Assembly (NCBI GenBank): GCA_003152105.1
Contig: PLZJ01000002.1
Location: forward strand, 405,682-469,681
DNA from: Candidatus Levyibacteriota bacterium
GTDB lineage: Bacteria; Patescibacteriota; Microgenomatia; Levybacterales; UBA12049
Length of the DNA: 64,000 nt
Reading direction: 5' to 3'
Made by a program: the position numbers and the translations under genes. Within the stretch, counting starts at the first letter, position 1. The number at the start of each line of letters is the position of its first letter. Positions 1 through 64,000 of the stretch are shown here, piece by piece. A model generated the notes under the pieces. That model had not been told where the DNA came from and searched no databases. It saw only the letters and a program-made list of their open reading frames with translations.

Positions 1-250
1 GTTCAACAAAATAGATTGCGCTAACTACGAGAAATATTATGCCAAGTAAAATTGCTGCAATTGTTAGTGGCTTCATTATATTTATTTTCTACTATTTTAA
101 TTTATATGTCAACGAGCAGCGATTATTAGTAGTATTAGAATACGATACCTTATCCGGTTTTGATAGTTAAGGTGCTGCTTTTTGATATATAATTTTTATA
201 TAGTACTCGTACTTGCATTCTAACAGAAAATATTTTACTGTGTAAAATGT

Positions 251-1381
251 ATGATAATGGATGCAGGAGAAATAAAAAGTAGTGAAATAGGGGAAGGACC
301 TAATCGAATCGCAGTTCCATTTTATGACGATAAAAATGGCACACTTCTTCTTTCTGTACCTCAAATAGCAAAACTTCCAAACTCAATAACTGCAAGTTTA
401 GAAGATGGATTTGAAGCAAAAAGTGAACAACATATAACTGCCATAGGGTATTCTCAGGCAAAAACAATCCGAGAAGTACTGAGAAAGCTTCCACCAGATA
501 GTCGAACTAGTTCACTTTCATCTCTTCAACAATTAATCGCAACAACAGATTGGCAATATTCTCCTTTAAATCAATTTTTTCATATTTCAAAGGATTACCC
601 GAATCTAGATGAACACAGGGAATCTATTGTGCAGCTTGTTGATGTGCCTCAATTGGATTCATTTTATAAAGAATTAAATAAGATATTTGGCACCAAATTA
701 CCAAAGCAGTTACCACACATAACATTACTTACCAAAAGTACTAATCCTGAAAATATGAAAGCAGGAATTGCGATTAATTCTCAAGATGACTTTGAAGCTA
801 TGCATCCAACAAAAGTACCTGTCGGTGGTTTAATTTTACCAAGCAGCGATGGTTTGTATCCGTATAAAGCGGGTAGTCATGGGTTTTTATTCCATAAACA
901 ATTTCAGGAAGGAAAACAGGACGTAGAAGGAGGATCTGGGAATGTAGTTGTAAGTGAAATTTCTGAAAATAAAATAAGTCTTACTGACCAGACTTCGGAA
1001 AATAAGTTTAAACTTGTTGCAACTGTCGATAAAGATAACGTATTACTGTTTGATCTGCGAACTAGAGAAAAAAATGCTGATGGAGAAGTAGTTCATCCTG
1101 ATTTATTTGCTGCAAAATTTTTAGGATATGCACTTGAGTATTTTAAGGCAAACGGGAAAGAGATTACAAAGGCAAAATCAATCTGGAAACCATGGTCAGT
1201 GAATTATAAAACCTATATGCGACTAAGTAAAACTAGTGATGCTAAAGAAGCAGCTAGTAAAACATGGGCTGGTCAAACGTTTGGTTTTTACGGATTTAGT
1301 GTAGATAAAGTATTGGATAGATTAATAGTTGGCAAATTTGGCGCAGAAGAATGGGTAGAAGTATTTTATTCAAAAAAATAA
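251..1381 (+). CDS. hypothetical protein (soluble, no recognisable domain)
   Basis: 376-aa ORF from six-frame track; no TM segment or motif recognised; start may be downstream of 251. Confidence 0.45.
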   Translation: MIMDAGEIKSSEIGEGPNRIAVPFYDDKNGTLLLSVPQIAKLPNSITASLEDGFEAKSEQHITAIGYSQAKTIREVLRKLPPDSRTSSLSSLQQLIATTDWQYSPLNQFFHISKDYPNLDEHRESIVQLVDVPQLDSFYKELNKIFGTKLPKQLPHITLLTKSTNPENMKAGIAINSQDDFEAMHPTKVPVGGLILPSSDGLYPYKAGSHGFLFHKQFQEGKQDVEGGSGNVVVSEISENKISLTDQTSENKFKLVATVDKDNVLLFDLRTREKNADGEVVHPDLFAAKFLGYALEYFKANGKEITKAKSIWKPWSVNYKTYMRLSKTSDAKEAASKTWAGQTFGFYGFSVDKVLDRLIVGKFGAEEWVEVFYSKK

Positions 1382-1418
1382 TTGGATTATTAAGTGATGG
1401 AAATAGAAAATCTTGTTA

Positions 1419-2009
1419 CTAATAAGAAAATGGAATTTTAAGAGCGATGAATATTTCCGTTAAATCTTTTATCGGCAAACCTATTGCAGCATTTAAATCT
1501 CCTTCTATTTTTTCAATAAAAAGTATTGCTTTACCTTGCAAAGCATAAGCTCCAGCTTTTCCCAAATATTCACCAGTTGCAATATATGAGTCAATTTCAT
1601 GTTCAGACAATTTTTTTACCCAAACATTAGTTTTTACGCTTTTAGTAAAAGTTTTATTAGTATTTGTATCAATTACACATAGTCCAGTTATTACAAAATG
1701 TTTTTTCCCTTGTAGCATTTGTAACATTTGCTTTGCTTCTTCCTTCGTTTTTGCTTTTCCCAAATACGTTTTATGTAGTACAACAAATGTATCTGCTCCA
1801 ATGATAATGGCATTCTTATTTTTTTTTGCCACACTTAAAGATTTTCCATAAGCTAGATTTTCTGCAAGTTTTTTTGGAGATATAGTTTCATCCATTACTT
1901 CTTTATAGGTACTTGGTTTTACAATAAATTGTACGCCCATTTTACTTAACAAATCTTTTCTTCTAGGTGAAGAAGATGCCAGAATTATTAACTTGTTCTT
2001 TTGATTCAT
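1419..2009 (-). CDS. maf: Maf-like nucleoside triphosphate pyrophosphatase (septum formation protein Maf)
   Basis: N-terminus LIILASSSPRRKDLL and internal IIGADTFVVL are typical Maf/YhdE motifs; 196 aa. Confidence 0.8.
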   Translation of the reverse strand: MNQKNKLIILASSSPRRKDLLSKMGVQFIVKPSTYKEVMDETISPKKLAENLAYGKSLSVAKKNKNAIIIGADTFVVLHKTYLGKAKTKEEAKQMLQMLQGKKHFVITGLCVIDTNTNKTFTKSVKTNVWVKKLSEHEIDSYIATGEYLGKAGAYALQGKAILFIEKIEGDLNAAIGLPIKDLTEIFIALKIPFSY

Positions 2010-2055
2010 ACTGCTTGAATAGTAAACGTATTCTTTAGTATAGTATATCCTAGAT

Positions 2056-2511
2056 TTGCAATCGCTGATCTCACTCTCCTACAATACAAATATGAGACGA
2101 TACAAAAAAGATGACTTTCAAGAAAAAGAAACAGAGCAAGATTTACAAGAAAGATGGGATCTTAAAAAAGTTGCAATTGGTTTTCTATTTATTATCCTAA
2201 TTTTAATTGGGATTGGATATGTAATTGTTCATTCTAATATTTATCCTCCAATTGCAAAAATATTATCTAGACACTCTTCCGGAGCTGTTGAAGGAGCATC
2301 TACGCAAGCAGAAGGAGTAGCAACACCTAGTGCAGTAAATATTACAAATAAATTAAATAGTCTGAAAAAAGAAATAACGCACTTAAATGTTGGAGATATT
2401 GCAAAAAATTCACCTCAAATACAGAAAATTCAAAGAGATTTTCAGTCACTTGAAAATCTTCCAGGTAAACAAGCAAAACAGGCCTGCCTACAAATTTGTA
2501 GTGGATTATAA
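2056..2511 (+). CDS. membrane-anchored hypothetical protein
   Basis: single hydrophobic helix (VAIGFLFIILILIGIGYVIV) after basic N-terminus; no known domain. Confidence 0.45.
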   Translation: MQSLISLSYNTNMRRYKKDDFQEKETEQDLQERWDLKKVAIGFLFIILILIGIGYVIVHSNIYPPIAKILSRHSSGAVEGASTQAEGVATPSAVNITNKLNSLKKEITHLNVGDIAKNSPQIQKIQRDFQSLENLPGKQAKQACLQICSGL

Positions 2512-2557
2512 ACCCCAGTTAATATAAAAAACGCTATTTGCGGTATAATGCTCTTAT

Positions 2558-3568
2558 ATGGAAGACGAAACAAAAGAACGAATTAATCGTGTACTTTCAA
2601 AAATGGATTTGGAGTCAAAAAGTAATGAGATAAAGCAAATTGAAAAAGAAAGTTCTGAGACTAATTTTTGGCAAGATCATCAAGCAGCAAGCAAGAAAAT
2701 GAAGCAGCTCGCAAAGTTGCAAAAAGAAGTTGAGGATGCAGAGTATCTTAGATTATGCATTGAGCAAGGAGATAATAAAGAAGCCCTCGTTTTACTTAAT
2801 GAATTAGAAAAAGTATTATATTTTTCATCACAATATGATAAGCATAACGCATTACTGTCAATTCATTCAGGTCAAGGAGGGGTTGAAGCAATGGACTGGG
2901 CAGAAATGCTATTTAGAATGTATAAACGGTATTTTGAAAGAAAAAATTGGAAATTTGAGATTTTGGACCAAACACTAGGAGAAGAAGCTGGCATTAAAAG
3001 TATTTCTCTAGCTATTGAGGGAGAATACGCATACGGATTCTTAAAACATGAAGCTGGAGTTCACCGATTAGTAAGACTATCTCCATTTAATTCAGATAAT
3101 TTACGTCAAACCTCTTTCGCGATGCTCGAAGTATTACCAGAAATTGAAGACAATGATCAAATTGATATAAAAGAGGATGATATAGAATTTGAGGCGTTTA
3201 GAGCAGGTGGACATGGTGGGCAAAATGTAAATAAAGTATCAACCGCTGTAAGAATTAAACACATACCAACAGGTATTATAGTTACTTGTCAGACTGAAAG
3301 ATATCAGGCACAAAATAGGGAATATGCAATGAAAATGCTTCGTGCAAAACTATGGTCATTAAAAGAAGCTGAAAAGAAAAAAGAAGAGGCGAAGATAAAA
3401 GGTGGATACAAAACGCCTGGATGGGGAAACCAAATTCGATCATATGTGCTACATCCATATCAATTAGTTAAAGATTTAAGGACTGGATATGAAACGGCAA
3501 ATACGCAAGGCGTACTTGACGGGGATTTAGATGAATTTATTGATGAAGAGTTACGAGTTCTTAATTAA
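2558..3568 (+). CDS. prfB: peptide chain release factor 2
   Basis: SPF tripeptide ([14 protein letters not shown]), GGQ motif ([26 protein letters not shown]), C-terminal IRSYVL; 336 aa, N-terminally shorter than E. coli RF2. Confidence 0.85.
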
Positions 3569-3653
3569 ATATAGCCTACAGGGTTGTCAAATAGGTAAAA
3601 ATGTGCTTTACTTAAAGAAGTTAAATGCTAAGCGTAGCAGGGGCTGAAAAATT

Positions 3654-4121
3654 ATGGAAAATACAACTAATATAAATAACAAACGAGCAGTAGTTCATAA
3701 TTTTGACAATTCTTCAAAACAGTTATTTAGTCCAAAATATTTAGCAGTACTTATCATCCTCGTATTATTAGGTATTGGCGCAGGTTATTTTTTCACAAGA
3801 CAACAAAATACTTCAGTAAATGCAACCCTTCCTACAGCTACAAATAAAACAGTGGCAATAAAAGCTGGAGATGTATTTGGAGCAAATGATACCAGCGCTT
3901 TTAAAGATACTGCTGAAGGACAATTAGAGGTTGGAGGAGTCGGAGATGAGGGCCAGTATCATTTAGTCAGACCAGGTGGTTCAAGTCAATATGTATATTT
4001 AACCTCCTCTACAGTAGACTTGAGTAAATTAGTTGGAAGAAATGTTAAAGTGTGGGGTGCGACACAGAAGGCACAAAATGTTGGCTGGCTTATGGAAGTC
4101 GGAAAAGTTCAAGTAGAATAA
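3654..4121 (+). CDS. membrane-anchored hypothetical protein
   Basis: N-terminal signal-anchor (YLAVLIILVLLGIGAGYFF), extracytoplasmic C-terminal part; no known domain. Confidence 0.45.
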   Translation: MENTTNINNKRAVVHNFDNSSKQLFSPKYLAVLIILVLLGIGAGYFFTRQQNTSVNATLPTATNKTVAIKAGDVFGANDTSAFKDTAEGQLEVGGVGDEGQYHLVRPGGSSQYVYLTSSTVDLSKLVGRNVKVWGATQKAQNVGWLMEVGKVQVE

Positions 4122-4147
4122 TAGTACTCCACAGTTAATGAATCTCT

Positions 4148-4945
4148 ATGATCGTACTCGATAAAGTATCAAAAGTGTTTGGTTCAGGGAACGCAGGGCT
4201 ATCCGAAGTGACATTTTCAATAACCGGAGGAGAGTTTGTTTTTTTTGTTGGGCCATCAGGTGCAGGTAAAACGACATTATTCCGTCTTTTAATACGTGAT
4301 ATGTTGCCAACTCACGGAACAGTAATAATAGCAAACTGGGACATCTCAAAGCTTCCAACTAGTAAAATTCCAACTCTTAGAAAAAAAATTGGGGTTGTAT
4401 TTCAAGACTTGAAATTATTACCAAACAGAACTATCTTAGAAAACGTATCATTACCATTAGATTTTTCAGGCTATTCTACCGAAGATGCACACCAAAAGGC
4501 TGAAGAGGTTTTAGAACGAGTTGGACTACTATCACACAAAGAAAAATTCCCAATCCAGCTTTCCGGAGGAGAATTGCAGAGAGTTGCAATTGCAAGAGCG
4601 CTTGTACTTTCACCCGAAATATTATTAGCTGATGAACCAACAGGTAACCTAGATACACATACAGCTTTGGGAATTGTTGATTTATTAAGCGAAATTAATA
4701 AAACTGGAACAACTATTCTTATGGCAACACATAATACTGATATAATAAATAAATTGAAAAAACGTGTCATAATGCTTGAGAAAGGAAAAATAATTCGAGA
4801 CGACAAAGCAAAAGAAGTTGTAAAAGAAGTAGCTAAAGAGCAACCAAAAGAAACTCAAAAGGAACCACCTAAAGAAGCTTCAAAAGAACATACTTCTCAT
4901 TCGTCTACTCAAAAAGAAGAGAAAGAGAAAGCGAAATCTAATTAA
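4148..4945 (+). CDS. ftsE: cell division ATP-binding protein FtsE (ABC ATPase) with Lys/Glu-rich C-terminal tail
   Basis: Walker A GPSGAGKTT, ABC signature LSGGELQRVAIARAL, Walker B ILLADEPTGNLD, H-loop ATHN; about 45-aa KE-rich extension. Confidence 0.85.
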   Translation: MIVLDKVSKVFGSGNAGLSEVTFSITGGEFVFFVGPSGAGKTTLFRLLIRDMLPTHGTVIIANWDISKLPTSKIPTLRKKIGVVFQDLKLLPNRTILENVSLPLDFSGYSTEDAHQKAEEVLERVGLLSHKEKFPIQLSGGELQRVAIARALVLSPEILLADEPTGNLDTHTALGIVDLLSEINKTGTTILMATHNTDIINKLKKRVIMLEKGKIIRDDKAKEVVKEVAKEQPKETQKEPPKEASKEHTSHSSTQKEEKEKAKSN

Positions 4946-4948
4946 TAT

Positions 4949-5815
4949 ATGAAATTTTTCAAAACTGCCTGGACAAACATACGTCGATCCCCCTATCAAG
5001 CACTCGCGGCAATTATCATAATTACGCAAACATTCTTTGTTGTTTCATTATTTACACTGGTTATTGCTGGTTCTTCTGAAATCATTACTTATTTTGAACA
5101 GTCTCCGCAAGTTACTGCATTTTTTAAGGCAGGAGTAACGCAAGGAGAGATTAATAGCTTAAAAAATGAGATTTCTCAAACAGGGAAAGTTGCAAAAATT
5201 CATGAGGTAGATCAAAGTGAGGCATTTGCAAGGTTTAAGCAGTTTAATAAAAATCAACCTGATATGCTCGAATTAGTTTCTCCAGATATATTGCCTTCCT
5301 CCTTAGAAGTCTCAACTCAAAAAATAGACGATCTCTATTCAGTAGCGGATATTATGAAGAAAAATTCCAATGTCCAACAAGTAGTGTTTTATCAAGATCT
5401 TGTAGCTAAACTTATTAGTTGGACAAACTTTTTACATAAATTTGGAATCGGACTAATTATTGTTCTTGCATTAGATTCAATTTTCATCATGTTAATTATC
5501 ATAAGTATCAAAATTTCTCAGAAAAGAGAGGATATTGAAATAATGCGTCTTATAGGAGCGTCAAAGTGGTATATTAGATGGCCATTTGTTTTGGAAGGAA
5601 TTATATACGGAGTAGTCGGCGCAATAATTGGTTGGATAATTTCGCTTGGTGTATTATTTTATGCAACGCCGTTTTTATCACAAATTTTACAAGGAATCCC
5701 AATATTACCAGTATCACCTTTATTTCTTCTTGCCATGCTTGGATTCGAGTTAGTTTTTGCTGTGCTTCTTGGTGTGTTCTCCAGCTATTTGGCAGTACTT
5801 CGTTACTTAAAGTAA
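4949..5815 (+). CDS. ftsX: cell division permease-like protein FtsX
   Basis: Immediately downstream of ftsE; N-terminal TM, large extracytoplasmic loop, three C-terminal TM helices; 288 aa typical FtsX architecture. Confidence 0.8.
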   Translation: MKFFKTAWTNIRRSPYQALAAIIIITQTFFVVSLFTLVIAGSSEIITYFEQSPQVTAFFKAGVTQGEINSLKNEISQTGKVAKIHEVDQSEAFARFKQFNKNQPDMLELVSPDILPSSLEVSTQKIDDLYSVADIMKKNSNVQQVVFYQDLVAKLISWTNFLHKFGIGLIIVLALDSIFIMLIIISIKISQKREDIEIMRLIGASKWYIRWPFVLEGIIYGVVGAIIGWIISLGVLFYATPFLSQILQGIPILPVSPLFLLAMLGFELVFAVLLGVFSSYLAVLRYLK

Positions 5816-5824
5816 TATAAATAT

Positions 5825-7096
5825 ATGGATCATTTTAGTCAAAAAAGAATATATTTCTTTTACGTACTTTTGTTTTATGTAAGCTTAGTTATTGTATTTC
5901 AAAAGCAAGTATTTGCTCAGCAAACAACACCTACTGATACGCCAACACCTACACCAACTTCTTCCCAATCGAACGATAGTTCTTCTGCTGAAACAGACTT
6001 ATTAAATCAAATTAATGGACTTGAATCCACAATAAATAACTTGCAAGGGCAGGCTAATTCAATTGCGAATACCATTGAGGTTATGAAGGACAAAATATCT
6101 CTTTCAGAGTCTCAAATTGCATTAACCAAGGAAAAAATTGCAAGCATAACTAATGACATAAACGCATCTCAACAGCAAATTACACATTTGAATGGTTCAC
6201 TCAAGGATCTTACGAAACTCTTATTAAATAGAATAGTCTTAACATATGAAGACAGTAATATTCAGCCTATTGAAATACTGGCAACATCAAATTCAGTTTC
6301 TGATTACGTACAGAAACGTAGTTATCTTCAACTAGTGCAAGAACATGATAGAAAACTTATTTATGATACGCAACAAGCCCAAGATAATTATGTGACAATT
6401 AAAAATATTAGAGAAGATCAAAAAAAACAAGTAGTTGTATTGGAAAATCAACTTGTTGATCAAACTAACCAGCTAGATAAAGAAAAAAGCGATCAAGAAA
6501 GTCTTCTTGCTCAAACTAATGGAAATATTGAGGAAGCACAAAGACAACTCGCTCAAGATCAAGCAGAACTTGCTGGCTTTTCTAATTTCGTAACAAGTCA
6601 AGGTGGCGCTTCGCTGCTATCTGGACAAACTGCATGTGACTCTTGGGGTTGTTATTACAATCAAAGAGATAGCCAATGGGGTGGCGTATTAATTAATGGA
6701 CAAGGAGGATATTCAGTTGCTGGGTATGGCTGCTTGATAACGTCCATTGCAATGGTTGCATCACATATGGGGCATAATATTTCACCTGGTGCAATCGCAT
6801 CTTCTGACGGAAGTAATTTTTCATTTGGTACTGCAATGCTTAAATATACTATTTCTGTGAGCGGCTTAAACATTGGTCGTAGTGGTGTATCTCCATTAGA
6901 TAATGCTCTTTCGTCTGGACCGGTAATTGTCGGCATCTATGCATATGGAGGGACTCACTTTGTTGTCATTAAAAGTGGCTCTGGAGGTAATTATGTTATG
7001 GACGATCCCTATATTCCAAATGGTCATGATATAAATTTTACAGATCATTATTCATTGAGTAGTATATTTGAGATGGATCAATTAAGCATCCAATAA
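5825..7096 (+). CDS. secreted coiled-coil protein with C-terminal C39-like cysteine peptidase domain (PcsB/EnvC-like FtsEX-associated peptidoglycan hydrolase candidate)
   Basis: signal anchor, PT linker, long heptad/coiled-coil region (residues about 60-250), C-terminal domain with Cys (YGCLITSIAMV) and His (GGTHFVVI) resembling Peptidase_C39_2/CHAP-type papain fold; placed directly after ftsEX. Confidence 0.55.
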   Translation: MDHFSQKRIYFFYVLLFYVSLVIVFQKQVFAQQTTPTDTPTPTPTSSQSNDSSSAETDLLNQINGLESTINNLQGQANSIANTIEVMKDKISLSESQIALTKEKIASITNDINASQQQITHLNGSLKDLTKLLLNRIVLTYEDSNIQPIEILATSNSVSDYVQKRSYLQLVQEHDRKLIYDTQQAQDNYVTIKNIREDQKKQVVVLENQLVDQTNQLDKEKSDQESLLAQTNGNIEEAQRQLAQDQAELAGFSNFVTSQGGASLLSGQTACDSWGCYYNQRDSQWGGVLINGQGGYSVAGYGCLITSIAMVASHMGHNISPGAIASSDGSNFSFGTAMLKYTISVSGLNIGRSGVSPLDNALSSGPVIVGIYAYGGTHFVVIKSGSGGNYVMDDPYIPNGHDINFTDHYSLSSIFEMDQLSIQ

Positions 7097-7168
7097 TTTC
7101 TTTCCCAAATTTCCCAACTAGAGAATGATACTATGAGATTGTGATATACTGATCCGAATTAAAATCCT

Positions 7169-7597
7169 ATGATAATTAGTAGTGAAAAAGAAATGGAAAA
7201 GCTTGGCTTGTCGTTTGCTACAAAAGTAGTGAACGGAGGCGTTGTTTGTTTATATGGAGAATTAGGAAGTGGTAAAACGACATTTGCAAAAGCACTTGCA
7301 AAAGGACTAGGGTTTACGGGTAGAGTAATTTCGCCTACTTTTCTCATAATGAGAACATATGAGTTGAAAAAGAATAAGCTCGGGAAATTTTATCATTTAG
7401 ATTTTTACAGAACTGAAGACGAGAAAGCTCTTAAAAATCTTGGTATTGAAGAATTATTTGCAAATACTCATAATATTGTTGTTATTGAATGGGCAGAAAA
7501 AGCAAAGAATTTATTACCGAAAAAACGTTTTGATCTACATTTTACGTATTGTAATCAAACGCAAAGAAATATTGAAATTAAAAAGGTTGGAAAATGA
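7169..7597 (+). CDS. tsaE: tRNA threonylcarbamoyladenosine biosynthesis protein TsaE
   Basis: P-loop GELGSGKTTF and overall YjeE-like length (142 aa). Confidence 0.8.
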   Translation: MIISSEKEMEKLGLSFATKVVNGGVVCLYGELGSGKTTFAKALAKGLGFTGRVISPTFLIMRTYELKKNKLGKFYHLDFYRTEDEKALKNLGIEELFANTHNIVVIEWAEKAKNLLPKKRFDLHFTYCNQTQRNIEIKKVGK

Positions 7598-8187
7598 ATA
7601 CAGATAAAAGTACATTATATATCAATAAAGCAGCAAAAATTATTAAAGAAGGAGGTATAGTAATTTATCCAACTGATACAGCGTTTGGAATTGGGTGCAG
7701 AATGGATGATGAAGCTTCTGTGGCTCGATTATTTTCAATTCGAAAGAGACCCAAGACGCAAGCAGTCCCTTTATTATGCAGCTCGATGAATATGGTTAAT
7801 AAATATATAAAAACTATTCCTGTAGGTGTTGACGAAAAGCTTATAAAGAAATATTGGCCTGGACCTTTAACTATTGTTTTTGAAGCTAAAGTAGAGAGGA
7901 TACCTGAGCTTGTAAGAGGAGGAAAGCGAACAATTGGAATGAGAGTGCCAAATCATAAAGATGTAATTTCGTTAATTCGGAAAGTTGGTATACCGATACT
8001 TGGACCTTCTGCAAATTTTCATGGAGAAGCAACGCCTTATACGTTTTCAGAAATTGATCCGAAGTTAATTTACTTGGTAGATTATGTTATGCCTGGTTTA
8101 TGTGAGCTTAAGAAAGCATCTACTGTAGTTGATGTTTCGCTTTCGCCTTGGATGACGCTACGAGAAGGAGCAATTAAATTAAGATGA
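7594..8187 (+). CDS. tsaC: L-threonylcarbamoyladenylate synthase (YrdC/Sua5 domain)
   Basis: YrdC-like motifs (IYPTDTAFGIGC, RPKTQAVPLL); overlaps tsaE stop by 4 nt. Confidence 0.8.
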   Translation: MNTDKSTLYINKAAKIIKEGGIVIYPTDTAFGIGCRMDDEASVARLFSIRKRPKTQAVPLLCSSMNMVNKYIKTIPVGVDEKLIKKYWPGPLTIVFEAKVERIPELVRGGKRTIGMRVPNHKDVISLIRKVGIPILGPSANFHGEATPYTFSEIDPKLIYLVDYVMPGLCELKKASTVVDVSLSPWMTLREGAIKLR

Positions 8188-8501
8188 TAACACTCTATAT
8201 CGATTCTAAAGATAATACCAAAATAATTATTTCATTAAAAAAAAATAAAATCATTGATACGATTGAAACTGCTTTAGTTTTAAAAAAAGGATCACAAGTT
8301 ATTTTGCCATCAATTGAAAAAATACTTAAAAAACATTCACTTACCATTTCAGATATCGAAGCTGTTGAAGTTAACTGTGGTCCTGGTTCTTTTACCGGAC
8401 TACGTGTTGGGGTGGCTATTGCAAATGCACTTGCGTTTTCACTGGGCGTTTCGCTGAATAAAAAGAAAGTTGGAGTATATCAGGAACCCAAATATCAATG
8501 A
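8184..8501 (+). CDS. tsaB: TsaB-like protein, N-terminal half only (minimal YeaZ)
   Basis: TsaB/YeaZ signature GPGSFTGLRVGVAIANALAF; only 105 aa versus about 230 aa for full-length TsaB; overlaps tsaC by 4 nt. Confidence 0.6.
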   Translation: MITLYIDSKDNTKIIISLKKNKIIDTIETALVLKKGSQVILPSIEKILKKHSLTISDIEAVEVNCGPGSFTGLRVGVAIANALAFSLGVSLNKKKVGVYQEPKYQ

Positions 8502-8513
8502 TATACTTAATGT

Positions 8514-9407
8514 ATGAAAGCATGGCTGTCCCATTTATTTTTACCTCAAGATTCAAATAATCATCGAGCAAAAATACTTCATCATCAAAGTTTGGCCTAC
8601 CTAATAATAATTTTTATTGCCATTCAAATAGTTTTTTTTCGAATAAATACTAGCTCTCCTCAGGTACTCGGAACCACAACCGATATCTCAGCACAGGAAT
8701 TATTGCATTATTCAAATATAGAGAGAATTAAATATAATCTGTCTCCATTAACGTTAAATAACTCGCTTTCAGTAGCTTCGGAAAATAAAGCAAAGAATAT
8801 GTTTCAGTTTAATTATTGGGCACATTTTTCTCCTACTGGTACTACCCCTTGGTCATTTATAAAGGCAGCTGGCTATGATTACGTATATGCTGGAGAAAAT
8901 TTGGCAAGAGGTTTTACCGACTCTCAATCTATTGTTGATGCATGGATGAATAGTCCTACTCATCGAGCAAATCAATTATCATCAAATTATACCGACGTAG
9001 GGTATGCTGTTGAAGACGGCACTTTGCTTGGCGAGCCAACAACTCTTGTAGTTGAGATGTTTGGATCCACCACGCAGTCTTTAGCTAAATTGAATTCAGA
9101 AAAGAATGCTTTAGGCGCAACTACAATTGTTCTTTCTCCTACACCTGAGGGGACTGGACTAATACCAACACTTGTAGGTAGCGTTGGTACAAAAATGGTA
9201 AAATACTCATTCATTAATAGTATCCTTGCATCAAAAACAATCGCTTTTGCTCTGCTTAGCATGTTAATCATCCTTCTTTTACTTGATGCCGTATTTATAG
9301 AAAAAAAGAAAATCTATAGACATATTGGAAATCACATTGATCATTTGTTATTTTTTTCTACCCTGTTATTTTTTGTTTTATTAATTGGAGAGGGGGTAAT
9401 TTTGTAA
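8514..9407 (+). CDS. CAP (SCP/PR-1-like) domain protein with C-terminal membrane anchor
   Basis: CAP-domain motifs (YWAHFSPTG, GENLARGF, DAWMNSPTHRANQL); N-terminal signal anchor and C-terminal TM. Confidence 0.65.
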   Translation: MKAWLSHLFLPQDSNNHRAKILHHQSLAYLIIIFIAIQIVFFRINTSSPQVLGTTTDISAQELLHYSNIERIKYNLSPLTLNNSLSVASENKAKNMFQFNYWAHFSPTGTTPWSFIKAAGYDYVYAGENLARGFTDSQSIVDAWMNSPTHRANQLSSNYTDVGYAVEDGTLLGEPTTLVVEMFGSTTQSLAKLNSEKNALGATTIVLSPTPEGTGLIPTLVGSVGTKMVKYSFINSILASKTIAFALLSMLIILLLLDAVFIEKKKIYRHIGNHIDHLLFFSTLLFFVLLIGEGVIL

Positions 9408-9408
9408 T

Positions 9409-9669
9409 ATGTTTACAAAGAAGCATATTTTATACTACATCATATTAAGTGTAATTTTGCTTTTTGGTTTGTTTTTACTGCTTCAAAAAAATCTTAGTTC
9501 TTCGATGCATATATTTATAGCTTTGTTATTATGTTTATTTTATGTAATTTGGGGAATTGTTCATCATAGATTTAATCACAGCGTATCAGCTAGAATTGTG
9601 CTAGAATATGTTTTAATAGGAATTGTTGGGTTTTTAATTCTTAATTTCTTATTACAAATTGTATTATGA
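9409..9669 (+). CDS. small integral membrane protein
   Basis: 86 aa, three predicted TM helices; first gene of a co-directional operon. Confidence 0.4.
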   Translation: MFTKKHILYYIILSVILLFGLFLLLQKNLSSSMHIFIALLLCLFYVIWGIVHHRFNHSVSARIVLEYVLIGIVGFLILNFLLQIVL

Positions 9670-10406
9670 AAGGTATTGTATTAGCAGGTGGGCTTGCAAC
9701 TAGACTAAGGCCTTTAACGCGAGTCACAAATAAGCATCTTCTTCCAGTATATAAAAAGCCAATGATATATTACCCCATTGAAGCAATGGTTCGAGCAGGT
9801 ATTAAAGAGGTGCTCATTACCAGTTCCGCAGATCACGCTGGTCACTTTGCGAATCTCTTAGGATCGGGTGAAGAATTTGGGTTAACTTTATATTACGCAA
9901 TCCAAGAAAATCCTAAAGGAGGGATTTCTGATGCTATATTGCTTGGTGAAGAATTTGCAAGGAAAGAAAAATTACTTGTTCTATTAGGAGATGGCATTTT
10001 CAATTACGATTTATCAAATGCAGTGAATAGACTAGAACAAAAAGAAAAAGGAGCTACTGTATTTGGCATACAAATGCCAACAGAATCTGGACAATATGGA
10101 GTAATTGAAATGGATGAATCCGGAAAAGTTCTTTCAATTGTTGAAAAGCCAGAACATCCAAAATCTAATATTGCTCAAACAGGAATTTATATGTACGATG
10201 AGCGAGCTTTTGAATTCATTCATTCTCTTAAGCCATCAGAGCGCGGAGAGCTTGAAGTTACTGACCTAAATAATCTTTATGTAAAAGAGGGTACGTTATC
10301 TTGTGAATTACTAGATTGGTGGATAGACGCAGGTACTTCATATGATGAGCTTCTGCGAGCAAATAACTTAGTTGCAGAAAAAGTTAAGGCTGGTGAATTT
10401 GAATAA
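9666..10406 (+). CDS. sugar-1-phosphate nucleotidyltransferase (glucose-1-phosphate thymidylyltransferase-like, short form)
   Basis: N-terminal GIVLAGGLATRLRPLT nucleotidyltransferase motif; 246 aa; followed by rmlB/rmlD homologues. Confidence 0.7.
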   Translation: MKGIVLAGGLATRLRPLTRVTNKHLLPVYKKPMIYYPIEAMVRAGIKEVLITSSADHAGHFANLLGSGEEFGLTLYYAIQENPKGGISDAILLGEEFARKEKLLVLLGDGIFNYDLSNAVNRLEQKEKGATVFGIQMPTESGQYGVIEMDESGKVLSIVEKPEHPKSNIAQTGIYMYDERAFEFIHSLKPSERGELEVTDLNNLYVKEGTLSCELLDWWIDAGTSYDELLRANNLVAEKVKAGEFE

Positions 10407-10443
10407 ACTAATCACAGCATCGTTATTTTGCAAATAAAAATTT

Positions 10444-11457
10444 ATGAAATTACTCGTTACTGGTGGAGCAGGATTTATTGGTACAAACTTTATATTATAT
10501 TGGCTAAAAAATCATGAAGGTGACGAAATTGTAAATCTGGATAAGCTTACCTATGCGGGTAATTTAGAGAATCTAACTTCAATAGAAAAAAATCCGCGTT
10601 ACTCATTTATTCATGGGGATATTTGTGACTCAACAATAGTAAATAAAGTAATGGAAGGCATTGATAAGGTTGTCCATTTTGCCGCAGAAACACACGTTGA
10701 CCGTTCAATTAGTGGGCCTGCTGTATTTATTACGACAAATGTTGTAGGTACTCAAATACTTCTGGATGCAGCGCTCGAACATAAAATAAAACATTTTCAT
10801 CATATTTCTACAGATGAAGTATTTGGTCAATTAGAAATTGAATCACATGATAAGTTTAGTGAAAATACGCCATATAATCCTAGGAGTCCATATTCGGCCA
10901 GTAAGGCAGCATCTGACCATTTAGTCAGAGCATATTTTCATACATATGGATTACCCATAACTATTACGAATTGCTCTAATAATTTTGGTCCATATACATT
11001 CCCTGAAAAATTTTTCCCTTTAGCTATTACTAACATACTAGAAGGTAAGAAGGTGCCTGTTTATGGTGATGGGAAAAATGTAAGAGATTGGCTGTATGTT
11101 GAAGATCATGCCAGGGCAATAGACCTTGTGCTTAATAAAGGTAAAATTGGAGAAACCTATGTAGTCGGTGGATTACAAAATGGAATTTCAAACATAGATG
11201 CACTGCGTAAAATTCTTACAATTATGGGTAAAAATGAAGATAGTATAGAGTTTGTGAAAGATAGACCTGGACATGATAGGAAGTATGATATTGATTGGAG
11301 TAAGATTCATAATGAACTTGGCTGGGAACCTATATTTACATTTGATGAAGCACTCAAAAAAACAATTAGTTGGTATACGGAAAACGAAACATGGTGGGAA
11401 AATATTAAATCAGGAGAATATGCCTCTTATTATCAAAAACAATATCCGCATTCATGA
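10444..11457 (+). CDS. rfbB: dTDP-glucose 4,6-dehydratase
   Basis: MKLLVTGGAGFIGTNF Rossmann start, catalytic YSASKAASD, extended SDR; 337 aa. Confidence 0.85.
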   Translation: MKLLVTGGAGFIGTNFILYWLKNHEGDEIVNLDKLTYAGNLENLTSIEKNPRYSFIHGDICDSTIVNKVMEGIDKVVHFAAETHVDRSISGPAVFITTNVVGTQILLDAALEHKIKHFHHISTDEVFGQLEIESHDKFSENTPYNPRSPYSASKAASDHLVRAYFHTYGLPITITNCSNNFGPYTFPEKFFPLAITNILEGKKVPVYGDGKNVRDWLYVEDHARAIDLVLNKGKIGETYVVGGLQNGISNIDALRKILTIMGKNEDSIEFVKDRPGHDRKYDIDWSKIHNELGWEPIFTFDEALKKTISWYTENETWWENIKSGEYASYYQKQYPHS

Positions 11458-11490
11458 ATTACTTGTTGCATTAATTAGTTACAATTACAT

Positions 11491-12360
11491 ATGACTATTT
11501 TAGGAACTGGACTTAATGGGCTTGTTGGCTCACGAATAGCTGAGTTATTAAAAAACACTTACCACTTTGAATCACTTAGTAGATCTTCAGGTGTTGATAT
11601 TTCTGATGCTCGATTGGTCGAGGAAGCAGTGAATAAATCAGCATCCGAAGTTGTTCTTCATTTTGCAGCAAAAACTAATGTTGATGCTTGTGAAGAAGAT
11701 AAGAAATATGGGAAAGATGGAGAAGCATGGAAAGTAAATGTTTTAGGAACAAAAAATATTGTAAATGCATGTGAGAAAAGTGGTAAAAAACTAATATATA
11801 TTTCTACAGATTTTATCTTTAATGGCGAAAAAGATTTTTATACTGAAATCGATGGTCCTGACCCAATTAATTGGTATGGTATGACAAAATGTGAGGGAGA
11901 ATCTGAAGTGCAATCAAGTAGTTCTGATTGGATAATAATGCGTATAGCTTATCCTTATAGAAGTAAATTTGAAAAAGGTGATTTTGTAAGAAAAATACAA
12001 GAAAGATTTACAAATAAACAAGAAGTAGCTGGTGTTACTGATCATATTTTTTGTCCTACTTTTGTTGATGATATTGCCGCTGCGATTTCAAATTTAATAA
12101 AGCAAAAAGCAACAGGTATATATCATGCAGTTGGATCAGAATCACTTTCGCCATATATTGCTGCAACCAAAATTGCAGAAACTTTTGGATTTAACCAAAA
12201 ACTTATAAGTAAAACCACACGAGCAGAATATTTTAAAGATAAAGCCCCACGTCCCTTCCATTTAGTTTTAAAAAATGATAAGATTGAGCAATTAAATGTA
12301 GCAATGAATTCATTTTCAAAAGGGTTAGAACTAGTTAAATCCCAACAAGCTACAATATAA
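11491..12360 (+). CDS. dTDP-4-dehydrorhamnose reductase family protein (RmlD-like 4-ketoreductase)
   Basis: RmlD motifs STDFIFNG and YGMTKCEGE; 289 aa. Confidence 0.7.
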   Translation: MTILGTGLNGLVGSRIAELLKNTYHFESLSRSSGVDISDARLVEEAVNKSASEVVLHFAAKTNVDACEEDKKYGKDGEAWKVNVLGTKNIVNACEKSGKKLIYISTDFIFNGEKDFYTEIDGPDPINWYGMTKCEGESEVQSSSSDWIIMRIAYPYRSKFEKGDFVRKIQERFTNKQEVAGVTDHIFCPTFVDDIAAAISNLIKQKATGIYHAVGSESLSPYIAATKIAETFGFNQKLISKTTRAEYFKDKAPRPFHLVLKNDKIEQLNVAMNSFSKGLELVKSQQATI

Positions 12361-12364
12361 AAAT

Positions 12365-13672
12365 ATGACAATTACATTTATTGGACATGGATATGTGGGG
12401 CTCGTTACGGCAACAGTTTTTGCTGAGCTTGGAAATACAGTGTATGTCATTGGACATACAGCAGATAAGATAGAAAACTTAAAAAAAGGAATTTTACCAA
12501 TTTATGAGCCAGGGCTGGAAGAAATGGTTAAGAGAAATACAAAGGCTGGTAGATTATTATTCACACTAGATTACAAACCAGCAATCCCAAATTCAGATGT
12601 TGTATTTATTGCCGTTGGGACACCACCAAAACCTAACGGTGAGGCAGATTTGTCTGTAGTTTTTGAAGTGGCTAAAAAAATTGGAGAACATCTAGATGGT
12701 TATACTGTTGTAATAACAAAAAGTACGGTTCCTGTTGGTACTTCGGAACATGTAACAAAAATTCTAGCTGACGTTAAAAACAAAAAAGCCAAATTTGATT
12801 ATGCTTCAGTTCCTGAATTTTTACGAGAAGGACAGGCGATATCAGATACGCTAAGCCCTGATAGAGTTGTTATCGGAGTTGAAACAAAGCAAGCTGAGGA
12901 ATTGCTAACAACGCTACATAAACCAATTCTTGCTAACGAAAATGTAAAATCAAAACTAGTAATTACCAATATTCCAACTGCTGAAATGATAAAGTATGCT
13001 TCAAATGCATTTTTGGCGACAAAAATTTCGTTCGCAAATGCTATAGCGCAACTTTCTGAAAAAGTTGGTTCAGATGGTCCAACCGTATTGTCGTCTATCG
13101 GTTTAGATAAAAGAATCGGATCCGCATTTCTAAATGCGGGTGCTGGATATGGAGGAAGTTGTTTTCCAAAAGATGTAAAGGCACTTATTTCAATTGCAAA
13201 ATCTTATAATTACGACTTCACTTTATTAAAAGATGTCGAAAAAATTAATGAAGATGCGATAATTGGCATAGCAAACAAAGCAACAAAAATGCTCGGAAGC
13301 GTAAAAGGAAAATCAGTTGCAGTACTTGGGCTTTCATTTAAGCCAGATACAGATGATATGAGAGATGCTCCATCTATTACAGTCATTAAAGATCTTGTAA
13401 AAAATGGAGCCACTGTAAAAGCATATGATCCAATTGCAAAAGATACTGCCCAGAAAGCTATTCAATCAATTACATTTGCAGATTCAGCATATGAAGCAGT
13501 ATCAGATGCAGACATATTGATCCTTATGACTGAGTGGAATGAATTTAAGGAATTAGATATGGAAAAAGTAAAAACATTAATGAAAAATCCTCAAATTCTT
13601 GATGGGAGGAATATGTATAATAAAGATGAAATGGAAAAAATGGGATTTGTATATGTTGGCGTTGGACGATGA
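12365..13672 (+). CDS. ugd: UDP-glucose 6-dehydrogenase
   Basis: N-terminal GHGYVGL NAD fold, catalytic region GYGGSCFPKD, 435 aa. Confidence 0.85.
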   Translation: MTITFIGHGYVGLVTATVFAELGNTVYVIGHTADKIENLKKGILPIYEPGLEEMVKRNTKAGRLLFTLDYKPAIPNSDVVFIAVGTPPKPNGEADLSVVFEVAKKIGEHLDGYTVVITKSTVPVGTSEHVTKILADVKNKKAKFDYASVPEFLREGQAISDTLSPDRVVIGVETKQAEELLTTLHKPILANENVKSKLVITNIPTAEMIKYASNAFLATKISFANAIAQLSEKVGSDGPTVLSSIGLDKRIGSAFLNAGAGYGGSCFPKDVKALISIAKSYNYDFTLLKDVEKINEDAIIGIANKATKMLGSVKGKSVAVLGLSFKPDTDDMRDAPSITVIKDLVKNGATVKAYDPIAKDTAQKAIQSITFADSAYEAVSDADILILMTEWNEFKELDMEKVKTLMKNPQILDGRNMYNKDEMEKMGFVYVGVGR

Positions 13673-14625
13673 AAAAAATTCTCATTACAGGTGCTACAGG
13701 TTTTGCTGGAACTCATTTAACGAATCTTCTTCACCAAAATCCAGAGAATAAATTATTTGGCACTTCATTTACTTCAGTTACTAATACAGATACCAGCATT
13801 ACTCTTGAAAAAGTAGATTTACTTGATCAAGATGTTACAGAAGCAATGCTTGGAAAAATTAAACCTGACGAAGTGTACCATTTAGCTGCGCTTTCTGCCC
13901 CAAGTTTAAGTTTTGAAAATCCTATAAATACGGTTACAAATAATATTAATGCGGAAATTATTTTACTTGAAGGGCTTAGAAAACTTAATTTATTATCTAC
14001 CAAGGTACTCATAATTTCTTCTGCAGAAATATATGGGAAAGTTTCTCCTAAAAATATACCGATGAATGAAGATACACCTTTTTTCCCCGTAAGTCCTTAT
14101 GCAGTTTCAAAAATAGCTCAGGATTTTCTAGCCTTACAATACCAACTTGCATACAACATGCATATAGTGAGAGTTAGACCATTTAATCATATAGGCCCTG
14201 GACAAAGTCCCTCATTCGCAGTCGCAGCTTTTGCCAAACAAATAGCTGAGATAGAAAAAGGAGAAAAAAAGCCTGTTTTGCATGTTGGCAAATTAAATGC
14301 TAAGCGTGATTTTACAGATGTTAGAGATATGGTAAAAGCATATGTTTTAGCTTTGAAAATGGGAACTGCGGGAGAAGTGTATAACATTGGCTCTGATAAA
14401 TCGATAACGATAGAACATTTATTAGAAATGATTATTAATAATTCCAAAGTAAAAGTTTCAGTCGAGACTGATCAAAGCAAATTTAAGCCGATTGATACTC
14501 CTGAACTGCTTTGTAATAGCCAGAAATTTCGAAACTTAACTGGTTGGAAACCAGAAATTACACTCGAACAAACGATTCAAGATATTTTATCTTACTGGAG
14601 GCATCAAGTATCTATAGAAAGTTAA
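13669..14625 (+). CDS. NAD-dependent epimerase/dehydratase family protein (GDP-4-keto-6-deoxy-D-mannose reductase/epimerase candidate)
   Basis: MKKILITGATGFAGTHL Rossmann motif, YAVSK catalytic Tyr-x3-Lys; directly upstream of gmd. Confidence 0.6.
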   Translation: MKKILITGATGFAGTHLTNLLHQNPENKLFGTSFTSVTNTDTSITLEKVDLLDQDVTEAMLGKIKPDEVYHLAALSAPSLSFENPINTVTNNINAEIILLEGLRKLNLLSTKVLIISSAEIYGKVSPKNIPMNEDTPFFPVSPYAVSKIAQDFLALQYQLAYNMHIVRVRPFNHIGPGQSPSFAVAAFAKQIAEIEKGEKKPVLHVGKLNAKRDFTDVRDMVKAYVLALKMGTAGEVYNIGSDKSITIEHLLEMIINNSKVKVSVETDQSKFKPIDTPELLCNSQKFRNLTGWKPEITLEQTIQDILSYWRHQVSIES

Positions 14626-14651
14626 TACTGGTAACGATATCGAATGTATAG

Positions 14652-15665
14652 TTGAGTATTATTCAAAAGTCAGTTAAAATAAATAAAGAAATGGCAAAAA
14701 AAGCATTAATAACAGGAATAACAGGACAGGATGGGCCGTATCTCGCTGAATTTCTATTATCAAAAGGGTATGAGGTTTTTGGTTTTGTCCGTCGTTTAAG
14801 TACTCCAAACATTACAAATATCCACCATTTAAAAAACAAGATTCAATTAGTATCTGGCGATTTATTAGATCAAGGGTCAATAATGGGGGCATTATTAGAG
14901 ACAAAACCAGATGAAGTATATAATTTAGCCGCACAATCGTTTGTTGAGAGCTCTTGGAAACAGCCGGTGTTAACAGGTGAATTTACCGCGTTATCTGTCA
15001 CAAGAATGCTAGAGGCAGTTCGATTAGTAGACAGGAATATCAGATTTTATCAAGCATCATCTTCTGAAATGTTTGGTAAAGTAACGGAAACGCCACAAAA
15101 AGAGACAACCAGATTTTATCCACGTTCTCCTTATGGGGTAGCTAAAGTATATGGTCACTATATTACGGTAAATTATCGAGAAAGTTATAACATGTTTGCC
15201 GTATCAGGTATATTATTTAATCACGAATCTCCTAGGAGAGGTATTGAATTTGTAACACGGAAAATAAGTAATTCAGTGGCAAGAATATCATTAGGACTTT
15301 CGGATTCATTAGAACTTGGCAATTTGGATTCTAAACGAGACTGGGGATTTGCAGGCGATTACGTTGAGGCTATGTGGTTAATGTTACAACAGGATCACGC
15401 TGATGATTATGTTATTGCAACCGGAGAAAATCATAGTGTTCGAGAATTTGTTGAGTTAGCTTTTAAAATAGTTGGGATAACTGATTGGGAAAAATATGTT
15501 AGAGCAAATCATCCAAAGCACTTAAGACCAGCTGAAGTTGATAATTTAATAGGAGATTATTCAAAAGCTAGAGAAAAATTAGGATGGCAACCGAAAACAA
15601 GTTTCCCTGAACTTGTTGAAATGATGGTAAAAGCTGACATAGAAAAAGAAAAGAAAACAATGTAA
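14652..15665 (+). CDS. gmd: GDP-mannose 4,6-dehydratase
   Basis: [19 protein letters not shown] and [12 protein letters not shown] motifs characteristic of Gmd; true start probably Met at about 14691. Confidence 0.85.
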
Positions 15666-15666
15666 T

Positions 15667-16632
15667 ATGCAAAAAGTCCTCGTAACAGGTGGAGCAGGGT
15701 TTATTGGATCACACCTATGCGCATTTTTGCTTTCTCAAAATTATCAAGTTATCTGTCTGGATAATTTCTTAAGTGGAAGAAAAGTAAATATTAAAGCACA
15801 TGAATCAAATAGTAATTTTTCACTTATTGAGTATGATATAACTAAGCCAATTGATGCAATTGCGTCTAAATTGGAAGCTATTGATTTTATTTTTCATCTT
15901 GCCTCACCAGCTTCGCCAAATAAATATAGTAAAACTAGCTATCTTTCAAACCCAATTGAAACCTTATCAGTGAATTCTTTTGGCACTCATCAATTGTTAG
16001 ATCTTGCATTAAAAAATAAGTCGCGATTTCTTTATGCCTCATCATCTGAAGTATATGGAGATCCATCAATTTCACCTCAAGTTGAGAGTTATTTCGGGAA
16101 TGTAAATCCGAATGGGCCGCGATCAGTGTATGATGAAGGAAAGAGATTCGGTGAAGCGATAACAATGGCTTTTGTGAGAAAGTATGACGTAGACGCAAGA
16201 ATTGTGAGAATATTTAATACATACGGACCAAATATGAGAGAAGATGATGGTAGAGTTGTGTCAAATTTTATTATCCAAGCTTTACAGAATAAGCCATTAA
16301 CAATATATGGTAAAGGTGATCAGACAAGGAGCTTTTCTTATGTATCGGATACTGTTTCTGGATTGATTAAAACTATGTTCACAGATGGTCAGAAGGGAGG
16401 AGTTTTTAATATCGGAAATCCAATTGAAAAAACAATCCTTGAGTTTGCCACTCTTATTAAGGAACTTACTGGTTCAAAAGTCGATTTTGTATATGAGGAT
16501 TTGCCTCAAGATGATCCAAAGCAACGTAAACCAGATATTTCAAATGCTAAGGATAGATTGGGATATGTTCCATCTGTTACACTTGAGGAGGGATTAAAAA
16601 AAACAATAGAATATTTTAATAAGTCTGTTTAA
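15667..16632 (+). CDS. UDP-glucuronate decarboxylase (UDP-xylose synthase)
   Basis: VLVTGGAGFIGSHLC...CLDNFLSGRK N-terminus and YDEGKRFGE catalytic motif typical of UXS; sits 2 kb downstream of ugd. Confidence 0.75.
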   Translation: MQKVLVTGGAGFIGSHLCAFLLSQNYQVICLDNFLSGRKVNIKAHESNSNFSLIEYDITKPIDAIASKLEAIDFIFHLASPASPNKYSKTSYLSNPIETLSVNSFGTHQLLDLALKNKSRFLYASSSEVYGDPSISPQVESYFGNVNPNGPRSVYDEGKRFGEAITMAFVRKYDVDARIVRIFNTYGPNMREDDGRVVSNFIIQALQNKPLTIYGKGDQTRSFSYVSDTVSGLIKTMFTDGQKGGVFNIGNPIEKTILEFATLIKELTGSKVDFVYEDLPQDDPKQRKPDISNAKDRLGYVPSVTLEEGLKKTIEYFNKSV

Positions 16633-16634
16633 GT

Positions 16635-17882
16635 ATGAAAATAGTAGTAATGATACCAACATATAACGAGAAGGAAAACATAGAGAAGATGTTACCTCTT
16701 TTGGAGAATGAGGTATTCCCAAAAATTCAAAATCATAATATGCATATTTTAGTTGCTGACGATACTTCACCAGACGGGACCAAAGAGGAAGTAGAAAAAT
16801 CAATTAAAAAATGGAGCAATATCCATTTGTTAGAAGGAAAAAAGGAAGGCTTGGGATCAGCATATATCCGTGCTATGCATTACGCTATGAACACATTAAA
16901 TGCTGAAGCTGTAATTGAATTTGACGCAGATTTTCAGCACGATCCGCATGATATTCCAAGATTAGTTGCAGCAATGGATCAAGGGTATGATTATGTTATT
17001 GGAAGTCGGTATATTAAAGGTGGGCAAATTCCTAAGGAATGGGGATTAAACAGAAAAATAAAAAGCTTTTTTGGTAGTCTATTGGCAAGAATAGTTCTTT
17101 TTACATTTTCTATTCATGACATGACTTCTGGTTTCAAATTAACCAAGACTTCATTCTTAAAACAAGTTGATCTAGATCATCTCATTTCAAGAAATTATGC
17201 ATATAAGCTACAAATATTATTTGAAATTGTACTACTTGGTGCAAAGGTAAAGGAAATACCAATCATATTTTATGAGAGAAGTGCAGGGAAAAGTAAAATG
17301 GAGACAAATGACATTTACGATTCTTTAAAAGTAATTTTTACATTACGACTGCGAGAATCAATGCGTATTATCAAATTTTTATTTGTAGGAGGGACAGGGT
17401 TCGTAGTTCAAATTATTGTTCAAGAAAGTACTATTAGAACTGGTTTGGCAATATTTCTAGCAATGCTGGTTTCATCAATTCACTTCCCCTTTTTAAATGT
17501 TCAAAATCTTGGAGCTGTATCAAATGGTATAGGAGCTGGATTTGGAGCAGAAGCAGCAATAGTTTCTAACTTTTTATTCAATAATTTCTGGACCTTTAAT
17601 GATACAAGACATTTAAAACAAACATCACCGTTTGTCATTAGAGCAATAAAATTTAATTTAGCCTCTCTATTATCAATTGCAATACAAACATTTGCAGTAT
17701 ATCTTGGTGTAAGGCTTTTTGGGGAAAATATTAGTCTCTTTTCGCATAGCTTACCTACAAGAATTCTAATATTATTCCCTACAATTATATTTCTTGTGAT
17801 TCCCTTGAATTATATTATTTACAATATGTTAATTTGGAAAACACGCTATTTAAAGCATGATAAAAAAACTTCAACTCACTAA
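16635..17882 (+). CDS. GT2 polyprenol-phosphate glycosyltransferase (DPM1/GtrB-like) fused to C-terminal GtrA-like membrane domain
   Basis: N-terminal IVVMIPTYNEKENI and VADDTSPDGT GT2 motifs; C-terminal about 130 aa with 4 TM helices (FLFVGGTGFVVQ...) matches GtrA family. Confidence 0.75.
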   Translation: MKIVVMIPTYNEKENIEKMLPLLENEVFPKIQNHNMHILVADDTSPDGTKEEVEKSIKKWSNIHLLEGKKEGLGSAYIRAMHYAMNTLNAEAVIEFDADFQHDPHDIPRLVAAMDQGYDYVIGSRYIKGGQIPKEWGLNRKIKSFFGSLLARIVLFTFSIHDMTSGFKLTKTSFLKQVDLDHLISRNYAYKLQILFEIVLLGAKVKEIPIIFYERSAGKSKMETNDIYDSLKVIFTLRLRESMRIIKFLFVGGTGFVVQIIVQESTIRTGLAIFLAMLVSSIHFPFLNVQNLGAVSNGIGAGFGAEAAIVSNFLFNNFWTFNDTRHLKQTSPFVIRAIKFNLASLLSIAIQTFAVYLGVRLFGENISLFSHSLPTRILILFPTIIFLVIPLNYIIYNMLIWKTRYLKHDKKTSTH

Positions 17883-19407
17883 AGAGTCTGTAATTATTAG
17901 TGCAATCTTACTTCTTGCGGCATTTCTCCGTTTGTATAATATTAATGGATTCTTAGTATTTCTTGGAGATGAGGGCAGAGATGTTTTAACAGCATATAAC
18001 ATACTGCATGGACACTTAACATTGCTTGGTCCAACTTCTTCTGTAGGAGGTTTTTTCTTAGGGCCATTTTACTACTACTTAATTGCTCCATTTTTACTTC
18101 TTTTTAATTATGATCCAGTTGGACCAGCAGTAATGATTGCTTTTTTTGGGATTCTCACCGTTTATTTTGTATATAAAATAACTAATGAATTTTTTGGTAA
18201 ACCAGCTGGACTTTTTGCTAGCGCATTGTATGCTGTATCTCCACTAGTTATTCAATATTCTCAATCTTCTTGGAATCCTAACTTAATGCCGATAGCAACA
18301 TTAATTCTTTTGTACTTGCTTTATAAATCAGTAAACAATAGAAAACAAAAATACTTCTTTATAGTTGGATTATTGTATGGAATCTGCATGCAACTTCATT
18401 ACCTTGAAGTGTTTGTTGGAGTTGTCATCCTGCTTTACACCGCATTTGGAATATATAAATTAAATCCAAGTAAGTCGAAAAACATACGTATGATTTTACA
18501 AAGCTATGTAAGTATTTTTGTAGGCTTTATAATTTCATTTTCACCCTTTTTGCTTTTTGAAGTTAGACATAACTTCTTAAATACGAGAAATATTATTATG
18601 TTTATATTTGCTTCCAAAGATGCCGGACCTGGAGGTAATTATGTAACAATTGTGTTTACTGTTTTATTTCGTTTATTTGCGCGTCTTATGGTTGATTTCC
18701 CTCTCGCTCAAGATCTAAAGCTATATAGTATAACCATTCTTATAATTTGGGGTGCGGTAGGAGTATTGATAGGCATTTTTTCAATATTTGCATTATTTAA
18801 AATTAAGAATAAGCAAATGTTTTATTTGTTATTATTTTGGTTATTTATTAGTATTTTACTCTTTGGATTTTATAAGAAGCAAATTTACGATTATTATTTC
18901 GAGTTTCTTTATCCATTACCCTTTATGTTATTTGGCGGTGGACTTGCTCTATTGTATAAAAATGCAAAACAAAATCCAGTTAAGAAATCTATCATACTTA
19001 TAATATTTTTCTTGCTTTTTCTTTTTAGCTTATATCGTGCAGATCCAATATTTAAACAAGCAAATCACCAAAAAGATCAAGCAAAAACTATTGCTGATTT
19101 TGTACTTTCAAAAACTGATAATAAGCCGTTTAATTTTGCATTAATTACTGGAGGAAATTCCGATTATGCATACAGATACTATTTCACTATTGAAAACCAC
19201 CCTCCGGTAACAATATTAAATCCCTCGCAGGATCCTATGCGAAAATCTGTTACCAGTCAGTTGCTTGTGGTTTGTGAAAGTTTGCCTTGTTCTCCACTTG
19301 GATATTCATTATGGGAGGTAGCTGGGTTTGGAAGAGCAAATATTGTTGGATCATGGAATGTTTCAGTAGTTAAGGTATATAAATTGGATCATTACACAGG
19401 TTATTAG
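17857..19407 (+). CDS. GT-C fold glycosyltransferase (GT39/GT83, PMT/ArnT-like)
   Basis: 12+ TM helices, first periplasmic loop with FLGDEGRD (DE motif of PMT/ArnT family); overlaps upstream GT2 gene by 26 nt. Confidence 0.7.
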   Translation: MIKKLQLTKESVIISAILLLAAFLRLYNINGFLVFLGDEGRDVLTAYNILHGHLTLLGPTSSVGGFFLGPFYYYLIAPFLLLFNYDPVGPAVMIAFFGILTVYFVYKITNEFFGKPAGLFASALYAVSPLVIQYSQSSWNPNLMPIATLILLYLLYKSVNNRKQKYFFIVGLLYGICMQLHYLEVFVGVVILLYTAFGIYKLNPSKSKNIRMILQSYVSIFVGFIISFSPFLLFEVRHNFLNTRNIIMFIFASKDAGPGGNYVTIVFTVLFRLFARLMVDFPLAQDLKLYSITILIIWGAVGVLIGIFSIFALFKIKNKQMFYLLLFWLFISILLFGFYKKQIYDYYFEFLYPLPFMLFGGGLALLYKNAKQNPVKKSIILIIFFLLFLFSLYRADPIFKQANHQKDQAKTIADFVLSKTDNKPFNFALITGGNSDYAYRYYFTIENHPPVTILNPSQDPMRKSVTSQLLVVCESLPCSPLGYSLWEVAGFGRANIVGSWNVSVVKVYKLDHYTGY

Positions 19408-19473
19408 CTTCCTTTAGCTGCTTACGCTTCTCAGAACAACCAATTTTTGCTACAATAGCATACTTATTGGCAT

Positions 19474-21138
19474 ATGACAGATTTAGTAAAACTAACAAAA
19501 CAACAAAAGCTGCTAATCATGATTGGCGCAATGTCTGCGTTATTTTTAGCCGCTCTTGATCAAACTATCGTTGCTACAGCAACTCCTAAGATCGTTGCAG
19601 AATTTAATGGATTTGATAAGTTAACGTGGATTTTTACCGCCTATATGCTTGCTGCAACTATTACTGTGCCAATATATGGAAAATTATCAGATATTTATGG
19701 GAGACGAATATTTTATTTATTGGCAATCGTAATTTTTCTGATAGGATCAATATTTTCAGGTGTATCTCAAAATATGATTGAATTGATACTTGCTAGAGCA
19801 GTTCAAGGAATAGGTGCTGGTTCTATTATGGCAAATTCATTTGCAATCATAGGTGACTTGTTTGTTCCCGCAGAGAGATCAAGGTGGCAAGGGTTATTCG
19901 CTGGCGCATGGGGACTTGCCTCGGTTGTTGGGCCAACATTAGGAGGTTACTTTACTGATCATATTTCTTGGAGGTGGAATTTCTTTATAAATATTCCTAT
20001 CGGTATACTATCTTTTGCATTTATTTATTTCTTAATGCCCAAAATTATTACTCATGCTAGAGAAAAAAGTATTGACTACATAGGAGCTATTTTTTTAACG
20101 CTCACGTTAATTTCACTATTACTCGGTTTTGTTTGGGGAGGTAGCCAATATGCTTGGCAGTCTTGGCAAGAAATAGGACTGTTTGTTTTATCATTTTTCT
20201 CTTTATGTGCTTTTATTGCTAATGAAAAGAAAGCAGAAGATCCAATAATTCCTTTAACTTTATTTCAAAATCCTATTTTTACTACCTCAATGATACTTGT
20301 TTTTATCTCAGGAGTAGCAATGTTTGGCATAATTTTATACATACCTCTATTTGCACAAATTGTGCTAGGTATTTCTGCAACCAATTCTGGTGCAATTTTA
20401 ACACCTTTAACACTCGGACTAGTAATTGCAAGTGTGGTTTCTGGACAAATCAGTTCGCATAGAGGAACTTATAAATCTCTTATTATTTTCGGAATTGAGA
20501 TGATGACACTTGGCGTATTTCTTCTCTCTCGAATGGATATTCATACAAGTCCATATTCTTTAGCTTTGTTTATGATTATTTCAGGAATAGGAATGGGAAT
20601 TACTTTACCGTTATTTACAGTAATTGTGCAGAATGCATTTGATCATTCAAAATTAGGTGTAGTTACGGCTTCAACGCAACTTTTTCGAAGTATTGGAGGG
20701 ACTGTCGGTACTGCAGTTATGGGGAGTATAGTTAATAATGCACTACATCAAAAACTTTCCAATTTATCAGGAGATATTTTTATTTCAACATATGGGAAAT
20801 ATATTTCATCTATAAATATTGAACATTTGTCTATAAATCAAATACAGTTATTAGTTGCAAATTCAAAACAAGCTACATCTCAACTCGCAAAACTACCAAA
20901 TCCGATTAATAAATTCGCATTGCTTTCTTTTAGTTCATTTATTGAGAAAGTTAGAATTGCTCTTTCTTCATCGATAGCAGAAATATACGCAATAGCTACA
21001 CTTTTACTTTTACTTGCAATAGGGCTTTCATATTTGTTAAAAGAAATTCCGCTTAAAGAACATAATCAACCAATTAAAGATGGTGAAATTGAAAATTTAG
21101 ATAAAGCCACCGGAAGTGAATTAGCTTCTTATCATTAA
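19474..21138 (+). CDS. MFS transporter, DHA2 (14-TM drug:H+ antiporter) family
   Basis: MFS motifs (GKLSDIYGRR, QGIGAG), about 14 TM helices, 554 aa. Confidence 0.75.
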   Translation: MTDLVKLTKQQKLLIMIGAMSALFLAALDQTIVATATPKIVAEFNGFDKLTWIFTAYMLAATITVPIYGKLSDIYGRRIFYLLAIVIFLIGSIFSGVSQNMIELILARAVQGIGAGSIMANSFAIIGDLFVPAERSRWQGLFAGAWGLASVVGPTLGGYFTDHISWRWNFFINIPIGILSFAFIYFLMPKIITHAREKSIDYIGAIFLTLTLISLLLGFVWGGSQYAWQSWQEIGLFVLSFFSLCAFIANEKKAEDPIIPLTLFQNPIFTTSMILVFISGVAMFGIILYIPLFAQIVLGISATNSGAILTPLTLGLVIASVVSGQISSHRGTYKSLIIFGIEMMTLGVFLLSRMDIHTSPYSLALFMIISGIGMGITLPLFTVIVQNAFDHSKLGVVTASTQLFRSIGGTVGTAVMGSIVNNALHQKLSNLSGDIFISTYGKYISSINIEHLSINQIQLLVANSKQATSQLAKLPNPINKFALLSFSSFIEKVRIALSSSIAEIYAIATLLLLLAIGLSYLLKEIPLKEHNQPIKDGEIENLDKATGSELASYH

Positions 21139-21283
21139 TACCTCTCTTGCAATTTCGCATCATAAAAGTTACTATAAACTATATCATAATAGCTAACATA
21201 TAGAGTAATAAATATATTCAATAACCATTATTTTACTAAGTAAATATAGTGTTCAATATATTAATTTAGCTTATTATTGCAAT

Positions 21284-21451
21284 ATGTTAAAAAGTAGCAG
21301 TTCAACAACCGAGAGCGTATTTGAGTTTGAGTATATTAACTCGGTTCGCATACAGCTTTGTCCAGTTTGTAAAACTCACATGGGTGATATGCCAGGAACT
21401 AGGGACGCAGTTTGTAAAAATTGTGGATACAAAGATCCTTGTTGTGAATAA
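21284..21451 (+). CDS. small zinc-ribbon protein (55 aa)
   Basis: ATG at 21284, TAA at 21449-21451; two CxxC pairs (CPVCK...CKNCG); below the 60-aa cutoff of the ORF track. Confidence 0.35.
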   Translation: MLKSSSSTTESVFEFEYINSVRIQLCPVCKTHMGDMPGTRDAVCKNCGYKDPCCE

Positions 21452-21460
21452 TGTCTAGCC

Positions 21461-21510
21461 CATAAAAAAACAAACCTCTCGAAAGGGATGCAAGAGGTTT
21501 GTTTGCGTTT
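21461..21510. terminator. bidirectional intrinsic terminator hairpin between convergent small genes
   Basis: perfect 12-bp stem AAACAAACCTCT (21468-21479) / AGAGGTTTGTTT (21493-21504), 13-nt loop, A-run upstream and T-rich downstream. Confidence 0.5.
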
Positions 21511-21549
21511 CCTATGAAGGAATAATTATTCCTTCGAAGAATATATAAC

Positions 21550-21693
21550 TTAAGCTGCACCAATTTTATACATTCCTGTATTACAAACTGGACATTTTCC
21601 TTTTAATGCAGGTTTTCCATTTTTCATGGTAACTTTTTCTGCATTTGGATCTTCTCGCTTTGCGCGACATTTAACACAATACATTTGAGCCAT
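21550..21693 (-). CDS. small zinc-ribbon protein, DUF5679-like (47 aa)
   Basis: MAQMYCVKCRAKR...KGKCPVCNTGMYKI; strong SD GGAGGTGG 8 nt upstream; stop TAA 21550-21552. Confidence 0.55.
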   Translation of the reverse strand: MAQMYCVKCRAKREDPNAEKVTMKNGKPALKGKCPVCNTGMYKIGAA

Positions 21694-21723
21694 TATTTAT
21701 TCCACCTCCTTTCAAAAACAAAT

Positions 21724-22041
21724 TTAACCAGCGTTGGACAAACCCATTACGTGGTTATTCAAAATAAAATAGAGTACGAAATCTGCTAGTAATATCCCAA
21801 ATGTTACAAACGCTGTTTTTTGTAAATCTTTGTAAACAAAAGGATAGAGTAATTCGTACGAAGATTTTTTAACAACTACTTGTTGCGCGGGTGCATTATA
21901 TGTATGCGTTACTTGTTGTTGGTGAGTAGTTTGTTTTGGCGAATTTACCGGTGAAATTAGCTCAGCTGTTTGAGAATTAGAAAGCTGACGACGAAGATCC
22001 GCAATTATTTTTTGCTTTTTCGTTTTCTTATTTTTAGCCAT
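21724..22041 (-). CDS. hypothetical protein with basic N-terminus and C-terminal TM helix
   Basis: 105-aa ORF, lysine-rich N-terminus, C-terminal hydrophobic segment. Confidence 0.45.
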   Translation of the reverse strand: MAKNKKTKKQKIIADLRRQLSNSQTAELISPVNSPKQTTHQQQVTHTYNAPAQQVVVKKSSYELLYPFVYKDLQKTAFVTFGILLADFVLYFILNNHVMGLSNAG

Positions 22042-22062
22042 CTAGAAGGGTAGGTTACACTA

Positions 22063-22091
22063 TTGACACATAGCTGTCAAGAGGCTAAGAT
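22063..22091 (+). promoter_or_regulatory. sigma70-like promoter candidate (TTGACA-17-TAAGAT) immediately upstream of DUF4446 gene
   Basis: hexamers read directly; predicted TSS within a few nt of the ATG at 22101 (near-leaderless). Confidence 0.3.
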
Positions 22092-22100
22092 GAGATAGAT

Positions 22101-22565
22101 ATGTTGTTTAACATTGCCCTGGCAGGGATAATTCTTCTATTCATCTGGGCAATTTTTATTTCGATTTTCTTTTGGCAATTGTATAATCATTACAATACGT
22201 TAATTGGAGGATCTGATGAAAAAAAGCTTAAAAATATCCTTGAAGATATTTTAAAAAATCAAGAAGTTTCAAAAAGCAATCTTGCATTTCTTAAAACAAA
22301 GTATGATAAGATAGAAGAAGATAGCCTGTATCATTTACAAAAAATTGGGTTAGCAAGATTTAATCCATTCAAAGATACAGGAGGAGAGCAAAGTTTTATT
22401 CTCGCTTTACTGGATAACAGAAATACTGGTATATTACTAACAGGTTTATATTCTCGTTCTGGTACCAGATGGTATGCAAAGCGAGTTGTGGACGGTAAAG
22501 GGACTGAACATGCTTTATCAGAAGAAGAGCAAAAAGCAGTAAAATCTGCAATAATAGTAAAATAA
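22101..22565 (+). CDS. DUF4446 family protein
   Basis: N-terminal TM plus motifs LARFNPFKDTGGEQSF and YAKRVVDG typical of DUF4446. Confidence 0.6.
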   Translation: MLFNIALAGIILLFIWAIFISIFFWQLYNHYNTLIGGSDEKKLKNILEDILKNQEVSKSNLAFLKTKYDKIEEDSLYHLQKIGLARFNPFKDTGGEQSFILALLDNRNTGILLTGLYSRSGTRWYAKRVVDGKGTEHALSEEEQKAVKSAIIVK

Positions 22566-23728
22566 TGGATAGGAATACTTTTATCAGAGTCGTTATTGGT
22601 GTTATTGTATTTGCTGCGGCAACTATTGCTTCTTATGCGATTTTTAATAATAGTCCTCTTGCCGGAGGCGGACTTGCCTATCAACCAGCACTTCTAAAAA
22701 ACGGATCTGTACAATTCGATTCTTCACTCCCAAAAACTGAAAGTTGTCCCTTAAATGGAGCTATGTATTCAAAACAAGAAAAAGATTGGTGGGAAAAACA
22801 TGCGCCTATGGGTATCATGATTGAGAATGAAATTGATGCTCGTCCTCAATCTGGATGGTCTTATGCTGACGTTATATATGAAGCAGTAGCCGAAGGGGGA
22901 ATTACGAGAACTCTTTCTATATTTTATTGTCAGGATCCTGGTATTGTTGGTCCTGTTCGATCTTCTAGAACCTATTTTCTTGATTGGATTTCTGAGTATG
23001 GCGCATATCCACTTTATGTGCACGTAGGAGGAGCAAATGAACCGGGAGAGGCTGATGCTCTTGGGCAAATTGAAAGCTATGGTTGGGGTGGATTTAATGA
23101 TATTTCAGGACTTTCAGTTGGCGCACCGGTATTTGTAAGAGATTATAACCGTGTCGGTCGAGACGTGGCATACGAACACACTGATTATTCAAATACTGAT
23201 CAGTTATGGAGTTACGCGGCAAGCACAAGAGGCATTACAAATACCGCAAAAGGAGTATCATGGGATCAAAACTTCATTCCATATAAATTTAAAAACGATG
23301 CAACAAGCTTTGGAAGTATTAACGCGCTTCACATAGAGTTTTGGTCATCTCAGCAAGATTACACAGTAAATTGGAAATTTGATAAAGCAACAGACTCCTA
23401 TCTTCGTAATGATGGAAACGGGAAGCCATATATTGACCGTGATACGGAGAAACAAATTTCGGCTAAAAACGTAATAGTTCTCCAGATGACTGAAAGCGAT
23501 GTAAATGACGGCTATACAGATGGTGTACACCAATTATATGGAGATACTGGAACGGGAAAAGCTATGTTTTTCTTAGATGGTAAAGAAGTTGATGGAACAT
23601 GGAGTAAAGCAGATCGAACTTCTCGAACGTTACTTACAGATCAAAATGGGAATCCAATGGTGTTTAATAAAGGACTGATGTGGTTTGAGATATATTCTCC
23701 AGCAGAAGGAGCTTTCAGTACTCAATAA
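22565..23728 (+). CDS. DUF3048 domain protein (YerB-like secreted/lipoprotein)
   Basis: N-terminal signal anchor; DARPQSGWSYADVIYEAVAEGGITR motif of DUF3048 N-domain; start overlaps upstream stop (TAATG). Confidence 0.65.
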   Translation: MDRNTFIRVVIGVIVFAAATIASYAIFNNSPLAGGGLAYQPALLKNGSVQFDSSLPKTESCPLNGAMYSKQEKDWWEKHAPMGIMIENEIDARPQSGWSYADVIYEAVAEGGITRTLSIFYCQDPGIVGPVRSSRTYFLDWISEYGAYPLYVHVGGANEPGEADALGQIESYGWGGFNDISGLSVGAPVFVRDYNRVGRDVAYEHTDYSNTDQLWSYAASTRGITNTAKGVSWDQNFIPYKFKNDATSFGSINALHIEFWSSQQDYTVNWKFDKATDSYLRNDGNGKPYIDRDTEKQISAKNVIVLQMTESDVNDGYTDGVHQLYGDTGTGKAMFFLDGKEVDGTWSKADRTSRTLLTDQNGNPMVFNKGLMWFEIYSPAEGAFSTQ

Positions 23729-23761
23729 GATAGGAATCGCGCACATAAAAAGTAATATTTC

Positions 23762-23803
23762 ATTGTAAAAAACTCCTTTACAATTGTGTATTGTTGCAAT
23801 ACA
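23762..23803. promoter_or_regulatory. two adjacent inverted repeats (operator-like) upstream of wHTH regulator gene
   Basis: ATTGTAAA-n7-TTTACAAT (23762-23784) and TGTATTG-TTG-CAATACA (23787-23803). Confidence 0.35.
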
Positions 23804-23805
23804 AT

Positions 23806-24396
23806 ATGCACATTGTTACTATGCTAGAAGATCTTATAACCTCCAAATCTCGAGTAAAGTTGTTGAACGTTTTTTTGACCACACCACAGGAGATGTATCA
23901 CGTCCGGGAATTAGTAAGAAAAACTGGAGATGAAATTAATGCAGTGCGTAGAGAGTTGTTTTATTTAGAAAAAAAAGGAATTTTACAAAAAGAACCAAGA
24001 GCAAATAGAGTTTATTATTTTTTAAATAAGACATACCCTTTTTATTATGATTTAATAGAGCTTGGTTCAAAAACGATAGGACTAGGAAGTGAAGTGTACA
24101 AGAATAGAGCAAGGATCGGAAAAATAAAGTATGCAATGTTTTCTGGAAAATTTGCAAGAAGAATTAAAAAAGAAGACGCTGATGTAGATTTTATTGTAGT
24201 TGGAACCATTGTTTTACCTGAACTTGCTCAACTTGTTAGAACAGAAGAATCTAGATTAAATAGAGAAATAAATTACACAGCAATGACTGAAGATGAATTT
24301 ACGTTTAGAAAGAAAAAAAGAGATCCATTTATTCTTGAAATTCTTCAAGGTTCCCGTGTCATGCTCATTGGGGATGAGGAGAGTTTACTAGCATGA
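23806..24396 (+). CDS. winged-helix transcriptional regulator with C-terminal nucleotidyltransferase-like domain
   Basis: N-terminal wHTH (VRELVRKTGDEINAVRRELFYLEKKGIL); C-terminal part with DADVDFIVVG resembling minimal NTase fold; ATG at 23806 preferred over TTG 23791. Confidence 0.5.
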   Translation: MHIVTMLEDLITSKSRVKLLNVFLTTPQEMYHVRELVRKTGDEINAVRRELFYLEKKGILQKEPRANRVYYFLNKTYPFYYDLIELGSKTIGLGSEVYKNRARIGKIKYAMFSGKFARRIKKEDADVDFIVVGTIVLPELAQLVRTEESRLNREINYTAMTEDEFTFRKKKRDPFILEILQGSRVMLIGDEESLLA

Positions 24397-25769
24397 GGAA
24401 ACACGTAAGATTTACACTCTGGTTAATTATAGCATTAACTATTATTACAGTGCTTATAGATTTACCAAGAATAATTACTGTTAGCGTTAACTCCAAAATA
24501 CCCTTAATTAATAAGCAACTTGTCATAAACCAATCAATACAAGGATTTAATCCTGAGCTTATTTTCGGTCCATTTGGTATTCAGCGAGATTTAGCTTTTA
24601 AGAAAGGTCTTGATCTTCAAGGAGGTACGAGCGTAACGCTTCTTGCAAACATGAAAGGAATTCCGGCAAGCCAGCAAGATCAGGCACTTTCATCAGCTCA
24701 ACTTGTTATTGAGCGAAGAGTTAATGCGCTTGGTGTTTCTGAGCCAGTTGTGCAAACGTCTCAAGTTGGCTCTCAAAGACGTATAGATGTTGAGTTGCCC
24801 GGCGTAACCGACATTAATCAGGCTGTTCAGTTAATTGGTGCCACAGCGCAGCTAACATTTTGGGAAGAGGGGGCTGCAAATAGTGCAACGCCAAGCGCAA
24901 GTTCCGTTCCATCAGGAATACTTTCGTACTTACCTCACGCGCATAAAACAAACTTAACGGGGAATGATTTATCTGGTGCGAGTGTAACATTTGCTCAGAA
25001 TAACGCACAGCCTCAAGTGCAATTAACTTTTACCCCTGATGGTACAAAGAAGTTTGCCGATATTACCACACGAAATGTAGGTAAGCCACTTGCAATGGTT
25101 TTAGATAATCAATTACTTGAAAATCCGCCTCCTACAGTAAATCAGCCGATTTTAACAGGTAATGCTGTTATTACGGGAAGCTTTACAACTGATGAAGCAA
25201 ATTTACTAGCAACTGCTCTTCAAGCAGGTGCGCTTCCCGTCCCCCTTTCTATATTATCTCAACAAGCAATAGGCGCAACTCTTGGTCAGTCTTCTTTAAA
25301 TGCTAGCTTATTCGCAGGAATACTTGGATTTATTGTAATTATTCTATTTATGTGTCTTCTTTATGGACGTTTAGGGATGATAGCAAGTCTTGCGCTTACG
25401 CTTTACACGCTTGTTGTAATTGCTATATTTAAATTAATTCCAGTAACGCTTACGCTTGCGGGAATTGCTGGGTTTATTTTATCGATTGGTATGGCAGTTG
25501 ATGCGAATATATTAATATTTGAACGCATGCGGGAAGAAATGCGTGCGGGAAGAAGTAGGGAAACTGCTATTGAGTTAGGATTTTCTAGAGCGTGGACGTC
25601 TATTCGAGATTCCAATATTTCTAGTTTAATAACATCTGCTATTTTGTATAAATTTGGAACAGGAATAGTTCGAGGTTTTGCGCTAACCCTTGCTATTGGT
25701 GTAATTGTATCTATGTTTTCAGCTATTATTGTTACAAGAACATTTTTAAGATTATTATATAAAGCATAA
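24393..25769 (+). CDS. secD: protein translocase subunit SecD
   Basis: N-terminal TM, large periplasmic domain, six C-terminal TM helices with conserved SecD/F motifs; 458 aa. Confidence 0.85.
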   Translation: MRKHVRFTLWLIIALTIITVLIDLPRIITVSVNSKIPLINKQLVINQSIQGFNPELIFGPFGIQRDLAFKKGLDLQGGTSVTLLANMKGIPASQQDQALSSAQLVIERRVNALGVSEPVVQTSQVGSQRRIDVELPGVTDINQAVQLIGATAQLTFWEEGAANSATPSASSVPSGILSYLPHAHKTNLTGNDLSGASVTFAQNNAQPQVQLTFTPDGTKKFADITTRNVGKPLAMVLDNQLLENPPPTVNQPILTGNAVITGSFTTDEANLLATALQAGALPVPLSILSQQAIGATLGQSSLNASLFAGILGFIVIILFMCLLYGRLGMIASLALTLYTLVVIAIFKLIPVTLTLAGIAGFILSIGMAVDANILIFERMREEMRAGRSRETAIELGFSRAWTSIRDSNISSLITSAILYKFGTGIVRGFALTLAIGVIVSMFSAIIVTRTFLRLLYKA

Positions 25770-25772
25770 AAT

Positions 25773-26687
25773 ATGATAGATATTATTGGTAAGAAAAAAT
25801 GGTTTTTTTTGCTCTCACTAATTGTTATAGTGCCTGGACTTATTTCATTATTGTTATGGGGTTTAAATCCATCTATTGATTTTGTTGGTGGGTCTAGTAT
25901 CATTCTTGATTATAAAATTCCAATTTCTGATCAAACAAAACAGTTAATTTCTAAAACAATTAGTTCAGAAAAAGTTGAAGTAAGCACAATTCAAGTGTCA
26001 GGAAACGAAGCAGTTATACGAACTGCTTTGATGGATACAAAAACGCATCAATTAATTATTAACAAACTACATAGTGTAACAGGTAGTTTTTCAGAGGGTA
26101 CTTTTGAAACAATTGGACCTGTTATAAGTGCTGAGATTACCCGAAATGCTATCTTGGCAGTTTTACTTGCTTCTGTGCTTATAGTGTTATTTATCGCATA
26201 TGCATTTAGGAAAGTACCAAAACCTGCGAGCAGTTGGAGGTTTGGGGTAAGTGCTATCGCAGCGCTTTTACATGATGTACTTGTGCTGCTTGGAATTTTT
26301 TCAATTCTTGGACATTTTTTCCACGTAGAAGTAGATTCATTATTTGTGACAGCTGTACTTACAGTAATAGGATTTTCCGTTCATGACACAATTGTTGTTT
26401 TTGACCGAATACGAGAAAATTTAAGACGTTTAGGAGGGGGATCTTTTAGTAATGTTGTTAATGCGTCTATATTGCAGACCTTATCAAGATCTTTGAACAC
26501 ATCATTAACTGTTATTTTAGTTCTAATTGGATTGTTGCTTTTTGGAGGGCAAAGTACAAGATGGTTTATCGTCGCATTATTAATAGGAGTAATATCTGGA
26601 ACATATTCTTCAATATTTAATGCAGCTCCTCTTCTTGTACTATGGCAAGAATGGAGTGAGCGAAGAAGTCAAAAAAAGAATAAATAA
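25773..26687 (+). CDS. secF: protein translocase subunit SecF
   Basis: Immediately after secD; SecF architecture and conserved C-terminal TM region; 304 aa. Confidence 0.85.
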   Translation: MIDIIGKKKWFFLLSLIVIVPGLISLLLWGLNPSIDFVGGSSIILDYKIPISDQTKQLISKTISSEKVEVSTIQVSGNEAVIRTALMDTKTHQLIINKLHSVTGSFSEGTFETIGPVISAEITRNAILAVLLASVLIVLFIAYAFRKVPKPASSWRFGVSAIAALLHDVLVLLGIFSILGHFFHVEVDSLFVTAVLTVIGFSVHDTIVVFDRIRENLRRLGGGSFSNVVNASILQTLSRSLNTSLTVILVLIGLLLFGGQSTRWFIVALLIGVISGTYSSIFNAAPLLVLWQEWSERRSQKKNK

Positions 26688-26691
26688 AGTA

Positions 26692-27147
26692 TTACGGTTT
26701 GGATAATTTTTCTTTTACGATGTTACTAACAAGTGTTCCATCTGCTTTTCCTTTAACTTCACTCATTAACACTCCCATGACTTTTCCAATATCCGATAGA
26801 GAAGATGCACCAGTTTTTTCTATAGCTTCTTCAACGAGTTTCGAAATCTGTTGCTCGTTCATTTGTGGAGGTAAGTAAGTTTCGAGAATAGCAAGTTCAG
26901 CTTGTTCCTTATCCACAAGATCAGTTCTATTTGCTAATTTGAACTGTTCGATTGAGTCTCGGTGTTTTTTTGCTTCATTTTGAATAACTGCTAAAACATC
27001 TTCATCGGTTGCAACATATCCTGCGCCGCCTTTTTGAATTTCGTAGTAGCCAATTGCAGAAATAAGCATTCGTAATGTAGATTTTTTTATATCATCATGA
27101 GCTTTTAATGCTAAGATAAGTTGCTCTTGGAGTTTTGCCTTATTCAT
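26692..27147 (-). CDS. GatB/YqeY domain-containing protein
   Basis: 151 aa; YqeY-type sequence (TYLPPQMNEQQISKLVEEAI...). Confidence 0.7.
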   Translation of the reverse strand: MNKAKLQEQLILALKAHDDIKKSTLRMLISAIGYYEIQKGGAGYVATDEDVLAVIQNEAKKHRDSIEQFKLANRTDLVDKEQAELAILETYLPPQMNEQQISKLVEEAIEKTGASSLSDIGKVMGVLMSEVKGKADGTLVSNIVKEKLSKP

Positions 27148-27165
27148 AGATGTATTGTAACACAG

Positions 27166-28578
27166 TTACGCAGCGTTTAACTCTTTTGCACGTTTTAAAA
27201 GGTATTCTTTGGTATTTTTAGAAAGATCCTCATCAACTTCATTGAATAATTTTGCAAGCAATATGCCAATTTGTTTACTAGGAGATAAAGATAGCTCCTT
27301 CATTAAATCATTTCCATTGATAGCAAGGTCTGTTAAGGAAAAAGGAGCGGGTTGTAATTGTTCTTCAATACGAGCCCGAAATTTGCTAAATCTCCAGCTA
27401 TCTTCCTTTGAACCACTTCCTAGTCTGTCTGCGATACGAAGATCTAGTATGTCTTGTATATATTCAACGCCAACTCTCCTAATAAATCGTCGAATAGCCG
27501 CATCGGTTGAATGTTCTTCAAGTGAAAACATATGCCATCTCACCAGCGAAACAACTTTATCTTTTTCTTTATTTGAAAATCGAAGGCGTTCTGCAATATG
27601 TTCTGCCATTTTAGCTCCAACTATTTCGTGATTATGAAAAATAATAAACCCTTCTTGATCAACGCTCGCAACCTTTGGTTTACCAATATCATGTATGAGT
27701 GCTGCAAATTTAACCAGCCAATTATTGGATGGGCAAAATTTTAAAGATAGCATATTATGTGTAAAAACATCTGTTGTATGATGTCTACCTGGTCTAACTT
27801 GTGAAACATTAACACCAAGTAATAATTCTGGCAGAATTACTTCTAATAAATTCGTATTTTTCAAAAGCATAATCCCATCATATGCATGTTCGCTTTCAAG
27901 AATTTTTTGTAGCTCTTCTTTAATTCTTTCTTGTGCAATCGAGGCAAGAAGGGGTGCATGATGTGTTATTGCAGAAAGTGTTTTTTCTTCAATTTCAAAA
28001 CCAAGTTGAGTAGCAAGTCTTATGCCTCTAATGAGACGAAGTGCGTCTTCTTCAAAACGCTCAAGAGGCACGCCAACAGCACGTATGATTTTATGCTCAA
28101 TATCTTTTTGTCCATTGAATGGATCTGTCAGCTGGAGTTTTCCATTTTCTAGTTTTGCAGCAATTGCATTAACAGTAAAATCACGGCGTTTTAAATCTTG
28201 ATTTATCGATGTACCCCATGTAACATCTTTTGGGTGTCTATGGTCCTGATAAATGCCCTCGCTTCGATAAGTAGTAATTTCCGCAATGTATTTTTTTTCT
28301 CCTTCCTCAAAAGGCACGCCAACTGTTCCATATGTATTGTCATAAAAGCCATCAGGAAATAATTCCAGTATTTGGGTAGGTGTAGCATTTGTTGCAATAT
28401 CATAATCTTTAACTTCTCGTTTTAATAATATATCTCTTGTACTTCCCCCTACAAAGAATGCCTCATAGCCGTTTTGTATAAGTTTTTCATAATGACGTTG
28501 TATTTGTTTTGGAAAAATGTGTTCCATATCTGCTATAGTATAGCAAACAATTAAAGGGTATATTGCATGCAAACTCAA
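27166..28578 (-). CDS. cca: CCA tRNA nucleotidyltransferase / poly(A) polymerase family protein with HD domain
   Basis: N-terminal pol-beta NTase head (FFVGGSTRDILL...DYDIAT), C-terminal HD domain (HDIGKP); true start likely Met at about 28527. Confidence 0.8.
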   Translation of the reverse strand: MSLHAIYPLIVCYTIADMEHIFPKQIQRHYEKLIQNGYEAFFVGGSTRDILLKREVKDYDIATNATPTQILELFPDGFYDNTYGTVGVPFEEGEKKYIAEITTYRSEGIYQDHRHPKDVTWGTSINQDLKRRDFTVNAIAAKLENGKLQLTDPFNGQKDIEHKIIRAVGVPLERFEEDALRLIRGIRLATQLGFEIEEKTLSAITHHAPLLASIAQERIKEELQKILESEHAYDGIMLLKNTNLLEVILPELLLGVNVSQVRPGRHHTTDVFTHNMLSLKFCPSNNWLVKFAALIHDIGKPKVASVDQEGFIIFHNHEIVGAKMAEHIAERLRFSNKEKDKVVSLVRWHMFSLEEHSTDAAIRRFIRRVGVEYIQDILDLRIADRLGSGSKEDSWRFSKFRARIEEQLQPAPFSLTDLAINGNDLMKELSLSPSKQIGILLAKLFNEVDEDLSKNTKEYLLKRAKELNAA

Positions 28579-30237
28579 AAACTTTTGAACATACTTTCTA
28601 AGTCGCCTATCACCAAAAAAACTACAAGCGGAGAAATCGTAAAATTATTACTTAAAAATAGAAATATTACATCTGAGGCTGAGATTGCATCATTTTTACA
28701 TCCAAAACTTGAAAATTTAACCTCATCAAATGTGGGCATTGATAAAAAACAACTGGCAAAAGCCGTAAAAAGAATTAATTTTGCGCTGTCACAAAAAGAA
28801 AATATTGTTGTTTATGGTGATTATGATGTAGATGGGATTACAGGAACTGCAATACTTTGGGAAACCTTATATCGAAAAAGCAAAAATGTTACTCCGTATA
28901 TTCCTCATAGAATTGATGAGGGCTATGGATTGTCTATTAAAGGAATTGACAATTTGCTTTCTGAAAATAAAGAAACAAAACTAATTATTACGGTAGACAA
29001 TGGAATTGTGGCGCAAGATGCAGTTGAATACGCAAACAAAAAAGGAATTGATGTGATAATTACTGATCATCATGTACCAGATACAAATGCATTTATGCTT
29101 CCCAAAGCTCATGCGATAGTTCATACAACAATGATTTGTGGTGCGGGTGTTGCCTATTTATTATCAAAAGAATTTAATGACAACGAAAATCTAAAAGAAC
29201 ATTTAGAATTGGCTGCGCTTGGTACCATCGCAGATCTGGTTCCTTTACAAGGTGCAAATAGGATAATTGTAAAACTAGGATTAAAAGAACTTCAGCACAC
29301 GTCTCGACTTGGCCTACTTGCTTTGTTTAAGGAAGCAGGAATTAAAACAGAATCGATCGGTGTTTATGAAGTAGGACATATGATTGCTCCGAGATTAAAT
29401 GCAATGGGTAGACTTGAAAATGCTATGGATAGTCTGCGTTTACTTTGTACAAACGATCAAAATCGAGCAAACACACTTGCTCAAACCGTTAGTCAGATTA
29501 ATAAAGAAAGACAAGATCTCACAAAAAGTGCTATTGCTCATGCAAAAGCAAAAGTGAGCAATCTGCATATTAGTAAAAAAATACTTATTATTTCCGATCA
29601 AAGTTATCAACAAGGAATAATAGGTCTTGTAGCAGGAAGACTCGTCGAGGAATTTTATCTTCCATCAATAGTTATAGCAATTGGAGAGAAGGAAAGTAAG
29701 GCATCAGCAAGATCAGTAAAAGGATTTGATATTGTTTCGTTTATACGGACTGCGAAAGAATATCTCATTGATGTTGGAGGTCATCCAATGGCAGCGGGAT
29801 TTACCGTTGAGACTGCAAAAATAGGAGATCTTAGTGCATTTCTAGAAAAAAACGCCATTGAAGCCATAACAACTGCTCATACGATCCGTTCATTAACAGT
29901 AGATGCAGAAATACCTTTTTCATTACTTACCAAACAACTTTTTGATGCATTACAACAATTGTCTCCGTTTGGTATGGGTAATCCAGAACCAGTATTTGTT
30001 AGTTATGCTGCTACGGTAGTAGATGTTAAATATGTAGGAACAGAAAGGCAACATATTAAACTACAACTTAAGTCAAATGATTCCGAAGTTATTGAAGCAA
30101 TTGGATTTGGTATGACTGAACTGGCTTCAGATCTTCAAAGAGGCGATTCTGTTTCAATCGTGTTTACGCTTTCTGAAAATACGTGGAATTCTAAAATTTC
30201 TCTTCAACTAAAATTAAAAGACATACAGCTAACTTGA
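28567..30237 (+). CDS. recJ: single-stranded-DNA-specific exonuclease RecJ
   Basis: DHH motifs (VYGDYDVDGITG, ITDHH), DHHA1 region; 556 aa. Confidence 0.8.
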   Translation: MQTQKLLNILSKSPITKKTTSGEIVKLLLKNRNITSEAEIASFLHPKLENLTSSNVGIDKKQLAKAVKRINFALSQKENIVVYGDYDVDGITGTAILWETLYRKSKNVTPYIPHRIDEGYGLSIKGIDNLLSENKETKLIITVDNGIVAQDAVEYANKKGIDVIITDHHVPDTNAFMLPKAHAIVHTTMICGAGVAYLLSKEFNDNENLKEHLELAALGTIADLVPLQGANRIIVKLGLKELQHTSRLGLLALFKEAGIKTESIGVYEVGHMIAPRLNAMGRLENAMDSLRLLCTNDQNRANTLAQTVSQINKERQDLTKSAIAHAKAKVSNLHISKKILIISDQSYQQGIIGLVAGRLVEEFYLPSIVIAIGEKESKASARSVKGFDIVSFIRTAKEYLIDVGGHPMAAGFTVETAKIGDLSAFLEKNAIEAITTAHTIRSLTVDAEIPFSLLTKQLFDALQQLSPFGMGNPEPVFVSYAATVVDVKYVGTERQHIKLQLKSNDSEVIEAIGFGMTELASDLQRGDSVSIVFTLSENTWNSKISLQLKLKDIQLT

Positions 30238-30321
30238 TCAAAAACTTTTATTGATTGCGAACATATAATTAATTGCTGTAAAATTTACTTTGAAAAAGTA
30301 TATAATTTTGTGGCGTTATAC

Positions 30322-30350
30322 TTGTCAAGAAGCCTCAGAACGTGTATGAT
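30322..30350 (+). promoter_or_regulatory. sigma70-like promoter candidate (TTGTCA-17-TATGAT) upstream of aspS
   Basis: hexamers read directly at 30322-30327 and 30345-30350. Confidence 0.35.
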
Positions 30351-30367
30351 TAGGATCAGATTATACT

Positions 30368-31732
30368 ATGAAAAATAAACGAATATTATCCGATGACACG
30401 CCAAATCATGTTGGGTCTGAAGTTCTAATAAGTGGATGGGTAAGGGCAAGAAGAGATCATGGAAAACTTATTTTTCTAGATGTACGAGATAGAACAGGGT
30501 TATTGCAGGTTGTCGTAAATCCTGCCGTATCAGAAAAATCGCATTCTACTGCTTCAACACTAAGAAGTGAAGATGTTATTTCTGTAATTGGAAACATTAA
30601 TAAGCGACCAGACAAGCTAATAAACACTAAAATGAAAAGTGGAAGTGTTGAACTTGAAGCAACAGAAATTATTGTAGAACAAAAAGCAGAAACCTTGCCT
30701 TTTGATATGGGCGTTGAATCACTTCATTTAGAGTTGCCAACACTTCTTGATTATCGTTCGCTAACCATACGTCATCCTAAAATCGCAGCGATTTTTACCT
30801 TACAAGCAGAAATTGTAGACGCATTTAGGAAAATTGCTGAGGAACTTGGTAGTACGGAAGTATTTGTTCCAACTATCGTAGCTTCTTCAACTGAGGGAGG
30901 CGCTGATGTATTTTCTATAGATTATTATTCTCATAAAGCGTATCTTGCACAAAGCCCGCAACTATATAAACAAATGCTTGTTCCAATGTTTGAACGTGTA
31001 CATACCATTGCACATGCATATCGCGCAGAACCATCTGTAACAACAAGACATCTTTCAGAAGTTACCCAAATTGATATGGAGCTTGGGTTTATGGAATTTG
31101 ATGAGTTATTAGATACATTAGAACACGTTGGTACTAAAATGTTACAGATTGCCTCTGAAAAACATAAGGATATATTGGAAATGTATGGAGTTTCGGCACC
31201 ATTAATTCCAGCGCATATACCTCGCTTAACGCTAAAAGAAACACAAGATATTATCACAAAAAGAACAGGTCGAGATCTTTCCAAAGAACAAGATTTAAAC
31301 CCAGAAGATGAGATTGAAATATGTAAATGGGCAAAAGAAGAACATGCGTCAGATTTTGTAACAATCACTCATTTTCCATTAAAAAAGAAGCCATTTTATA
31401 CACACGTTGATCCAAAAAATAAAGAGCTTTCCCTCTCATATGATCTACTTTTTAGAGGCCGAGAAGTACTATCAGGATCTCAAAGGGTAAATGATTATAA
31501 AGAGCTTGTAAATGCAATCAAAAGTAGAGGAATGAATGTTTCAAATTTCGGAATGTATTTGCAAGCATTTCAATATGGAATGCCAAAAGAAGGTGGATTT
31601 TCTTTTGGTCTCGAGCGTTTGACTATGCAACTGCTAGAACTAGGAAATATTCGAGAAGCTGCAGTATATCCTCGAGATATGGAACGAGTTGATGAACGAT
31701 TCTCTAAAAAAGAAATCAAAAAAAAGTCGTAA
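30368..31732 (+). CDS. aspS: aspartate--tRNA ligase, class IIb archaeal/eukaryotic-like type (probably non-discriminating)
   Basis: OB-fold N-terminus (FLDVRDRTGLLQVV), class II motifs, C-terminal GGFSFGLERL; 454 aa. Confidence 0.8.
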   Translation: MKNKRILSDDTPNHVGSEVLISGWVRARRDHGKLIFLDVRDRTGLLQVVVNPAVSEKSHSTASTLRSEDVISVIGNINKRPDKLINTKMKSGSVELEATEIIVEQKAETLPFDMGVESLHLELPTLLDYRSLTIRHPKIAAIFTLQAEIVDAFRKIAEELGSTEVFVPTIVASSTEGGADVFSIDYYSHKAYLAQSPQLYKQMLVPMFERVHTIAHAYRAEPSVTTRHLSEVTQIDMELGFMEFDELLDTLEHVGTKMLQIASEKHKDILEMYGVSAPLIPAHIPRLTLKETQDIITKRTGRDLSKEQDLNPEDEIEICKWAKEEHASDFVTITHFPLKKKPFYTHVDPKNKELSLSYDLLFRGREVLSGSQRVNDYKELVNAIKSRGMNVSNFGMYLQAFQYGMPKEGGFSFGLERLTMQLLELGNIREAAVYPRDMERVDERFSKKEIKKKS

Positions 31733-32645
31733 AAAAATTGCTTATACGGTCTTTTTTATTCTTCTTTTTGGTAATTTAGTATTACTACTTTTTCTTCTTA
31801 TCTTAACTGATAGCGTTGTAACAAAGCATAAACCAGCTATTGCTCTTAAAACTCTTCCTCAAATTTTTCCTTCGCCCGCAGCATACCCTATGTATAAAAA
31901 AATAGCAGTACCTGATATTTCTGCAGAATCTGCAATTGTAGTAGATTCAGATGCCAATATTATTATGTATTATAAAAATGACAACCAGGTTCTTCCGATG
32001 GCTTCTTCTACAAAAATTATGACAGCAATGGTTGCTCTTTCTTACTATAAAAAAAATTCTATTTTAACAGATGAGACATTTCCTGTTGATGGATCAATTG
32101 CAGGCTTAACCCTTGGAGAAAGAATGACGTTTGAGCAAGCGTTGTATGGCTTATTGTTGCCATCTGGAAATGATGTAGCAGTAATGTTAGCGCAAAATTA
32201 TCCAGGTGGTATGAGTGCATTTATTCAACAAATGAATGCCACGGCAAAAAGCTTGCATATGAACAATACTTATTATGAGGATGTGGATGGTCTATCAACA
32301 AACAATGTTACTAGCGCCTTTGACTTATCTATACTTGCAGGTAAAGCGATGGAAGTTCCATTTTTTAAACAGGTGGTTGGGACAAAGTATAAAAAAATAA
32401 GTAATATTACCGGAAACGAAACTCATTCATTAACAAACTTAAATAAGTTATTAGGAAGCCAAGGAGTAAATGGTATCAAGACTGGATTTACTGATGAGGC
32501 AGAAGGTGTATTAGTTACTTCAAAAGTTGAGCGAGGACACACTTTTATAATAGTGGTTTTAAGAAGTCAGGATAGATTTTTGGATACAGAAAAGCTACTT
32601 CAAATGATAAATAATAACGTCACATTTGTGTCGCTTCGTCCGTAA
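31689..32645 (+). CDS. D-alanyl-D-alanine carboxypeptidase (S11, PBP5-like)
   Basis: signal anchor then active-site SSTK (LPMASSTKIMTAMVAL), SGN and KTG motifs; overlaps aspS 3' end by 44 nt. Confidence 0.75.
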   Translation: MMNDSLKKKSKKSRKKIAYTVFFILLFGNLVLLLFLLILTDSVVTKHKPAIALKTLPQIFPSPAAYPMYKKIAVPDISAESAIVVDSDANIIMYYKNDNQVLPMASSTKIMTAMVALSYYKKNSILTDETFPVDGSIAGLTLGERMTFEQALYGLLLPSGNDVAVMLAQNYPGGMSAFIQQMNATAKSLHMNNTYYEDVDGLSTNNVTSAFDLSILAGKAMEVPFFKQVVGTKYKKISNITGNETHSLTNLNKLLGSQGVNGIKTGFTDEAEGVLVTSKVERGHTFIIVVLRSQDRFLDTEKLLQMINNNVTFVSLRP

Positions 32646-33795
32646 TAGCTGATACAAAAGCTACAAAATTATCCTGTCCTAAGAAGACATATACGGGTAG
32701 TAGATATTGTTGTCCTTCTTTATCTACTGATAGATAAGCTAGTTTTACATCAGTGACGACAACCTGATTGTTTGAACCACTATACGAAACTATTGCTGTT
32801 TTGTGTGCTACAGCCTTTATTAGATCAGAATAAGCATCTTGCACAGAACGTAGAGGATATGTTGCCTGCATAGATGAATCAGAACATGATGTATTTGCTA
32901 TATTTACGGGAAAATACTCACTTTGAATGATATTTAACGTTGGCACATCAGCGTCATCAACTTGATTTTCAGCACCAATTATTGCATTAACCGTTGTATT
33001 TGGATAATTGGAATAATATATCGGGCAACTTTTAGATGATCCGTTTGCATCAATATAGCAATTTTGAATAGGATTCTGATTGTAATCAACTCTAATTATT
33101 TGAGGTGTAAACGCATCATTTGTTAATAGCGACAACGTATTATTTTGTAATTGATAATGGGTAATTACTGGATCGGCAACATCAATACTACTTGCAATAG
33201 TGTCATTTAAACCAGAAAGAACATTTGTATAGAACGCTTGGACAATTCCATTTGCATCTGAATCTGCTGGCAAATTGACACCAGAGGCAACAGTTTGATC
33301 TCCTAAAAACGTTGAGTTAAGAAAAAAGTTATGACTTAGCACATTAATTTGCAGTGTTTTTGTCAGCTGCGCATCTTTGGTCCATTCAAATGTATTATTT
33401 GAAATTTCAACTGGTGGAAGAGTAAATCCCATCGCAGTTGCGCTATTTGATGCGTTATCTAAAGCTAAAAGGTCTGGTTGTGGAGTTGCGATTCTTGGGA
33501 CAAAGATTTTAGTAGAGAAATATGGTAGATTTCCTGAAATTGTTTGCAAATGATATGTTAATTTGGCGTATGTTGCGTTTTGTGGTAACTGTGGAAGTGG
33601 TACTTTACCATAACACATTGTTGGTGGTGTTGGAGGAGTCTTGATCGTACTTATGTACGCTTTTATAATAAAGACAATCAGTATTAAAACAGCTACTCCT
33701 ATGCCTCCATATAAAAGTAATTTTTTTGTCTCTTCTGTTGCGTCATGAAGTGTGGGCATATATTGAGTATAAGTAATAGATAAGTTAAAATGCAA
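32620..33795 (-). CDS. membrane-anchored extracytoplasmic hypothetical protein
   Basis: N-terminal TM (LLLYGGIGVAVLILIVFII), 350-aa Asn/Thr-rich exported domain, no recognised motif. Confidence 0.5.
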   Translation of the reverse strand: MHFNLSITYTQYMPTLHDATEETKKLLLYGGIGVAVLILIVFIIKAYISTIKTPPTPPTMCYGKVPLPQLPQNATYAKLTYHLQTISGNLPYFSTKIFVPRIATPQPDLLALDNASNSATAMGFTLPPVEISNNTFEWTKDAQLTKTLQINVLSHNFFLNSTFLGDQTVASGVNLPADSDANGIVQAFYTNVLSGLNDTIASSIDVADPVITHYQLQNNTLSLLTNDAFTPQIIRVDYNQNPIQNCYIDANGSSKSCPIYYSNYPNTTVNAIIGAENQVDDADVPTLNIIQSEYFPVNIANTSCSDSSMQATYPLRSVQDAYSDLIKAVAHKTAIVSYSGSNNQVVVTDVKLAYLSVDKEGQQYLLPVYVFLGQDNFVAFVSAITDEATQM

Positions 33796-33802
33796 TGGAG
33801 GT

Positions 33803-35191
33803 ATGGTTAAAGAACAAAAAATTCGAACTCGTATTGCTCCAAGTCCAACAGGCTATCCACACATTGGCACACTGTATCAGGCACTTTTCAATTTTGCTCC
33901 AGCAAAAAAAGAAAATGGTGCATTTATCGTAAGGATTGAAGATACTGATCGAACACGATTTGTTGAAGGAGCAGAAGAAGTTATTTATTCTATTTTAGAT
34001 TGGAGTGGACTTACTGAAAATGAAAGTCCAAGAAAACTTGGAGCATTTGGTCCTTATAGGCAGTCTGAAAGATTGATGTTGTATAGAAAATATGTTACAG
34101 AACTTCTAGATAAAGGTCATGCGTATTATTCATATTATCCAAAAGCAAACGCAGGTATTAAGAAAGACTATGCAAAAAAAGTTGACACTAGTCAAGAAGT
34201 TGTAACAAATCAAAAACCGCCAATTTCTATTGAAGAAATGATTGAAAGTGGTGAGTGGATTATTCGCATGAAAGTGCCAAAAAATACACAAATAACGTTT
34301 AAAGATGAAATTAGAGGAGATATAACCTTTGCTTCTGAACAAGTTACAGATCAGGTACTGCTTAAGTCTGACGGTTTTCCAACATATCACTTAGCAGTTG
34401 TTGTTGATGATCATCTAATGGGTATAACACATGTAATTCGCGGAGAAGAATGGATTAGTTCAACACCAAAACACATATTGCTGTATAAGTATTTTGAATG
34501 GGATATTCCACTTTTTTATCATACGCCAGATCTTCGAAATAAAGATAAGTCAAAGCTCAGCAAAAGACATGGGCATACCAATGTTAATTGGTACCGGGAA
34601 GAAGGATATGTTCCTGAAGCAATACTAAACTATCTTGCGCTTCTTGGTTGGTCACACCCAAATGAAAAAGAGATATTTGATATAAATGATTTTATTGAGC
34701 ACTTTGATCTAGGGAATATCCGAGCAGTAGGACCTATGTTTGATCTTGTAAAACTAACATGGATGAATCAACAATATTTACAAAATTTTTCCTTGCCAGA
34801 ACTTAAAAAAAGAATTATTTCTTTTTACCCCAAAGCAAAGGAGCTAAAAAACTTAGAAAAACTAATCGAGCTTTCTCAAACTCGCATGGAAACGTTAAAG
34901 GATTTCGAGAAATTGACGAGCCATTTTGTAAAAACGCCAGAAGTTTCGGTTACTGAAAAAGAAAAATTAATTGCAAAAGATTTGGTTGTAAAATTAAATA
35001 GTATTGAAAATTGGGATAGTACGGTTATATTTACTGCAATGAAGGAAGTAATGACTACGCATGGGGTTAAAATGCCAATACTATACCAACTCTTAACCGG
35101 TAGTCCAAAAGGCTTGCCACTTCCCCAGTCTCTAGAGTTGCTTGGGAAAGATGAAAGTATAGCAAGGCTTGATGCCATCTCCACATCATGA
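33803..35191 (+). CDS. gltX: glutamate--tRNA ligase
   Basis: HIGH motif (PTGYPHIGT) and KMSKS-like (KLSKRHG); 462 aa. Confidence 0.85.
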   Translation: MVKEQKIRTRIAPSPTGYPHIGTLYQALFNFAPAKKENGAFIVRIEDTDRTRFVEGAEEVIYSILDWSGLTENESPRKLGAFGPYRQSERLMLYRKYVTELLDKGHAYYSYYPKANAGIKKDYAKKVDTSQEVVTNQKPPISIEEMIESGEWIIRMKVPKNTQITFKDEIRGDITFASEQVTDQVLLKSDGFPTYHLAVVVDDHLMGITHVIRGEEWISSTPKHILLYKYFEWDIPLFYHTPDLRNKDKSKLSKRHGHTNVNWYREEGYVPEAILNYLALLGWSHPNEKEIFDINDFIEHFDLGNIRAVGPMFDLVKLTWMNQQYLQNFSLPELKKRIISFYPKAKELKNLEKLIELSQTRMETLKDFEKLTSHFVKTPEVSVTEKEKLIAKDLVVKLNSIENWDSTVIFTAMKEVMTTHGVKMPILYQLLTGSPKGLPLPQSLELLGKDESIARLDAISTS

Positions 35192-35769
35192 AACTTTTGG
35201 CCAAAATTATCTCTTATATCCTCAATCCAATTCCTATTTTTACACTTCTTCCCTACATGTTAGTGTATAAAGCAAGCCGAAATAATATCCATGCGTTAAA
35301 GTGGGCTTTTTTTTCATCAGCATTTCTGCTTATGATTGGACTATTCATATTTTACGAAGTTAGAAAAGGTGTATTTTCTGATTTTGATATTTCAAAACAA
35401 AGCCAAAGAGGGCGACTATTTTTAGTATCAGCTGCAACCGTTTTACTATACTTATTGGCCATTGTGTTTCTAAAAGGACCAATGACCTTGTTTCTTGCGG
35501 TATTTGGAATAATGCTTGGCTTACTTCTTTTTAGTTTGGTAAATAGAAACATAAAAGTTAGCGCACATCTTGGTGTATTTACTGCATTTAGTATCACTAT
35601 AATTTGGCTCTATGGATTCGGATATATCTTTCTCTTATTTTTGATTCCAGTTCTCGCATGGTCACGAATAACACTTAGTCGTCATACACTTAGAGAAACA
35701 ATAGTAGGTACAATTTTAGGTGGAGGAATAGTTTCCTTAATTTACATAATTGCTGAGCTTGTTTACTAG
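35188..35769 (+). CDS. PAP2-like membrane phosphatase (candidate polyprenyl-diphosphate phosphatase)
   Basis: 6 TM helices; SAHLG and SRITLSRH...E resemble PAP2 motifs 2 and 3; overlaps gltX stop. Confidence 0.4.
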   Translation: MKLLAKIISYILNPIPIFTLLPYMLVYKASRNNIHALKWAFFSSAFLLMIGLFIFYEVRKGVFSDFDISKQSQRGRLFLVSAATVLLYLLAIVFLKGPMTLFLAVFGIMLGLLLFSLVNRNIKVSAHLGVFTAFSITIIWLYGFGYIFLLFLIPVLAWSRITLSRHTLRETIVGTILGGGIVSLIYIIAELVY

Positions 35770-35810
35770 AAATATTTGTCTTAACCATGTGAGTATGTTT
35801 TAATTAGATA

Positions 35811-36179
35811 ATGATTAAACACAAAACGTTAATGTTTTCATTTAAATATGCATGCCAAGGGATTATTTATGCATTTCGGAATAATCAAAATCTTCAAATA
35901 CATTCGCTTGCTGGAATTGTAGTAGTACTAATGAGTATTTTGTTTCACGTATCGCCTTTTGAAATGGGAATTTTGGGGGTCATGATTTTACTTGTGATTT
36001 CAACCGAAATGATAAATACAGCAATTGAGCAAATGGTGGACTTAATAACTCAGGAACATAGACAAGAAGCAAAAATTGCAAAAGATGTTGCAGCAGGAAT
36101 GGTTTTACTTACTGCAATTGGATCTGTCATTGTCGGTGTTCTTATATTTCTTCCCCATATAATAGAGCTATTTAGATAG
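35811..36179 (+). CDS. dgkA: diacylglycerol kinase family protein (undecaprenol kinase, DgkA)
   Basis: 122 aa, three TM helices, conserved STEMINTAIE motif of prokaryotic DgkA. Confidence 0.75.
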   Translation: MIKHKTLMFSFKYACQGIIYAFRNNQNLQIHSLAGIVVVLMSILFHVSPFEMGILGVMILLVISTEMINTAIEQMVDLITQEHRQEAKIAKDVAAGMVLLTAIGSVIVGVLIFLPHIIELFR

Positions 36180-36216
36180 CTTTTTCAGCCTTATTTTAGT
36201 AGAATAGATTCAATAA

Positions 36217-36287
36217 TGTCGGGTCGTCTAACGGTAGGACAACGGACTCTGAATCCGTTTATTATGGTCCGAATCCATACCCGACAG
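36217..36287 (+). tRNA. tRNA-Gln (anticodon CTG)
   Basis: Manual cloverleaf: acceptor TGTCGGG/CCCGACA (U1:A72), U8, D-stem GTCT/GGAC with GG in loop, anticodon stem ACGGA/TCCGT, loop CTCTGAA (U33, CUG, A37), T-stem TATGG/CCATA with loop TCCGAAT, discriminator G73, CCA not encoded. Confidence 0.6.
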
Positions 36288-36304
36288 CATATAGACCTAT
36301 AATA

Positions 36305-36333
36305 TTGACATATAGCTTCTTTTTTGGTACACT
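36305..36333 (+). promoter_or_regulatory. sigma70-like promoter candidate (TTGACA-17-TACACT)
   Basis: read directly; 15 nt upstream of GTG start of SH3b protein gene. Confidence 0.3.
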
Positions 36334-36348
36334 TCCAAGGCTAAAAAA

Positions 36349-38043
36349 GTGCAAGAAACAGTCAGTAACTTAGATACTTCGGGTGCAGGATTAACAGATT
36401 TACTAAATAAATGGGGTTCATATTCTGCAACTGATATTTATAATCAAATTAGTAGTATTTCCAATAATATATCGGATAATAATTCAATTCCTGACGTATC
36501 ACAAATATTAAATCTAACAGAAACAAATGCCACAGATTTACAAAGCTTAAAAAATAGTGCACTTGCCTTGCAAGCATTAACACTTGCAAATAAGTCGCTC
36601 CTTGAAAGCGGAACTGCAAAACCAATTATTCAAACATGGTTAGAGCAGGGTAGCATAATTTTTAAAACATTAATTACAAATCCTTCCACGATTACACAAA
36701 CTGTACCGTTTAAATTTTATCTTCCCAAAGAAGCAACTGAAAGCAATATTATCAAAATAGATAATGGGTTAAATGTGGGATACGATCCAACACAAGATGC
36801 GTATTATGTTCAAGGAAGTGTAGTTTTAAATCCAAATCAATCACACATTTATTCTGTTGAAGTGACGGATATTTGGAAAATACCTTCACAGCAAATTGAA
36901 TCATTACGAAATCAAGCGAATCAATTATTTGCTCCGCTTAAATCTACATCATTTTATGCTCAAGGCGCAACACTTTATTCAGATATCATCGCTTCTCTTG
37001 ATACAGCTACAAATCTTCAAGCACAGGCACAAACCCCAGATGAAAGAATTAAAGCTTATCGTGATGCTTTGGTGTATGTAAATAAATCAAAAAGTGAAAT
37101 AACTGATTTAAAAAATCTTGATTCTTCATCAAGTTCAAATTCGAATTTATTAGGATTTGTAGGTGGAGTTCAAGTTACTGCAGTATGGGGCTTAATCATC
37201 GTTCTTACAGCAGGGTTTATATTCCTTGCTGTTTATATGAGGATTTTAATTACGCAAACTCGAAAAAAAGACATTGATGAAAAGAAAAAAGAGTACCAAG
37301 ACATAGGATTATTGACAAAAATCAGTAAAACATTTACAAATCTGAAATCAAGATTTTCAAAGAAAACATTTGTACTGTTTGGAATAATAACCTGTTTTCT
37401 AATTGCATTATTATTGGCGTGTTTAATTTTATATCCACAATTACATTCTAAAAAGATATTAGTAAGCTCAAAAACTACTATTCCGACAAAAAACAAAATA
37501 AATCCAGTCCCTAAAATAACAAGCTTAAAGCCCGTTAATGAGCTTATAGTTCAAAATAAAACTGCTGACTACGTAAATGTAAGGCAAGGGCCTGGTAAAA
37601 ATTTTCCTATTATCAATACTGCAAAAGTAGGATTACGACTTACGCAAGTAGGTAGTAAAACTGATTTATCAGGTGATCAATGGATTGAAATTAATAGTAA
37701 TGGTCATACCGGCTGGATTCTAGGAAGCTATTTGACCAATGTAACTGATACTAGTTCATTAAATAACAACCAAGAAATAAGTATTAAAACTGAAACTCAA
37801 GTACTTGGGGTTTCAGCTAAGAGCAGTAATCAGGTAATGATTAATGTAGAAAATACTACTGGCGTTAATTTACGAGTAGGTCCTTCAACGCACACGGCAA
37901 TAATAACAAAGATTCTTAAAAATACAATTGTTTACAAAATAAACTCAGTAAGTGGTTGGTCTGAGGTTGAGCTAAATTCAACAACCAACGGAAGTCAAAA
38001 TATTAAGGGGTGGATTTATAATAAATACATTACTAGCTTGTAA
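36349..38043 (+). CDS. membrane-spanning protein with two C-terminal bacterial SH3 (SH3b) domains
   Basis: GTG start; central TM helix; two repeats with SH3b signature (VNVRQGPGKNFPII...GWILGSYL and VNLRVGPSTHTAII...GWIYNKYI). Confidence 0.6.
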   Translation: MQETVSNLDTSGAGLTDLLNKWGSYSATDIYNQISSISNNISDNNSIPDVSQILNLTETNATDLQSLKNSALALQALTLANKSLLESGTAKPIIQTWLEQGSIIFKTLITNPSTITQTVPFKFYLPKEATESNIIKIDNGLNVGYDPTQDAYYVQGSVVLNPNQSHIYSVEVTDIWKIPSQQIESLRNQANQLFAPLKSTSFYAQGATLYSDIIASLDTATNLQAQAQTPDERIKAYRDALVYVNKSKSEITDLKNLDSSSSSNSNLLGFVGGVQVTAVWGLIIVLTAGFIFLAVYMRILITQTRKKDIDEKKKEYQDIGLLTKISKTFTNLKSRFSKKTFVLFGIITCFLIALLLACLILYPQLHSKKILVSSKTTIPTKNKINPVPKITSLKPVNELIVQNKTADYVNVRQGPGKNFPIINTAKVGLRLTQVGSKTDLSGDQWIEINSNGHTGWILGSYLTNVTDTSSLNNNQEISIKTETQVLGVSAKSSNQVMINVENTTGVNLRVGPSTHTAIITKILKNTIVYKINSVSGWSEVELNSTTNGSQNIKGWIYNKYITSL

Positions 38044-38045
38044 AA

Positions 38046-38447
38046 ATGACCACAATACTCATATTGCTAGTATTCTCATTAGCAGCTCCATTGCCTCTTT
38101 TGGTTATTGAGCATTTTTTGCCGTACCCATTTGTTATTGAAGAGTTATTAAAAGTTATATTAATTTATATACTTATCAATCAAGAAAAAAAACTTAAGAA
38201 AAACTTATTTTTATATGTAATCATTTCAGGCTTATTTTTTTCAATATCTGAAAGTATATTTTACTTAATCAATATATTTGCCATTCAAAATTATTTTATT
38301 TTTTTCCAGAGACTCTTATTTACAAGCATATTGCATATCTGCACATTGATAATTATTTATATTTTTTTCAAATGTAATAAATATTGGTGGATATTTGGAT
38401 TTTCATTAGCCATCTTCATTCATTTTTTATATAATTATTTAATATAA
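38046..38447 (+). CDS. small integral membrane protein
   Basis: 133 aa, 4 hydrophobic helices, very AT-rich. Confidence 0.4.
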   Translation: MTTILILLVFSLAAPLPLLVIEHFLPYPFVIEELLKVILIYILINQEKKLKKNLFLYVIISGLFFSISESIFYLINIFAIQNYFIFFQRLLFTSILHICTLIIIYIFFKCNKYWWIFGFSLAIFIHFLYNYLI

Positions 38448-38477
38448 AGTAAGTATTTACATACCTCTGTCATACAA

Positions 38478-39101
38478 TTGACAGCTATATACAGATTCTC
38501 TCATTTCTTTTTTGGTATAATTACATTATTGAAAGACGATAAAACAAGGTGTAGGTGGGCAGAAACAGATCCGTTAAATGGTGCGTATCATGATGAAGAA
38601 TGGGGCGTTCCAGTTCATAATGACAAAAAACTTTTTGAAATGTTGATACTCGAGGGTGCGCAAGCGGGATTATCATGGATAACAATTTTAAAAAAAAGAG
38701 AAAATTATGAAAAAGCGTTTGACTCATTTGATGTTGAGAAAATTGCAAAATATAATATAGACAAAGTAAATTCACTACTTTCCAATAGTGGTATTATCCG
38801 CAATAAGCGCAAAATAAACGCTACCGTTCAAAATGCTAAATCATACATTTTGATACAAAATGAATTTGGGAGTTTTGATCGATATATCTGGCAATTTGTT
38901 AGAAATAAAACAATTAAAAATCATATAAAAGGTATGAGTGGTTATCAAACTAAATCAAATGAATCTGTTGCAATGAGTAAAGATTTACTAAAAAGAGGAT
39001 TTAAGTTTGTTGGTCCTACGATCTGCTATGCATTTATGCAAGCAGTAGGAATGGTCAATGATCATCAAATGCAGTGTTTTCGTTACAATCAAGTTGCTTA
39101 A
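38478..39101 (+). CDS. tag: DNA-3-methyladenine glycosylase I
   Basis: RCRWAETDPLNGAYHDEEWGVP and LILEGAQAGLSW motifs diagnostic for Tag; zinc Cys/His present. Confidence 0.8.
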   Translation: MTAIYRFSHFFFGIITLLKDDKTRCRWAETDPLNGAYHDEEWGVPVHNDKKLFEMLILEGAQAGLSWITILKKRENYEKAFDSFDVEKIAKYNIDKVNSLLSNSGIIRNKRKINATVQNAKSYILIQNEFGSFDRYIWQFVRNKTIKNHIKGMSGYQTKSNESVAMSKDLLKRGFKFVGPTICYAFMQAVGMVNDHQMQCFRYNQVA

Positions 39102-39146
39102 CATCAATTTCTACTGATAAATGTTTTTTAAGGTATAATAAGTGAC

Positions 39147-40271
39147 ATGTTAGATACAAAGTCGAGGTTAAGATTTCTCCCAATTCATATTATCAATCCT
39201 TTAGCAAATAAAGAAAAAGCTCTCCATTCTGCTGAAGAGCTCGAATCACTTGTTGTGACATTTGGTGGAAATATTGTTTCTAGAGTTATGCAAAAACGAG
39301 AAAATCCAGATAATCAGACATATATCGGTAAAGGTAAAGTGCAAGAGGTATTAGAAATAGTTAAAGAGAATCGTGTTGACGTAGTAGTACTTAGCACGAT
39401 GGCAAAACCACGACAAATTCATGAACTAAAACTCTTACTTGAAAAAGCTAATCCTTTGATAGAAGTTTGGGATAGAACTGATTTAATTTTAAATATATTT
39501 GATAAACATGCATCAACTACTGAAGCAAAGCTTCAAATTGAACTTGCTCGAATGAGATATATGGGGCCGAGGATATACGGAATGGGTTATGTGCTTTCTA
39601 GACAAGGAGGAGGAGTTGGAACTTCAGGTATTGGAGAAACAAACACAGAACTTATGAAACGACATTGGAGAAATGAGATGAAAAAAATTACTAATCAATT
39701 GGAAAAAATAAGTAGCGATAAGCAAAATCAATTAAGCAGGAGAAAAAGAGCTGGTTTAAAAACGGTTTCGCTGGTCGGATATACAAATGCAGGGAAGAGT
39801 TCACTCTTTAATCTTTTAACTGGAAAAAAAACACTAGTTGAAAATGTTTTATTTGCGACGCTCGATAGTTCGGCTGGAAAAATATATATGCCAAAATTAC
39901 ATTCAGATGTTTTAATAACTGATACAATTGGTTTTATTCGTAACTTATCCACACAGCTTGTTAATGCATTTAAATCAACGCTTATGGAATCGTTACATGC
40001 AGATCTATTACTTCATGTAATAGATGTATCAGATCCAGAAGTAGATGACAAAATTCATGTTGTAACAAGTATTTTAGAAGATTTGGGCAGAAATAATGAT
40101 AGCGTAGTATATGTGTTTAATAAATGCGATTTTGTAAGTCAGGAAGCCAAAGATTTGTTAAAAGAAAAATATAGTCAAAATAGCCCATTATTTATTTCGG
40201 TTAAAACAAAAGATGGAATCATTGAGCTTGAGAACGTAATTTCGGATAGATTACTTTCGACTAGTTACTAA
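39147..40271 (+). CDS. hflX: GTPase HflX
   Basis: HflX N-domain then G-domain (GYTNAGKSSLFN, DTIGF, NKCD); 374 aa. Confidence 0.8.
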   Translation: MLDTKSRLRFLPIHIINPLANKEKALHSAEELESLVVTFGGNIVSRVMQKRENPDNQTYIGKGKVQEVLEIVKENRVDVVVLSTMAKPRQIHELKLLLEKANPLIEVWDRTDLILNIFDKHASTTEAKLQIELARMRYMGPRIYGMGYVLSRQGGGVGTSGIGETNTELMKRHWRNEMKKITNQLEKISSDKQNQLSRRKRAGLKTVSLVGYTNAGKSSLFNLLTGKKTLVENVLFATLDSSAGKIYMPKLHSDVLITDTIGFIRNLSTQLVNAFKSTLMESLHADLLLHVIDVSDPEVDDKIHVVTSILEDLGRNNDSVVYVFNKCDFVSQEAKDLLKEKYSQNSPLFISVKTKDGIIELENVISDRLLSTSY

Positions 40272-40293
40272 TATAGCTTTTGAGGAAGGAAGT

Positions 40294-40725
40294 TTATTCT
40301 TTAGCAACAAACCAATTATTACCAATTCCCTCTCCGTTTGTGTCTCCGGATTTTTGGTCGCCGCTGTAGTAGTATAATGGTTTTGCTTTATACGCGTATT
40401 GAAATTGCCCATCGCTGCGTTTAAATATTGTAATATTTCTAAGTAGTTTTGCATGTTGCGTCGCAATATATGCCGGCCAAATTTTTAAACATGTATTTGT
40501 ACATCGACTGACATCCTCACTGTCTTTGGTAAACGTATAGAGACTAAATCCTTTAGTGTCTGTTATAAAACTACCTAAGGTTGAGTTTTTTTGCACGTTT
40601 ATTGCATTGCTTTGGGTTGGATTTGTTGTCCCTGTTTGTTTTTTATTTTGTAACCATGTAATAGAAAAATAACCAACGATTACAACAAGAACGCCAAGCA
40701 GTAACAAGAAATAGATTTTATTCAT
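40294..40725 (-). CDS. secreted protein of the COG4315 / secreted-repeat (Lipoprotein_15) family
   Basis: signal anchor; C-terminal YYYSGDQKSGDTNGEGIGNNWFV motif; paralog of 56520-57083. Confidence 0.6.
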   Translation of the reverse strand: MNKIYFLLLLGVLVVIVGYFSITWLQNKKQTGTTNPTQSNAINVQKNSTLGSFITDTKGFSLYTFTKDSEDVSRCTNTCLKIWPAYIATQHAKLLRNITIFKRSDGQFQYAYKAKPLYYYSGDQKSGDTNGEGIGNNWFVAKE

Positions 40726-40831
40726 AGGAACTAACTTAACTATTACTAAGTTAGTTTAGTATGTGAAAGATTCTGTCGTCAAGTATGAAAGATTTTCTAT
40801 TGACAGCACAGTTTATAATGTAACATACTAA

Positions 40832-43800
40832 ATGAATACTATAGCAACAGATAGTAATTTTCTAATGCCAGAATTATTGTCGAATAATCAATCCATTATA
40901 AGCCGACAATTACACATACTCATTAAAAAATGGAGTAATTTTTACTCAGCGCAGTCTACGCTTACAAGAACTGGGCTTGTGGCAATTGCACTAATCGCAG
41001 TTTCATCTCCAATTTTTGCTGCTAATCTTTTAATACACGCAACTGCCGTTAGTTCTCAAAGAATTGAAGCAGAATCCGCAACTCTAACTGGATCTGCACA
41101 ACTTGTTCAAGACAGTAATGCTTCTGGGGGACAAGCACTTGGCTTGAACATGTCGTCTCTTTCTCCAACCCCTTCTTCTTCTCCAACGCTTACCCCAACA
41201 CCTACCAGTACGCCTGTAACAGCAACCCCAACTCCATCTCCTTCTGGAGGACAACCACAACCATTGCCAATTATTTCACGAAATGTTCCTGTCTATGCAT
41301 CTTCTGCACAATATCCTGCTAGTCAAGTAAATGATAATAGTTTTGATACTGAATGGAGATCTAGCGGTCCAGCATGGATTGCATTTGATCTTTCATCTGT
41401 ACCAACTCAAAAGCGAGGAAAGGTTGATATTGTATGGTATGGGAATTGTTGTTCATATGATAATTCAATATCGGGAACAGGCGCATATAATCTTCCTGGT
41501 AGTTACACCATAGAAGCAAATGCAGCACCTGGGGGTTTAGGAAGTTCCCCTGCTTCAGGATGGGTGGTAATACAAACTGTTTCCAATAATACATATCATT
41601 CACGACAATTACTTACTGATTTAACAGGATATAACTGGATTCGAATGAATGTGAGCGCCGTAGATGGATCTTCGCAAAATGAAGATGTAGCAATAAATCT
41701 TGATATACATGATGTAAGTACTGCTGGGAATGATAATTGGATTTTTTACGGAGATTCAATAACCGAGGGTTCAATGGGACAATCCACTTTAAATGGAGTT
41801 TTATCGTTTCAGCAACTAATTAATGCACACAGTTCTGCAAATACTCCACTTGAGGAAAATGGGGGAATTGGGTATCAAACTACCTCATCTGCACTTTCTT
41901 ACTTACCAACACAGCTAGCCTTGTTCCCTGGTAAGTATGTTGGTTTGTCATATGGAACAAATGATGCACTGGGGGGAGTAGATCCGACAACGTTTTATAA
42001 TAATTATGTTTCACTTGTTAACCTAGTTTTGAATGCTGGGAAAATTCCTATTGTGCCAACAATTCCTTGGGGATGCACAAGTTCATTAACAACAAATGTA
42101 CCTATTTTAAATCAACAAATCGAAAACTTATACACTAACTTTCCACAAATCATCCATGGCCCGGATCTATACACCTATTTTCAAAATAACCAAAGTATGG
42201 TCAATCAGACAAGTTCAGATTGTATACATCCATCACCTTCAGTAGGGATGGGTGCATACAGACAGCAATGGGCAAATACCATGATAGCAGAAGTATATAG
42301 TGGTTCTGGAGTACCTACGCCCACACTTACATCTACGCCAACACCTACTCCAACCCTTGCTCCGACTACAGCTCCTTCAATTACACAAAGTCCACAACCT
42401 TCCTATACTGGCATATCTATTAGTGGTAATAAAATAGTAAACTCGTCAGGTCAACAGGTAATTTTACGTGGTGTAGATCGTTCAGGTTCAGAATATGCTT
42501 GCGAACAAGGGTGGGGAATATTTGATGGACCTTCAGATGACGCGTCTGTAAAGGCAATGAAAAGTTGGGGTATAAATGGAGTAAATGTTGGAATAAATGA
42601 AGATTGTTGGTTAGGAATAAATGGAGTAAATGCAGCATATGCAGGAGCAAATTACATTAGTGCAATTCAAACTTATGTTCAGACGCTTGAAAATAATAAT
42701 ATTTATCCGGTAATTGCGCTCTTTTGGGAAGCACCAGGATCAACGCTTGCAACAGGTCAAACCTCTATGCCAGATGCTGATCATGCTACCGCATTATGGC
42801 AATCTGTAGCTAACACGTTTAAAAATGATCCGCATGTCATTTTTAGGCTAAAGGAAGAACCATTTCCTAATAATAATTCTGACAGTACTGCTGCATGGCA
42901 ATGTTGGTTAAATGGTGGATCGTCCTGTAGTGAAGGCTATAATGTCGTTGGTATGCAGTCACTAATTACTACAATTAGAAATACTGGTGCAACAAATATA
43001 ATTCAAGTCCCCGGTATTGAATATGCAAATCAAATGGATCAGTTTTTAACATATAAACCAACTGATCCAAATAATAATGAAATGGCTGTTGTTGATGTGT
43101 ACCCAGACTTAAATCCTTGCGGCTCTACTGCTTGTTATGACAGTCAATATGCACCTATCATAGCGCAAATTCCTTTTATGGCTGGAGAGTTTGGAGAAAG
43201 CGTAAATGGGAATATCTGCGGAGTGACAAATTCTAACACATTTATGAATTGGATGGATCAGCATAATTCTGGCTACTTTGCGTGGACATGGGATACATGG
43301 GGCACAACTTGTGGCGATTTGTCTCTTATCACCGATTATTCAGGAACTCCAAAAACGCCAAATGGTACAAACTTTAAATCTCACCTGTCTTCACTAGGTC
43401 TTGCAAGCCTCGATAAGTCTCCTCTTAAAAATAACAACTTTGCGAGTAATTTTGTTCAAAATGCGTTTGCTCAGACAGTTTCTGCCACCTCAATATGGTC
43501 AGATGGCTATTATCCTGGGTGGCAACAGAGTGGATATCCTCCAAGTAGTATTCCATGGGATGCTATAACTGAACTTGATCAGTTTTCAGTAATGACTGGT
43601 AGTGCGGATAATGGATCAATAAACACTACTGCGCACTCACTAACCCCAGCATATATGAATGCAGCAGTTGCGGCTGCACATGCACACAATAAAAAAATTC
43701 TTATTACTATTGGTGGAGCTGATGATAATAATTGGACTTATGCTTGTAATGCAAGTAATAGAGCAACGTTTATCAGTAATCTTGTAGCGCTTGTTCCACA

Positions 43801-45760
43801 GTACGGATACGATGGTATTGATCTTGATATAGAACAATCAGTAAACGCTTCGGATTTATTAGCTTGTGTTTCAGGTATTAGATCTGCGCTAAATACTATT
43901 AATCCTAATTTAATCTTGAATGAAGCAGGAGATCCTGATTGGGAAGGACCAATGATTGCACCTGTTGCTTCTTACTTAAACCATATAAATCTCATGACTT
44001 ACAACGGTTCAGCTTCGACTCTTTCAACTGAAGTAGCAAAGTACACAAGTTTAGGTGTGCCTACAGATAAGCTTGGGGTTGGCATAGGACTTGAGCCACC
44101 TGAAGCAGATGTTTCTAATCCTTCAGATTGTGCAGCAAAAACAAATTATGCAATAAACAATGCATTAGGTGGCGTTATGGAATGGACAATACCTGATGAT
44201 TCTCTTGATAATAATGGTACTACTCCTTGCCTATCGCAAGTAGCAAGTATTCTTACTTCATTACCAACAGGAACTGGCATACCAAGTCCAACACAACCGC
44301 CTACACCTACTGATACGGGAATTCCAAGTCCAACAACAACTCCTTGTTCTGTAACTCCTCCTACTGGTACAGGAATGGCAACTTTAAACAATGTTTCTCT
44401 TGATGCCAGTGGAACATATTCTATTTTTACGAGAATGCAAGTACCAGCGCTTGGTAATTCATATTACTTACAAGTAGATAATGGGTGTGCACAAAAAATA
44501 GCCGATGTAAATAACATAAATACCTATGATTGGATTGCGAGTGGAACAGTTAACAATACCGTCGGTACGCCACATACGGTTGTTTTGTATGGAAATGAGG
44601 CAAATGTTTTGATAGATGAATTAATTTTTTCTCAAAATTGCTTACCAACTGGACTTGGTGATAATTGTATAAATGGAGTAACAGTAACGCCGACGCCAGT
44701 TTTACCAACAATTACTCCAACACCAACTACTGTTCCAACAAGTCAAACTCTTACTATTTATGACAATTCGGTTTCCACTAAATATTACGATGCACCATAT
44801 GGTGCTACAGTTCATAATGCATGTGATACTGCCAAATTTGTTTCATCTCCTTGCTCGTATAGCATTGCCACCTCAGCATGGGGTGCTGCTGATTTCCAAC
44901 CTGCTGGTTATGTTGGGATGAATTCTGCTGGATATAATTTGTTAACATTTGCGATTAATCCAAACGGACAACCATTATCTGATTTTGGAGTTGAAATGAC
45001 ATTTAATTCTGGGAGTACTGGAATTGTGTTGACAAATAACAATGCGCAGTTGCTATCTAATGGTTGGTATAAAGTTAGTATTCCTATGTCTCAACTTAAT
45101 CCTAACAATCTCCTATTTTATTCAATTCAATTTAAGAGTCAGATAAATGGTAATTTAAACACAGTGTATTATGACGATATACAATTAGTTGGAGTAACTC
45201 CTTCATCTACTCCTGTTCCAACCGTTACAGTAACACCAACGCAAATTCCAACAGTAACACCTCTACCAACAAATATTCCAACTGCAACGCCAACAATTAC
45301 TCCTTCTGGAAAAACATTAACTGTTTATACTAATTCAGTTTCCAGTAGTTTTATAAATGCACCTTATGGAGCAATATCCCATAATTCTTGTGACACCTCA
45401 ACTTTTGTTTCATCTCCTTGCTCGTATAGCATTGCTACCTCAGCATGGGGTGCTGCTGATTTCCAACCTGCAGGCTACAAACCATTAAGCACTTCGGGGT
45501 ACGGGGTATTACATTTTGAGATTAATCCAAACGGACAACCATTATCTGATTTTGCAGCAAGTATGACATTTTCATCTGGAAACAAACAGGTGATCTTATC
45601 CTTGAATAATGCAAGTAGCCTCTCAAATGGGTGGTACGCGGTAACTATTCCGCTCTCTCAACTTAATCCCAAAAACCAAGCAATTTCTTCAATTCAATTT
45701 AAGAGTCAGATAAATGGTAATTTAAACACAGTGTATTATGACGATATTAAGCTTCAGTAA
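40832..45760 (+). CDS. giant secreted multidomain carbohydrate-active protein: discoidin(F5/8C)-like + SGNH esterase + GH5 + GH18 + beta-sandwich + 2x CBM-like repeats, joined by Pro/Thr linkers
   Basis: signal anchor; NDNSFDTEWR discoidin motif; GDSITEG and DCIHPS SGNH block I/V; GH5 LKEEP and GEFG; GH18 DGIDLDIEQ, MTYN, GGVMEW; five P/T-rich linkers; C-terminal 189-aa domain duplicated. Confidence 0.75.
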   Translation: MNTIATDSNFLMPELLSNNQSIISRQLHILIKKWSNFYSAQSTLTRTGLVAIALIAVSSPIFAANLLIHATAVSSQRIEAESATLTGSAQLVQDSNASGGQALGLNMSSLSPTPSSSPTLTPTPTSTPVTATPTPSPSGGQPQPLPIISRNVPVYASSAQYPASQVNDNSFDTEWRSSGPAWIAFDLSSVPTQKRGKVDIVWYGNCCSYDNSISGTGAYNLPGSYTIEANAAPGGLGSSPASGWVVIQTVSNNTYHSRQLLTDLTGYNWIRMNVSAVDGSSQNEDVAINLDIHDVSTAGNDNWIFYGDSITEGSMGQSTLNGVLSFQQLINAHSSANTPLEENGGIGYQTTSSALSYLPTQLALFPGKYVGLSYGTNDALGGVDPTTFYNNYVSLVNLVLNAGKIPIVPTIPWGCTSSLTTNVPILNQQIENLYTNFPQIIHGPDLYTYFQNNQSMVNQTSSDCIHPSPSVGMGAYRQQWANTMIAEVYSGSGVPTPTLTSTPTPTPTLAPTTAPSITQSPQPSYTGISISGNKIVNSSGQQVILRGVDRSGSEYACEQGWGIFDGPSDDASVKAMKSWGINGVNVGINEDCWLGINGVNAAYAGANYISAIQTYVQTLENNNIYPVIALFWEAPGSTLATGQTSMPDADHATALWQSVANTFKNDPHVIFRLKEEPFPNNNSDSTAAWQCWLNGGSSCSEGYNVVGMQSLITTIRNTGATNIIQVPGIEYANQMDQFLTYKPTDPNNNEMAVVDVYPDLNPCGSTACYDSQYAPIIAQIPFMAGEFGESVNGNICGVTNSNTFMNWMDQHNSGYFAWTWDTWGTTCGDLSLITDYSGTPKTPNGTNFKSHLSSLGLASLDKSPLKNNNFASNFVQNAFAQTVSATSIWSDGYYPGWQQSGYPPSSIPWDAITELDQFSVMTGSADNGSINTTAHSLTPAYMNAAVAAAHAHNKKILITIGGADDNNWTYACNASNRATFISNLVALVPQYGYDGIDLDIEQSVNASDLLACVSGIRSALNTINPNLILNEAGDPDWEGPMIAPVASYLNHINLMTYNGSASTLSTEVAKYTSLGVPTDKLGVGIGLEPPEADVSNPSDCAAKTNYAINNALGGVMEWTIPDDSLDNNGTTPCLSQVASILTSLPTGTGIPSPTQPPTPTDTGIPSPTTTPCSVTPPTGTGMATLNNVSLDASGTYSIFTRMQVPALGNSYYLQVDNGCAQKIADVNNINTYDWIASGTVNNTVGTPHTVVLYGNEANVLIDELIFSQNCLPTGLGDNCINGVTVTPTPVLPTITPTPTTVPTSQTLTIYDNSVSTKYYDAPYGATVHNACDTAKFVSSPCSYSIATSAWGAADFQPAGYVGMNSAGYNLLTFAINPNGQPLSDFGVEMTFNSGSTGIVLTNNNAQLLSNGWYKVSIPMSQLNPNNLLFYSIQFKSQINGNLNTVYYDDIQLVGVTPSSTPVPTVTVTPTQIPTVTPLPTNIPTATPTITPSGKTLTVYTNSVSSSFINAPYGAISHNSCDTSTFVSSPCSYSIATSAWGAADFQPAGYKPLSTSGYGVLHFEINPNGQPLSDFAASMTFSSGNKQVILSLNNASSLSNGWYAVTIPLSQLNPKNQAISSIQFKSQINGNLNTVYYDDIKLQ
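44740..45757 (+). repeat. intragenic tandem duplication (two ~567-nt copies) encoding the C-terminal CBM-like domains of the giant protein
   Basis: 60 nt identical at 45121-45180 vs 45688-45747; 61/62 identical at about 44840 vs 45406; 34 nt identical at 44954 vs 45521; constant 567-nt offset. Confidence 0.7.
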
Positions 45761-45849
45761 ACTTGAGTTGTCCCATACGCAATATATAAGACGCAATTGC
45801 ATATTTTCATTGTAAGGATTACGTGCTATTATAGTGACGAAAGGAATTA

Positions 45850-46227
45850 ATGTTTAAAGATACGAAGGCTTTTTCAGGTTTTTCAGTTGACGATATAAAT
45901 AAGGCAAAAGATTTTTATGGTCAGACACTCGGAATTACAGTAACCGAAGAGCATGGCATGCTTCAGTTACATTTTGGTACGACAATAGTGTTAATCTATT
46001 CAAAACAAAACCATAATCCGGCAACATATACTATGCTTAACTTTCCAGTTACCAATATTGATCACGCAGTTGATGAACTCACAAAAAAAGGCATACAAAT
46101 GGAACATTACGAAAACATGACTGACGAAAAAGGGATCGCAAGAGGAATAAAAAAGCATATGGGGCCTGATATAGCTTGGTTTAAAGATCCTGCTGGGAAT
46201 ATAGTATCAGTTCTACAAGAAAGTTAA
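45850..46227 (+). CDS. VOC/glyoxalase family protein
   Basis: 125 aa, paired beta-alpha-beta-beta-beta modules typical of glyoxalase/bleomycin-resistance fold ([13 protein letters not shown]...). Confidence 0.55.
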
Positions 46228-46302
46228 TATATATAGACACAGAATGTGTCAATGTAGCAAGTAAACAAATAAGATCCTCAATTGTTATAAAATGTATTAA
46301 CT

Positions 46303-46812
46303 ATGTATAAATTACTACTGCATACGTGGAAGCGTTTATCTCTTGGCAAGACTTTTCAGATTACCATTCTACGATTTCTCAATGACCAATTCCTTATTGG
46401 TGTTACTGGCGTAATATTTAATGACAGTGAAGAAGTATTACTACTTAAGCATTCTTATCGTCGTGTTCCTTGGAGTTTACCAGGAGGATATTTAAAAGCA
46501 GGAGAGCATCCAAAAAGAGGATTGGAACGTGAAATAGCAGAGGAAACCAATTTTAAAGTTAAAGTAGAAAAAATAATTAAGACGGTTCACGATAAGGAGA
46601 CTGCAAGAATTGATATATGTTGTGTAGGGATATTTAAAAAGGGGACTTTTAAAAAAAGTGAAGAAGTAACTGAATTTGGTTTTTTCAATTTACATAAATT
46701 ACCACCACTTCTTGACGATCAATATAAGCAAATAGAAAGTGCAAACAAAAGGTGGAAAGATTTACATTCAAAGCCGTTATTTAAGCGAATTAGGAATATT
46801 TTCTCTTTTTAG
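46303..46812 (+). CDS. NUDIX hydrolase
   Basis: Nudix box [23 protein letters not shown]. Confidence 0.7.
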
Positions 46813-47086
46813 TTATATTAAAATTATTCTCATTATGTAAAGCATTTTTCATTTTGTGCGAAAGTTTTTTTAGCGCAATTTCTCTCAGTATCGCTTCTTT
46901 ATGGGTATGAAACTGCTCAAAGTAGTGTAGAGCTACCGGTCTTCTTGTTTTCGTATATTTTGCTCCTCCTTGAAGCTTTCCGTTGTGCTGAAGGAGGCGT
47001 TTTTCTATATTTATTGTTTTCCCCGTATAATAGGTTCCATCATTGCAACGAAGTAAGTAAGTGAAATACAATTTATTCTTTAACAT
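46790..47086 (-). CDS. GIY-YIG nuclease family protein (UPF0213-like, 98 aa)
   Basis: [35 protein letters not shown] motif; overlaps NUDIX gene 3' end. Confidence 0.7.
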
Positions 47087-47146
47087 CTAAGTGTAGTATA
47101 GCGGATTTATCTTTGCCACGAACAGGCACAATTATCCTATAGCAAA

Positions 47147-47175
47147 TTGACATTTGTTTTTGTTTGTGATATGAT
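47147..47175 (+). promoter_or_regulatory. consensus sigma70 promoter with extended -10 (TTGACA-17-TGaTATGAT)
   Basis: TTGACA 47147-47152, 17-nt spacer, TG at 47167-68, TATGAT 47170-47175; about 185 nt upstream of RRM gene. Confidence 0.5.
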
Positions 47176-47358
47176 ATCTACATCTTGCAGATAGTACGTT
47201 GGTACTTCTGCTTATATTTGATTAATTTTTTAGTAAAGATAAAGATACCCTAGTTTATTCATTATCCACTTGTATCTTCAACTTTTAGAAAATATCTTCA
47301 CTTCCTAAGCAGATATATAAACGTAGTATTCATTTAATTTTTAAGGAAGGAGGAATAT

Positions 47359-47616
47359 ATGACAAATAAATTATTTATAGGTAGTCTTGATTATACAACT
47401 ACTGACGCACAACTAGATGCACATTTTGCTACTCTTGGAAAAGTACTTTCAGCTAAAGTTATTATTGATCGTTATACTGGTCAAGGTAAAGGCTTTGGTT
47501 TTGTAGAAATGGAAACACCAGAACTCGCAAAAGAAGCAATGGATAAACTAAACGGAACACAACTTAACGGGAGATCAATTGTGGTAAAGGAAGCTAAACC
47601 ACAAGAAAGAACGTAA
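47359..47616 (+). CDS. RRM-type RNA-binding protein
   Basis: RNP2 LFIGSL and RNP1 KGFGFVEM; 85 aa; strong SD AAGGAAGGAGG. Confidence 0.75.
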   Translation: MTNKLFIGSLDYTTTDAQLDAHFATLGKVLSAKVIIDRYTGQGKGFGFVEMETPELAKEAMDKLNGTQLNGRSIVVKEAKPQERT

Positions 47617-47619
47617 AGT

Positions 47620-48822
47620 ATGCGTAATTTTAGATATAACAACCAGAATCGAGGAAATCGTGACGTGCCTTCATTTTCAAAAGGTCCACGATTTCATCGT
47701 GGTGGTCGAAAAATAGAAAAGAAACTTGACCCAAACCTTTTTATTAAAAAAGCAGATATAGAATCTGCGGCAGAGAGTGTAGAAATCACAGCTCGATTTT
47801 CTGACTATCAGCTAGAAGATAAAATAAAAAGAAATATTGAACTTCATGGTTATAGTATTCCTACCTCTATTCAGGAGAAATCAATACCGCAAATTCTTCA
47901 AGGGAGAGATATTATAGGAATCGCAAATACTGGTACTGGAAAAACCGCCGCATTTTTAATAACACTCATAAATAAAGCATTTTTAGATCGCAATCAAAGA
48001 ATTCTTATTGTTGTTCCTACACGGGAACTGGCAATTCAAATAAGAGATGAATTTAAGCTATTTGCCAAAGGAACTGAACTTGAATCTGTGGTGCTTGTTG
48101 GTGGAGCAAATATAAAAAGACAAGTAATGCAACTTAATCATAGACCAAATTTTGTAGTCGGAACTCCCGGAAGATTAAAAGATTTAATTGTTCGTCGTAA
48201 CTTAAATTTACAGCTCTACCAAAACATCGTTTTAGATGAGGTAGATAGAATGGTTGATATAGGATTTATTAAAGATATAAAATATCTAATATCCCTTTTA
48301 CCTAAAGTTCGTCAATCCTTATTTTTTTCAGCAACGGTAGATGGGAAAACACAAGAAGTCCTTTCTGGTTTTGTTACAAATCCAGTAACTGTTTCAGTAA
48401 AACAACAATCTACCGCAAAAAATATAGAACAGGACATAATACGAGTAAATGGGGGAAAAGCAAAAGTTGAAGTACTTCATGATTTGTTAATTCAACCAGG
48501 TTTTGAAAAAGTTATCATTTTTGGTAAAACAAAATGGGGCATTCAAAAATTAACTAATGAACTAATTAATAGAGGATTTAATGCTACCGCAATACACGGT
48601 AATAAAAGTCAAAACCAAAGACAAAGAGCACTTCAGCAGTTTAAAAGCAATGAAGTACAAGTATTACTAGCAACAGATGTTGCTTCACGAGGACTTGATA
48701 TTGAAGATGTAACGCATGTCATAAATTATGATGCGCCAACCTCATATGACGATTATGTACATAGAATTGGTCGAACAGGAAGAGCTGGTAAACAAGGAAT
48801 AGCACTAACTTTCGTTGATTAG
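47620..48822 (+). CDS. DEAD-box ATP-dependent RNA helicase
   Basis: Q-motif, Walker A ANTGTGKT, DEVD box (LDEVDRM), SAT, HRIGRTGRAG; 400 aa. Confidence 0.85.
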   Translation: MRNFRYNNQNRGNRDVPSFSKGPRFHRGGRKIEKKLDPNLFIKKADIESAAESVEITARFSDYQLEDKIKRNIELHGYSIPTSIQEKSIPQILQGRDIIGIANTGTGKTAAFLITLINKAFLDRNQRILIVVPTRELAIQIRDEFKLFAKGTELESVVLVGGANIKRQVMQLNHRPNFVVGTPGRLKDLIVRRNLNLQLYQNIVLDEVDRMVDIGFIKDIKYLISLLPKVRQSLFFSATVDGKTQEVLSGFVTNPVTVSVKQQSTAKNIEQDIIRVNGGKAKVEVLHDLLIQPGFEKVIIFGKTKWGIQKLTNELINRGFNATAIHGNKSQNQRQRALQQFKSNEVQVLLATDVASRGLDIEDVTHVINYDAPTSYDDYVHRIGRTGRAGKQGIALTFVD

Positions 48823-48838
48823 TTTCCTCATCTAATTG

Positions 48839-49318
48839 CTATTGTGGATAATAAAAGGCGGGTTCCGCATCACGAGCATTTGCCTGAATTACTCTTTGAG
48901 AAACGATTAGATCTTTTTTACTTTGTTCAGAAAATAATAATTTCGTCGTTTGTTTAAATGAAAACCATTCCATAAAAGCGTCTTTCTTTTCCAACTTTGC
49001 GTTTTCTTTAGCTTTAATATGTGCGTAAAAAATATATGCAGTACAATTCATCTCCTTCTTATAGTAATCATATACAGGAAATATTGCATCAAGAGCAATT
49101 TTGGTTTGCAGTTGTTCGAAAACTGCTTTTTGAAAAACAGCTATTGGAGATTCACTGTTTAGGCCTTTTTGTCCAAACAACGTCCATGAGGGCTTTATAG
49201 GAGATTTTTGTTGCAAGAGAATTTGTTGGTACGGTAAATAATAAAGAAATCCGCTCGCATAAAATGATTTATGCATTATATCTATTATACTCTTTACGTT
49301 ACTACTTTGTACGCTCAA
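48839..49318 (-). CDS. hypothetical protein
   Basis: 159-aa ORF, no TM, no recognised motif. Confidence 0.4.
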   Translation of the reverse strand: MSVQSSNVKSIIDIMHKSFYASGFLYYLPYQQILLQQKSPIKPSWTLFGQKGLNSESPIAVFQKAVFEQLQTKIALDAIFPVYDYYKKEMNCTAYIFYAHIKAKENAKLEKKDAFMEWFSFKQTTKLLFSEQSKKDLIVSQRVIQANARDAEPAFYYPQ

Positions 49319-49376
49319 TATATAGGTGAAAAAAATAATATGTGCTTATTAAGTAGTATTTAGTCAAACTTTTTTA

Positions 49377-50570
49377 TTGAAATTACTGGAAAATCACTTA
49401 CGTTTGATCTATACTCATTATGTTTTCCACTTACATATGAATAAGAATCAATTATTTGTTTTAAATAAAGGATATCATTATGGGGTAAGGCCACTATTAT
49501 TTCGATTTCCTTCTGAAGCAGTGCATGAAGCATTAACCTCATTTGGTCAATTTTCTGGCAATAATAAGATTATCACTGAGATTCTTAGTAAATTTTTTAT
49601 AAATCAAGACAATTCTATAAAGCAATCTTTTTTTGGGATTCCATTTGTGAGTCCTATCGGTCTTTCTGCTGGATTTGATTATAGAGCAGAGCTAACCCAA
49701 GTTACGCCTGTTTTAGGTTTTGGATTTGAAACGATAGGAACGATTACGAATTATCCATATAAAGGTAATTCGAGTCCAAGGCTTGGAAGATTGGTGCGCT
49801 CAAAGTCACTGCTAGTAAATAAAGGATTTAAAAATGAGGGAATTAAGAAAGTTATTTCGAAATTATCGGGAAAACATTTTTCAATTCCAATTGGACTGAG
49901 TATAGGAAGAACAAATTCAACAGCACTTTCTACACAAAAAAAATCAGTCGAAGATATATGTTCTGCATTTACAATTGCGGAATCATCAGGTATCCCCTTT
50001 TCGTATTACGAATTAAATATTAGTTGTCCAAATCTTTATGGAAATATTTCTTTTTATAGTAAGCAAAATTTAACTGAATTACTTCGTGCTGTTACAAAGT
50101 TACCATTAGCAAAACCACTTTTTATAAAAATGCCAATTGATAAAACAAACGTTGAAATAAAGAAAATATTACATGTTATTGTAGGCTTTGCGGTATCTGG
50201 AGTAATATTCGGAAATTTACAAAAAGACAGAAAAGACCCTGCACTAGTGCAAAGTGAAGTAGATAAATACCCTATCGGAAATTTTAGTGGCAAACCAACT
50301 CAGAAAAGATCCGATGAATTAATTGCATATGCATATAAACATTTTGGAGATAAATTATTGATTATTGGGTGCGGAGGCGTTTTTAGCGCTGAAGATGCAT
50401 ATCAAAAAATTCGTCGAGGGGCATCTCTTATACAACTTATTACTGGTCTCATATTTGTCGGACCCCAGCTAATATGTGAGATAAATTGTGGACTTTCTGA
50501 ACTGTTAAAGAGAGATGGGTTTTCGCATATATCTGAGGCAATCGGTATTGATGTAAAATCAGCTAGTTGA
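49377..50570 (+). CDS. pyrD: dihydroorotate dehydrogenase (quinone), class 2
   Basis: alignment-grade similarity to E. coli PyrD blocks: PRLGRLV, NKGFKNEG, LNISCPNL, IIGCGGV, GASLIQLITGLIFVGPQLICEI; start may be Met at about 49431. Confidence 0.75.
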   Translation: MKLLENHLRLIYTHYVFHLHMNKNQLFVLNKGYHYGVRPLLFRFPSEAVHEALTSFGQFSGNNKIITEILSKFFINQDNSIKQSFFGIPFVSPIGLSAGFDYRAELTQVTPVLGFGFETIGTITNYPYKGNSSPRLGRLVRSKSLLVNKGFKNEGIKKVISKLSGKHFSIPIGLSIGRTNSTALSTQKKSVEDICSAFTIAESSGIPFSYYELNISCPNLYGNISFYSKQNLTELLRAVTKLPLAKPLFIKMPIDKTNVEIKKILHVIVGFAVSGVIFGNLQKDRKDPALVQSEVDKYPIGNFSGKPTQKRSDELIAYAYKHFGDKLLIIGCGGVFSAEDAYQKIRRGASLIQLITGLIFVGPQLICEINCGLSELLKRDGFSHISEAIGIDVKSAS

Positions 50571-50599
50571 AAATTATAGTAAATATAGTTATACTATAA

Positions 50600-50727
50600 A
50601 TACATCAAGAGCGGTAGCTAACACTACCCGGCAACCGATTGAAACGGTGCCTATATCCCTTAATAAGGATAGATGTGGTCATACAGCATATGACAAACAT
50701 TACCTCTTGATAGCAAGAGGTTTTTTT
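50600..50727 (+). promoter_or_regulatory. SAM-I-clan riboswitch (aptamer + intrinsic terminator) in metK leader
   Basis: conserved UCAAGAG...GGCAACC...GGUGCC core (50604-50650); P1 ACAUC/GAUGU; terminator CCTCTTG-ATAG-CAAGAGG + T7 (50703-50727) whose 5' arm can alternatively pair with AUCAAGAG (antiterminator). Confidence 0.6.
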
Positions 50728-51840
50728 ATGGGCAATTATCAATTTACTTCGGAATCAGTTTGCGCAGGACATCCAGATAAGATTTGTGATCAAATTAGTG
50801 ATGCAATTGTTGATGAAGTAATAAGAAACGATAAAAATGGCAGAGTAGCAGTTGAAACAATGGTTACAAAAAATAGAGTGATAATAGTTGGCGAAATATC
50901 AACTAGCGCAAAAATACACATAAAACGCATTGCTCGAGAACAAATAAAAAGATTGGGCTATAACGATAACTCGCTACATTTTACAAACAAATCGCCAATC
51001 GAGGTATACATTCAAAAACAATCAAACGAAATAGCGATTGGTGTTGATAATGATGGAGCTGGAGATCAAGGACTTATGTTTGGTTACGCTTGTTTAGATA
51101 CCGATATTTTCATGCCAATTTCTATAACCATAGCGCATAAGCTTGCTTATGAGATTGATAAAGCACGAGAAACAAAAGCACTTCCATATCTTCGTCCAGA
51201 TGGGAAAACACAAGTAACAGTTTCTTATAAAAATGGCGTTCCAGATAAAGTTGTGTCGGTTATCGTAGCCGTCCCGCATAGTGAAGATGCAAAACTTGAT
51301 CAAGTAAAAGACGACATTTATAAAAAAATTATTTTACCAACACTTTTGAAATATAATTTCACCATTGATCAAAATCATGTGGTAATTAATGGTACTGGTG
51401 CTTGGCATATTGGAGGACCTTCTTCTGACTCAGGACTTACAGGAAGAAAAATAGTTGTGGATACATATGGAGGTTATGCGAGAGTTGGAGGAGGATGCTT
51501 TTCAGGTAAAGATCCTACAAAAGTAGATAGGTCTGGAGCATACGCGGCACGGTATATTGCAAAAAATATCGTTGCCGCCAAGTTAGCAGAGAAAGTTGAA
51601 GTAAGTCTTGCCTATTTTATCGGCGCCAAAAAACCAGTTATGAGTGAAATAGAAACATTTGGTTCAGAAAAAAAATCAAAAAAAATAATTTCAGATTTTG
51701 CAAATGGTTTGCTTGACACTTCGGTTAAAGGTATTTTGCAAGGCTTGTCACTTAGGAGACCTTTATATCTAAAAACCGCAGCTTATGGTCATTTTGGGAG
51801 AGAAGAGTTTCCATGGGAGAAAATTAGTAAGCGGATATAA
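50728..51840 (+). CDS. metK: S-adenosylmethionine synthetase
   Basis: GHPDKICDQISDAIVDEV N-terminal MetK motif and later GGGAFSGKDPTKVDRSGAY; ATG at 50728 chosen because the longer ORF (50647) would run through the riboswitch terminator. Confidence 0.85.
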   Translation: MGNYQFTSESVCAGHPDKICDQISDAIVDEVIRNDKNGRVAVETMVTKNRVIIVGEISTSAKIHIKRIAREQIKRLGYNDNSLHFTNKSPIEVYIQKQSNEIAIGVDNDGAGDQGLMFGYACLDTDIFMPISITIAHKLAYEIDKARETKALPYLRPDGKTQVTVSYKNGVPDKVVSVIVAVPHSEDAKLDQVKDDIYKKIILPTLLKYNFTIDQNHVVINGTGAWHIGGPSSDSGLTGRKIVVDTYGGYARVGGGCFSGKDPTKVDRSGAYAARYIAKNIVAAKLAEKVEVSLAYFIGAKKPVMSEIETFGSEKKSKKIISDFANGLLDTSVKGILQGLSLRRPLYLKTAAYGHFGREEFPWEKISKRI

Positions 51841-51868
51841 ATTAAGCATACGTTTTTTTACATAATTC

Positions 51869-52414
51869 CTAAAGAGTAGCAATTTTTAGCACAGTATTCC
51901 AGTTTCTTGTAGTGATATTTTTACCAAGTGCGTTTTCCAATACTTTCATTGCGTCAGTAGTATTGTTGTTATTGGATAGTTCTAGTTTCCAACATATACT
52001 GTTTTTGAAAAATGAAACACATTCAATAAAGGATGTAGTTGGAATCTTTGTTTTATGCGCAGAATCTGTCGCATTCTCTGAAAGAAACGTTACATAAAAG
52101 CGAGTTGTTGCGATTAACTCGTATGAAGAAAAAGGTTTAGTTGCAATTAGTTTTTGCATATCAGATTGTTGACAAATAAAAGTATTAATTTTGCTATGAA
52201 ACGTTTCCAAAATACTTGCTTCAATTAGTTCTTTAAGAATATGTAGTTGTGTTTTTTTAGTGGTAAAACAAACATTGCCGCTGTTTAATATAGTTTTAAC
52301 GCTTGTAAAGCCTAAACGAGAAAACATGTCTTGGAGTTTATCCATCGGGATGCTATTTTTGCCGCCAACATTTATGCCACGAAGTAAAGATACATATCGT
52401 ATTTGATCTGTCAT
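51869..52414 (-). CDS. DUF1697 family protein
   Basis: N-terminus YVSLLRGINVGGKNSIPMDKL typical of DUF1697. Confidence 0.6.
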   Translation of the reverse strand: MTDQIRYVSLLRGINVGGKNSIPMDKLQDMFSRLGFTSVKTILNSGNVCFTTKKTQLHILKELIEASILETFHSKINTFICQQSDMQKLIATKPFSSYELIATTRFYVTFLSENATDSAHKTKIPTTSFIECVSFFKNSICWKLELSNNNNTTDAMKVLENALGKNITTRNWNTVLKIATL

Positions 52415-52426
52415 TGTGTTGTAGTT

Positions 52427-52738
52427 TTAATTTGTTTTCCAAAGTGAAGTTGTTAAATTTACGTTATTTTTTGTGAAATCAACTCCTTCTTCCTTGAGGA
52501 GTAGTTTTTTAGCTTGAATGCCATTTCCAAATGTATATCCAGTAAGCTTTCCATTTGATCCAACTACCCGGTGACAAGGAACAATTGTTTTGTCTGGATT
52601 ATGTTTCATTAGCATACCTACTGCTCTTGCTGCTTTTGGTTTTCCAGCAAGAGTTGCCAACTGTTTATATGTTGCAACTTTACCTTTGGGAATTTTACTT
52701 GCAATGTGATAAACGTTTGTCGCAAATGTGGATTGCAT
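52427..52738 (-). CDS. methylated-DNA--protein-cysteine methyltransferase, stand-alone DNA-binding/catalytic domain (103 aa)
   Basis: PCHRVVGSNG active-site motif with Cys retained; helix-turn-helix region upstream. Confidence 0.7.
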   Translation of the reverse strand: MQSTFATNVYHIASKIPKGKVATYKQLATLAGKPKAARAVGMLMKHNPDKTIVPCHRVVGSNGKLTGYTFGNGIQAKKLLLKEEGVDFTKNNVNLTTSLWKTN

Positions 52739-52758
52739 AGAAGTATAGTAGTAAATAT

Positions 52759-53544
52759 TTGAAAAAATGTCCAGTAGAAAAGGGAAAAGGATCTGGGTAT
52801 ACTTTAAGTATGGTGGAGCAAGAATTGAATGCTCAAGAAGATAAAGACCCTAAGAAACACACCGTTTCACAAACGATTGCAAGGGTAGTTTTGGGTGTTT
52901 TAGTTGCAGCAATACTTCTTGTAGGCGGGTATATGCTTGGATATCATCCACCAACTACAGATTCAACTTCAGTTTCTGTAGGCGTAACAAATACGCAATC
53001 ACTGCCTACCATAACTCCAATCATCTCAAGTAATGGTTCTATCGGTGCCTCCGCGTCAGCATTACCAAAATCTTTGCCAACTATTACTAGTTCGAAGGTA
53101 GTATTAATAGGCGGGACTTCATATAGTGGAGTGGAGCCATATAAGTCATTTACTACCAATTTGTTAACAGGTTGGACTGAACAAAAAGAAACGATAGGAA
53201 ATGGTTTTAATGTGAGTATTACAAACGGTGATTATCAAATAACCATATCTGAACAAGCAGGCGGAATTGCCAGTTGTATATATCCTGGTGATACTCAAAA
53301 GTCACAGTCAGCCTTATTTTTAAGTCCTACTAAAGTCCCAGGATATTTAGGAAGTGCAACATATGACAGAGCAGAGCAAAAAGGAGTAACCACATCAGGC
53401 AGTAGAAAATATTTGTTTTGCCAGTTAAAAGGCAATGTATTTCAAATGCCAACTGATTATGGATATATAACGTATACTATTCCGCAAAACCCATCAACAC
53501 AGCTCCTTTCAGAAATGGATACGATAATAGAACAAATACATTAA
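52759..53544 (+). CDS. membrane-anchored secreted hypothetical protein
   Basis: TM helix (VVLGVLVAAILLVGGYMLGY) then Ser/Thr-rich exported region. Confidence 0.45.
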   Translation: MKKCPVEKGKGSGYTLSMVEQELNAQEDKDPKKHTVSQTIARVVLGVLVAAILLVGGYMLGYHPPTTDSTSVSVGVTNTQSLPTITPIISSNGSIGASASALPKSLPTITSSKVVLIGGTSYSGVEPYKSFTTNLLTGWTEQKETIGNGFNVSITNGDYQITISEQAGGIASCIYPGDTQKSQSALFLSPTKVPGYLGSATYDRAEQKGVTTSGSRKYLFCQLKGNVFQMPTDYGYITYTIPQNPSTQLLSEMDTIIEQIH

Positions 53545-53608
53545 TTGAAGCTAAACGTTTAATAGATGAGCTATTGACAAGGAAAAATTTATCATATATT
53601 CTTTATAT

Positions 53609-54010
53609 ATGCACTACAACTCACAACAAGCAGCCATGGGAATATTTGGAGGAATTTTCTTCATAATTTATTTAGTAGTTTTGGTTTTTATGATCGTGAC
53701 CATGTGGAAAGTATATACAAAAGCAGGTCAGCCAGGGTGGGCAGTACTTATTCCAGTTTACAATTTTTATATCCTTTTAAAAATTATCGGTAGACCAACA
53801 TGGTGGTTATTTTTACTGCTTCTTCTCTTTATACCAGGTGTGAATTTTCTTGTAGGACTTGTGCTTGGAATACTCATTGCATTAGATATGGCAAAAGTTT
53901 TTGGAAAAACTACGATATTTGCAGTTATAGGTCTTTGGCTTTTTGCAATTGTTGGTTATCCAATGCTTGCATGGGGTAATGCAAAGTATACAGCCCCTAA
54001 AACTTCTTAA
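53609..54010 (+). CDS. DUF5684-like integral membrane protein
   Basis: 133 aa, three TM helices, motif VLIPVYNFYILLKIIGRP typical of DUF5684. Confidence 0.5.
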   Translation: MHYNSQQAAMGIFGGIFFIIYLVVLVFMIVTMWKVYTKAGQPGWAVLIPVYNFYILLKIIGRPTWWLFLLLLLFIPGVNFLVGLVLGILIALDMAKVFGKTTIFAVIGLWLFAIVGYPMLAWGNAKYTAPKTS

Positions 54011-54100
54011 GTACTTATTATAATTTCTTTACAACTATTTTTTACCATATAATGGTTTTAACTCTTGTATTTTAAATAAAGTGTGATAATATAATCCTGC

Positions 54101-54757
54101 ATGTATAAAAAAATACTACTTGTTATAATTCTTTTAATCCTTCTTATTGGTCTAGGCGGACTTCTTTTACATCATAAATCAAATCAACCAATTGCTATGA
54201 AAGCGACTACGACTCCCGTTGCAATGAAGCAAACACATCCAATAACGCAAGAAGGTTCGTTAAAAAGTCTTCTAGCACTGGGAGGAGCAAAAAAGTGTAC
54301 TTTTTCAAATTCAGATACGCAAAATTCCGTCTCAGGTACAGTATATGTTTCTGATGGGAAAATGAGAGGTGATTTCCTTTCAAAATCAGTCAGTGCAAAC
54401 GTAACAGGCCATATGATTATGGATAGCGGTTATATGTATATATGGAATGATGAAACAAATCAGGGAATGAAAATGGCATTTAATCCAAATCAAGAAATTA
54501 CCCCGGTCCCAAATCATAATAGTCAGGCACCAAACTTGAATCAATCCGTATCTTATTCATGTGGTAGCTGGTCTGCAGATCAGTCAATGTTTGCCATCCC
54601 AACTAATATAACTTTTAGTTCTATAACGATTCCATCAGGTGTCCCATCAACGTCTGGAGCAAATGCATCGTCAGGTAATTCTGTGTCTTGTTCAACATGC
54701 AATGCAATACCTGCTGGTCCTGGTAGAGATGCTTGTCGAGCACAACTTCACTGTTAA
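54101..54757 (+). CDS. secreted hypothetical protein with Cys-rich C-terminus
   Basis: signal anchor; 8 Cys concentrated in last 70 aa (CSTCNAIPAGPGRDACRAQLHC). Confidence 0.45.
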   Translation: MYKKILLVIILLILLIGLGGLLLHHKSNQPIAMKATTTPVAMKQTHPITQEGSLKSLLALGGAKKCTFSNSDTQNSVSGTVYVSDGKMRGDFLSKSVSANVTGHMIMDSGYMYIWNDETNQGMKMAFNPNQEITPVPNHNSQAPNLNQSVSYSCGSWSADQSMFAIPTNITFSSITIPSGVPSTSGANASSGNSVSCSTCNAIPAGPGRDACRAQLHC

Positions 54758-54821
54758 TAGTAATCCTCATTTCTCATATTGCGCTGTATACAGGCATTGT
54801 TTTTCATACTAAAATAGATAT

Positions 54822-56507
54822 ATGGCTGAAATCGTATCAGTAGAAAGTGTTGAACCAGTTAGCTTTATTAGTGCTCCTCTTACATGGTTTAAGCAAAATA
54901 ACAAGTTTACAAAGTTACTCATAATAACCATTATCCTGCTTATAATAGTTGGACCGACCGTAATATCAGCAGTGTTTTTTGGTAATGCGCAGACCACACA
55001 AACTTCTTTGCAAACAGAATTTGGCATACAAATTTCCTTAAAAGATAGTACTTTGCCAACAGCTAATCAAATAGCACAAATATCTCCTTCTTGGATACGA
55101 TTTGTAATACTTGGAAATTGTACATTTCCTTCAAATTTACCTAGCAGTAGTAAAAAACTTGTCGTTTTTAACAATCAGTCGTGTAACAATAAGGCACCTC
55201 TTGGATCTACCGATCAAGCTATATGGGATGCTTATATTACAAATTACTACTTACCTTCACTATCTCGGTTTCTTGCAGAAAAGCTACCTGTGAACGCAAT
55301 TGAAATATGGAATGAAGAAGATATTTGTCCAAACACCACTTCATATTGTCCCAAAATACCTCCAGCTATTTATGCTTCTCTTGTTTCTCAAGCTGCTTTG
55401 GTTATAAAAGATTATAATGCAAAAAACAATACTGCAATAAAAGTAGTTATGGGTGGACTTGCATCAGGAAACCCAACATATGTTCAAAATGTACTTGCTG
55501 CAGATAAGAATAGCCTAGAAAATGTTGATGCAATCGGTATTCATCCGTATGGAAAAACTCCTGATCCAAATTGGTGGAGTGGAAAAAGTGGAACATTTTC
55601 GCAAACAATCCTTTCCTACCAACATGTAACAAGTATTCCGTTATGGGTTACAGAAATCGGATATGGCACGCTAGACACAAATTGGCAAACGCAATATTTA
55701 CAAAAAACGTTTTCCTATTTTCAAAGTCAACATATTCCAGTTGTAATTTGGTATATTTGGACAGATGCAGATGCAGGCGGAGATGGAAGTTTGGATTGGG
55801 GACTTTTTGATACTAGTGGAAACATTAAGCCAAGCGGTAAGGAGTTTGCTTCATTTACAAATCTTTCTCAAGGTGGGACAAAACTACATGTATATATTTC
55901 ACTGCAATTTATAAATGAAAAAGGTGGTAAAAGCGCTGACGGAACAGTACTAAAAATAAACAACGCACCAGTACATACAAGCCAGGAACTCGATGTATAT
56001 TTATATAAAGTAGGAGGGACATATAATCCTGAAAACGATCCAAAAAGCATCCATGCGAATCCTTCAGAAACTATACCGGGAGCACTTATTTATAATGCTG
56101 AGCAGGGTGTTTATACCTCTGATGATCCAAGAGCAAGTGTAATTCCACCAATACCCGAAAGTATATCGGGAAAGTATTTGATTGCTGTAAAAGTTCCAGG
56201 ATATCTAAAAAAAGATTATGGAACTATCACAATTCCAAGTAACGCTGCGGGTGCACAAAATATTACTTTAGGAAGCATGACCTCTCCCATACAACTTATC
56301 GCAGGTGATGTAGATGGAGATGGGATAATTGGGTTATTTGATTACAATGAGCTTATTGCATGTTTTCCAGGTGCTAAAAATAGTCAGATTTGTGACCCAA
56401 CTCTCGCAGATTTAAATGATAAACCTATTCCTAAAGATAGTTTGCAAGCAGGAAATCTGTGGGCTGAGGAATTATCTTTATTACTCCAAAATATTCACGG
56501 AATGTAA
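54822..56507 (+). CDS. clan GH-A (TIM-barrel) glycoside hydrolase with beta-sandwich and C-terminal dockerin-like calcium-binding motif
   Basis: acid/base IEIWNEED and nucleophile WVTEIGYG spaced about 120 aa apart; C-terminal GDVDGDGIIGLFDYNEL (dockerin/EF-hand-like). Confidence 0.6.
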   Translation: MAEIVSVESVEPVSFISAPLTWFKQNNKFTKLLIITIILLIIVGPTVISAVFFGNAQTTQTSLQTEFGIQISLKDSTLPTANQIAQISPSWIRFVILGNCTFPSNLPSSSKKLVVFNNQSCNNKAPLGSTDQAIWDAYITNYYLPSLSRFLAEKLPVNAIEIWNEEDICPNTTSYCPKIPPAIYASLVSQAALVIKDYNAKNNTAIKVVMGGLASGNPTYVQNVLAADKNSLENVDAIGIHPYGKTPDPNWWSGKSGTFSQTILSYQHVTSIPLWVTEIGYGTLDTNWQTQYLQKTFSYFQSQHIPVVIWYIWTDADAGGDGSLDWGLFDTSGNIKPSGKEFASFTNLSQGGTKLHVYISLQFINEKGGKSADGTVLKINNAPVHTSQELDVYLYKVGGTYNPENDPKSIHANPSETIPGALIYNAEQGVYTSDDPRASVIPPIPESISGKYLIAVKVPGYLKKDYGTITIPSNAAGAQNITLGSMTSPIQLIAGDVDGDGIIGLFDYNELIACFPGAKNSQICDPTLADLNDKPIPKDSLQAGNLWAEELSLLLQNIHGM

Positions 56508-56519
56508 CTAAAAAGAAGC

Positions 56520-57083
56520 TTACTGTTTAACAATATGCCATGTACCACCAACACCATCACCGTTTATGTCGCCTGCATTTGTATCGCTGGCAAAATAATA
56601 TAATGGTTTATTATCCCAGGCAAATTGTTGTGATCCATCCGAACGTTTTATAACACTAATATGTGCTGGAAATGTTGATTGCGCAGTTGCACCAGAAGAG
56701 TAAGGTGGCCAAGCTTGAGCACATCCCCCATTACAATTGCTTACGCCAGAAGAATCCTTATCAAATGTATAAAGCGTTTTTCCTTGAAAATCAGTTACAT
56801 AAGACCCTTTTGATGCACTCGATTTAACAAGATATATATTTGAAGAATTTGTATTTGTAGTAGATTTTGGCGCTTTTTGTTGACTTTGTGTTGGATTATT
56901 TCCTGTTGTATAGGAGTAAGAAGAACCTTTTTTCGCAAAAACAAAATAGTAAATAAGTCCGTATATGAAAATAGCAATTATTACATAAAGAACTATCCAT
57001 TGCCACATTGGGCGTTTTCCATAGCCTTGTGATTTCTCTTCGTCCATTGATTTGATAATGACACGCAGTGCTTCTTTTGTCAA
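56520..57083 (-). CDS. secreted protein of the COG4315 / secreted-repeat family (paralog of 40294-40725)
   Basis: signal anchor; C-terminal YYFASDTNAGDINGDGVGGTWHIVKQ; shares YxxxxD...GxG...W motif with 40294-40725. Confidence 0.6.
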   Translation of the reverse strand: MTKEALRVIIKSMDEEKSQGYGKRPMWQWIVLYVIIAIFIYGLIYYFVFAKKGSSYSYTTGNNPTQSQQKAPKSTTNTNSSNIYLVKSSASKGSYVTDFQGKTLYTFDKDSSGVSNCNGGCAQAWPPYSSGATAQSTFPAHISVIKRSDGSQQFAWDNKPLYYFASDTNAGDINGDGVGGTWHIVKQ

Positions 57084-57133
57084 TATAAAAAACGCAGGTA
57101 TCTATTGTTAGAACTTGGTATTATTTTGTTATA

Positions 57134-58093
57134 ATGCTTTGTATGCAAAAACTTTCAATAATCGGAGTGCCAATGGATCTAGGCGCAGAAAATATCGGGG
57201 TTGCAAGTGGACCTGATTCGCTAAGAGAGAATGAAATAATCCAAAAGCTAACTGATGCAGGTTTTAAAATTACCGATCTTGGAAATATTACTGTAAAGGA
57301 AAGAGCGAGTTTGTCAATTGAAAATCCCCGCGCAAAATATATTTCAGAAATATGTAGAGTATCCTTGGAGCTTGCAGAAAAAGTAAAAGCAACGGTATTA
57401 AAAAACGAGAAAGTCTTAGTAATTGGTGGGGATCATTCAGTTTGTCTTGGAGCTGTTTCTGGAGCATCTGTTGCACTGTCAGGAAATCTAGGATTAATTT
57501 ACATTGATGCTCATGGAGATATGAATACAAGCAAAACTACTTTAACCGGAAATATACATGGTATGCATCTTGCGTCTCTTCTTGGATTTGGGGATAAGAA
57601 ATTAAAACATATACTAGATACTACCGTTAAAGTAAAAAAAGACTTTCTTTTATTAATTGGGGGAAATGATTTTGATAAAGCAGAATTAGAGCTAGTTAGA
57701 AATGAAAAACTGGATTCAATATTTATGAAAGATATTTTATCTAAGGGCTTCTATCAGGTTTTTGAAAAAATTACGATGCTTTCAAAAAATGCAAGCAACA
57801 TATGGGTAAGTTTAGATTTAGATTCAATAGATAGTGTCTATGCGCCGGCAGCTGCAATGCCAAATAAAGCAGGATTTACTTATCGCGAAATTACAATTTT
57901 ATGTGAAGAGATAGGCAAATCATGCAATGTAATGGGAGTTGATCTAGTAGAATATAATCAACAGTTTGATGTCAATGAAAAGACTGCTGAGCTTGCAATA
58001 GAACTTATTATAAAGTTGTTTGGATCAAATTATAGTTGGTATACAAAATATCTAGAAAAGAATAAAACACACGATTGGAATAATAAAAAGTAA
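57134..58093 (+). CDS. arginase/agmatinase/formiminoglutamase family (ureohydrolase) protein
   Basis: Mn-binding motifs GGDHSV, DAHGD, SLDLDSIDS. Confidence 0.75.
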   Translation: MLCMQKLSIIGVPMDLGAENIGVASGPDSLRENEIIQKLTDAGFKITDLGNITVKERASLSIENPRAKYISEICRVSLELAEKVKATVLKNEKVLVIGGDHSVCLGAVSGASVALSGNLGLIYIDAHGDMNTSKTTLTGNIHGMHLASLLGFGDKKLKHILDTTVKVKKDFLLLIGGNDFDKAELELVRNEKLDSIFMKDILSKGFYQVFEKITMLSKNASNIWVSLDLDSIDSVYAPAAAMPNKAGFTYREITILCEEIGKSCNVMGVDLVEYNQQFDVNEKTAELAIELIIKLFGSNYSWYTKYLEKNKTHDWNNKK

Positions 58094-58174
58094 TGTTTAC
58101 GGTAAATAATTAAATATTATTCCACTAAATCACGCATTCCACGTTATAACTACGATTTAACATTGAGTAAAAAC

Positions 58175-58702
58175 TTATTGAGTAGTAACAGTAAAGGTAC
58201 TACTCGAACTTGTTCCATTACTGTTTATAACTTCGATAGGGTAATTTCCCGGGACTGTTTGCTGCAAGAAAATTGCCATACAATGAGCAACTTGCTGATC
58301 ATGAGTTGAAAAATCAGGTCCATTACAGCCTCCTTCAGCGGTCAGCGGTACCGTAAAAGTTAAATGTGTGCCGTCACTTGAGGCTATGTTGCCAAGATAT
58401 GCCCGTCCAAATTGGATAAAATTGTCAGAAGTAAAATGTTGACCGGTAATTGTGACTTGCGTGTTTATAGGACCTGAGGTTGGATACATTGAAATCGAAT
58501 TATCTTTTTTTGGAGATTGAGATGGATTTTGTTTAATGAGAACAGTTTGAACGATAGTTGGACTTACTAATTTTTGATATTCCATACCTAGATAAAAGCC
58601 AAAAAATGGAAAGAGAATAAAAAGAAGTAATGCAAGTAATTTTGAAAATGTAGTTACCGTAGTTAAGGATGTGGGTAGCTTCATGTGTGTTTGATGATTC
58701 AT
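58175..58702 (-). CDS. membrane-anchored exported protein with IPT/TIG-like beta-sandwich
   Basis: TM helix then INTQVTITGQHFTSDNFIQFG (IPT-like). Confidence 0.45.
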   Translation of the reverse strand: MNHQTHMKLPTSLTTVTTFSKLLALLLFILFPFFGFYLGMEYQKLVSPTIVQTVLIKQNPSQSPKKDNSISMYPTSGPINTQVTITGQHFTSDNFIQFGRAYLGNIASSDGTHLTFTVPLTAEGGCNGPDFSTHDQQVAHCMAIFLQQTVPGNYPIEVINSNGTSSSSTFTVTTQ

Positions 58703-58717
58703 TTTTGTACGCTAGTT

Positions 58718-59131
58718 TTACTTTTTTGTATTCAATTCTTGCAGCGGTAATTGTCTTACTGGAACTTCTTTTCCATCAACATATCCTAAATGATATTCTC
58801 CTTCTTTATTTTTGTCGCGGAAAAAACCTCTACCACTTTTTGCTTGATAGCGAAGGTGCATTGTGCCAACTATTCCTTCATCCAATGGGCTACTAGCATC
58901 ATTTCTTGTGACCTGTACTGCTATATCAACAATGACTCTTCCATCTGCGTTTTTTGTAAATGTTGGCTTTAGCGGCAATTGAGTGCAAAGTAATTCACCG
59001 TGGGCTACTGTATGAATATCACCACTGCCAAACTCATATAAATGAGTCCCTTGTCTAATAGTATATGTCTTCGGTTTTTGTTTTTCTTTGGGGGCTTCTT
59101 TGCTTGCGTGTTCAGGTGAAATTGCAGTCAT
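58718..59131 (-). CDS. hypothetical protein
   Basis: 137-aa ORF; Lys/Pro-rich N-terminus; no recognised motif. Confidence 0.4.
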   Translation of the reverse strand: MTAISPEHASKEAPKEKQKPKTYTIRQGTHLYEFGSGDIHTVAHGELLCTQLPLKPTFTKNADGRVIVDIAVQVTRNDASSPLDEGIVGTMHLRYQAKSGRGFFRDKNKEGEYHLGYVDGKEVPVRQLPLQELNTKK

Positions 59132-59158
59132 AGCTTTATTATAGCAAACAATGACTTA

Positions 59159-59578
59159 TTACTTTCTGACTTCTTCTAGTACACGAAGTAGAAAATCTGA
59201 AACAAGTATGTTTTTTAATTCGTAAGGAGATACCCACATATAGTCGCTATGATCTTTGCTTAGTTGAATAACTTGGGCTTCATTTTCTAACTTAGCATAG
59301 TATGCAATTCGGATTGCTTGAACAATCGTGTCATTTGTTTCCTCAATGTATGAAGCAATTGATAGTACTTGATAAATTGTGGCAAAAAGATTAGTTTCCT
59401 CACTGATTTCTCTTTGTACTTCTTCTTTGGGATCTTGTCCAAATTCTAATGTACCTCCAGGAAGTTCCCAGACATTTGGAAATGTATCATGCGCTGCTCG
59501 TTTTATTATTAAAATTTCCCCGTTTTTGTTATAGATGAGTCCATAAACGGCGATATATTGTCTTTGTCTTTTTGCCAT
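59159..59578 (-). CDS. NUDIX hydrolase
   Basis: Nudix box GGTLEFGQDPKEEVQREISEETN. Confidence 0.7.
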   Translation of the reverse strand: MAKRQRQYIAVYGLIYNKNGEILIIKRAAHDTFPNVWELPGGTLEFGQDPKEEVQREISEETNLFATIYQVLSIASYIEETNDTIVQAIRIAYYAKLENEAQVIQLSKDHSDYMWVSPYELKNILVSDFLLRVLEEVRK

Positions 59579-59638
59579 TGATGTGATTATAGCATGAGAT
59601 ACTTTCTAATTTTATGCAAAGTTTGTATACTATTTTGA

Positions 59639-60586
59639 ATGGCTAAAAAAAAGTCTCATAAAAAAAAGATTTCTTCGAGCAAATTAAAAATAATTGAAAG
59701 CAAGAAATCATCCACAAGACATTTTTCCATTTTTCTCTTTATTGTTACTGCATTAGTGCTTATTTTGGCTGTTTTTTTGTATGCATATGAGAATTTTCAT
59801 ACGCCAAAAACCGTGTTAGATTCTCCAAAGCATTTAGTTAAAAAATTACCGGCAGATGTTAAGAAACAAATTTTAACTGCTTCTCCGTCAGCCACTTTTC
59901 GAGTGCCAATTCTTCTTTATCATTATGTTGAATATGTACAAGACAAGAAAGATACGATTCGAGAGTCATTAAATATTGATCCCTATACGTTTGAACAACA
60001 AGTTATTACCTTAAAAAACGCTGGCTATACATTTATGACTGCCAAAGAGCTTGGAGACGTATTAGATGGAAAAATGCAACTGCCTAAAAATCCAATACTG
60101 CTAACATTTGACGATGGCCATTGGGATTTTTATACAGATGTGCTCCCAATTCTTAAAAAATACAATATTAAAGCGACTGCATATATAATATCGGGTTTTA
60201 TTGGAGGGTCTGATTTTATGTCAATGTCGCAGTTGCAAGGCGTTGAAGATAGTAATTTAGTTGATGTAGGAGCGCATACTGTACATCACTATTCGTTACG
60301 ACATTTATCGCTTACAACGGTTGAGAATGAAGTGGATATGAGTAAAGAGTGGTTAGAAAAAATGTATCATAAGCCTGTTGTATCTTTTGCTTACCCAAAC
60401 GGATCGTTTGATGATCAAGCTGTACAAGTTGTTAAAAATGCTGGATTTAAAACTGCAGTTTCAACAGTGCCAGGCATTTTGCAAAATCAAACGAACCGTT
60501 ATTTTCTCTATAGACTAAGACCTGGTCATCGTATAGGGGTTCAGCTGCTTACTTGGTTATCAGAAGATTCGTTTAGGCCGTTTTGA
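59639..60586 (+). CDS. polysaccharide deacetylase (CE4, NodB homology)
   Basis: signal anchor; LLTFDDGHWDFYTDVLPILKKYNIKATAYII and HTVHH motifs. Confidence 0.75.
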   Translation: MAKKKSHKKKISSSKLKIIESKKSSTRHFSIFLFIVTALVLILAVFLYAYENFHTPKTVLDSPKHLVKKLPADVKKQILTASPSATFRVPILLYHYVEYVQDKKDTIRESLNIDPYTFEQQVITLKNAGYTFMTAKELGDVLDGKMQLPKNPILLTFDDGHWDFYTDVLPILKKYNIKATAYIISGFIGGSDFMSMSQLQGVEDSNLVDVGAHTVHHYSLRHLSLTTVENEVDMSKEWLEKMYHKPVVSFAYPNGSFDDQAVQVVKNAGFKTAVSTVPGILQNQTNRYFLYRLRPGHRIGVQLLTWLSEDSFRPF

Positions 60587-60615
60587 GTAAAGGAATGGAT
60601 AATTGTTTTTCAATC

Positions 60616-61776
60616 TTATCGAAGTAGTCTATAAATTGTCTCTTCAATTCTTTCTCTTTTAAGAGCAATAAAACACGCAAGAAGAGTAGTAATTGGTACA
60701 GCAAGCATTAACCCGCTACTGCCAACAATAGTTCTTGCAACCTCTTCAATTGTCGTTTCATTATTTAAAAGTATCCAAAATGGTAAATGCGCAGGGTTAA
60801 GAGAGAAAAATATGAATATTGCAAGTGAAGTTCCTGCGTATGCAAGTACGAGTGTATTTATTATTGATGCGATATGTTCTTTTCCAATTGCCATACCTTT
60901 TTGAAACAAGGTTCCCAGTGATTGTTTTGGATTTTCTGAAACGAGTGTAAACATAGTAATTGATTGTGTAGTTGTAACATCATTTAAGGCACCAAGAGTA
61001 CCAATAAGAATTCCTCCAAGTAGTAGCCCTTGAGGATTAATGGTATTGTTTGTTCCAACAACAAGTGCCTGTATATCTTCATTGCCAAGCCCAAATAAGT
61101 GAAGCAATGTGACAACCCATACAGAGAGTAACACGGTACATACTAATGCAATTCCTGTGCCTATCAGTGCTACCGTTGTTTTGACTGAAACTCCATGTGC
61201 AATATAGGTGGTGAAGAAGAGTATTCCGCATGCCCCAATGCAAGATACAGTTAGTGGATCAGCGCCTTTTATGATACTTGGGACTATGTAAAATGAAATA
61301 ATACCGATACTAATTAGAAGTCCTACTAAGGCGCCAAGACCTTTTCTTCCTGCAATAAGCATAACAAGAACAATAAACGCTCCAAGTATCCACCATAACA
61401 GTGGTAAACGATACGGTTCATAGATGCTATAGAGCATAGACTTATCTGGATTTTGCCTACTATCAATAATTACGCTGTCGCCGATCTGTAATTTTTGGCT
61501 ATCGACATAGCGAGAGTCTATAGAATAATCAAGGCTCACAAACTTACCTTTTTGCTTTCCTTCAAGCAGTTCTGCTTGTAGGCGCTGCGTGTATGATTTT
61601 GTGCTTCCAATAGATTGTGTCCCTTGAGCCACTATCTTTGTTACGGTTGCTCTAACAAAAGTTTCTGCTGGATCTAATGAATCTGGTGGAGCTGCAAACG
61701 TGCTTTTCGAAAATAGTATAAAAAGGAAAACTGAAAAGCAAAAGAAAATAACGGTCTGCTTTGTGAAATAGTTCAT
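60616..61776 (-). CDS. YibE/F-like multi-pass membrane protein
   Basis: signal peptide + soluble N-domain then about 8 TM helices; overall YibE/F architecture. Confidence 0.6.
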   Translation of the reverse strand: MNYFTKQTVIFFCFSVFLFILFSKSTFAAPPDSLDPAETFVRATVTKIVAQGTQSIGSTKSYTQRLQAELLEGKQKGKFVSLDYSIDSRYVDSQKLQIGDSVIIDSRQNPDKSMLYSIYEPYRLPLLWWILGAFIVLVMLIAGRKGLGALVGLLISIGIISFYIVPSIIKGADPLTVSCIGACGILFFTTYIAHGVSVKTTVALIGTGIALVCTVLLSVWVVTLLHLFGLGNEDIQALVVGTNNTINPQGLLLGGILIGTLGALNDVTTTQSITMFTLVSENPKQSLGTLFQKGMAIGKEHIASIINTLVLAYAGTSLAIFIFFSLNPAHLPFWILLNNETTIEEVARTIVGSSGLMLAVPITTLLACFIALKRERIEETIYRLLR

Positions 61777-61788
61777 CTTACTATTATA

Positions 61789-62808
61789 TCACTCCTTTTC
61801 CGTTTGTTGGTTAACTGAGAGAAGATGTGTTTTTGGGTCTCCTTGGTTAGTAAAAAAAGTTGTTAGCAAAGGTGTTGGAGCAATTGTTATTTGTTTATCT
61901 GAAAGTAACTGTGAGACGGTTACAAATATGAAACCTCTTTGTTTGAGATTTTCTATAATTGCAGGAAGTGCATCTGCAGTATGAGGCGTATTCGACTCTC
62001 CTCCTAAATGAAGTGCGATAATAGAGCCATTAGTTGTTTGAGAAAGTACATTTGAAACAATTGAGCTTGTATCTGGATTAAAGCCATCGTTTCCAACAGT
62101 ATCCCAATGAACAACTGTTAAGTGTTCTTTTTGAACAACCGCAAGCGATGCGTTATCATAGCATCCACCGGGAAAGCGAAAATAAGAATTCGAAGTATTG
62201 CCTACATTCTTTAGTAGTTCCTGTGTTTTATTAATCTCGTCAGGTAATTGATTGCTAGTTTCAACACTTAAACCAAAGCAAGATCCTGCAAAAGACGGAT
62301 GTGAATATGAATGATTGGCAAGCTCAAATAGTTTATTTTTTCCAAATGCTTTTGTTTCCGTTGGATACATTTGAATCCACATCCCTGTTAAAAAGAATGT
62401 TGCAGATGTATTAGTTTTTTCAAGTTCAGTTATAACTCGACTATCGTAGTATGATGTAACATATCCTAGGTCTTTTTGTTCTTTCATCCATGGCGTCATA
62501 TCTGCATCAAATGTTAATGCCACTTCCTTTTTAAGTCTTGTCCCATGCGTTACTATACTTTGTGAAAATGAGATTTTCTTTTGTAATAAAAGAAGTGGAC
62601 TATGGGTAAATTGTGAATAAAATTGATGAACAAGCAGATTCTTTGATATTGTATTGTTTCCAAATGATAAATTGTTAGTATGTACTTGGTGATGCAGGTT
62701 ATGTGTTTTGGTTGTGATTGAGAACAGAACTAGGACACCATAAATCAGTAAAAACGTCATGCGAAAGAAGGAAGAATGAAAGAAAGAATTATCAAATTTC
62801 ATCGTCAC
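61789..62808 (-). CDS. polysaccharide deacetylase (CE4, NodB homology)
   Basis: LTFDADMTPWM, NHSYSHP and zinc/His motifs of NodB domain; N-terminal TM. Confidence 0.7.
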   Translation of the reverse strand: MTMKFDNSFFHSSFFRMTFLLIYGVLVLFSITTKTHNLHHQVHTNNLSFGNNTISKNLLVHQFYSQFTHSPLLLLQKKISFSQSIVTHGTRLKKEVALTFDADMTPWMKEQKDLGYVTSYYDSRVITELEKTNTSATFFLTGMWIQMYPTETKAFGKNKLFELANHSYSHPSFAGSCFGLSVETSNQLPDEINKTQELLKNVGNTSNSYFRFPGGCYDNASLAVVQKEHLTVVHWDTVGNDGFNPDTSSIVSNVLSQTTNGSIIALHLGGESNTPHTADALPAIIENLKQRGFIFVTVSQLLSDKQITIAPTPLLTTFFTNQGDPKTHLLSVNQQTEKE

Positions 62809-62844
62809 ATTGTAAGAGTATGATCTGCTTGATGCAAGTAGTAG

Positions 62845-63432
62845 TTAAACGAGTTCGCGCAGTCCCTCACGGAATGCAACTCCCGATAGGAGTAGTGCCA
62901 TAGCTTGATCAGCCCACCAGAAACCAAAAAACACATTAAGTAAAAGTCCAATCAGCACTGTTGAAGATAAGCCTGCGTCAATTAAGGAAAATTTGCCATC
63001 TGCAGTAACTGCATTATTTTGCAATAACTTACCCACTCTTTTTTTGAATAACCCAAGTACTATCATGCCGATGGTTGCTATGATAAGAAGTAAGATGCCA
63101 AATAATGATCGGTTTGCGTGAGTGTGGGCGAGTAAGCCTTGTGTCGCTTGAATAAATATATATAATGAAACGAGAAGATATGCAGCACCAATTAACTTCA
63201 GTGCTCTTTTTTCTCTTTTCATATTACCTCCACTGAGTTGCCAAACCACCACTAGCGAAACGAACACTTCAATACTTGATTCAAGGCCATAAGAATATAG
63301 CGCAATCGAGTGAGAAAATACTCCCGTAGCAATTGTAAGAATGCCTTCGACACTATTCCAAAAAATGGTAATGTATTCCAGTAGCAATGCTTTTGCGAAT
63401 AGTTCTTTGTATTTGTTACTATCAATGTCCAT
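62845..63432 (-). CDS. membrane protein resembling the transmembrane domain of cation-diffusion-facilitator transporters (no cytoplasmic C-terminal domain)
   Basis: 5-6 TM helices, motif SIALYSYGLESSIEVF; only 195 aa. Confidence 0.4.
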   Translation of the reverse strand: MDIDSNKYKELFAKALLLEYITIFWNSVEGILTIATGVFSHSIALYSYGLESSIEVFVSLVVVWQLSGGNMKREKRALKLIGAAYLLVSLYIFIQATQGLLAHTHANRSLFGILLLIIATIGMIVLGLFKKRVGKLLQNNAVTADGKFSLIDAGLSSTVLIGLLLNVFFGFWWADQAMALLLSGVAFREGLRELV

Positions 63433-63483
63433 ATGTTCATCTTAGAGTATTTGCTCGTAAATTGAAAGAAAAAGGAACAATTA

Positions 63484-63513
63484 TTGACATAAAAGTAGTA
63501 GTCGAGGTATAAG
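63484..63513 (+). promoter_or_regulatory. sigma70-like promoter candidate (TTGACA-17/18-TATAAG)
   Basis: TTGACA 63484-63489; TATAAG 63508-63513. Confidence 0.3.
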
Positions 63514-63537
63514 TTAAGTATGGCATAATGTTTATCT

Positions 63538-64000
63538 ATGACAGAAGTAACTAATACACCGATAATAAATGGAGAGAAGCAATCAGGATTACATGGTATA
63601 TGGGATTTTTTTTCAGGACAAAGTACATTCACAAAAAGCTCCATAGTAATACTTCTCTTAGTTGCAATTGCACTGCCTACGTTTGTTGATCAACTATTTT
63701 CTCATGCAAGTTCATCTGCTACCGTATTTATTGAAGCAGAGGCAGGTAATCTTTCTGGTAATGTTATTCGTTCTACAGATACAAATGCTTCAGGTGGTCA
63801 GTTTATTACTTTTTCAAAACCACTTTCACCATCTGAACAGGCAGCTCCTATTAAAAATACGACAAATACAATTCCAACACAAACACTCTCCTGTATTATT
63901 CCACAGCAATATGGTAGTTCTCGGCAATCAATTGTTATTCCATTAACTGGTACTTATACCATTTGGAGTCGAAGCATGATGGGTAGTTCTAATACAAAGT
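63538..64000 (+). CDS. secreted protein, 5' partial (runs off window end), N-terminal CBM-like module shared with the giant protein
   Basis: ATG 63538, open to end of window; TM anchor then FIEAEAGNLSGNVIRSTDTNASGGQFITF, similar to residues about 78-105 of the 40832 protein. Confidence 0.5.
   Translation, partial: MTEVTNTPIINGEKQSGLHGIWDFFSGQSTFTKSSIVILLLVAIALPTFVDQLFSHASSSATVFIEAEAGNLSGNVIRSTDTNASGGQFITFSKPLSPSEQAAPIKNTTNTIPTQTLSCIIPQQYGSSRQSIVIPLTGTYTIWSRSMMGSSNTK

Follow-up and report, generated by a model that had tools for sequence, protein, structure and literature searches.

A conserved Levybacteria nucleotide-sugar cluster ending in a candidate two-gene extracytoplasmic glycosylation module

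A run of ten genes in the genome of a small, uncultured Levybacteria bacterium encodes enzymes for three kinds of nucleotide sugar and ends in two glycosyltransferases with membrane domains. Which sugar do these two use, and where do they place it? The genes lie in a 64-kb stretch of DNA, hereafter the window, from a 1.14-Mb Levybacteria scaffold. Gene identities were taken from Pfam, NCBIfam and PDB searches, with assignments far beyond chance, and gene content, domain architecture, homology, motif conservation and synteny are the observations on which we build. The locus is genuine, relatives across the lineage share it, and as envelope-glycosylation loci go it is of a conventional type. Our leading reading, held with middling confidence, is that a nucleotide-sugar supply cluster is joined here to a two-gene extracytoplasmic glycosylation module whose GT2 enzyme is probably fed by GDP-mannose. 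Exactly ten co-directional ORFs occupy positions 9409-19407 of the + strand, bearing out the tight run proposed by an earlier, sequence-only reading:

9409..9669, + strand: sTM, small membrane protein of 86 aa with about three helices (ORF listing)
9666..10406, + strand: RmlA, short-form glucose-1-phosphate thymidylyltransferase of 246 aa (PF00483, 4.5e-57; PDB 4ho0)
10444..11457, + strand: RmlB, dTDP-glucose 4,6-dehydratase (TIGR01181, 482.8 bits against a cutoff of 365.1)
11491..12360, + strand: RmlD-family 4-ketoreductase, dTDP-4-dehydrorhamnose reductase-like (PF04321, 2e-60)
12365..13672, + strand: Ugd, UDP-glucose 6-dehydrogenase (three UDPG_MGDP_dh Pfam domains; TIGR03026, 455 bits)
13669..14625, + strand: Rmd-like GDP-4-keto-6-deoxy-D-mannose reductase, an SDR (PDB 2pk3, 1.5e-66)
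14691..15665, + strand: Gmd, GDP-mannose 4,6-dehydratase of 324 aa (TIGR01472, 429.3 bits against a cutoff of 415)
15667..16632, + strand: UXS, UDP-glucuronate decarboxylase or UDP-xylose synthase (human UXS1 structures, 7e-98)
16635..17882, + strand: DPMS-type polyprenyl-phosphate glycosyltransferase, GT2+GtrA (PF00535, 4e-24; PF04138, 4e-9)
17857..19407, + strand: GT-C glycosyltransferase, PMT_2 family (PF13231, 2e-14)

The order is therefore sTM, RmlA, RmlB, RmlD-like, Ugd, Rmd, Gmd, UXS, GT2+GtrA and GT-C; the order first given, Ugd-UXS-SDR-Gmd, is incorrect, as UXS follows Gmd. Intergenic distances lie between -26 and +37 nt, with 4-nt overlaps in the sTM/RmlA and Ugd/Rmd pairs and a 26-nt overlap between the GT2 and GT-C ORFs. 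For Gmd, the longest ORF starts at TTG 14652 and the gene caller's start is ATG 14691. The ten genes are part of a larger co-directional run from about 2056 to 21138, which leaves the operon without defined boundaries. A promoter and terminator scan returned no more sites than shuffled sequence. Polymer-assembly genes are absent from the run, in which all three sugar branches are packed together, and Pfam listings revealed no additional glycosyltransferase within the window.

The first gene, sTM, was missing from the sequence-only description. Its product has no Pfam or NCBIfam match and only a weak precomputed match to DUF5656. In the majority of related loci, a homologue with 35-47% identity likewise lies between a CAP-domain gene and rmlA.

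About 80 further Levybacteria species share the gene order of the cluster. Conservation reaches into the housekeeping flanks, with TsaB-CAP upstream and DUF4446-DUF3048-SecDF downstream, so gene order alone says little about functional coupling between the sugar genes and the terminal pair. Almost all relatives keep GT2 and GT-C side by side: among 79 related species loci, the two genes overlap in 56 and lie within 30 nt in 16 more. They would be translationally coupled and work together. The pair is kept where UXS is missing (L043, L047, L054, L066, L067 and L083), in which case Gmd directly adjoins GT2, where Rmd is missing (L044 and L055) and where Gmd is missing (L066).

Seven enzymes encode the dTDP, UDP and GDP branches that had been proposed. 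In the dTDP branch, RmlA scores 250 bits against TIGR01207, under the cutoff of 360, because its C-terminal ~50 aa are absent; its PDB matches are 4ho0 (4e-65) and 3hl3 (3e-61). The RmlD-like protein reaches 186.6 bits against TIGR01214 (cutoff 224), matches the RmlD structure 3sc6 at 1e-30 and keeps the STD and YxxxK catalytic motifs. As first noticed, RmlC is absent from the cluster: neither Pfam lists nor tblastn placed an RmlC-type cupin anywhere in the 64-kb window, outside of which lie ~1.08 Mb of the genome. It had been concluded from this that RmlB and the RmlD-like enzyme yield a D-configured 6-deoxyhexose of the quinovose or fucose type, not L-rhamnose. The sub-cutoff RmlD score fits such a product, as do the 46 of 57 Levybacteria clusters with a covered rmlA-rmlB interval that lack RmlC yet have intact RmlA, RmlB and RmlD; none of the best 120 homologues of a Levybacteria RmlC, moreover, is assignable to the window's scaffold. 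However, a canonical RmlC (PF00908) lies between RmlA and RmlB in the orthologous clusters of L087 and L089, and the same junction carries an RmlC or RmlC-like gene in L062 and L084 and a short RmlC-related cupin in nine further relatives. Considering that orthologous clusters contain RmlC, its absence from the window does not imply a D-configured product. The window's RmlD-like protein is also closest (58-59% identity) to the RmlDs of L087 and L089, and rmlC is frequently unlinked from other rml genes in bacteria. We therefore judge the D-configured product unlikely. RmlA, RmlB and the RmlD-like protein are clear orthologues of RmlABCD pathway enzymes and would produce a dTDP-6-deoxyhexose, ancestrally by the L-rhamnose route.

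In the UDP branch, Ugd scores 533 bits against the TuaD model. UXS aligns to human UXS1 over its full length with 331 bits, compared to at most 88 bits for ArnA, and the motifs SSSEVYGDP and YDEGK are visible in its sequence. On these alignments, it is a genuine, complete UDP-xylose synthase and not an ArnA-type oxidative decarboxylase. In the GDP branch, the best PDB match of the Rmd-like protein, 2pk3, is a GDP-6-deoxy-D-lyxo-4-hexulose reductase, and the second, 6x3b, is a GDP-6-deoxy-D-mannose reductase (1e-50). Its expected product is GDP-D-rhamnose, with GDP-6-deoxy-D-talose as an alternative. Gmd and Rmd form GDP-D-rhamnose in Aneurinibacillus thermoaerophilus and Pseudomonas aeruginosa. 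The window enzymes are clear orthologues of the classical Gmd/Rmd and Ugd/UXS pathways and would supply GDP-D-rhamnose as well as UDP-glucuronate and UDP-xylose. The best PDB matches of RmlA and Rmd are both S-layer-glycan enzymes of A. thermoaerophilus. That three branches feed the GT2/GT-C pair was an overstatement, because three different sugars are more than a single GT2 and a single GT-C can use; the sugars of the supply genes would go mostly to Leloir glycosyltransferases encoded outside the window.

In the ninth gene product, a GT2 catalytic domain (residues 1 to ~230) is followed by interface helices and, at the C-terminus (~245-401), by a GtrA-like membrane domain of four helices. While the fusion described earlier is real, the GtrB label is not upheld. 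The best PDB sequence match is the Pyrococcus furiosus DPMS, PfDPMS (5mlz, 8.7e-39, 137 bits), with both domains aligned, compared to 1e-12 and 51 bits for ArnC and 8e-6 and 28 bits for GtrB. Foldseek searches with an AlphaFold model (pLDDT 84.7) returned 5mlz, 9ep0 and 5mm1 at the top (2e-22, 29% identity over 410 columns), with ArnC and GtrB behind. The protein is thus best described as a bacterial homologue of type-III dolichyl-phosphate mannose synthase, an archaeal enzyme.

The active site points the same way. The DxD motif, whose absence would have counted against the sequence-only reading, is present as D97-A-D99. In PfDPMS, the guanosine, diphosphate-metal, mannose or Dol-P are contacted by Y10, E12, D39, G68-L69, D89/D91/Q93/H94, R117, R131, S135, K178, R202 and K208 (PMC5526996). 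The DADxQH motif and these donor, metal and acceptor contacts are kept in the window protein as Y10, E12, D43, G72-L73, D97/D99/Q101/H102, R125, R140, S144, K191, R215 and K221, all invariant in 35 close homologues, and the lone contact change is F177 to Y190. In the alignment, ArnC departs from PfDPMS at the equivalents of H94 and L69, although the D39-type Asp and DADxQ are common to the UDP-using ArnC and GtrB as well. The donor is most likely GDP-mannose, of which a pool must exist because Gmd consumes it. Counting against mannose, UXS sits directly ahead of GT2 in the window, and donor specificity is not readable from sequence. PfDPMS itself shows some GDP-Glc activity (PMC5526996). Most syntenic GT2s of Levybacteria have another active-site flavour (GY[TI]FQ, DAD[LGF][QSF]H) and are ~39% identical to the window protein, so a uniform donor specificity in the lineage is not guaranteed.

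Differences to PfDPMS (5MLZ/5MM1/9EP0) go beyond the identity of only ~29%. The window protein has 40-60 extra residues in its membrane domain, polar-pocket N248 is a Gln, and the TMH4 gate and pocket residues lie beyond the alignable part. Its carrier would be bacterial polyprenyl phosphate instead of dolichyl phosphate, its gene is predicted to be translationally coupled to the GT-C gene, and its host is a presumably mesophilic CPR bacterium, whereas in a 2026 survey strict type-III DPMS was confined to hyperthermophilic archaea (PMC12992685).

The sequence-only reading had proposed an Arn-like pathway without the aminotransferase, where GT2+GtrA loads xylose from UDP-xylose onto polyprenyl phosphate for transfer outside by GT-C. 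The locus indeed shares with the Arn pathway (Ugd-ArnA-ArnB-ArnC-ArnE/F-ArnT) Ugd, a UDP-GlcA decarboxylase, a GT2 lipid-P-sugar synthase, a GtrA-superfamily element and an ArnT-like GT-C fold; UXS lies directly upstream of GT2 in the window and most relatives, and the UDP-pentose-using ArnC is the second-best structural relative of GT2. Yet the decarboxylase is UXS, not ArnA, it is not beside Ugd, and it is absent from the cluster in six species that keep the pair. ArnB, the aminotransferase, is absent, as are formyltransferase and deformylase. To our knowledge, Levybacteria have no lipid A acceptor. GT2 resembles the GDP-mannose-dependent DPMS far more than it does ArnC, which lacks the H102, L73 and GSRY Arg kept here. 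Furthermore, the lipid-linked pentose systems documented in PMC11127046 rely on a different enzyme set of PRPP-dependent synthases and MATE flippases. The Arn analogy is not supported, and we regard a xylose donor as very improbable.

Alternatively, GDP-D-rhamnose (6-deoxy-D-mannose) could be the donor, yielding polyprenyl-P-D-rhamnose and making GT-C an extracytoplasmic D-rhamnosyltransferase. A GDP-linked manno-configured sugar would fit the DPMS pocket, where the O2, O3 and O4 contacts D97, H102 and K191 are kept, and Gmd and Rmd lie one to two genes upstream of GT2, or next to it for Gmd in UXS-less loci. However, the pair survives without Rmd or without Gmd in the species listed above, and we know of no polyprenyl-P-D-rhamnose donor. 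The Arg that contacts mannose O6 (Arg117/R125) is also kept, which is not decisive as it binds the acceptor phosphate too. We consider this donor quite improbable.

The GT-C protein has ~12-13 TM helices and carries the DE motif noted earlier in its first outer loop (FLGD38E39GRD42), invariant or nearly so among 37 aligned homologues. Some 110 aa at its C-terminus form an extracytoplasmic alpha/beta domain, in which Cys473 and Cys478 are invariant. Sequence and profile searches found no PDB match. The predicted AlphaFold structure (pLDDT 89.5) confirmed the GT-C fold, with Foldseek matches to AglB/STT3/PglB (~1e-7), Pmt4 (5e-5) and, with the best two-way TM-score, ArnT 5f15 (0.61/0.58), all at <=16% identity.

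From these observations we infer donor sugar, flipping and acceptor under the GDP-mannose reading. On the cytoplasmic side, GT2+GtrA would load a hexose, most likely mannose, onto polyprenyl phosphate. The lipid-sugar would then be flipped, possibly via the GtrA-like domain of the same enzyme, as proposed for PfDPMS and its own product in a 2026 crystallographic paper (PMC12992685). GT-C, with its acidic FLGDEGRD loop, would hand the sugar on to an extracytoplasmic acceptor. Close relatives of GT-C with a characterised function are lacking, so any acceptor named is a guess; we place a wall or membrane glycopolymer of the neighbouring sugars slightly ahead of surface-protein Ser/Thr.

The latter acceptor belongs to a rival explanation, bacterial protein O-mannosylation like that by actinobacterial Ppm1/Pmt, with the sugar-nucleotide genes as mere syntenic neighbours sharing no acceptor. 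In actinobacteria, the DPMS-family polyprenyl-P-mannose synthase Ppm1 feeds Pmt, a PMT-superfamily GT-C with a DE motif, and the DPMS-type synthase and DE-motif PMT_2 GT-C of the window repeat this canonical pairing. NCBI names the GT-C homologues 'glycosyltransferase family 39', the top Foldseek matches are protein-glycosylating oligosaccharyltransferases, synteny also covers housekeeping genes, and Ser/Thr/Pro-rich secreted proteins are encoded nearby (e.g., 5825-7096). Conversely, Ppm1 has no GtrA-like domain, and Pmt is PF02366/GT39 proper without a C-terminal outer domain, whereas the window GT-C has no significant PF02366 match and no MIR domain in Pfam, and resembles ArnT, not Pmt, in its TM bundle and outer domain. 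Ppm1 and Pmt genes are normally non-overlapping and not among NDP-sugar genes, unlike the window pair, whose sugar-gene setting is commoner in glycopolymer side-chain modification systems (PMC8035078). O-mannosylation is therefore possible, if somewhat unlikely.

As the sequence-only reading recognised, the last two genes fit the logic of Gtr-type multi-component systems. In GtrA/GtrB/GtrC, CsbB/GtcA/YfhO and GacI/J/K/L, a GT2 synthesises the lipid-P-sugar, flipping is the task of a GtrA-family element, and a GT-C delivers the sugar on the outer side of the membrane (PMC8035078). The window pair would combine the same three functions, but its synthase and GtrA-like element form one protein, the synthase is DPMS-like, and its GT-C shows no sequence relationship to characterised GtrC, YfhO or GacL proteins, where testable.

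Ten ORFs lie on the forward strand at window positions 9409-19407, as the sequence-only reading had described, and we identified their products through comparisons with Pfam, NCBIfam and the PDB. That reading had omitted the first of the ten, a gene for an 86-aa membrane protein, and had placed the UDP-xylose synthase (UXS) directly after Ugd, whereas the ORF order puts it behind Gmd.

Genes of the run, with window positions, strand and supporting matches
9409-9669, +: sTM, small membrane protein of 86 aa with three helices; no family match in Pfam or NCBIfam
9666-10406, +: RmlA, short form of 246 aa, like that of B. anthracis (3hl3); PDB 4ho0, 4e-65
10444-11457, +: RmlB; TIGR01181, 483 bits, over the equivalog cutoff of 365
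11491-12360, +: RmlD-family reductase with STD and YxxxK motifs; PF04321, 2e-60; TIGR01214, 187 bits (cutoff 224)
12365-13672, +: Ugd; Pfam and NCBIfam models
13669-14625, +: Rmd-like SDR; closest solved relatives are two Rmd enzymes (2pk3, 1.5e-66; 6x3b, 1e-50)
14691-15665, +: Gmd; TIGR01472, 429 bits, over the equivalog cutoff of 415
15667-16632, +: UXS, 321 aa; human UXS1, 331 bits, 7e-98; ArnA, 75-88 bits
16635-17882, +: GT2 glycosyltransferase with a GtrA_DPMS_TM domain; Pfam
17857-19407, +: GT-C glycosyltransferase, PMT_2; Pfam

Ugd and UXS are both enzymes of the UDP-xylose pathway, and the T/S-E, YxxxK and Arg motifs of UXS could be read in its translation. Gmd and the Rmd-like SDR are both enzymes of the GDP-D-rhamnose pathway, the stereochemistry of the reduction being predicted. 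We considered whether RmlA is a promiscuous enzyme serving all three branches and rejected this, as it is the normal short form. The 86-aa protein was likewise rejected as a DPM2/DPM3- or GacJ-like synthase partner: no Pfam match supports such a role and its gene adjoins the upstream CAP-domain gene. The window has a G+C content of 33-35% and is part of a metagenomic scaffold of 1.139 Mb. Between about 2 and 21 kb of the window, nearly all genes are on the forward strand and the spacers are tiny. A consensus scan found fewer promoter-like sites than in shuffled sequences and as many terminators as in the shuffles. The scan was uninformative and sets no operon boundaries, so that the run is at most a putative operon.

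The ninth gene had been described as a GtrB-GtrA fusion. The fusion itself stands, as a GtrA-like transmembrane domain (PF04138, 4e-9, residues 247-401) shares one chain with the GT2 catalytic domain, but the synthase is of the dolichyl-phosphate mannose synthase (DPMS) type. Compared with all PDB sequences, its best match by far was the Pyrococcus furiosus enzyme, PfDPMS (5mlz, 8.7e-39, 137 bits), against about 50 bits for ArnC and only 28 bits for GtrB. The phmmer alignment to 5mlz covers the catalytic domain (residues 1-259) and a second stretch in the membrane domain (TMH2-3). An AlphaFold model (pLDDT 84.7) has a membrane domain with four long helices, and in a Foldseek search with this model the three PfDPMS entries ranked highest (2e-22, 29% identity, 410 columns), with ArnC and GtrB next. 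A GT2 lacking the DxD catalytic residues had been named as grounds for abandoning the earlier model; D97-A-D99 is present, within the motif E95-F-D97-A-D99-F-Q101-H102, in which D97, D99, Q101 and H102 are invariant among 35 homologues.

The contacts seen in PfDPMS structures allow a closer comparison. There, guanosine is contacted by Y10, D39, G68 and L69, the metal and diphosphate by D91 and Q93, plus R202 and K208 via E12, mannose by D89, H94, R117 and K178, and the phosphate of Dol-P by R117, R131 and S135 (PMC5526996). In the same order, the equivalents in the window protein are Y10, D43, G72 and L73 for guanosine, D99, Q101, R215, K221 and E12 for metal and diphosphate, D97, H102, R125 and K191 for mannose, and R125, R140 and S144 for Dol-P. 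All aligned contact residues but one are thus kept, and those kept are invariant in the 35 close homologues; the sole change is at the gate, where Phe177 of PfDPMS corresponds to Tyr190. In ArnC, the positions equivalent to His94 and Leu69 are occupied by Asn and Gln. In the pocket of the transmembrane domain, PfDPMS N277 corresponds to an invariant N312 and N248 to Gln259. TMH4, with R/N341 and F338 of PfDPMS, falls outside the phmmer alignment; N392, Y393, Y396 and N397 are conserved candidates there, in a register that is not fixed.

Based on sequence and model, the protein is better called a DPMS-type synthase with type-III architecture, for which catalysis with GDP-mannose and polyprenyl phosphate is predicted. 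A 2026 study by the PfDPMS group found flipped Dol-P-Man bound within the GtrA-like domain, proposed that the synthase itself moves its product across the membrane, and stated that strict type-III DPMS occur in hyperthermophilic archaea only (PMC12992685). The window protein, like more than 4000 homologues, is from Patescibacteria/Levybacteria metagenome bins and so lies outside this archaeal range. Given the bacterial host, it is a relative of type-III DPMS and not a member under the strict 2026 definition. As bacterial relatives, the Levybacteria proteins share the catalytic and architectural features of type III and, of the pocket motifs, clearly only N277. A bacterial lineage thus has DPMS-like synthases fused to a GtrA-like domain in abundance, a finding relevant to the proposed flipping of the lipid-sugar by the fused domain.

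The GT-C protein carries the DE motif that had been noted earlier, as FLGD38E39GRD42 in the first outer loop after TM1. This motif is invariant or near-invariant in 37 aligned homologues, with D38 invariant and E39 kept in at least 90%. Other invariant polar residues in this alignment include SWNPN (138-142), QLHY (179-182), E235, H238, R276 and K341, and the C-terminal domain, with Cys473 and Cys478, is conserved as well. The model (pLDDT 89.5) has about 12-13 helices followed by an alpha/beta domain of about 110 residues. Foldseek against the PDB matched the oligosaccharyltransferases AglB, STT3 and PglB at about 1e-7, while the best two-way TM-score (0.61/0.58) was to ArnT at 12-14% identity, with no sequence or profile match; ALG12 and Pmt4 were also among the matches, and all structural matches were at or below 16% identity. 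Neither a sequence search nor a family-profile search against all PDB chains gave a match, so no characterised family could be assigned. Taken together, sequence and structural model make it a bona fide GT-C enzyme of the ArnT/PMT/STT3 class that stands outside any characterised family.

Its acceptor could be a protein, as in O-mannosylation of the Ppm1/Pmt style. The DE motif is shared with PMT/GT39 enzymes and PF13231 (PMT_2) passes in Pfam, where it is the only model to do so; PF02366, PF16192 (PMT_4TMC) and MIR were not matched. We regard this answer to the acceptor question as possible but doubtful.

For comparison across relatives, one scan of GTDB species genomes gave 80 loci, essentially all from Levybacteria, and further loci were added through exact-protein look-ups; genes were assigned by calling ORFs and comparing them with the window proteins by BLAST. 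The nearest relatives of the window GT-C and GT2 (47-66% identity) are from Candidatus Levybacteria/Levyibacteriota bins, within the Patescibacteria (CPR). The gene order TsaB - CAP - sTM - RmlA - [cupin] - [NUDIX] - RmlB - RmlD - Ugd - Rmd - Gmd - UXS - GT2GtrA - GT-C - DUF4446 - DUF3048 - SecDF, with bracketed genes variable, is near-universal. We rejected this conserved order as strong proof of a functional unit: the housekeeping flanks are just as syntenic, which makes gene order a weak argument for one pathway joining the sugar genes to the GT2/GT-C pair. The genes of the pair itself overlap by 26 nt in the window and are adjacent in 76 of 79 loci; they overlap in 56 of these, are separated by no more than 30 nt in another 16 and by no more than 100 nt in another four, which supports a functional pair. 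All three elements of Gtr-type multi-component transmembrane glycosylation (PMC8035078) are encoded together in the window, namely a GT2, a GtrA-family domain and a GT-C, with flipping predicted.

Which sugar the pair handles is a separate question, since sequence is no reliable guide to the nucleotide and the sugar that a GT2 enzyme accepts. GDP-mannose must be present, as it is the substrate of Gmd. The most likely reading, which we give about an even chance, is that the DPMS-type enzyme would make polyprenyl-P-mannose from GDP-mannose at the inner membrane face, that the lipid-sugar would be flipped, possibly via the fused GtrA-like domain, and that GT-C would then move the sugar onto an envelope acceptor. 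Homology, motifs and synteny are direct observations here, from which we infer the donor, the flipping and the acceptor. The seven nucleotide-sugar enzymes would supply dTDP-6-deoxyhexose, UDP-GlcA/UDP-Xyl and GDP-D-Rha to glycans assembled elsewhere, which GT-C may decorate. Pfam annotation found no other glycosyltransferase, polymerase or exporter genes within the 64-kb window, so most of the nucleotide sugars must be consumed by enzymes encoded elsewhere.

Two of these nucleotide sugars were weighed as donors for the GT2 itself. The sequence-only reading had proposed xylose, by analogy with the Arn pathway. Both UDP-xylose enzymes are indeed encoded, but the analogy breaks down at ArnA, as the window decarboxylase is of the UXS type and has no formyltransferase domain, and at ArnB, as neither the cluster nor the 64-kb window encodes a DegT or other aminotransferase. 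The lipid-linked pentose systems that have been documented rely on other enzymes (PMC11127046). UXS is also dispensable as a neighbour of the pair, being missing from the cluster in six related Levybacteria loci (L043, L047, L054, L066, L067 and L083) that retain GT2 and GT-C, and we consider a xylose donor very improbable. GDP-D-rhamnose, for which Gmd and the Rmd-like SDR would provide the supply, is a distinctly unlikely donor as well; the pair is retained where Rmd is missing (L044, L055), as it is where RmlD is missing (L018). These losses indicate that the pair is not strictly dependent on any one neighbouring branch.

The absence of RmlC had been taken to imply a D-configured dTDP product. 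Compared with the RmlABCD pathway, the window has RmlA and RmlB, an RmlD-like enzyme that scores below the TIGR01214 cutoff and keeps its catalytic motifs, and no RmlC: neither Pfam annotation of all neighbouring genes nor tblastn with three Levybacteria cupins found an RmlC-type cupin (PF00908) in the 64-kb window. The rmlA-rmlB interval, covered in 57 species loci, has no cupin in 46, a short and distantly RmlC-like cupin (142-147 aa, PF14667) in nine, and an RmlC-like gene in two. In addition to these 57 loci, the relatives L087 and L089 have a canonical RmlC (PF00908) and, behind it, a NUDIX gene exactly at the rmlA-rmlB junction. The window RmlD is most similar to their RmlDs (58-59%), and the GT2 of L089 is the one most like the window GT2 (66% identity). 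For some of the lineage at least, the dTDP branch is thus the ordinary L-rhamnose pathway. The window cluster is a version missing rmlC and nudix, with only 37 nt between rmlA and rmlB. A D-configured product is therefore possible, not implied. In a search with the L087 RmlC, none of the best 120 matches lay on a contig of the window scaffold's length, a weak negative as a divergent copy would rank lower. Across the relatives, a NudE-like NUDIX hydrolase of about 180 aa lies between rmlA and rmlB in 49 of about 80 species (e.g. L002:2197-2739) and may be a nucleotide-sugar pyrophosphatase; the window cluster does not have it.

A bolder possibility, which we think unlikely, has two parts: the module may make an undescribed lipid-linked donor (a candidate polyprenyl-P-D-rhamnose from the Gmd/Rmd product or, less likely, polyprenyl-P-xylose), and RmlB and RmlD might make dTDP-6-deoxy-D-hexose directly in the roughly 80% of species whose cluster has no RmlC-type cupin. 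Either part, if true, would give the CPR surface a new kind of sugar chemistry, via a bacterial self-flipping type-III-like synthase.

The syntenic GT2 genes upstream of GT-C (L007-L086) fall into at least two active-site flavours. That of the window (EFDADFQHDP / YAYK / FYER..G.SK) occurs in only about six of 80 species, and the majority flavour reads DAD[LGF][QSF]HDP / GY[TI]FQ / F[ST]DR.LG.SK (examples at L026:8781, L061:8847 and L040:8711). Majority-flavour proteins share about 39% identity with the window protein, and PfDPMS is their best match too (4.6e-33). GT-C similarity does not follow GT2 flavour. This fits a shared lipid-sugar product for both flavours, and is not proof of it. Each flavour occurs with long as well as short GtrA-like domains, a shuffling suggestive of replacement in situ or of recombination.

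Other genes of the run vary too. In ten loci (L008, L012, L025, L035, L039, L042, L046, L049, L087 and L089) a divergent Gmd occupies the same position on the opposite strand, with about 49% identity to the window Gmd versus 74-78% for the forward-strand Gmd. RmlB of two species (L043:2611-4707 and L055:2623-4797) contains a LAGLIDADG-type intein of about 360 aa, inserted between HHIS and TDEV of the catalytic motif. The insert starts with Cys and ends in CGN, the +1 residue is Thr, and alignment with the window RmlB places the two halves of the interrupted RmlB at residues 1-123 and 122-334.

Tiny CPR episymbionts meet their hosts through the cell surface. There is next to no work on glycosylation in CPR/Patescibacteria, which a 2024 preprint about Saccharibacteria pili called unexplored, and our literature search found no paper on this locus or on Levybacteria glycosylation. 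The locus is present in nearly every sampled Levybacteria species, which makes it a concrete, testable candidate for core envelope-glycan machinery of this group. Every enzyme belongs to a well-understood family and known principles are not overturned. For work on the surface glycans of CPR bacteria the locus is a useful handle, not a surprising one.

Several nearby genes also concern the cell surface. Upstream on the forward strand, 5825-7096 encodes a secreted PcsB-like protein whose linker is rich in Thr, Pro and Ser (TTPTDTPTPTPTSSQSNDSSS), and 8514-9407, just before the gene run, a membrane-anchored CAP-domain protein; both could be O-glycosylation targets. Further downstream are a forward-strand gene (40832-45760) for a 1642-aa protein with GDSL-lipase, GH5 cellulase and GH18 chitinase-type domains, and genes for predicted glycoside hydrolases and polysaccharide deacetylases (54822-56507, 59639-60586 and, on the reverse strand, 61789-62808). 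Directly after GT-C, at 19474-21138 on the forward strand, lies a gene for a DHA2-like MFS transporter of 554 aa (TRI12/MFS_1). It is missing from all 80 related loci, where DUF5679, DUF4446 or DUF3048 genes come next, and looks like a lineage-specific insertion. In L004, a second sugar cluster (11752-20841) lies 3' of GT-C, with Ugd-like, epimerase, GT2, DegT aminotransferase, WbqC, PIG-L, GH8 and GH18 genes, and the site downstream of GT-C may thus be a variable glycan island.

Follow-up and report, generated by a model that had tools for sequence, protein, structure and literature searches.

A 1642-aa protein from a Levybacteria-like Patescibacterium combines SGNH esterase, GH5 and GH18 domains with carbohydrate-binding modules

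The 64-kb stretch of Patescibacteria DNA analysed here (the window) contains an uninterrupted open reading frame that encodes 1642 aa followed by a stop codon, and that joins an SGNH/GDSL esterase, a GH5 domain and a GH18 domain to modules resembling carbohydrate-binding modules (CBMs; Table 1). We consider it probable that the product is an exported, likely tethered modular CAZyme used by Levybacteria-like Patescibacteria for β-glycan scavenging, its most likely role, judging from the sequence, being the scavenging of chitin and acetylated β-glycans from fungal or plant cell-wall debris. An initial annotation of this DNA had described a single ORF for a secreted multi-enzyme, oversized for a genome of small proteins. 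Both the continuous reading frame and the size difference were borne out: this ORF is by far the largest in the window, the runner-up encoding 564 aa, and the genome of its host, a CPR bacterium, is small.

The identical full-length protein was found on three assembled contigs, two of which are >1 Mb, and its gene has housekeeping genes as neighbours on a ~1.14 Mb scaffold of a Levybacteria-like Patescibacterium. The taxonomic placement is based on GluRS, whose relatives, at about 58% identity, are named as Levybacteria or Patescibacteria. The overall GC content of the gene exceeds that of its surroundings (0.388 vs 0.342) because of its Gly/Ala/Pro/Thr-rich composition, and its GC3 of 0.221 (mean for the window, 0.216±0.021) is uniformly native across all modules, indicating native codon usage. 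Recent horizontal transfer, suggested by the raised GC, was rejected since GC3 equals the window mean. Translation could start at M1 or M12, and scans for promoters and terminators gave counts not above those in shuffled sequence. A GH128-like gene (putative β-1,3-glucanase) is located 9 kb away. When species-representative genomes were scanned, the best match, 64% identical, came from a Thermomicrobiaceae MAG.

Table 1. Features of the 1642-aa protein and its gene (positions are those of the window)
Feature	Position	Strand	Remarks
Complete ORF	40832..45760	+	1642 aa; same protein on three contigs; GC3 0.221
N-terminal hydrophobic segment, aa ~46-70	40967..41041	+	Kyte-Doolittle windows >1.6
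33-aa CBM6/CBM35-like fragment, aa 73-105	41048..41146	+	Chimera profile match
CBM32/discoidin-like β-sandwich, aa 143-300	41258..41731	+	Fused straight to esterase
SGNH/GDSL esterase domain, aa 301-488	41732..42295	+	S309, G345, N377, D463, H466
GH5 (β/α)8 domain, aa 525-860	42404..43411	+	PF00150, E=3.6e-22
Compact GH18 barrel, aa 885-1145	43484..44266	+	PF00704, E=8.8e-18
CBM6/CBM35-like β-sandwich, aa 1172-1282	44345..44677	+	Recurrence in P0001, P0003; low-confidence AF2 model
CBM8-related module copy 1, aa 1305-1455	44744..45196	+	Profile match to DdCBM8 (7t7y)
CBM8-related module copy 2, aa 1494-1642	45311..45757	+	Diverged tandem duplicate of copy 1

The eight motifs on which the initial annotation had relied were all located in the translation, each in the module to which it had been assigned: NDNSFDTEWR (aa 167-176), GDSITEG (307-313) and DCIHPS (463-468) in the binding and esterase part, LKEEP (673-677) and GEFG (785-788) in GH5, and DGIDLDIEQ (994-1002), MTYN (1055-1058) and GGVMEW (1113-1118) in GH18. 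The module order is as first described, the discoidin/CBM32-like module, the later β-sandwich and the two CBM-like repeats were upheld, and a 33-aa CBM6/35-like piece was found in addition. In searches against Pfam, the SGNH, GH5 and GH18 blocks scored above the curated cut-offs with no reassignment to other families, and the named catalytic residues are conserved in all three. The claim that Pro/Thr linkers separate all modules holds in part: five Pro/Thr/Ser linkers are present (at about aa 106-142, 489-524, 1146-1171, 1283-1304 and 1456-1493), but the β-sandwich is fused directly to the SGNH domain, and no enrichment in Pro/Thr is seen where GH5 meets GH18 (aa 861-884).

The sole hydrophobic segment of the protein, positioned behind a long N-region, may be a signal-anchor or a long signal peptide, and an equivalent segment is present in the homologs P0001, P0002 and P0006. 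Together with the Pro/Thr linkers and the paired conserved Cys residues found in every extracellular module, it suggests that the protein is exported. The description of the protein as secreted is therefore supported by export signals but has to allow for membrane tethering, which we consider probable; an AxA-like site (ATA before V, aa 70-72) just after the segment is a possible cleavage site and could permit release.

The esterase domain has the α/β/α flavodoxin-like SGNH fold and matches Lipase_GDSL_2 (PF13472) over aa 305-469 (E=8.6e-14; 52.9 bits, cut-off 32.9). Among relatives, S309, G375, N377 and H466 are invariant or ≥90% conserved, G345 is ≥90% conserved, and D463 occurs in the query as well as in the majority of members. 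The module preceding it has a β-sandwich fold of the CBM32 type, with no Pfam match (PF00754 included) for aa 139-302 at E≤10; a CBM32 fold alone does not define a ligand. The didomain model (pLDDT 93.7, pTM 0.92) indicates that the CBM32-like β-sandwich is rigidly joined to the SGNH domain, an N-terminal β-sandwich on a C-terminal SGNH domain being the layout of CE2 enzymes. Membership of CE2 by sequence was rejected, as no match to PF17996 (CE2_N) was obtained at E≤10 and CE3 and acetyl-xylan esterases are closer. The structural neighbours sharing both domains, YxiM, PbeAcXE, Ape1 and CE2, are carbohydrate or peptidoglycan acetyl-esterases, and acetyl-xylan esterases and CE3 rank above Ape1. 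In other proteins the β-sandwich-SGNH unit (β32-SGNH) is fused with GH26, GH10, dockerin, CBM35 or malectin modules.

The GH5 domain matches Pfam Cellulase over aa 537-821 with 79.6 bits (cut-off 23.5), and its acid/base Glu (E676) lies on β4 and its nucleophile Glu (E786) on β7, conserved in 156/157 and 157/157 sequences, respectively; Y757 is invariant. Its best PDB profile matches, with E-values of about 1e-20 to 1e-15, include cellulases and GH5 mannanases as well as a GH5_26-like enzyme. The domain deviates from canonical GH5s at two positions, the Asn of NEP that precedes the acid/base (E675 in the query) and the His of HxY (D755), such that carboxylates replace two neutral -1 subsite residues. 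E675 and D755 co-vary completely with new basic residues at R672 and K674, the combination being present in 16 of 157 relatives. The ‘RLKEEP…DVY’ GH5s are a small sub-clade with what is predicted to be a remodelled active site. ‘LKEEP’, given in the initial annotation as a GH5 motif, is not the canonical NEP and marks this sub-clade, with E676 intact; the substrate of the enzyme, and even its efficiency, are uncertain given the two replaced canonical residues.

The GH18 barrel is compact, without an insertion domain, and matches Glyco_hydro_18 over aa 893-1085 with 65.5 bits (cut-off 29.6). All four residues of the DxxDxDxE motif (D994, D997, D999 and E1001) align and are invariant in an alignment of eight clade sequences, in which TIGG, M1055, Y1057 and W1118 are also conserved; where the MxYD motif has Asp, the query has Asn (MTYN), and this position is variable within the clade. 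The best 60 matches in the GH18 profile search are chitinases or chitinase-like proteins, the first being 5gzu at 6e-26. The EndoS TIM barrel profile (PF23916) gave a match below its cut-off (E=6.5e-4; 19.9 bits, cut-off 27).

The C-terminal repeats are direct repeats with a 567-nt period, copy 2 being 69.6% identical to copy 1 in amino acids and 74.7% in nucleotides. Against Pfam they gave weak matches to CBM30, SGBP_B_XBD and CBM_11, and a 12-sequence repeat profile matched DdCBM8, from a Dictyostelium discoideum GH9 endoglucanase, along its whole length (residues 4-151 of 154, E=3.6e-8). CBM8 binds cellulose and glucomannan. The ligand residues reported for DdCBM8, W572, W574, Y600 and Q686 (PMC9079177), are replaced by Ala, Tyr, Trp and Lys in both repeats, with just two of the four positions conservatively kept, so the ligand of the repeats is uncertain.

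The module between GH18 and these repeats contains four conserved Cys residues and has no Pfam match on its own. Its AF2 model is of low confidence (pLDDT 55.7; ~60-70 in the module part) and matches almost only CBM35/CBM6 structures (TM 0.5-0.6, 20-26% identity); on this weaker evidence, the predicted late β-sandwich is CBM6/35-like. The fragment at aa 73-105 (‘RIEAES…NASGGQALGLN’) resembles the beginning of a CBM6/CBM35 module, its first strands, and is conserved in P0001 (FEAE…ASGG). An in-silico chimera of aa 73-105 and aa 1177-1268 matched CBM_6 over profile positions 1-123 of 125 and also CBM_35, both sub-threshold at about 1e-3, and neither piece alone nor a shuffled control matched either profile. 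However, the chimera had no matches when searched against a database, the fragment has a pLDDT <50 in single-sequence AF2, and P0003 carries the late module and lacks the fragment. The catalytic array may be an insertion that separates the first strands (aa 73-105) of a single CBM6/35-like domain from its body (aa 1172-1282); should the two parts come together again, they would make a closed loop of the array.

Unrelated bacterial genomes encode fusions of these modules in varied orders. These fusions include GH5-repeat-GH18-repeat-β32-SGNH (P0045 and L085), GH5-GH18 (P0056, P0062 and L110), GH18-GH5-GH5 (L098), GH18-β32-SGNH (P0110, L092 and L135), β32-SGNH-GH18 (P0001 and P0004) and β32-SGNH-GH5 (P0002, P0003 and P0006-9). 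Such repeated fusion makes cooperation between the activities plausible, and with it the earlier proposal that the three activities operate as one coupled machine. For each module, most relatives come from free-living soil bacteria of the Chloroflexota, the Actinomycetota and comparable phyla, and the best PDB identities of the modules are about 20% or less, no module having a close characterised relative.

The model that we favour, scavenging of β-glycans, would operate as follows. The N-terminal segment would carry the chain across the membrane, and flexible Pro/Thr linkers would string the β32-SGNH unit, GH5, GH18, the CBM6/35-like module and the two CBM8-like modules in order. The binding modules would dock this array onto insoluble β-1,4-linked wall material from fungal and/or plant debris; plant, fungal and bacterial targets are not separable by sequence. 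The SGNH esterase would then remove O-acetyl groups that obstruct the glycanases, GH5 would act as a retaining endo-β-glycanase on a glucan/mannan-type, possibly amino-sugar, backbone, and GH18 would cleave chitin as a compact endo-chitinase. With all activities on one cell-adjacent chain, proximity could provide synergy, and oligosaccharides and GlcNAc would be delivered to an organism of minimal biosynthetic capacity. Microgenomates have been reported to possess the widest GH repertoire among CPR bacteria.

Alternatively, the protein could be a dedicated machine for fungal-wall chitin and chitosan, in which the variant GH5 (E675/D755) recognises GlcN in a chitosanase-like manner, working beside a GH18 chitinase that needs GlcNAc at subsite -1, and the CBMs bind chitin or chitosan. 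The substitution of carboxylates for two neutral -1 residues, in full covariation with two new basic residues, would fit such a function, and the GH5 family already holds chitosanases, bifunctional cellulase/chitosanases and GH5_48, which acts on chitin and chitosan; in a characterised GH12+GH18 fusion, the ‘cellulase’ domain likewise shows chitosanase activity. The combination of GH18 and CBM8-like repeats without GH5 in P0110 and the proximity of the GH128-like gene point the same way. We nevertheless regard it as rather unlikely, since most members of the variant-GH5 clade are unlinked to GH18, the closest GH5s of known structure are cellulases and mannanases, no particular ligand follows from the CBM32 fold, chitin and chitosan offer no obvious role for an O-acetyl esterase, and the carboxylates could instead adjust the pKa of the acid catalyst. 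That the -1 carboxylates confer a new amino-sugar specificity on the ‘RLKEEP…DVY’ GH5s and that the whole protein dismantles the chitin/chitosan-glucan wall of fungi is an unlikely proposition; if true, it would imply a trophic interaction between CPR bacteria and fungi, not the usual epibiosis of bacterium on bacterium. Epibiosis is the setting of another explanation, a weapon against a bacterial host wall, with SGNH as an Ape-like peptidoglycan O-acetylesterase, GH18 as a lysozyme-like enzyme or endo-N-acetylglucosaminidase, and GH5 directed at a secondary wall polymer. The producer is a CPR bacterium, and lysozyme or peptidoglycan-cleaving enzymes are included in the GH18 family, yet we find this very doubtful. 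The initial annotation had left an epibiotic and a scavenging lifestyle side by side; scavenging is favoured, and the peptidoglycan or host-wall reading is the weaker because the module relatives belong mostly to free-living soil bacteria and are fused with plant-polymer enzymes (GH26, GH10) and dockerins, because the repeats are akin to CBM8 (the CBMs being of β-glucan/cellulose-binding types), and because the GH18 profile matches chitinases. In addition, acetyl-xylan esterases and CE3 outscore Ape1, and the protein has no LysM, SH3 or peptidoglycan-binding domains.

Harvesting of N-glycans, in which GH18 would be an endo-β-N-acetylglucosaminidase (ENGase) and a β-mannosidase-type GH5 would act with it on the Man-GlcNAc core, is highly improbable, and we set it aside because nothing beyond the sub-threshold EndoS match speaks for it: no ENGase is among the top GH18 profile matches, which are chitinases, the nearest solved GH5 relatives are endo-acting cellulases and mannanases, and the CBM set suits polymeric β-glycans. 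It is scarcely credible that the ORF is a pseudogene in decay or that an error of assembly or gene calling has fused separate genes into it. Repetitive Pro/Thr linkers and a duplicated module could mislead assemblers in principle, and the start codon is uncertain. However, an assembly artefact was rejected on the recurrence of the full-length product on three contigs and the absence of long stretches repeated exactly (the two copies of the module are only 75-85% identical), and GC3 is native throughout, every catalytic residue is intact, the order of the backbone is seen again in P0001, and P0045 has the complete set of modules.

CPR/Patescibacteria are commonly seen as metabolically minimal symbionts. 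For a ~1.1 Mb genome, an extracellular chain of 1642 aa with four binding modules and three enzymatic activities represents a large investment, suggesting that the cell itself deconstructs insoluble polymers, beyond taking metabolites from a host. The shuffling of modules across phyla amounts to a natural experiment that could show which activities have to be physically linked, the GH5 sub-clade defined by the co-varying substitutions is uncharacterised and could easily be tested, and work on mixed plant/fungal biomass could use the protein as a ready-made esterase-glycanase-chitinase chimera.

The protein most similar in composition is P0045 (L084 = L085), an uncharacterised 1676-aa protein from a metagenome contig of 63% GC and a non-CPR host. 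Its GH5 belongs to the same RLKEEP sub-clade (about 76-78% identical) and its GH18 to the same clade (about 58% identical), and CBM8-like repeats and β32-SGNH are also present, but the order is permuted, the esterase unit is just about 30% identical to that of the query, and the CBM6/35-like module and N-terminal fragment are missing. P0001 (L082), a ‘chitinase’ of 1170 aa encoded in a JGI metagenome, shares the backbone of the query (hydrophobic N-terminus, FEAE…ASGG, β32-SGNH, GH18 and CBM6/35-like module), with 52-54% identity across aa 23-492 and 880-1303; neither the GH5 insertion nor the CBM8-like repeats are present in it, and its C-terminal domain is a different one. Clostridium thermocellum CelE (Cel5C-CE2, 2wao), which combines a GH5 endoglucanase with a CE2 esterase, differs in module order; the query has no Pfam CE2_N match and no dockerin, its β-sandwich is CBM32-like, and it has an extra GH18 and three further CBMs. 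Bacterial cellulase:chitinase multi-activity GHs are rare, numbering 6 of 40,946 surveyed proteins (Talamantes et al. 2016, PMC4928363). In TcChi of Thermococcus chitonophagus (GH12+GH18), the combination widens the substrate range to chitin, chitosan, cellulose and β-1,3-glucan (PMC13629093). Like these proteins, the query unites a cellulase-family domain, GH18 and CBMs in one chain, with GH5 where TcChi has GH12; the cited text on these fusions mentions no esterase (PMC4928363, PMC13629093), and none of them is from a CPR bacterium. The architecture is rare but not unique, since P0045 has the same kinds of module, and the 1642-aa protein is a genuine, rare arrangement of well-known modular CAZyme types.

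The 1642-residue multi-enzyme is encoded by a single uninterrupted ORF, approximately three times as long as its closest rival in the window, an ORF of 564 aa, and all of the motifs quoted for it in the initial annotation were found at the expected positions. The exact protein is present on three assembled contigs, including a 1,139,039-bp ENA scaffold and a 1,149,594-bp NCBI contig, and a further contig yields a 245-aa fragment with 99% identity. Because these three contigs agree and the gene contains no long exact repeats, only a diverged 567-nt tandem duplication, it is very unlikely that the ORF is an assembly artefact. Candidate start codons are M1 and M12, and the one hydrophobic stretch, which lies behind a long N-region and directly precedes an ATA|V site, is predicted to be a signal-anchor or long signal peptide.

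Features of the multi-enzyme, of the surrounding window and of loci carrying relatives
Feature	Residues (aa)	Nucleotide position (strand)
Multi-enzyme ORF		40832-45760 (+)
Hydrophobic stretch	~46-70	
CBM6/35-like N-terminal fragment	73-105	41048-41146
Pro/Thr/Ser-rich linkers	about 106-142, 489-524, 1146-1171, 1283-1304, 1456-1493	
β32-SGNH unit	143-488	
Lipase_GDSL_2	305-469	
GH5 'Cellulase'	537-821 (domain 525-860)	
GH5 variant sites	672-677, 755	42845-42862, 43094-43096 (+)
Glyco_hydro_18	893-1085 (domain 885-1145)	
CBM6/35-like late module	1172-1282	44345-44677
516-aa PMT_2/STT3-like protein		17857-19407 (+)
564-aa SH3_3 protein		36349-38043 (+)
Lipoprotein_15 protein		40294-40725 (-)
RRM_1 gene 5' of helicase gene		47359-48822 (+)
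SAM-I/IV riboswitch		50597-50710 (+)
561-aa Glyco_hydro_cc protein		54822-56507 (+)
Esterase gene adjoining P0001		L082 5380-7596
Resolvase and CD-NTase-domain genes		L082 15635-17224
Esterase gene near P0045		L084 250-1896 (-)
Tandem module matches		L061 1601-9144

The three catalytic domains proposed initially, an SGNH esterase, a GH5 barrel and a GH18 barrel, each match the corresponding Pfam family above its curated cut-off and retain their catalytic residues. The esterase domain and the preceding CBM32/discoidin-like β-sandwich form one conserved unit (β32-SGNH) common to ~35 database proteins at 30-68% identity; the family alignment shows little or no variation at S309, G375, N377 and H466, and G345 and D463 are largely conserved. 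An AF2 model built with this alignment (pLDDT 93.7, pTM 0.92) indicates a rigid didomain, and the structures closest to the whole model are likewise esterases built from a β-sandwich and an SGNH domain (YxiM, PbeAcXE/CspAcXE, Ape1 and CE2). The description of the β-sandwich as discoidin-like is therefore right at the level of fold, although a Pfam search of this module gave no match. The GH18 domain forms a compact barrel that lacks an insertion domain, and D994, D997, D999, E1001, M1055, Y1057 and W1118 are invariant within its clade. Chitinases match first in a profile search, and the domain looks like a chitinase.

In an alignment of 157 GH5 sequences, the acid/base E676 (156/157), the nucleophile E786 (157/157) and Y757 are conserved. 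Sixteen sequences, the multi-enzyme and 15 others, share completely co-varying changes: D672→R/H, F/Y674→K/Q/R/D, N675→E/Q and H755→D. N675 and H755 are canonical active-site positions, the Asn of the GH5 “NEP” and the His of “HxY”, and D755 occurs in no aligned sequence outside the variant group. Among solved structures, the closest are cellulases, GH5 mannanases and one β-glucan-active enzyme (profile E≈1e-20 to 1e-15). The GH5 clade is distributed among soil Chloroflexota, Actinomycetota, Gemmatimonadota, Dormibacterota and Myxococcota, plus a few Saccharimonadales.

The β-sandwich and two CBM-like repeats described behind the catalytic domains were also recovered. The late module contains four conserved Cys, recurs in the database proteins P0001 and P0003, and in a low-confidence AF2 model matches almost exclusively CBM35 and CBM6 structures. 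The C-terminal repeats are 69.6% identical to each other, and a 12-sequence profile of them matches the CBM8 of a Dictyostelium discoideum GH9 endoglucanase (DdCBM8) over its full length (E=3.6e-8). DdCBM8 binds cellulose and glucomannan (PMC9079177); the repeats conservatively preserve only two of its four ligand positions. Near the N-terminus, a short segment (“RIEAES…NASGG…”) resembles the initial strands of a CBM6/35 module, of which the late module resembles the remainder, with ~1070 residues of catalytic modules between them. An in-silico chimera of the two pieces aligns with CBM_6 at profile positions 1-123 of 125, scoring below curated cut-offs; neither piece alone nor a shuffled control gave a match. 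Both are conserved in the same arrangement in P0001, P0003 has the late module without the N-terminal fragment, AF2 placement of the fragment is not confident, and no homolog was retrieved when the chimera was used as query. Conceivably, the pieces might constitute one CBM6/35 split by an inserted catalytic array.

No database protein matched the multi-enzyme over its full length. Searching exhaustively with the region that spans GH5 and GH18 recovered P0045 (1676 aa, on a 63% GC contig; also present at L085), which shares the RLKEEP-type GH5 and has the same kinds of module in the permuted order GH5-rep-GH18-rep-β32-SGNH, where rep is the CBM8-related repeat. Partial combinations comprise β32-SGNH-GH18 (P0001, P0004), GH18-β32-SGNH (P0110, L092, L135), GH5-GH18 (P0056, P0062, L110), GH18-GH5-GH5 (L098) and β32-SGNH-GH5 (P0002, P0003, P0006-9, L061). 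Even so, the modules occur singly at most loci: GH5 has no partner module in 76 of 80 genome loci, and the same is true of GH18 in 52 of the 57 metagenome loci scoring in the module scan. P0001 is 52-54% identical to aa 23-492 and 880-1303, and the multi-enzyme looks like a P0001-type backbone with an inserted GH5 and appended CBM8-like repeats. A β32-SGNH esterase gene with Fn3_assoc and CHB_HEX_C domains adjoins P0001, another lies near P0045, and a Thermomicrobiales locus has a same-strand tandem series of matches to β32-SGNH, GH5, β32-SGNH and rep, which suggests local expansion and shuffling of modules. On the P0001 contig, a resolvase gene and another gene encoding a CD-NTase C-terminal domain (CBASS-like) lie a few kb away from that of the enzyme, hinting at a mobile or defence island nearby.

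The multi-enzyme gene is surrounded by housekeeping genes (AspRS, GluRS, HflX, DEAD-box helicase and MetK). For the GluRS of the window, the named relatives, at ~58% identity, belong to “Candidatus Levybacteria/Levyibacteriota” and “Patescibacteria group”; taken with a GC content of 34% and a scaffold of ~1.14 Mb, they indicate that the host is a CPR bacterium of Microgenomates type. The multi-enzyme gene has a GC3 of 0.221, the same as the mean of the window (0.216±0.021), and is not a recent arrival; its slightly higher GC is compositional. An RRM_1 RNA-binding protein gene (85 aa) precedes the helicase gene, with which it may form a functional pair. The S-adenosylmethionine synthetase gene, called at ~50728-51840 in locus L001, is directly preceded by a riboswitch aptamer (Rfam RF01725, 50.6 bits); a longer GTG-start ORF from 50647 would overlap the aptamer and is probably too long. 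The gene transcribed divergently from that of the multi-enzyme encodes a small secreted protein carrying Lipoprotein_15 repeats (PF03640). The 564-aa protein has an internal hydrophobic segment, two bacterial SH3_3 domains, which in many cases bind cell walls, and a long N-terminal region without a family match. We speculate that the 516-aa membrane protein, with PMT_2 and STT3-like glycosyltransferase matches, glycosylates secreted proteins, for example at the multi-enzyme's Pro/Thr linkers. Nine kb downstream of the multi-enzyme, a product matching PF11790 above the curated cut-off (E=3.2e-7), a family equated with GH128 endo-β-1,3-glucanases in published secretome tables, is a candidate second polysaccharide hydrolase, a putative GH128-like β-1,3-glucanase.

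Repeated fusion irrespective of order argues that the esterase, GH5 and GH18 would act on the same material. Elsewhere, the fusion partners of β32-SGNH are GH26, GH10, dockerins, CBM35 and malectin, and the CBM-like modules of the multi-enzyme appear to be β-glucan/cellulose-binding kinds. Together with the chitinase-like GH18 and the GH128-like gene nearby, these partners and CBM types favor a reading that we think fairly probable: the multi-enzyme scavenges debris of fungal and/or plant cell walls as an array that is either secreted or tethered to the cell surface. The CBMs would anchor the array on debris, the esterase would strip O-acetyl groups, GH5 and GH18 would cleave glucan/mannan-type and chitin backbones, and the products would be captured beside a cell with minimal biosynthesis.

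A dedicated chitin/chitosan machine whose GH5 recognizes GlcN, a reading that we regard as unlikely, is suggested by the two new carboxylates in the variant GH5, the resemblance to CBM32, and known chitosanase activity both in GH5 and in a GH12+GH18 fusion. A weapon against host peptidoglycan, for which fold similarity to Ape1 and the CPR lifestyle are the sole supports, is less probable still. The EndoS-barrel match of the GH18 region falls below its Pfam cut-off, and harvesting of N-glycans appears highly improbable.

CAZymes with several catalytic domains are well known, and C. thermocellum CelE combines GH5 with CE2; CE2 structures are among the structural neighbours of β32-SGNH. Cellulase:chitinase fusions are rare (6 of 40,946 proteins in one survey; PMC4928363), an archaeal GH12+GH18 enzyme, Thermococcus chitonophagus TcChi, has been characterized (PMC13629093), and among CPR, Microgenomates have already been credited with the widest range of GHs. 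New here are a CPR-encoded protein that unites esterase, GH5 and GH18 among seven extracellular modules, a GH5 variant whose active-site changes co-vary, and the uncharacterized β32-SGNH family.

Follow-up and report, generated by a model that had tools for sequence, protein, structure and literature searches.

A probable SAM-I-clan riboswitch, best placed with SAM-I/IV, directly in front of metK in a CPR bacterium

The stretch of DNA analysed here (64,000 nucleotides, in the following called the window) contains metK, the gene of S-adenosylmethionine synthetase, and directly before it a region for which two uses compete: it can be read as part of a longer open reading frame, or as the leader of the metK transcript. 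A sequence-only reading had taken it for a riboswitch of the SAM-I family with its own terminator. The question is therefore whether this region is coding or regulatory and, if regulatory, to which family the RNA belongs and how it could act on metK. Judging from covariance-model scores, folding predictions and comparison with related leaders, we think it likely that the region is a SAM-responsive OFF riboswitch of the SAM-I clan, with SAM-I/IV as the best fit, which would exert feedback control on metK in a CPR (Microgenomates-like) bacterium, and we propose for it a terminator/antiterminator mechanism.

Identity and anatomy of the leader

Using Rfam 15 on the whole 64 kb, we found a match to RF01725 (SAM-I/IV riboswitch) on the forward strand before metK, with 50.6 bits against a gathering cut-off of 41.1 and an E-value of 2.6e-05 (whole window, both strands, 4227 families). 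The alignment spans the full model, from position 1 to position 99, and all upper-case consensus positions agree. Two matches in the 64 kb exceeded their curated cut-offs, namely one tRNA and RF01725, which is the sole riboswitch; a permissive scan of the whole window detected no additional element of the SAM clan. The other SAM-clan models scored below RF01725, and in the local scan overlapping lower-scoring matches to families of the same clan were dropped in its favour by the clan filter. The scan with RF00162, RF00634 and RF01725 that the sequence-only reading had proposed as a check is thus answered by RF01725, and its guess of a SAM-I/IV-like variant, made from the short P2 that seemed to have no kink-turn, agrees with this family. 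The folding that it had also proposed gave a four-way junction, a 3' hairpin and a terminator. The minimum free energy (MFE) of 50595-50735 is -41.2 kcal/mol (z = -4.23), and none of 200 dinucleotide shuffles folds as well. The tRNA is a tRNA-Gln (anticodon CUG) at 36217-36288 (+), the only one in the 64 kb.

The helices P1 to P5 of the aptamer (50602-50694) are arranged around the conserved SAM-binding core (Table 1). The core nucleotides that had been picked out by eye are all present (UCAAGAG at 50605-50611, GGCAACC at 50630-50636 and GGUGCC at 50646-50651), and the candidate P1 pairs as supposed. Internal hairpins were also correctly recognised, but not their number: two had been counted, whereas P1 encloses three (P2, P3 and P4) and P5 stands after P1. 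The SAM-I-type core consists of AUCAAGAG at P1 and J1/2, of GCAACC...GGUGC with an unpaired A in P3, and of A-GAUG at the 3' side of P1; in 22 relatives the corresponding columns vary little or not at all. P2 is a hairpin of 19 nt without an internal loop, and therefore without a kink-turn. When L2 was compared with J3/4 for a PK-1 pseudoknot, the best match was 3 nt, which is the chance level. The hairpins P2 (p = 0.01), P4 (p < 0.004, 0 of 300 shuffles) and P5 (p = 0.04) are each more stable than shuffled sequences. P4 is an insertion in the current Rfam model of RF01725. The corresponding 18-20 nt at 50652-50671 were considered as a possible new hybrid of a four-way junction and SAM-I/IV, and this was rejected, since P4 is found both in the original SS_cons of Weinberg and in the crystallised RNA. 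Downstream of P5, the segment ACAUU pairs with the 3' strand of P1 and lengthens P5 in every MFE structure without P1.

Table 1. Features of the metK leader and of metK, in positions of the window
Feature	Position	Strand	Basis or remark
Promoter-like site, TTGAAA-17 nt-TATACT	50567-50595	+	Consensus scan, 10 of 12 matches; prediction only
Extent of the RF01725 match	50597-50710	+	Covariance-model score
P1, 5' strand (ACAUC)	50602-50606	+	Pairs with 50672-50676; compensatory changes in 4 of 5 P1 pairs among relatives
Proposed antiterminator strand AUCAAGAG (50604-50606, J1/2 and G50611)	50604-50611	+	Complementarity; MFEs of nascent transcripts
J1/2 (AAGA), conserved SAM-clan core	50607-50610	+	Rfam alignment
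P2: G50611-C50629, bulged C50612, GGUAG/CUACC, 6-nt loop	50611-50629	+	No internal loop
P3: GGCAACCG ... CGGUGCC, conserved A bulge, loop AUUGAAA	50630-50651	+	Rfam alignment, comparative alignments
P4: UAUCC/GGAUA, 8-nt loop; junction hairpin between P3 and 3' strand of P1	50654-50671	+	Folding, crystallised RNA
P1, 3' strand (GAUGU)	50672-50676	+	Alternative partner ACAUU, 50697-50701
P5: GUCAUA/UAUGAC, 5-nt loop, then conserved CAAA	50678-50694	+	Rfam, folding
ACAUU, decoy for 3' strand of P1	50697-50701	+	MFE structures; PK-2 3' strand of relatives occupies the same place
Terminator and SD-sequestering hairpin (predicted), ACCUCUUG-AUAG-CAAGAGGU	50702-50721	+	Terminator scan; -10.3 kcal/mol
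CUCUUGAU, part of 5' arm and two loop bases	50704-50711	+	Complement of AUCAAGAG, 50604-50611
Shine-Dalgarno-like AAGAGG, within 3' arm of hairpin	50715-50720	+	Sequence reading; 7 nt before ATG
U7 tract, first U able to close the stem	50721-50727	+	Abuts start codon
metK (S-adenosylmethionine synthetase), 370 aa, start ATG 50728	50728-51840	+	Pfam, public gene call, homologues

From the promoter-like site, transcription is predicted to start near 50602, within a few bases of P1, and in many relatives promoter-like sites lie 5-12 nt upstream of P1. The gene upstream of the leader (49377-50570, +) encodes dihydroorotate dehydrogenase (PF01180). Its stop codon overlaps the -35 element of the promoter-like site; the PF01180 match starts at residue 81 of the mechanical open reading frame, and the TTG start at 49377 may be too far upstream. 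Downstream, at 51869-52738 (-), two genes are convergent to metK, one for a DUF1697 protein and one for a protein with the DNA-binding domain of 6-O-methylguanine-DNA methyltransferase.

The pseudoknot PK-2, which joins the P3 loop with the 3' tail, is described in PMC6890682, PMC5393176 and the 2010 supplement (PMC2864571), and is absent from the Rfam covariance model of RF01725. In the window it is not recognisable: the best Watson-Crick run between the P3 loop and the tail is 3 nt, which 480 of 500 shuffles reach, and the only longer candidate is 5 bp (AUUGA:UUGAU), includes two G-U pairs and clashes with the terminator. Among the relatives, matches of 5-7 bp that few shuffles reach were found in L003, L082 and L098; counting G-U pairs, L001 has one of 9 bp, candidates were seen by eye in L086 (5 bp) and L092 (7 bp), and six relatives (L085, L087, L091, L094, L096 and L097) have no clear PK-2. 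In L086 the PK-2 strand AAUCU can pair either with AGAUU of the P3 loop or with AGAU of J4/1-P1. A kissing interaction of the P3 and P4 loops (AUUGA:UUAAU), noticed by eye in the window, is supported by no relative and was discarded. We conclude that the leader is a real RNA element and that its membership of the SAM-I clan is secure; membership of the SAM-I/IV family is only probable, because PK-2, which is characteristic of that family, is not recognisable here.

Leaders before related metK genes

The relatives of the 370-aa MetK are at most 65-68% identical to it, and among GTDB genomes and JGI metagenomes we found none closer than 68%. The named ones belong to Candidatus Daviesbacteria, Woesebacteria and Shapirobacteria, that is, to the CPR/Microgenomates. 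Some relatives (L001, L002, L004, L005 and L007-L010) come from TPA metagenome-assembled genomes, several of which are titled 'uncultured Gammaproteobacteria' or 'Pseudomonadales'; their MetK and leader group with Daviesbacteria, Woesebacteria and Shapirobacteria, and these titles look like mislabels.

A SAM-clan core precedes metK in 24 relatives; L005, which also has one, was left unparsed and stands outside this count. From an alignment of 12 leaders made with MAFFT, RNAalifold recovered P1, P3 and the two lowest base pairs of P2; compensatory changes were seen at the base of P2 and in four of the five pairs of P1. In a helix-registered alignment of 22 CPR metK leaders, double-sided changes occur in 22 of 27 pairs, and the share of paired cells is 95.7%; it falls to 70.8% in shuffles and to 33-50% if the 3' partners are shifted by 1-3 columns. 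P1, P2 and P3 were set by position, whereas P4 and P5 were set for each sequence by RNAfold, so that their 100% pairing is partly by construction.

The hairpin at the end of the leader has counterparts. In five relatives (L002, L082, L085, L087 and L092) the U tract of a hairpin formed by anti-Shine-Dalgarno (anti-SD) and Shine-Dalgarno (SD) arms abuts the AUG; in L086 the hairpin is also present, but its U-run is interrupted and the spacer is longer. The MetK proteins of these six are only 61-67% identical to that of the window. As read from the sequences, the layout of hairpin and putative SD is conserved among relatives. Other arrangements also occur: L088, L089 and L093 have a hairpin and U-run 25-58 nt upstream of the AUG together with a separate SD, and relatives such as L003, L011, L091, L096, L097 and L098 are without a terminator, their SD lying in P5 or just after it.

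The aptamers themselves differ in layout. Five of the orthologous metK leaders of this CPR group are SAM-I-like, with RF00162 as the best model, an internal loop in P2, a CUAG:CUAG PK-1 and P4, and these also carry a hairpin directly after P1. In L004 and L081 the layout is SAM-IV-like: PK-1 has 6 bp, P4 is missing, and a hairpin follows P1. The remaining leaders are SAM-I/IV-like; the comparison set L004, L006, L010, L081, L089, L090 and L093 against the window, L001-L003, L011 and L082-L098. Such mixed layouts of one clan in one gene context could be natural intermediates between the families, and this mixture may be the most interesting lead of the analysis. In L007, L008 and L084 no comparable leader was found before metK. 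L083, with a MetK 66% identical, has a leader of about 100 nt (500-600) with the GC-rich hairpin CGCCAGGGGCCCCUAUAGGGGUGUGGCG, in which neither a SAM-clan core nor an Rfam match at E<=1 was detected. Upstream of metK in L009 (1240-1500), a masked run of N and a tandem repeat (CAGGGTTTTAACCTTCAGTTTAGCTCAGGG...) interrupt the apparent 5' part of a SAM-clan aptamer, and the readable portion is the 3' part only (CACGGTGC...).

The hairpin before the start codon and its possible partners

The stem-loop that closes the leader has 8 pairs, four of them G-C, and a loop of 4 nt, and is followed by U7. Previously it had been described as a perfect 7-bp hairpin with U7 that ends 1 nt before the start codon. 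The hairpin and the U-run are as described, and the stem has 8 bp once A50702-U50721 is counted; there is no gap, as the ATG lies at 50728 and the U-run touches it. Since the SD sequence forms the 3' arm and the U tract serves as spacer to the AUG, one predicted stem-loop can act both as a terminator of transcription and as a mask of the ribosome-binding site.

The 5' arm had also been said to match the aptamer over 8 bp and thus to give a 'classic antiterminator/terminator switch'. In fact, CUCUUGAU and AUCAAGAG are perfect complements over 8 bp, but two of the eight pairs use nucleotides of the terminator loop and not of the arm. Likewise, the layout is that of a terminator and an antiterminator, but it is not the classic one, because the partner is the 5' strand of P1 together with J1/2.

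In folding predictions, transcripts that end at or before 50701 have as their MFE structure the aptamer with P1 (-27.7 kcal/mol). For nascent transcripts that end at 50709-50717, the MFE structure contains AUCAAGAG:CUCUUGAU and GAUGU:ACAUU (50672-76 with 50697-701) at -33.4 to -37.1 kcal/mol, to be compared with -27.7 kcal/mol for the aptamer with a free arm. The antiterminator pairing is thus predicted to take the place of P1 while the 3' arm of the hairpin is still to be made. In the full-length leader the antiterminator state has -37.1 kcal/mol and the terminator states have -38.5 (with P1) and -38.6 (with the ACAUU helix), a gap of about 1.5 kcal/mol. With P1 constrained or not, the hairpin prevails at equilibrium, and the probability that the SD is unpaired is below 0.03; according to these models, therefore, the decision of the switch must be kinetic.

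Our proposal for the mechanism is as follows. With SAM bound, P1 would be locked and AUCAAGAG kept in the core, so that CCUCUUG could pair with CAAGAGG to form the 8-bp hairpin, followed by U7. This should end transcription just before the ATG, and any read-through RNA would have its SD buried. Without SAM, decoys would capture both strands of P1 once the 5' arm of the hairpin has been transcribed: AUCAAGAG would pair with CUCUUGAU as the antiterminator, and GAUGU with ACAUU. The hairpin could then not nucleate until the polymerase had passed the U tract, and the SD would stay free. SAM would need to have P1 locked by the time the arm is made; if not, the antiterminator would come first, and the hairpin would need to push it off, starting at its loop end. 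In this scheme the release of the transcript, the binding of SAM and the time scale are inferred.

An alternative explanation of the 8-bp match, which seems unlikely to us, is that it is incidental: an anti-SD arm meets the SD-like J1/2, and antitermination is achieved otherwise, or the leader is a plain attenuator modulated only by the stability of P1, the aptamer and the terminator being real. Indeed, 5-6 nt of complementarity between the arm and J1/2 are automatic, because the SD-like AGAGG resembles the universally conserved AAGAG of J1/2. However, the extension beyond AGAG uses loop bases (GAU in the window, UGAU/UGAUG in L086 and L002) that the pairing with the SD does not constrain, and among 1000 shuffled aptamers only 6 gave a Watson-Crick run of 8 nt with the arm. 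The aptamers of 14 of 23 other loci match the window's arm just as well, but for the window, L002 and L086 this cross-locus control is uninformative, because AUCAAGAG is conserved in most aptamers.

When the window and the six relatives with a similar hairpin are taken together, arm and loop have a Watson-Crick match of at least 7 nt to their own aptamer in six of the seven leaders, and the partner is not uniform. The arm pairs with the 5' strand of P1 and J1/2 in the window (8 nt), L002 (9 nt) and L086 (7 nt), and with J1/2 and the start of P2 in L082 (CGAGAGGC:GCCUCUCG). The partner in L085 (8 nt) and L087 (10 nt) is instead the 3' side of P4, which is in line with an incidental match, and the run of L092, only 5 nt, was reached by 538 of 1000 shuffles. 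On the other hand, the matches of L082, L085 and L087 are locus-specific (0 of 23 other aptamers reach them), and L082 shows a matching double change, in which CAAGAG has become CGAGAG and CUCUUG has become CUCUCG (A to G in J1/2, U to C in the arm). The terminators of L089 and L093, which are not linked to the SD, also pair with AAGAG of J1/2. Finally, the only further alternative helix, GAUGU:ACAUU, lies clear of the terminator and could not block it. We therefore prefer the pairing of AUCAAGAG with CUCUUGAU as the candidate antiterminator.

A riboswitch that acts on translation only is, in our estimate, quite improbable. The hairpin would then merely sequester the SD, the U-run would be an AU-rich spacer in a genome of 34% GC, and no termination would occur. 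The position of the SD in the 3' arm with a spacer of 7 nt to the AUG is compatible with this, as are the relatives without a terminator, whose SD lies in or just after P5, and the GC content of the window (0.33-0.36). However, the stem with U7 satisfies the criteria for a terminator, and the hairpins of L088, L089 and L093 lie too far upstream of the AUG to mask the SD. Furthermore, the SD is buried at equilibrium with or without P1, and thus a thermodynamic switch of translation would have little dynamic range. Termination in combination with masking of the SD remains our preferred reading.

That the leader is a decayed relic, in which the aptamer no longer binds SAM for want of PK-2 and the hairpin is a constitutive attenuator, appears very improbable. 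The failure to find a PK-2 candidate in the window speaks for it, but all conserved core positions are in place, as are the five helices, several relatives without a clear PK-2 keep the same conserved core, and an unregulated terminator of 8 bp and U7 that buries the SD of metK would be costly.

The remaining explanation, that the region is coding, either for an N-terminal extension of MetK or in a 45-aa open reading frame on the minus strand (50605-50742), can practically be dismissed: both frames exist mechanically, but the Pfam domain S-AdoMet_synt_N begins only at residue 31 of the long frame (397 aa, from GTG 50647), on the source contig the gene is publicly annotated as the 370-aa protein from ATG 50728, homologues align by tblastn from residues 1-6 of this short form, and the relatives preserve the RNA pairing here and not any reading frame. 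The frame from 50647 is a mechanical artefact, as the sequence-only reading had held. A start of metK at 50729 was also tried and rejected, because the translation is out of frame.

The leader among known SAM riboswitches

In a classic S-box leader, according to the model of Grundy and Henkin, the 3' strand of P1 forms the antiterminator. Compared with the S-box or SAM-I leaders of metK in Firmicutes (RF00162; L012 and L013 are examples among the leaders retrieved), the window has the same ligand-binding core, four-way junction with P4 and regulated gene, and its predicted logic is likewise OFF control by terminator and antiterminator. It differs in having neither the kink-turn in P2 nor PK-1 (L2 with J3/4), in the extra P5, in a proposed antiterminator partner that is the 5' strand of P1 with J1/2 instead of the 3' strand of P1, and in a terminator that is fused to the SD and abuts the AUG. 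Riboswitch platforms in which one hairpin is both intrinsic terminator and SD sequester are already known. The window's predicted platform shares with them the single stem-loop with a U tract, the 3' arm that is the SD, and the joint shut-off of transcription and translation; it differs in that the AUG stands directly after the U tract, which is about as compact as possible.

The crystal structure of a SAM-I/IV riboswitch, 4L81, was reportedly determined by Trausch et al. in 2014. The crystallised RNA of 96 nt, whose sequence is given in PMC5393176, folds into a dot-bracket topology identical to that of 50602-50698 of the window. Weinberg et al. (2010; PMC2864571 and its supplement) have the junction hairpin, the hairpin after P1 and the pseudoknot of the P3 loop with the tail in the structure lines of the original SAM-I/IV alignment, and describe P2 as plain, without internal loop or kink-turn, and PK-1 as absent; Zhang et al. 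(2019; PMC6890682) also describe SAM-I/IV as having P4 and lacking PK-1. The window agrees with the family in its SAM-I-type core, plain P2, lack of PK-1, junction hairpin P4, and P5 after P1 followed by CAA. It departs from it in the lack of a recognisable PK-2, in its expression platform, a terminator-type hairpin that also holds the SD, and in its host, which belongs to the CPR/Microgenomates, whereas the description of 2010 lists 'several phyla, marine'. SAM-IV (RF00634), as described in PMC6890682, shares the core and the hairpin 3' of P1, but possesses PK-1, has its P2 interrupted by an internal loop and is without P4, the reverse of the window in all three respects.

A bolder reading, possible but doubtful at present, would be that the leader is a SAM-I/IV-type aptamer without PK-2, whose ligand-contacting 5' strand AUCAAGAG (5' strand of P1 and J1/2) is itself the antiterminator and anti-sequestor, by mimicking the SD arm CAAGAGG. 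One hairpin of 20 nt that abuts the AUG would then serve for transcriptional and translational control, and the leader would be part of a set of Microgenomates metK leaders that spans SAM-I-, SAM-IV- and SAM-I/IV-like layouts and could hold natural intermediates between interconverting families. Such intermediates would show that the three families of the clan interconvert by gain and loss of peripheral elements.

In our search of the literature text, we found no paper on natural riboswitches in Patescibacteria and no report of the SAM-I/IV class there, which is weak evidence of absence. A review of 2024 regards riboswitches as promising candidates for inducible gene expression in Patescibacteria and cites synthetic ones (PMC11665869); the leader described here would be a very compact, natural, ligand-controlled expression platform from this group. 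The leader is real but ordinary feedback control, as the aptamer class and the logic of the platform are both of known kinds, and nothing in it overturns the current understanding. The annotation of the locus is corrected: metK starts at 50728, and the preceding 126 nt are regulatory RNA and not coding sequence. For the organism, the prediction is that a reduced CPR genome keeps feedback control by SAM over its SAM synthetase, and for the clan, the set of related leaders could help to clarify the relationships among the SAM-I, SAM-IV and SAM-I/IV architectures.
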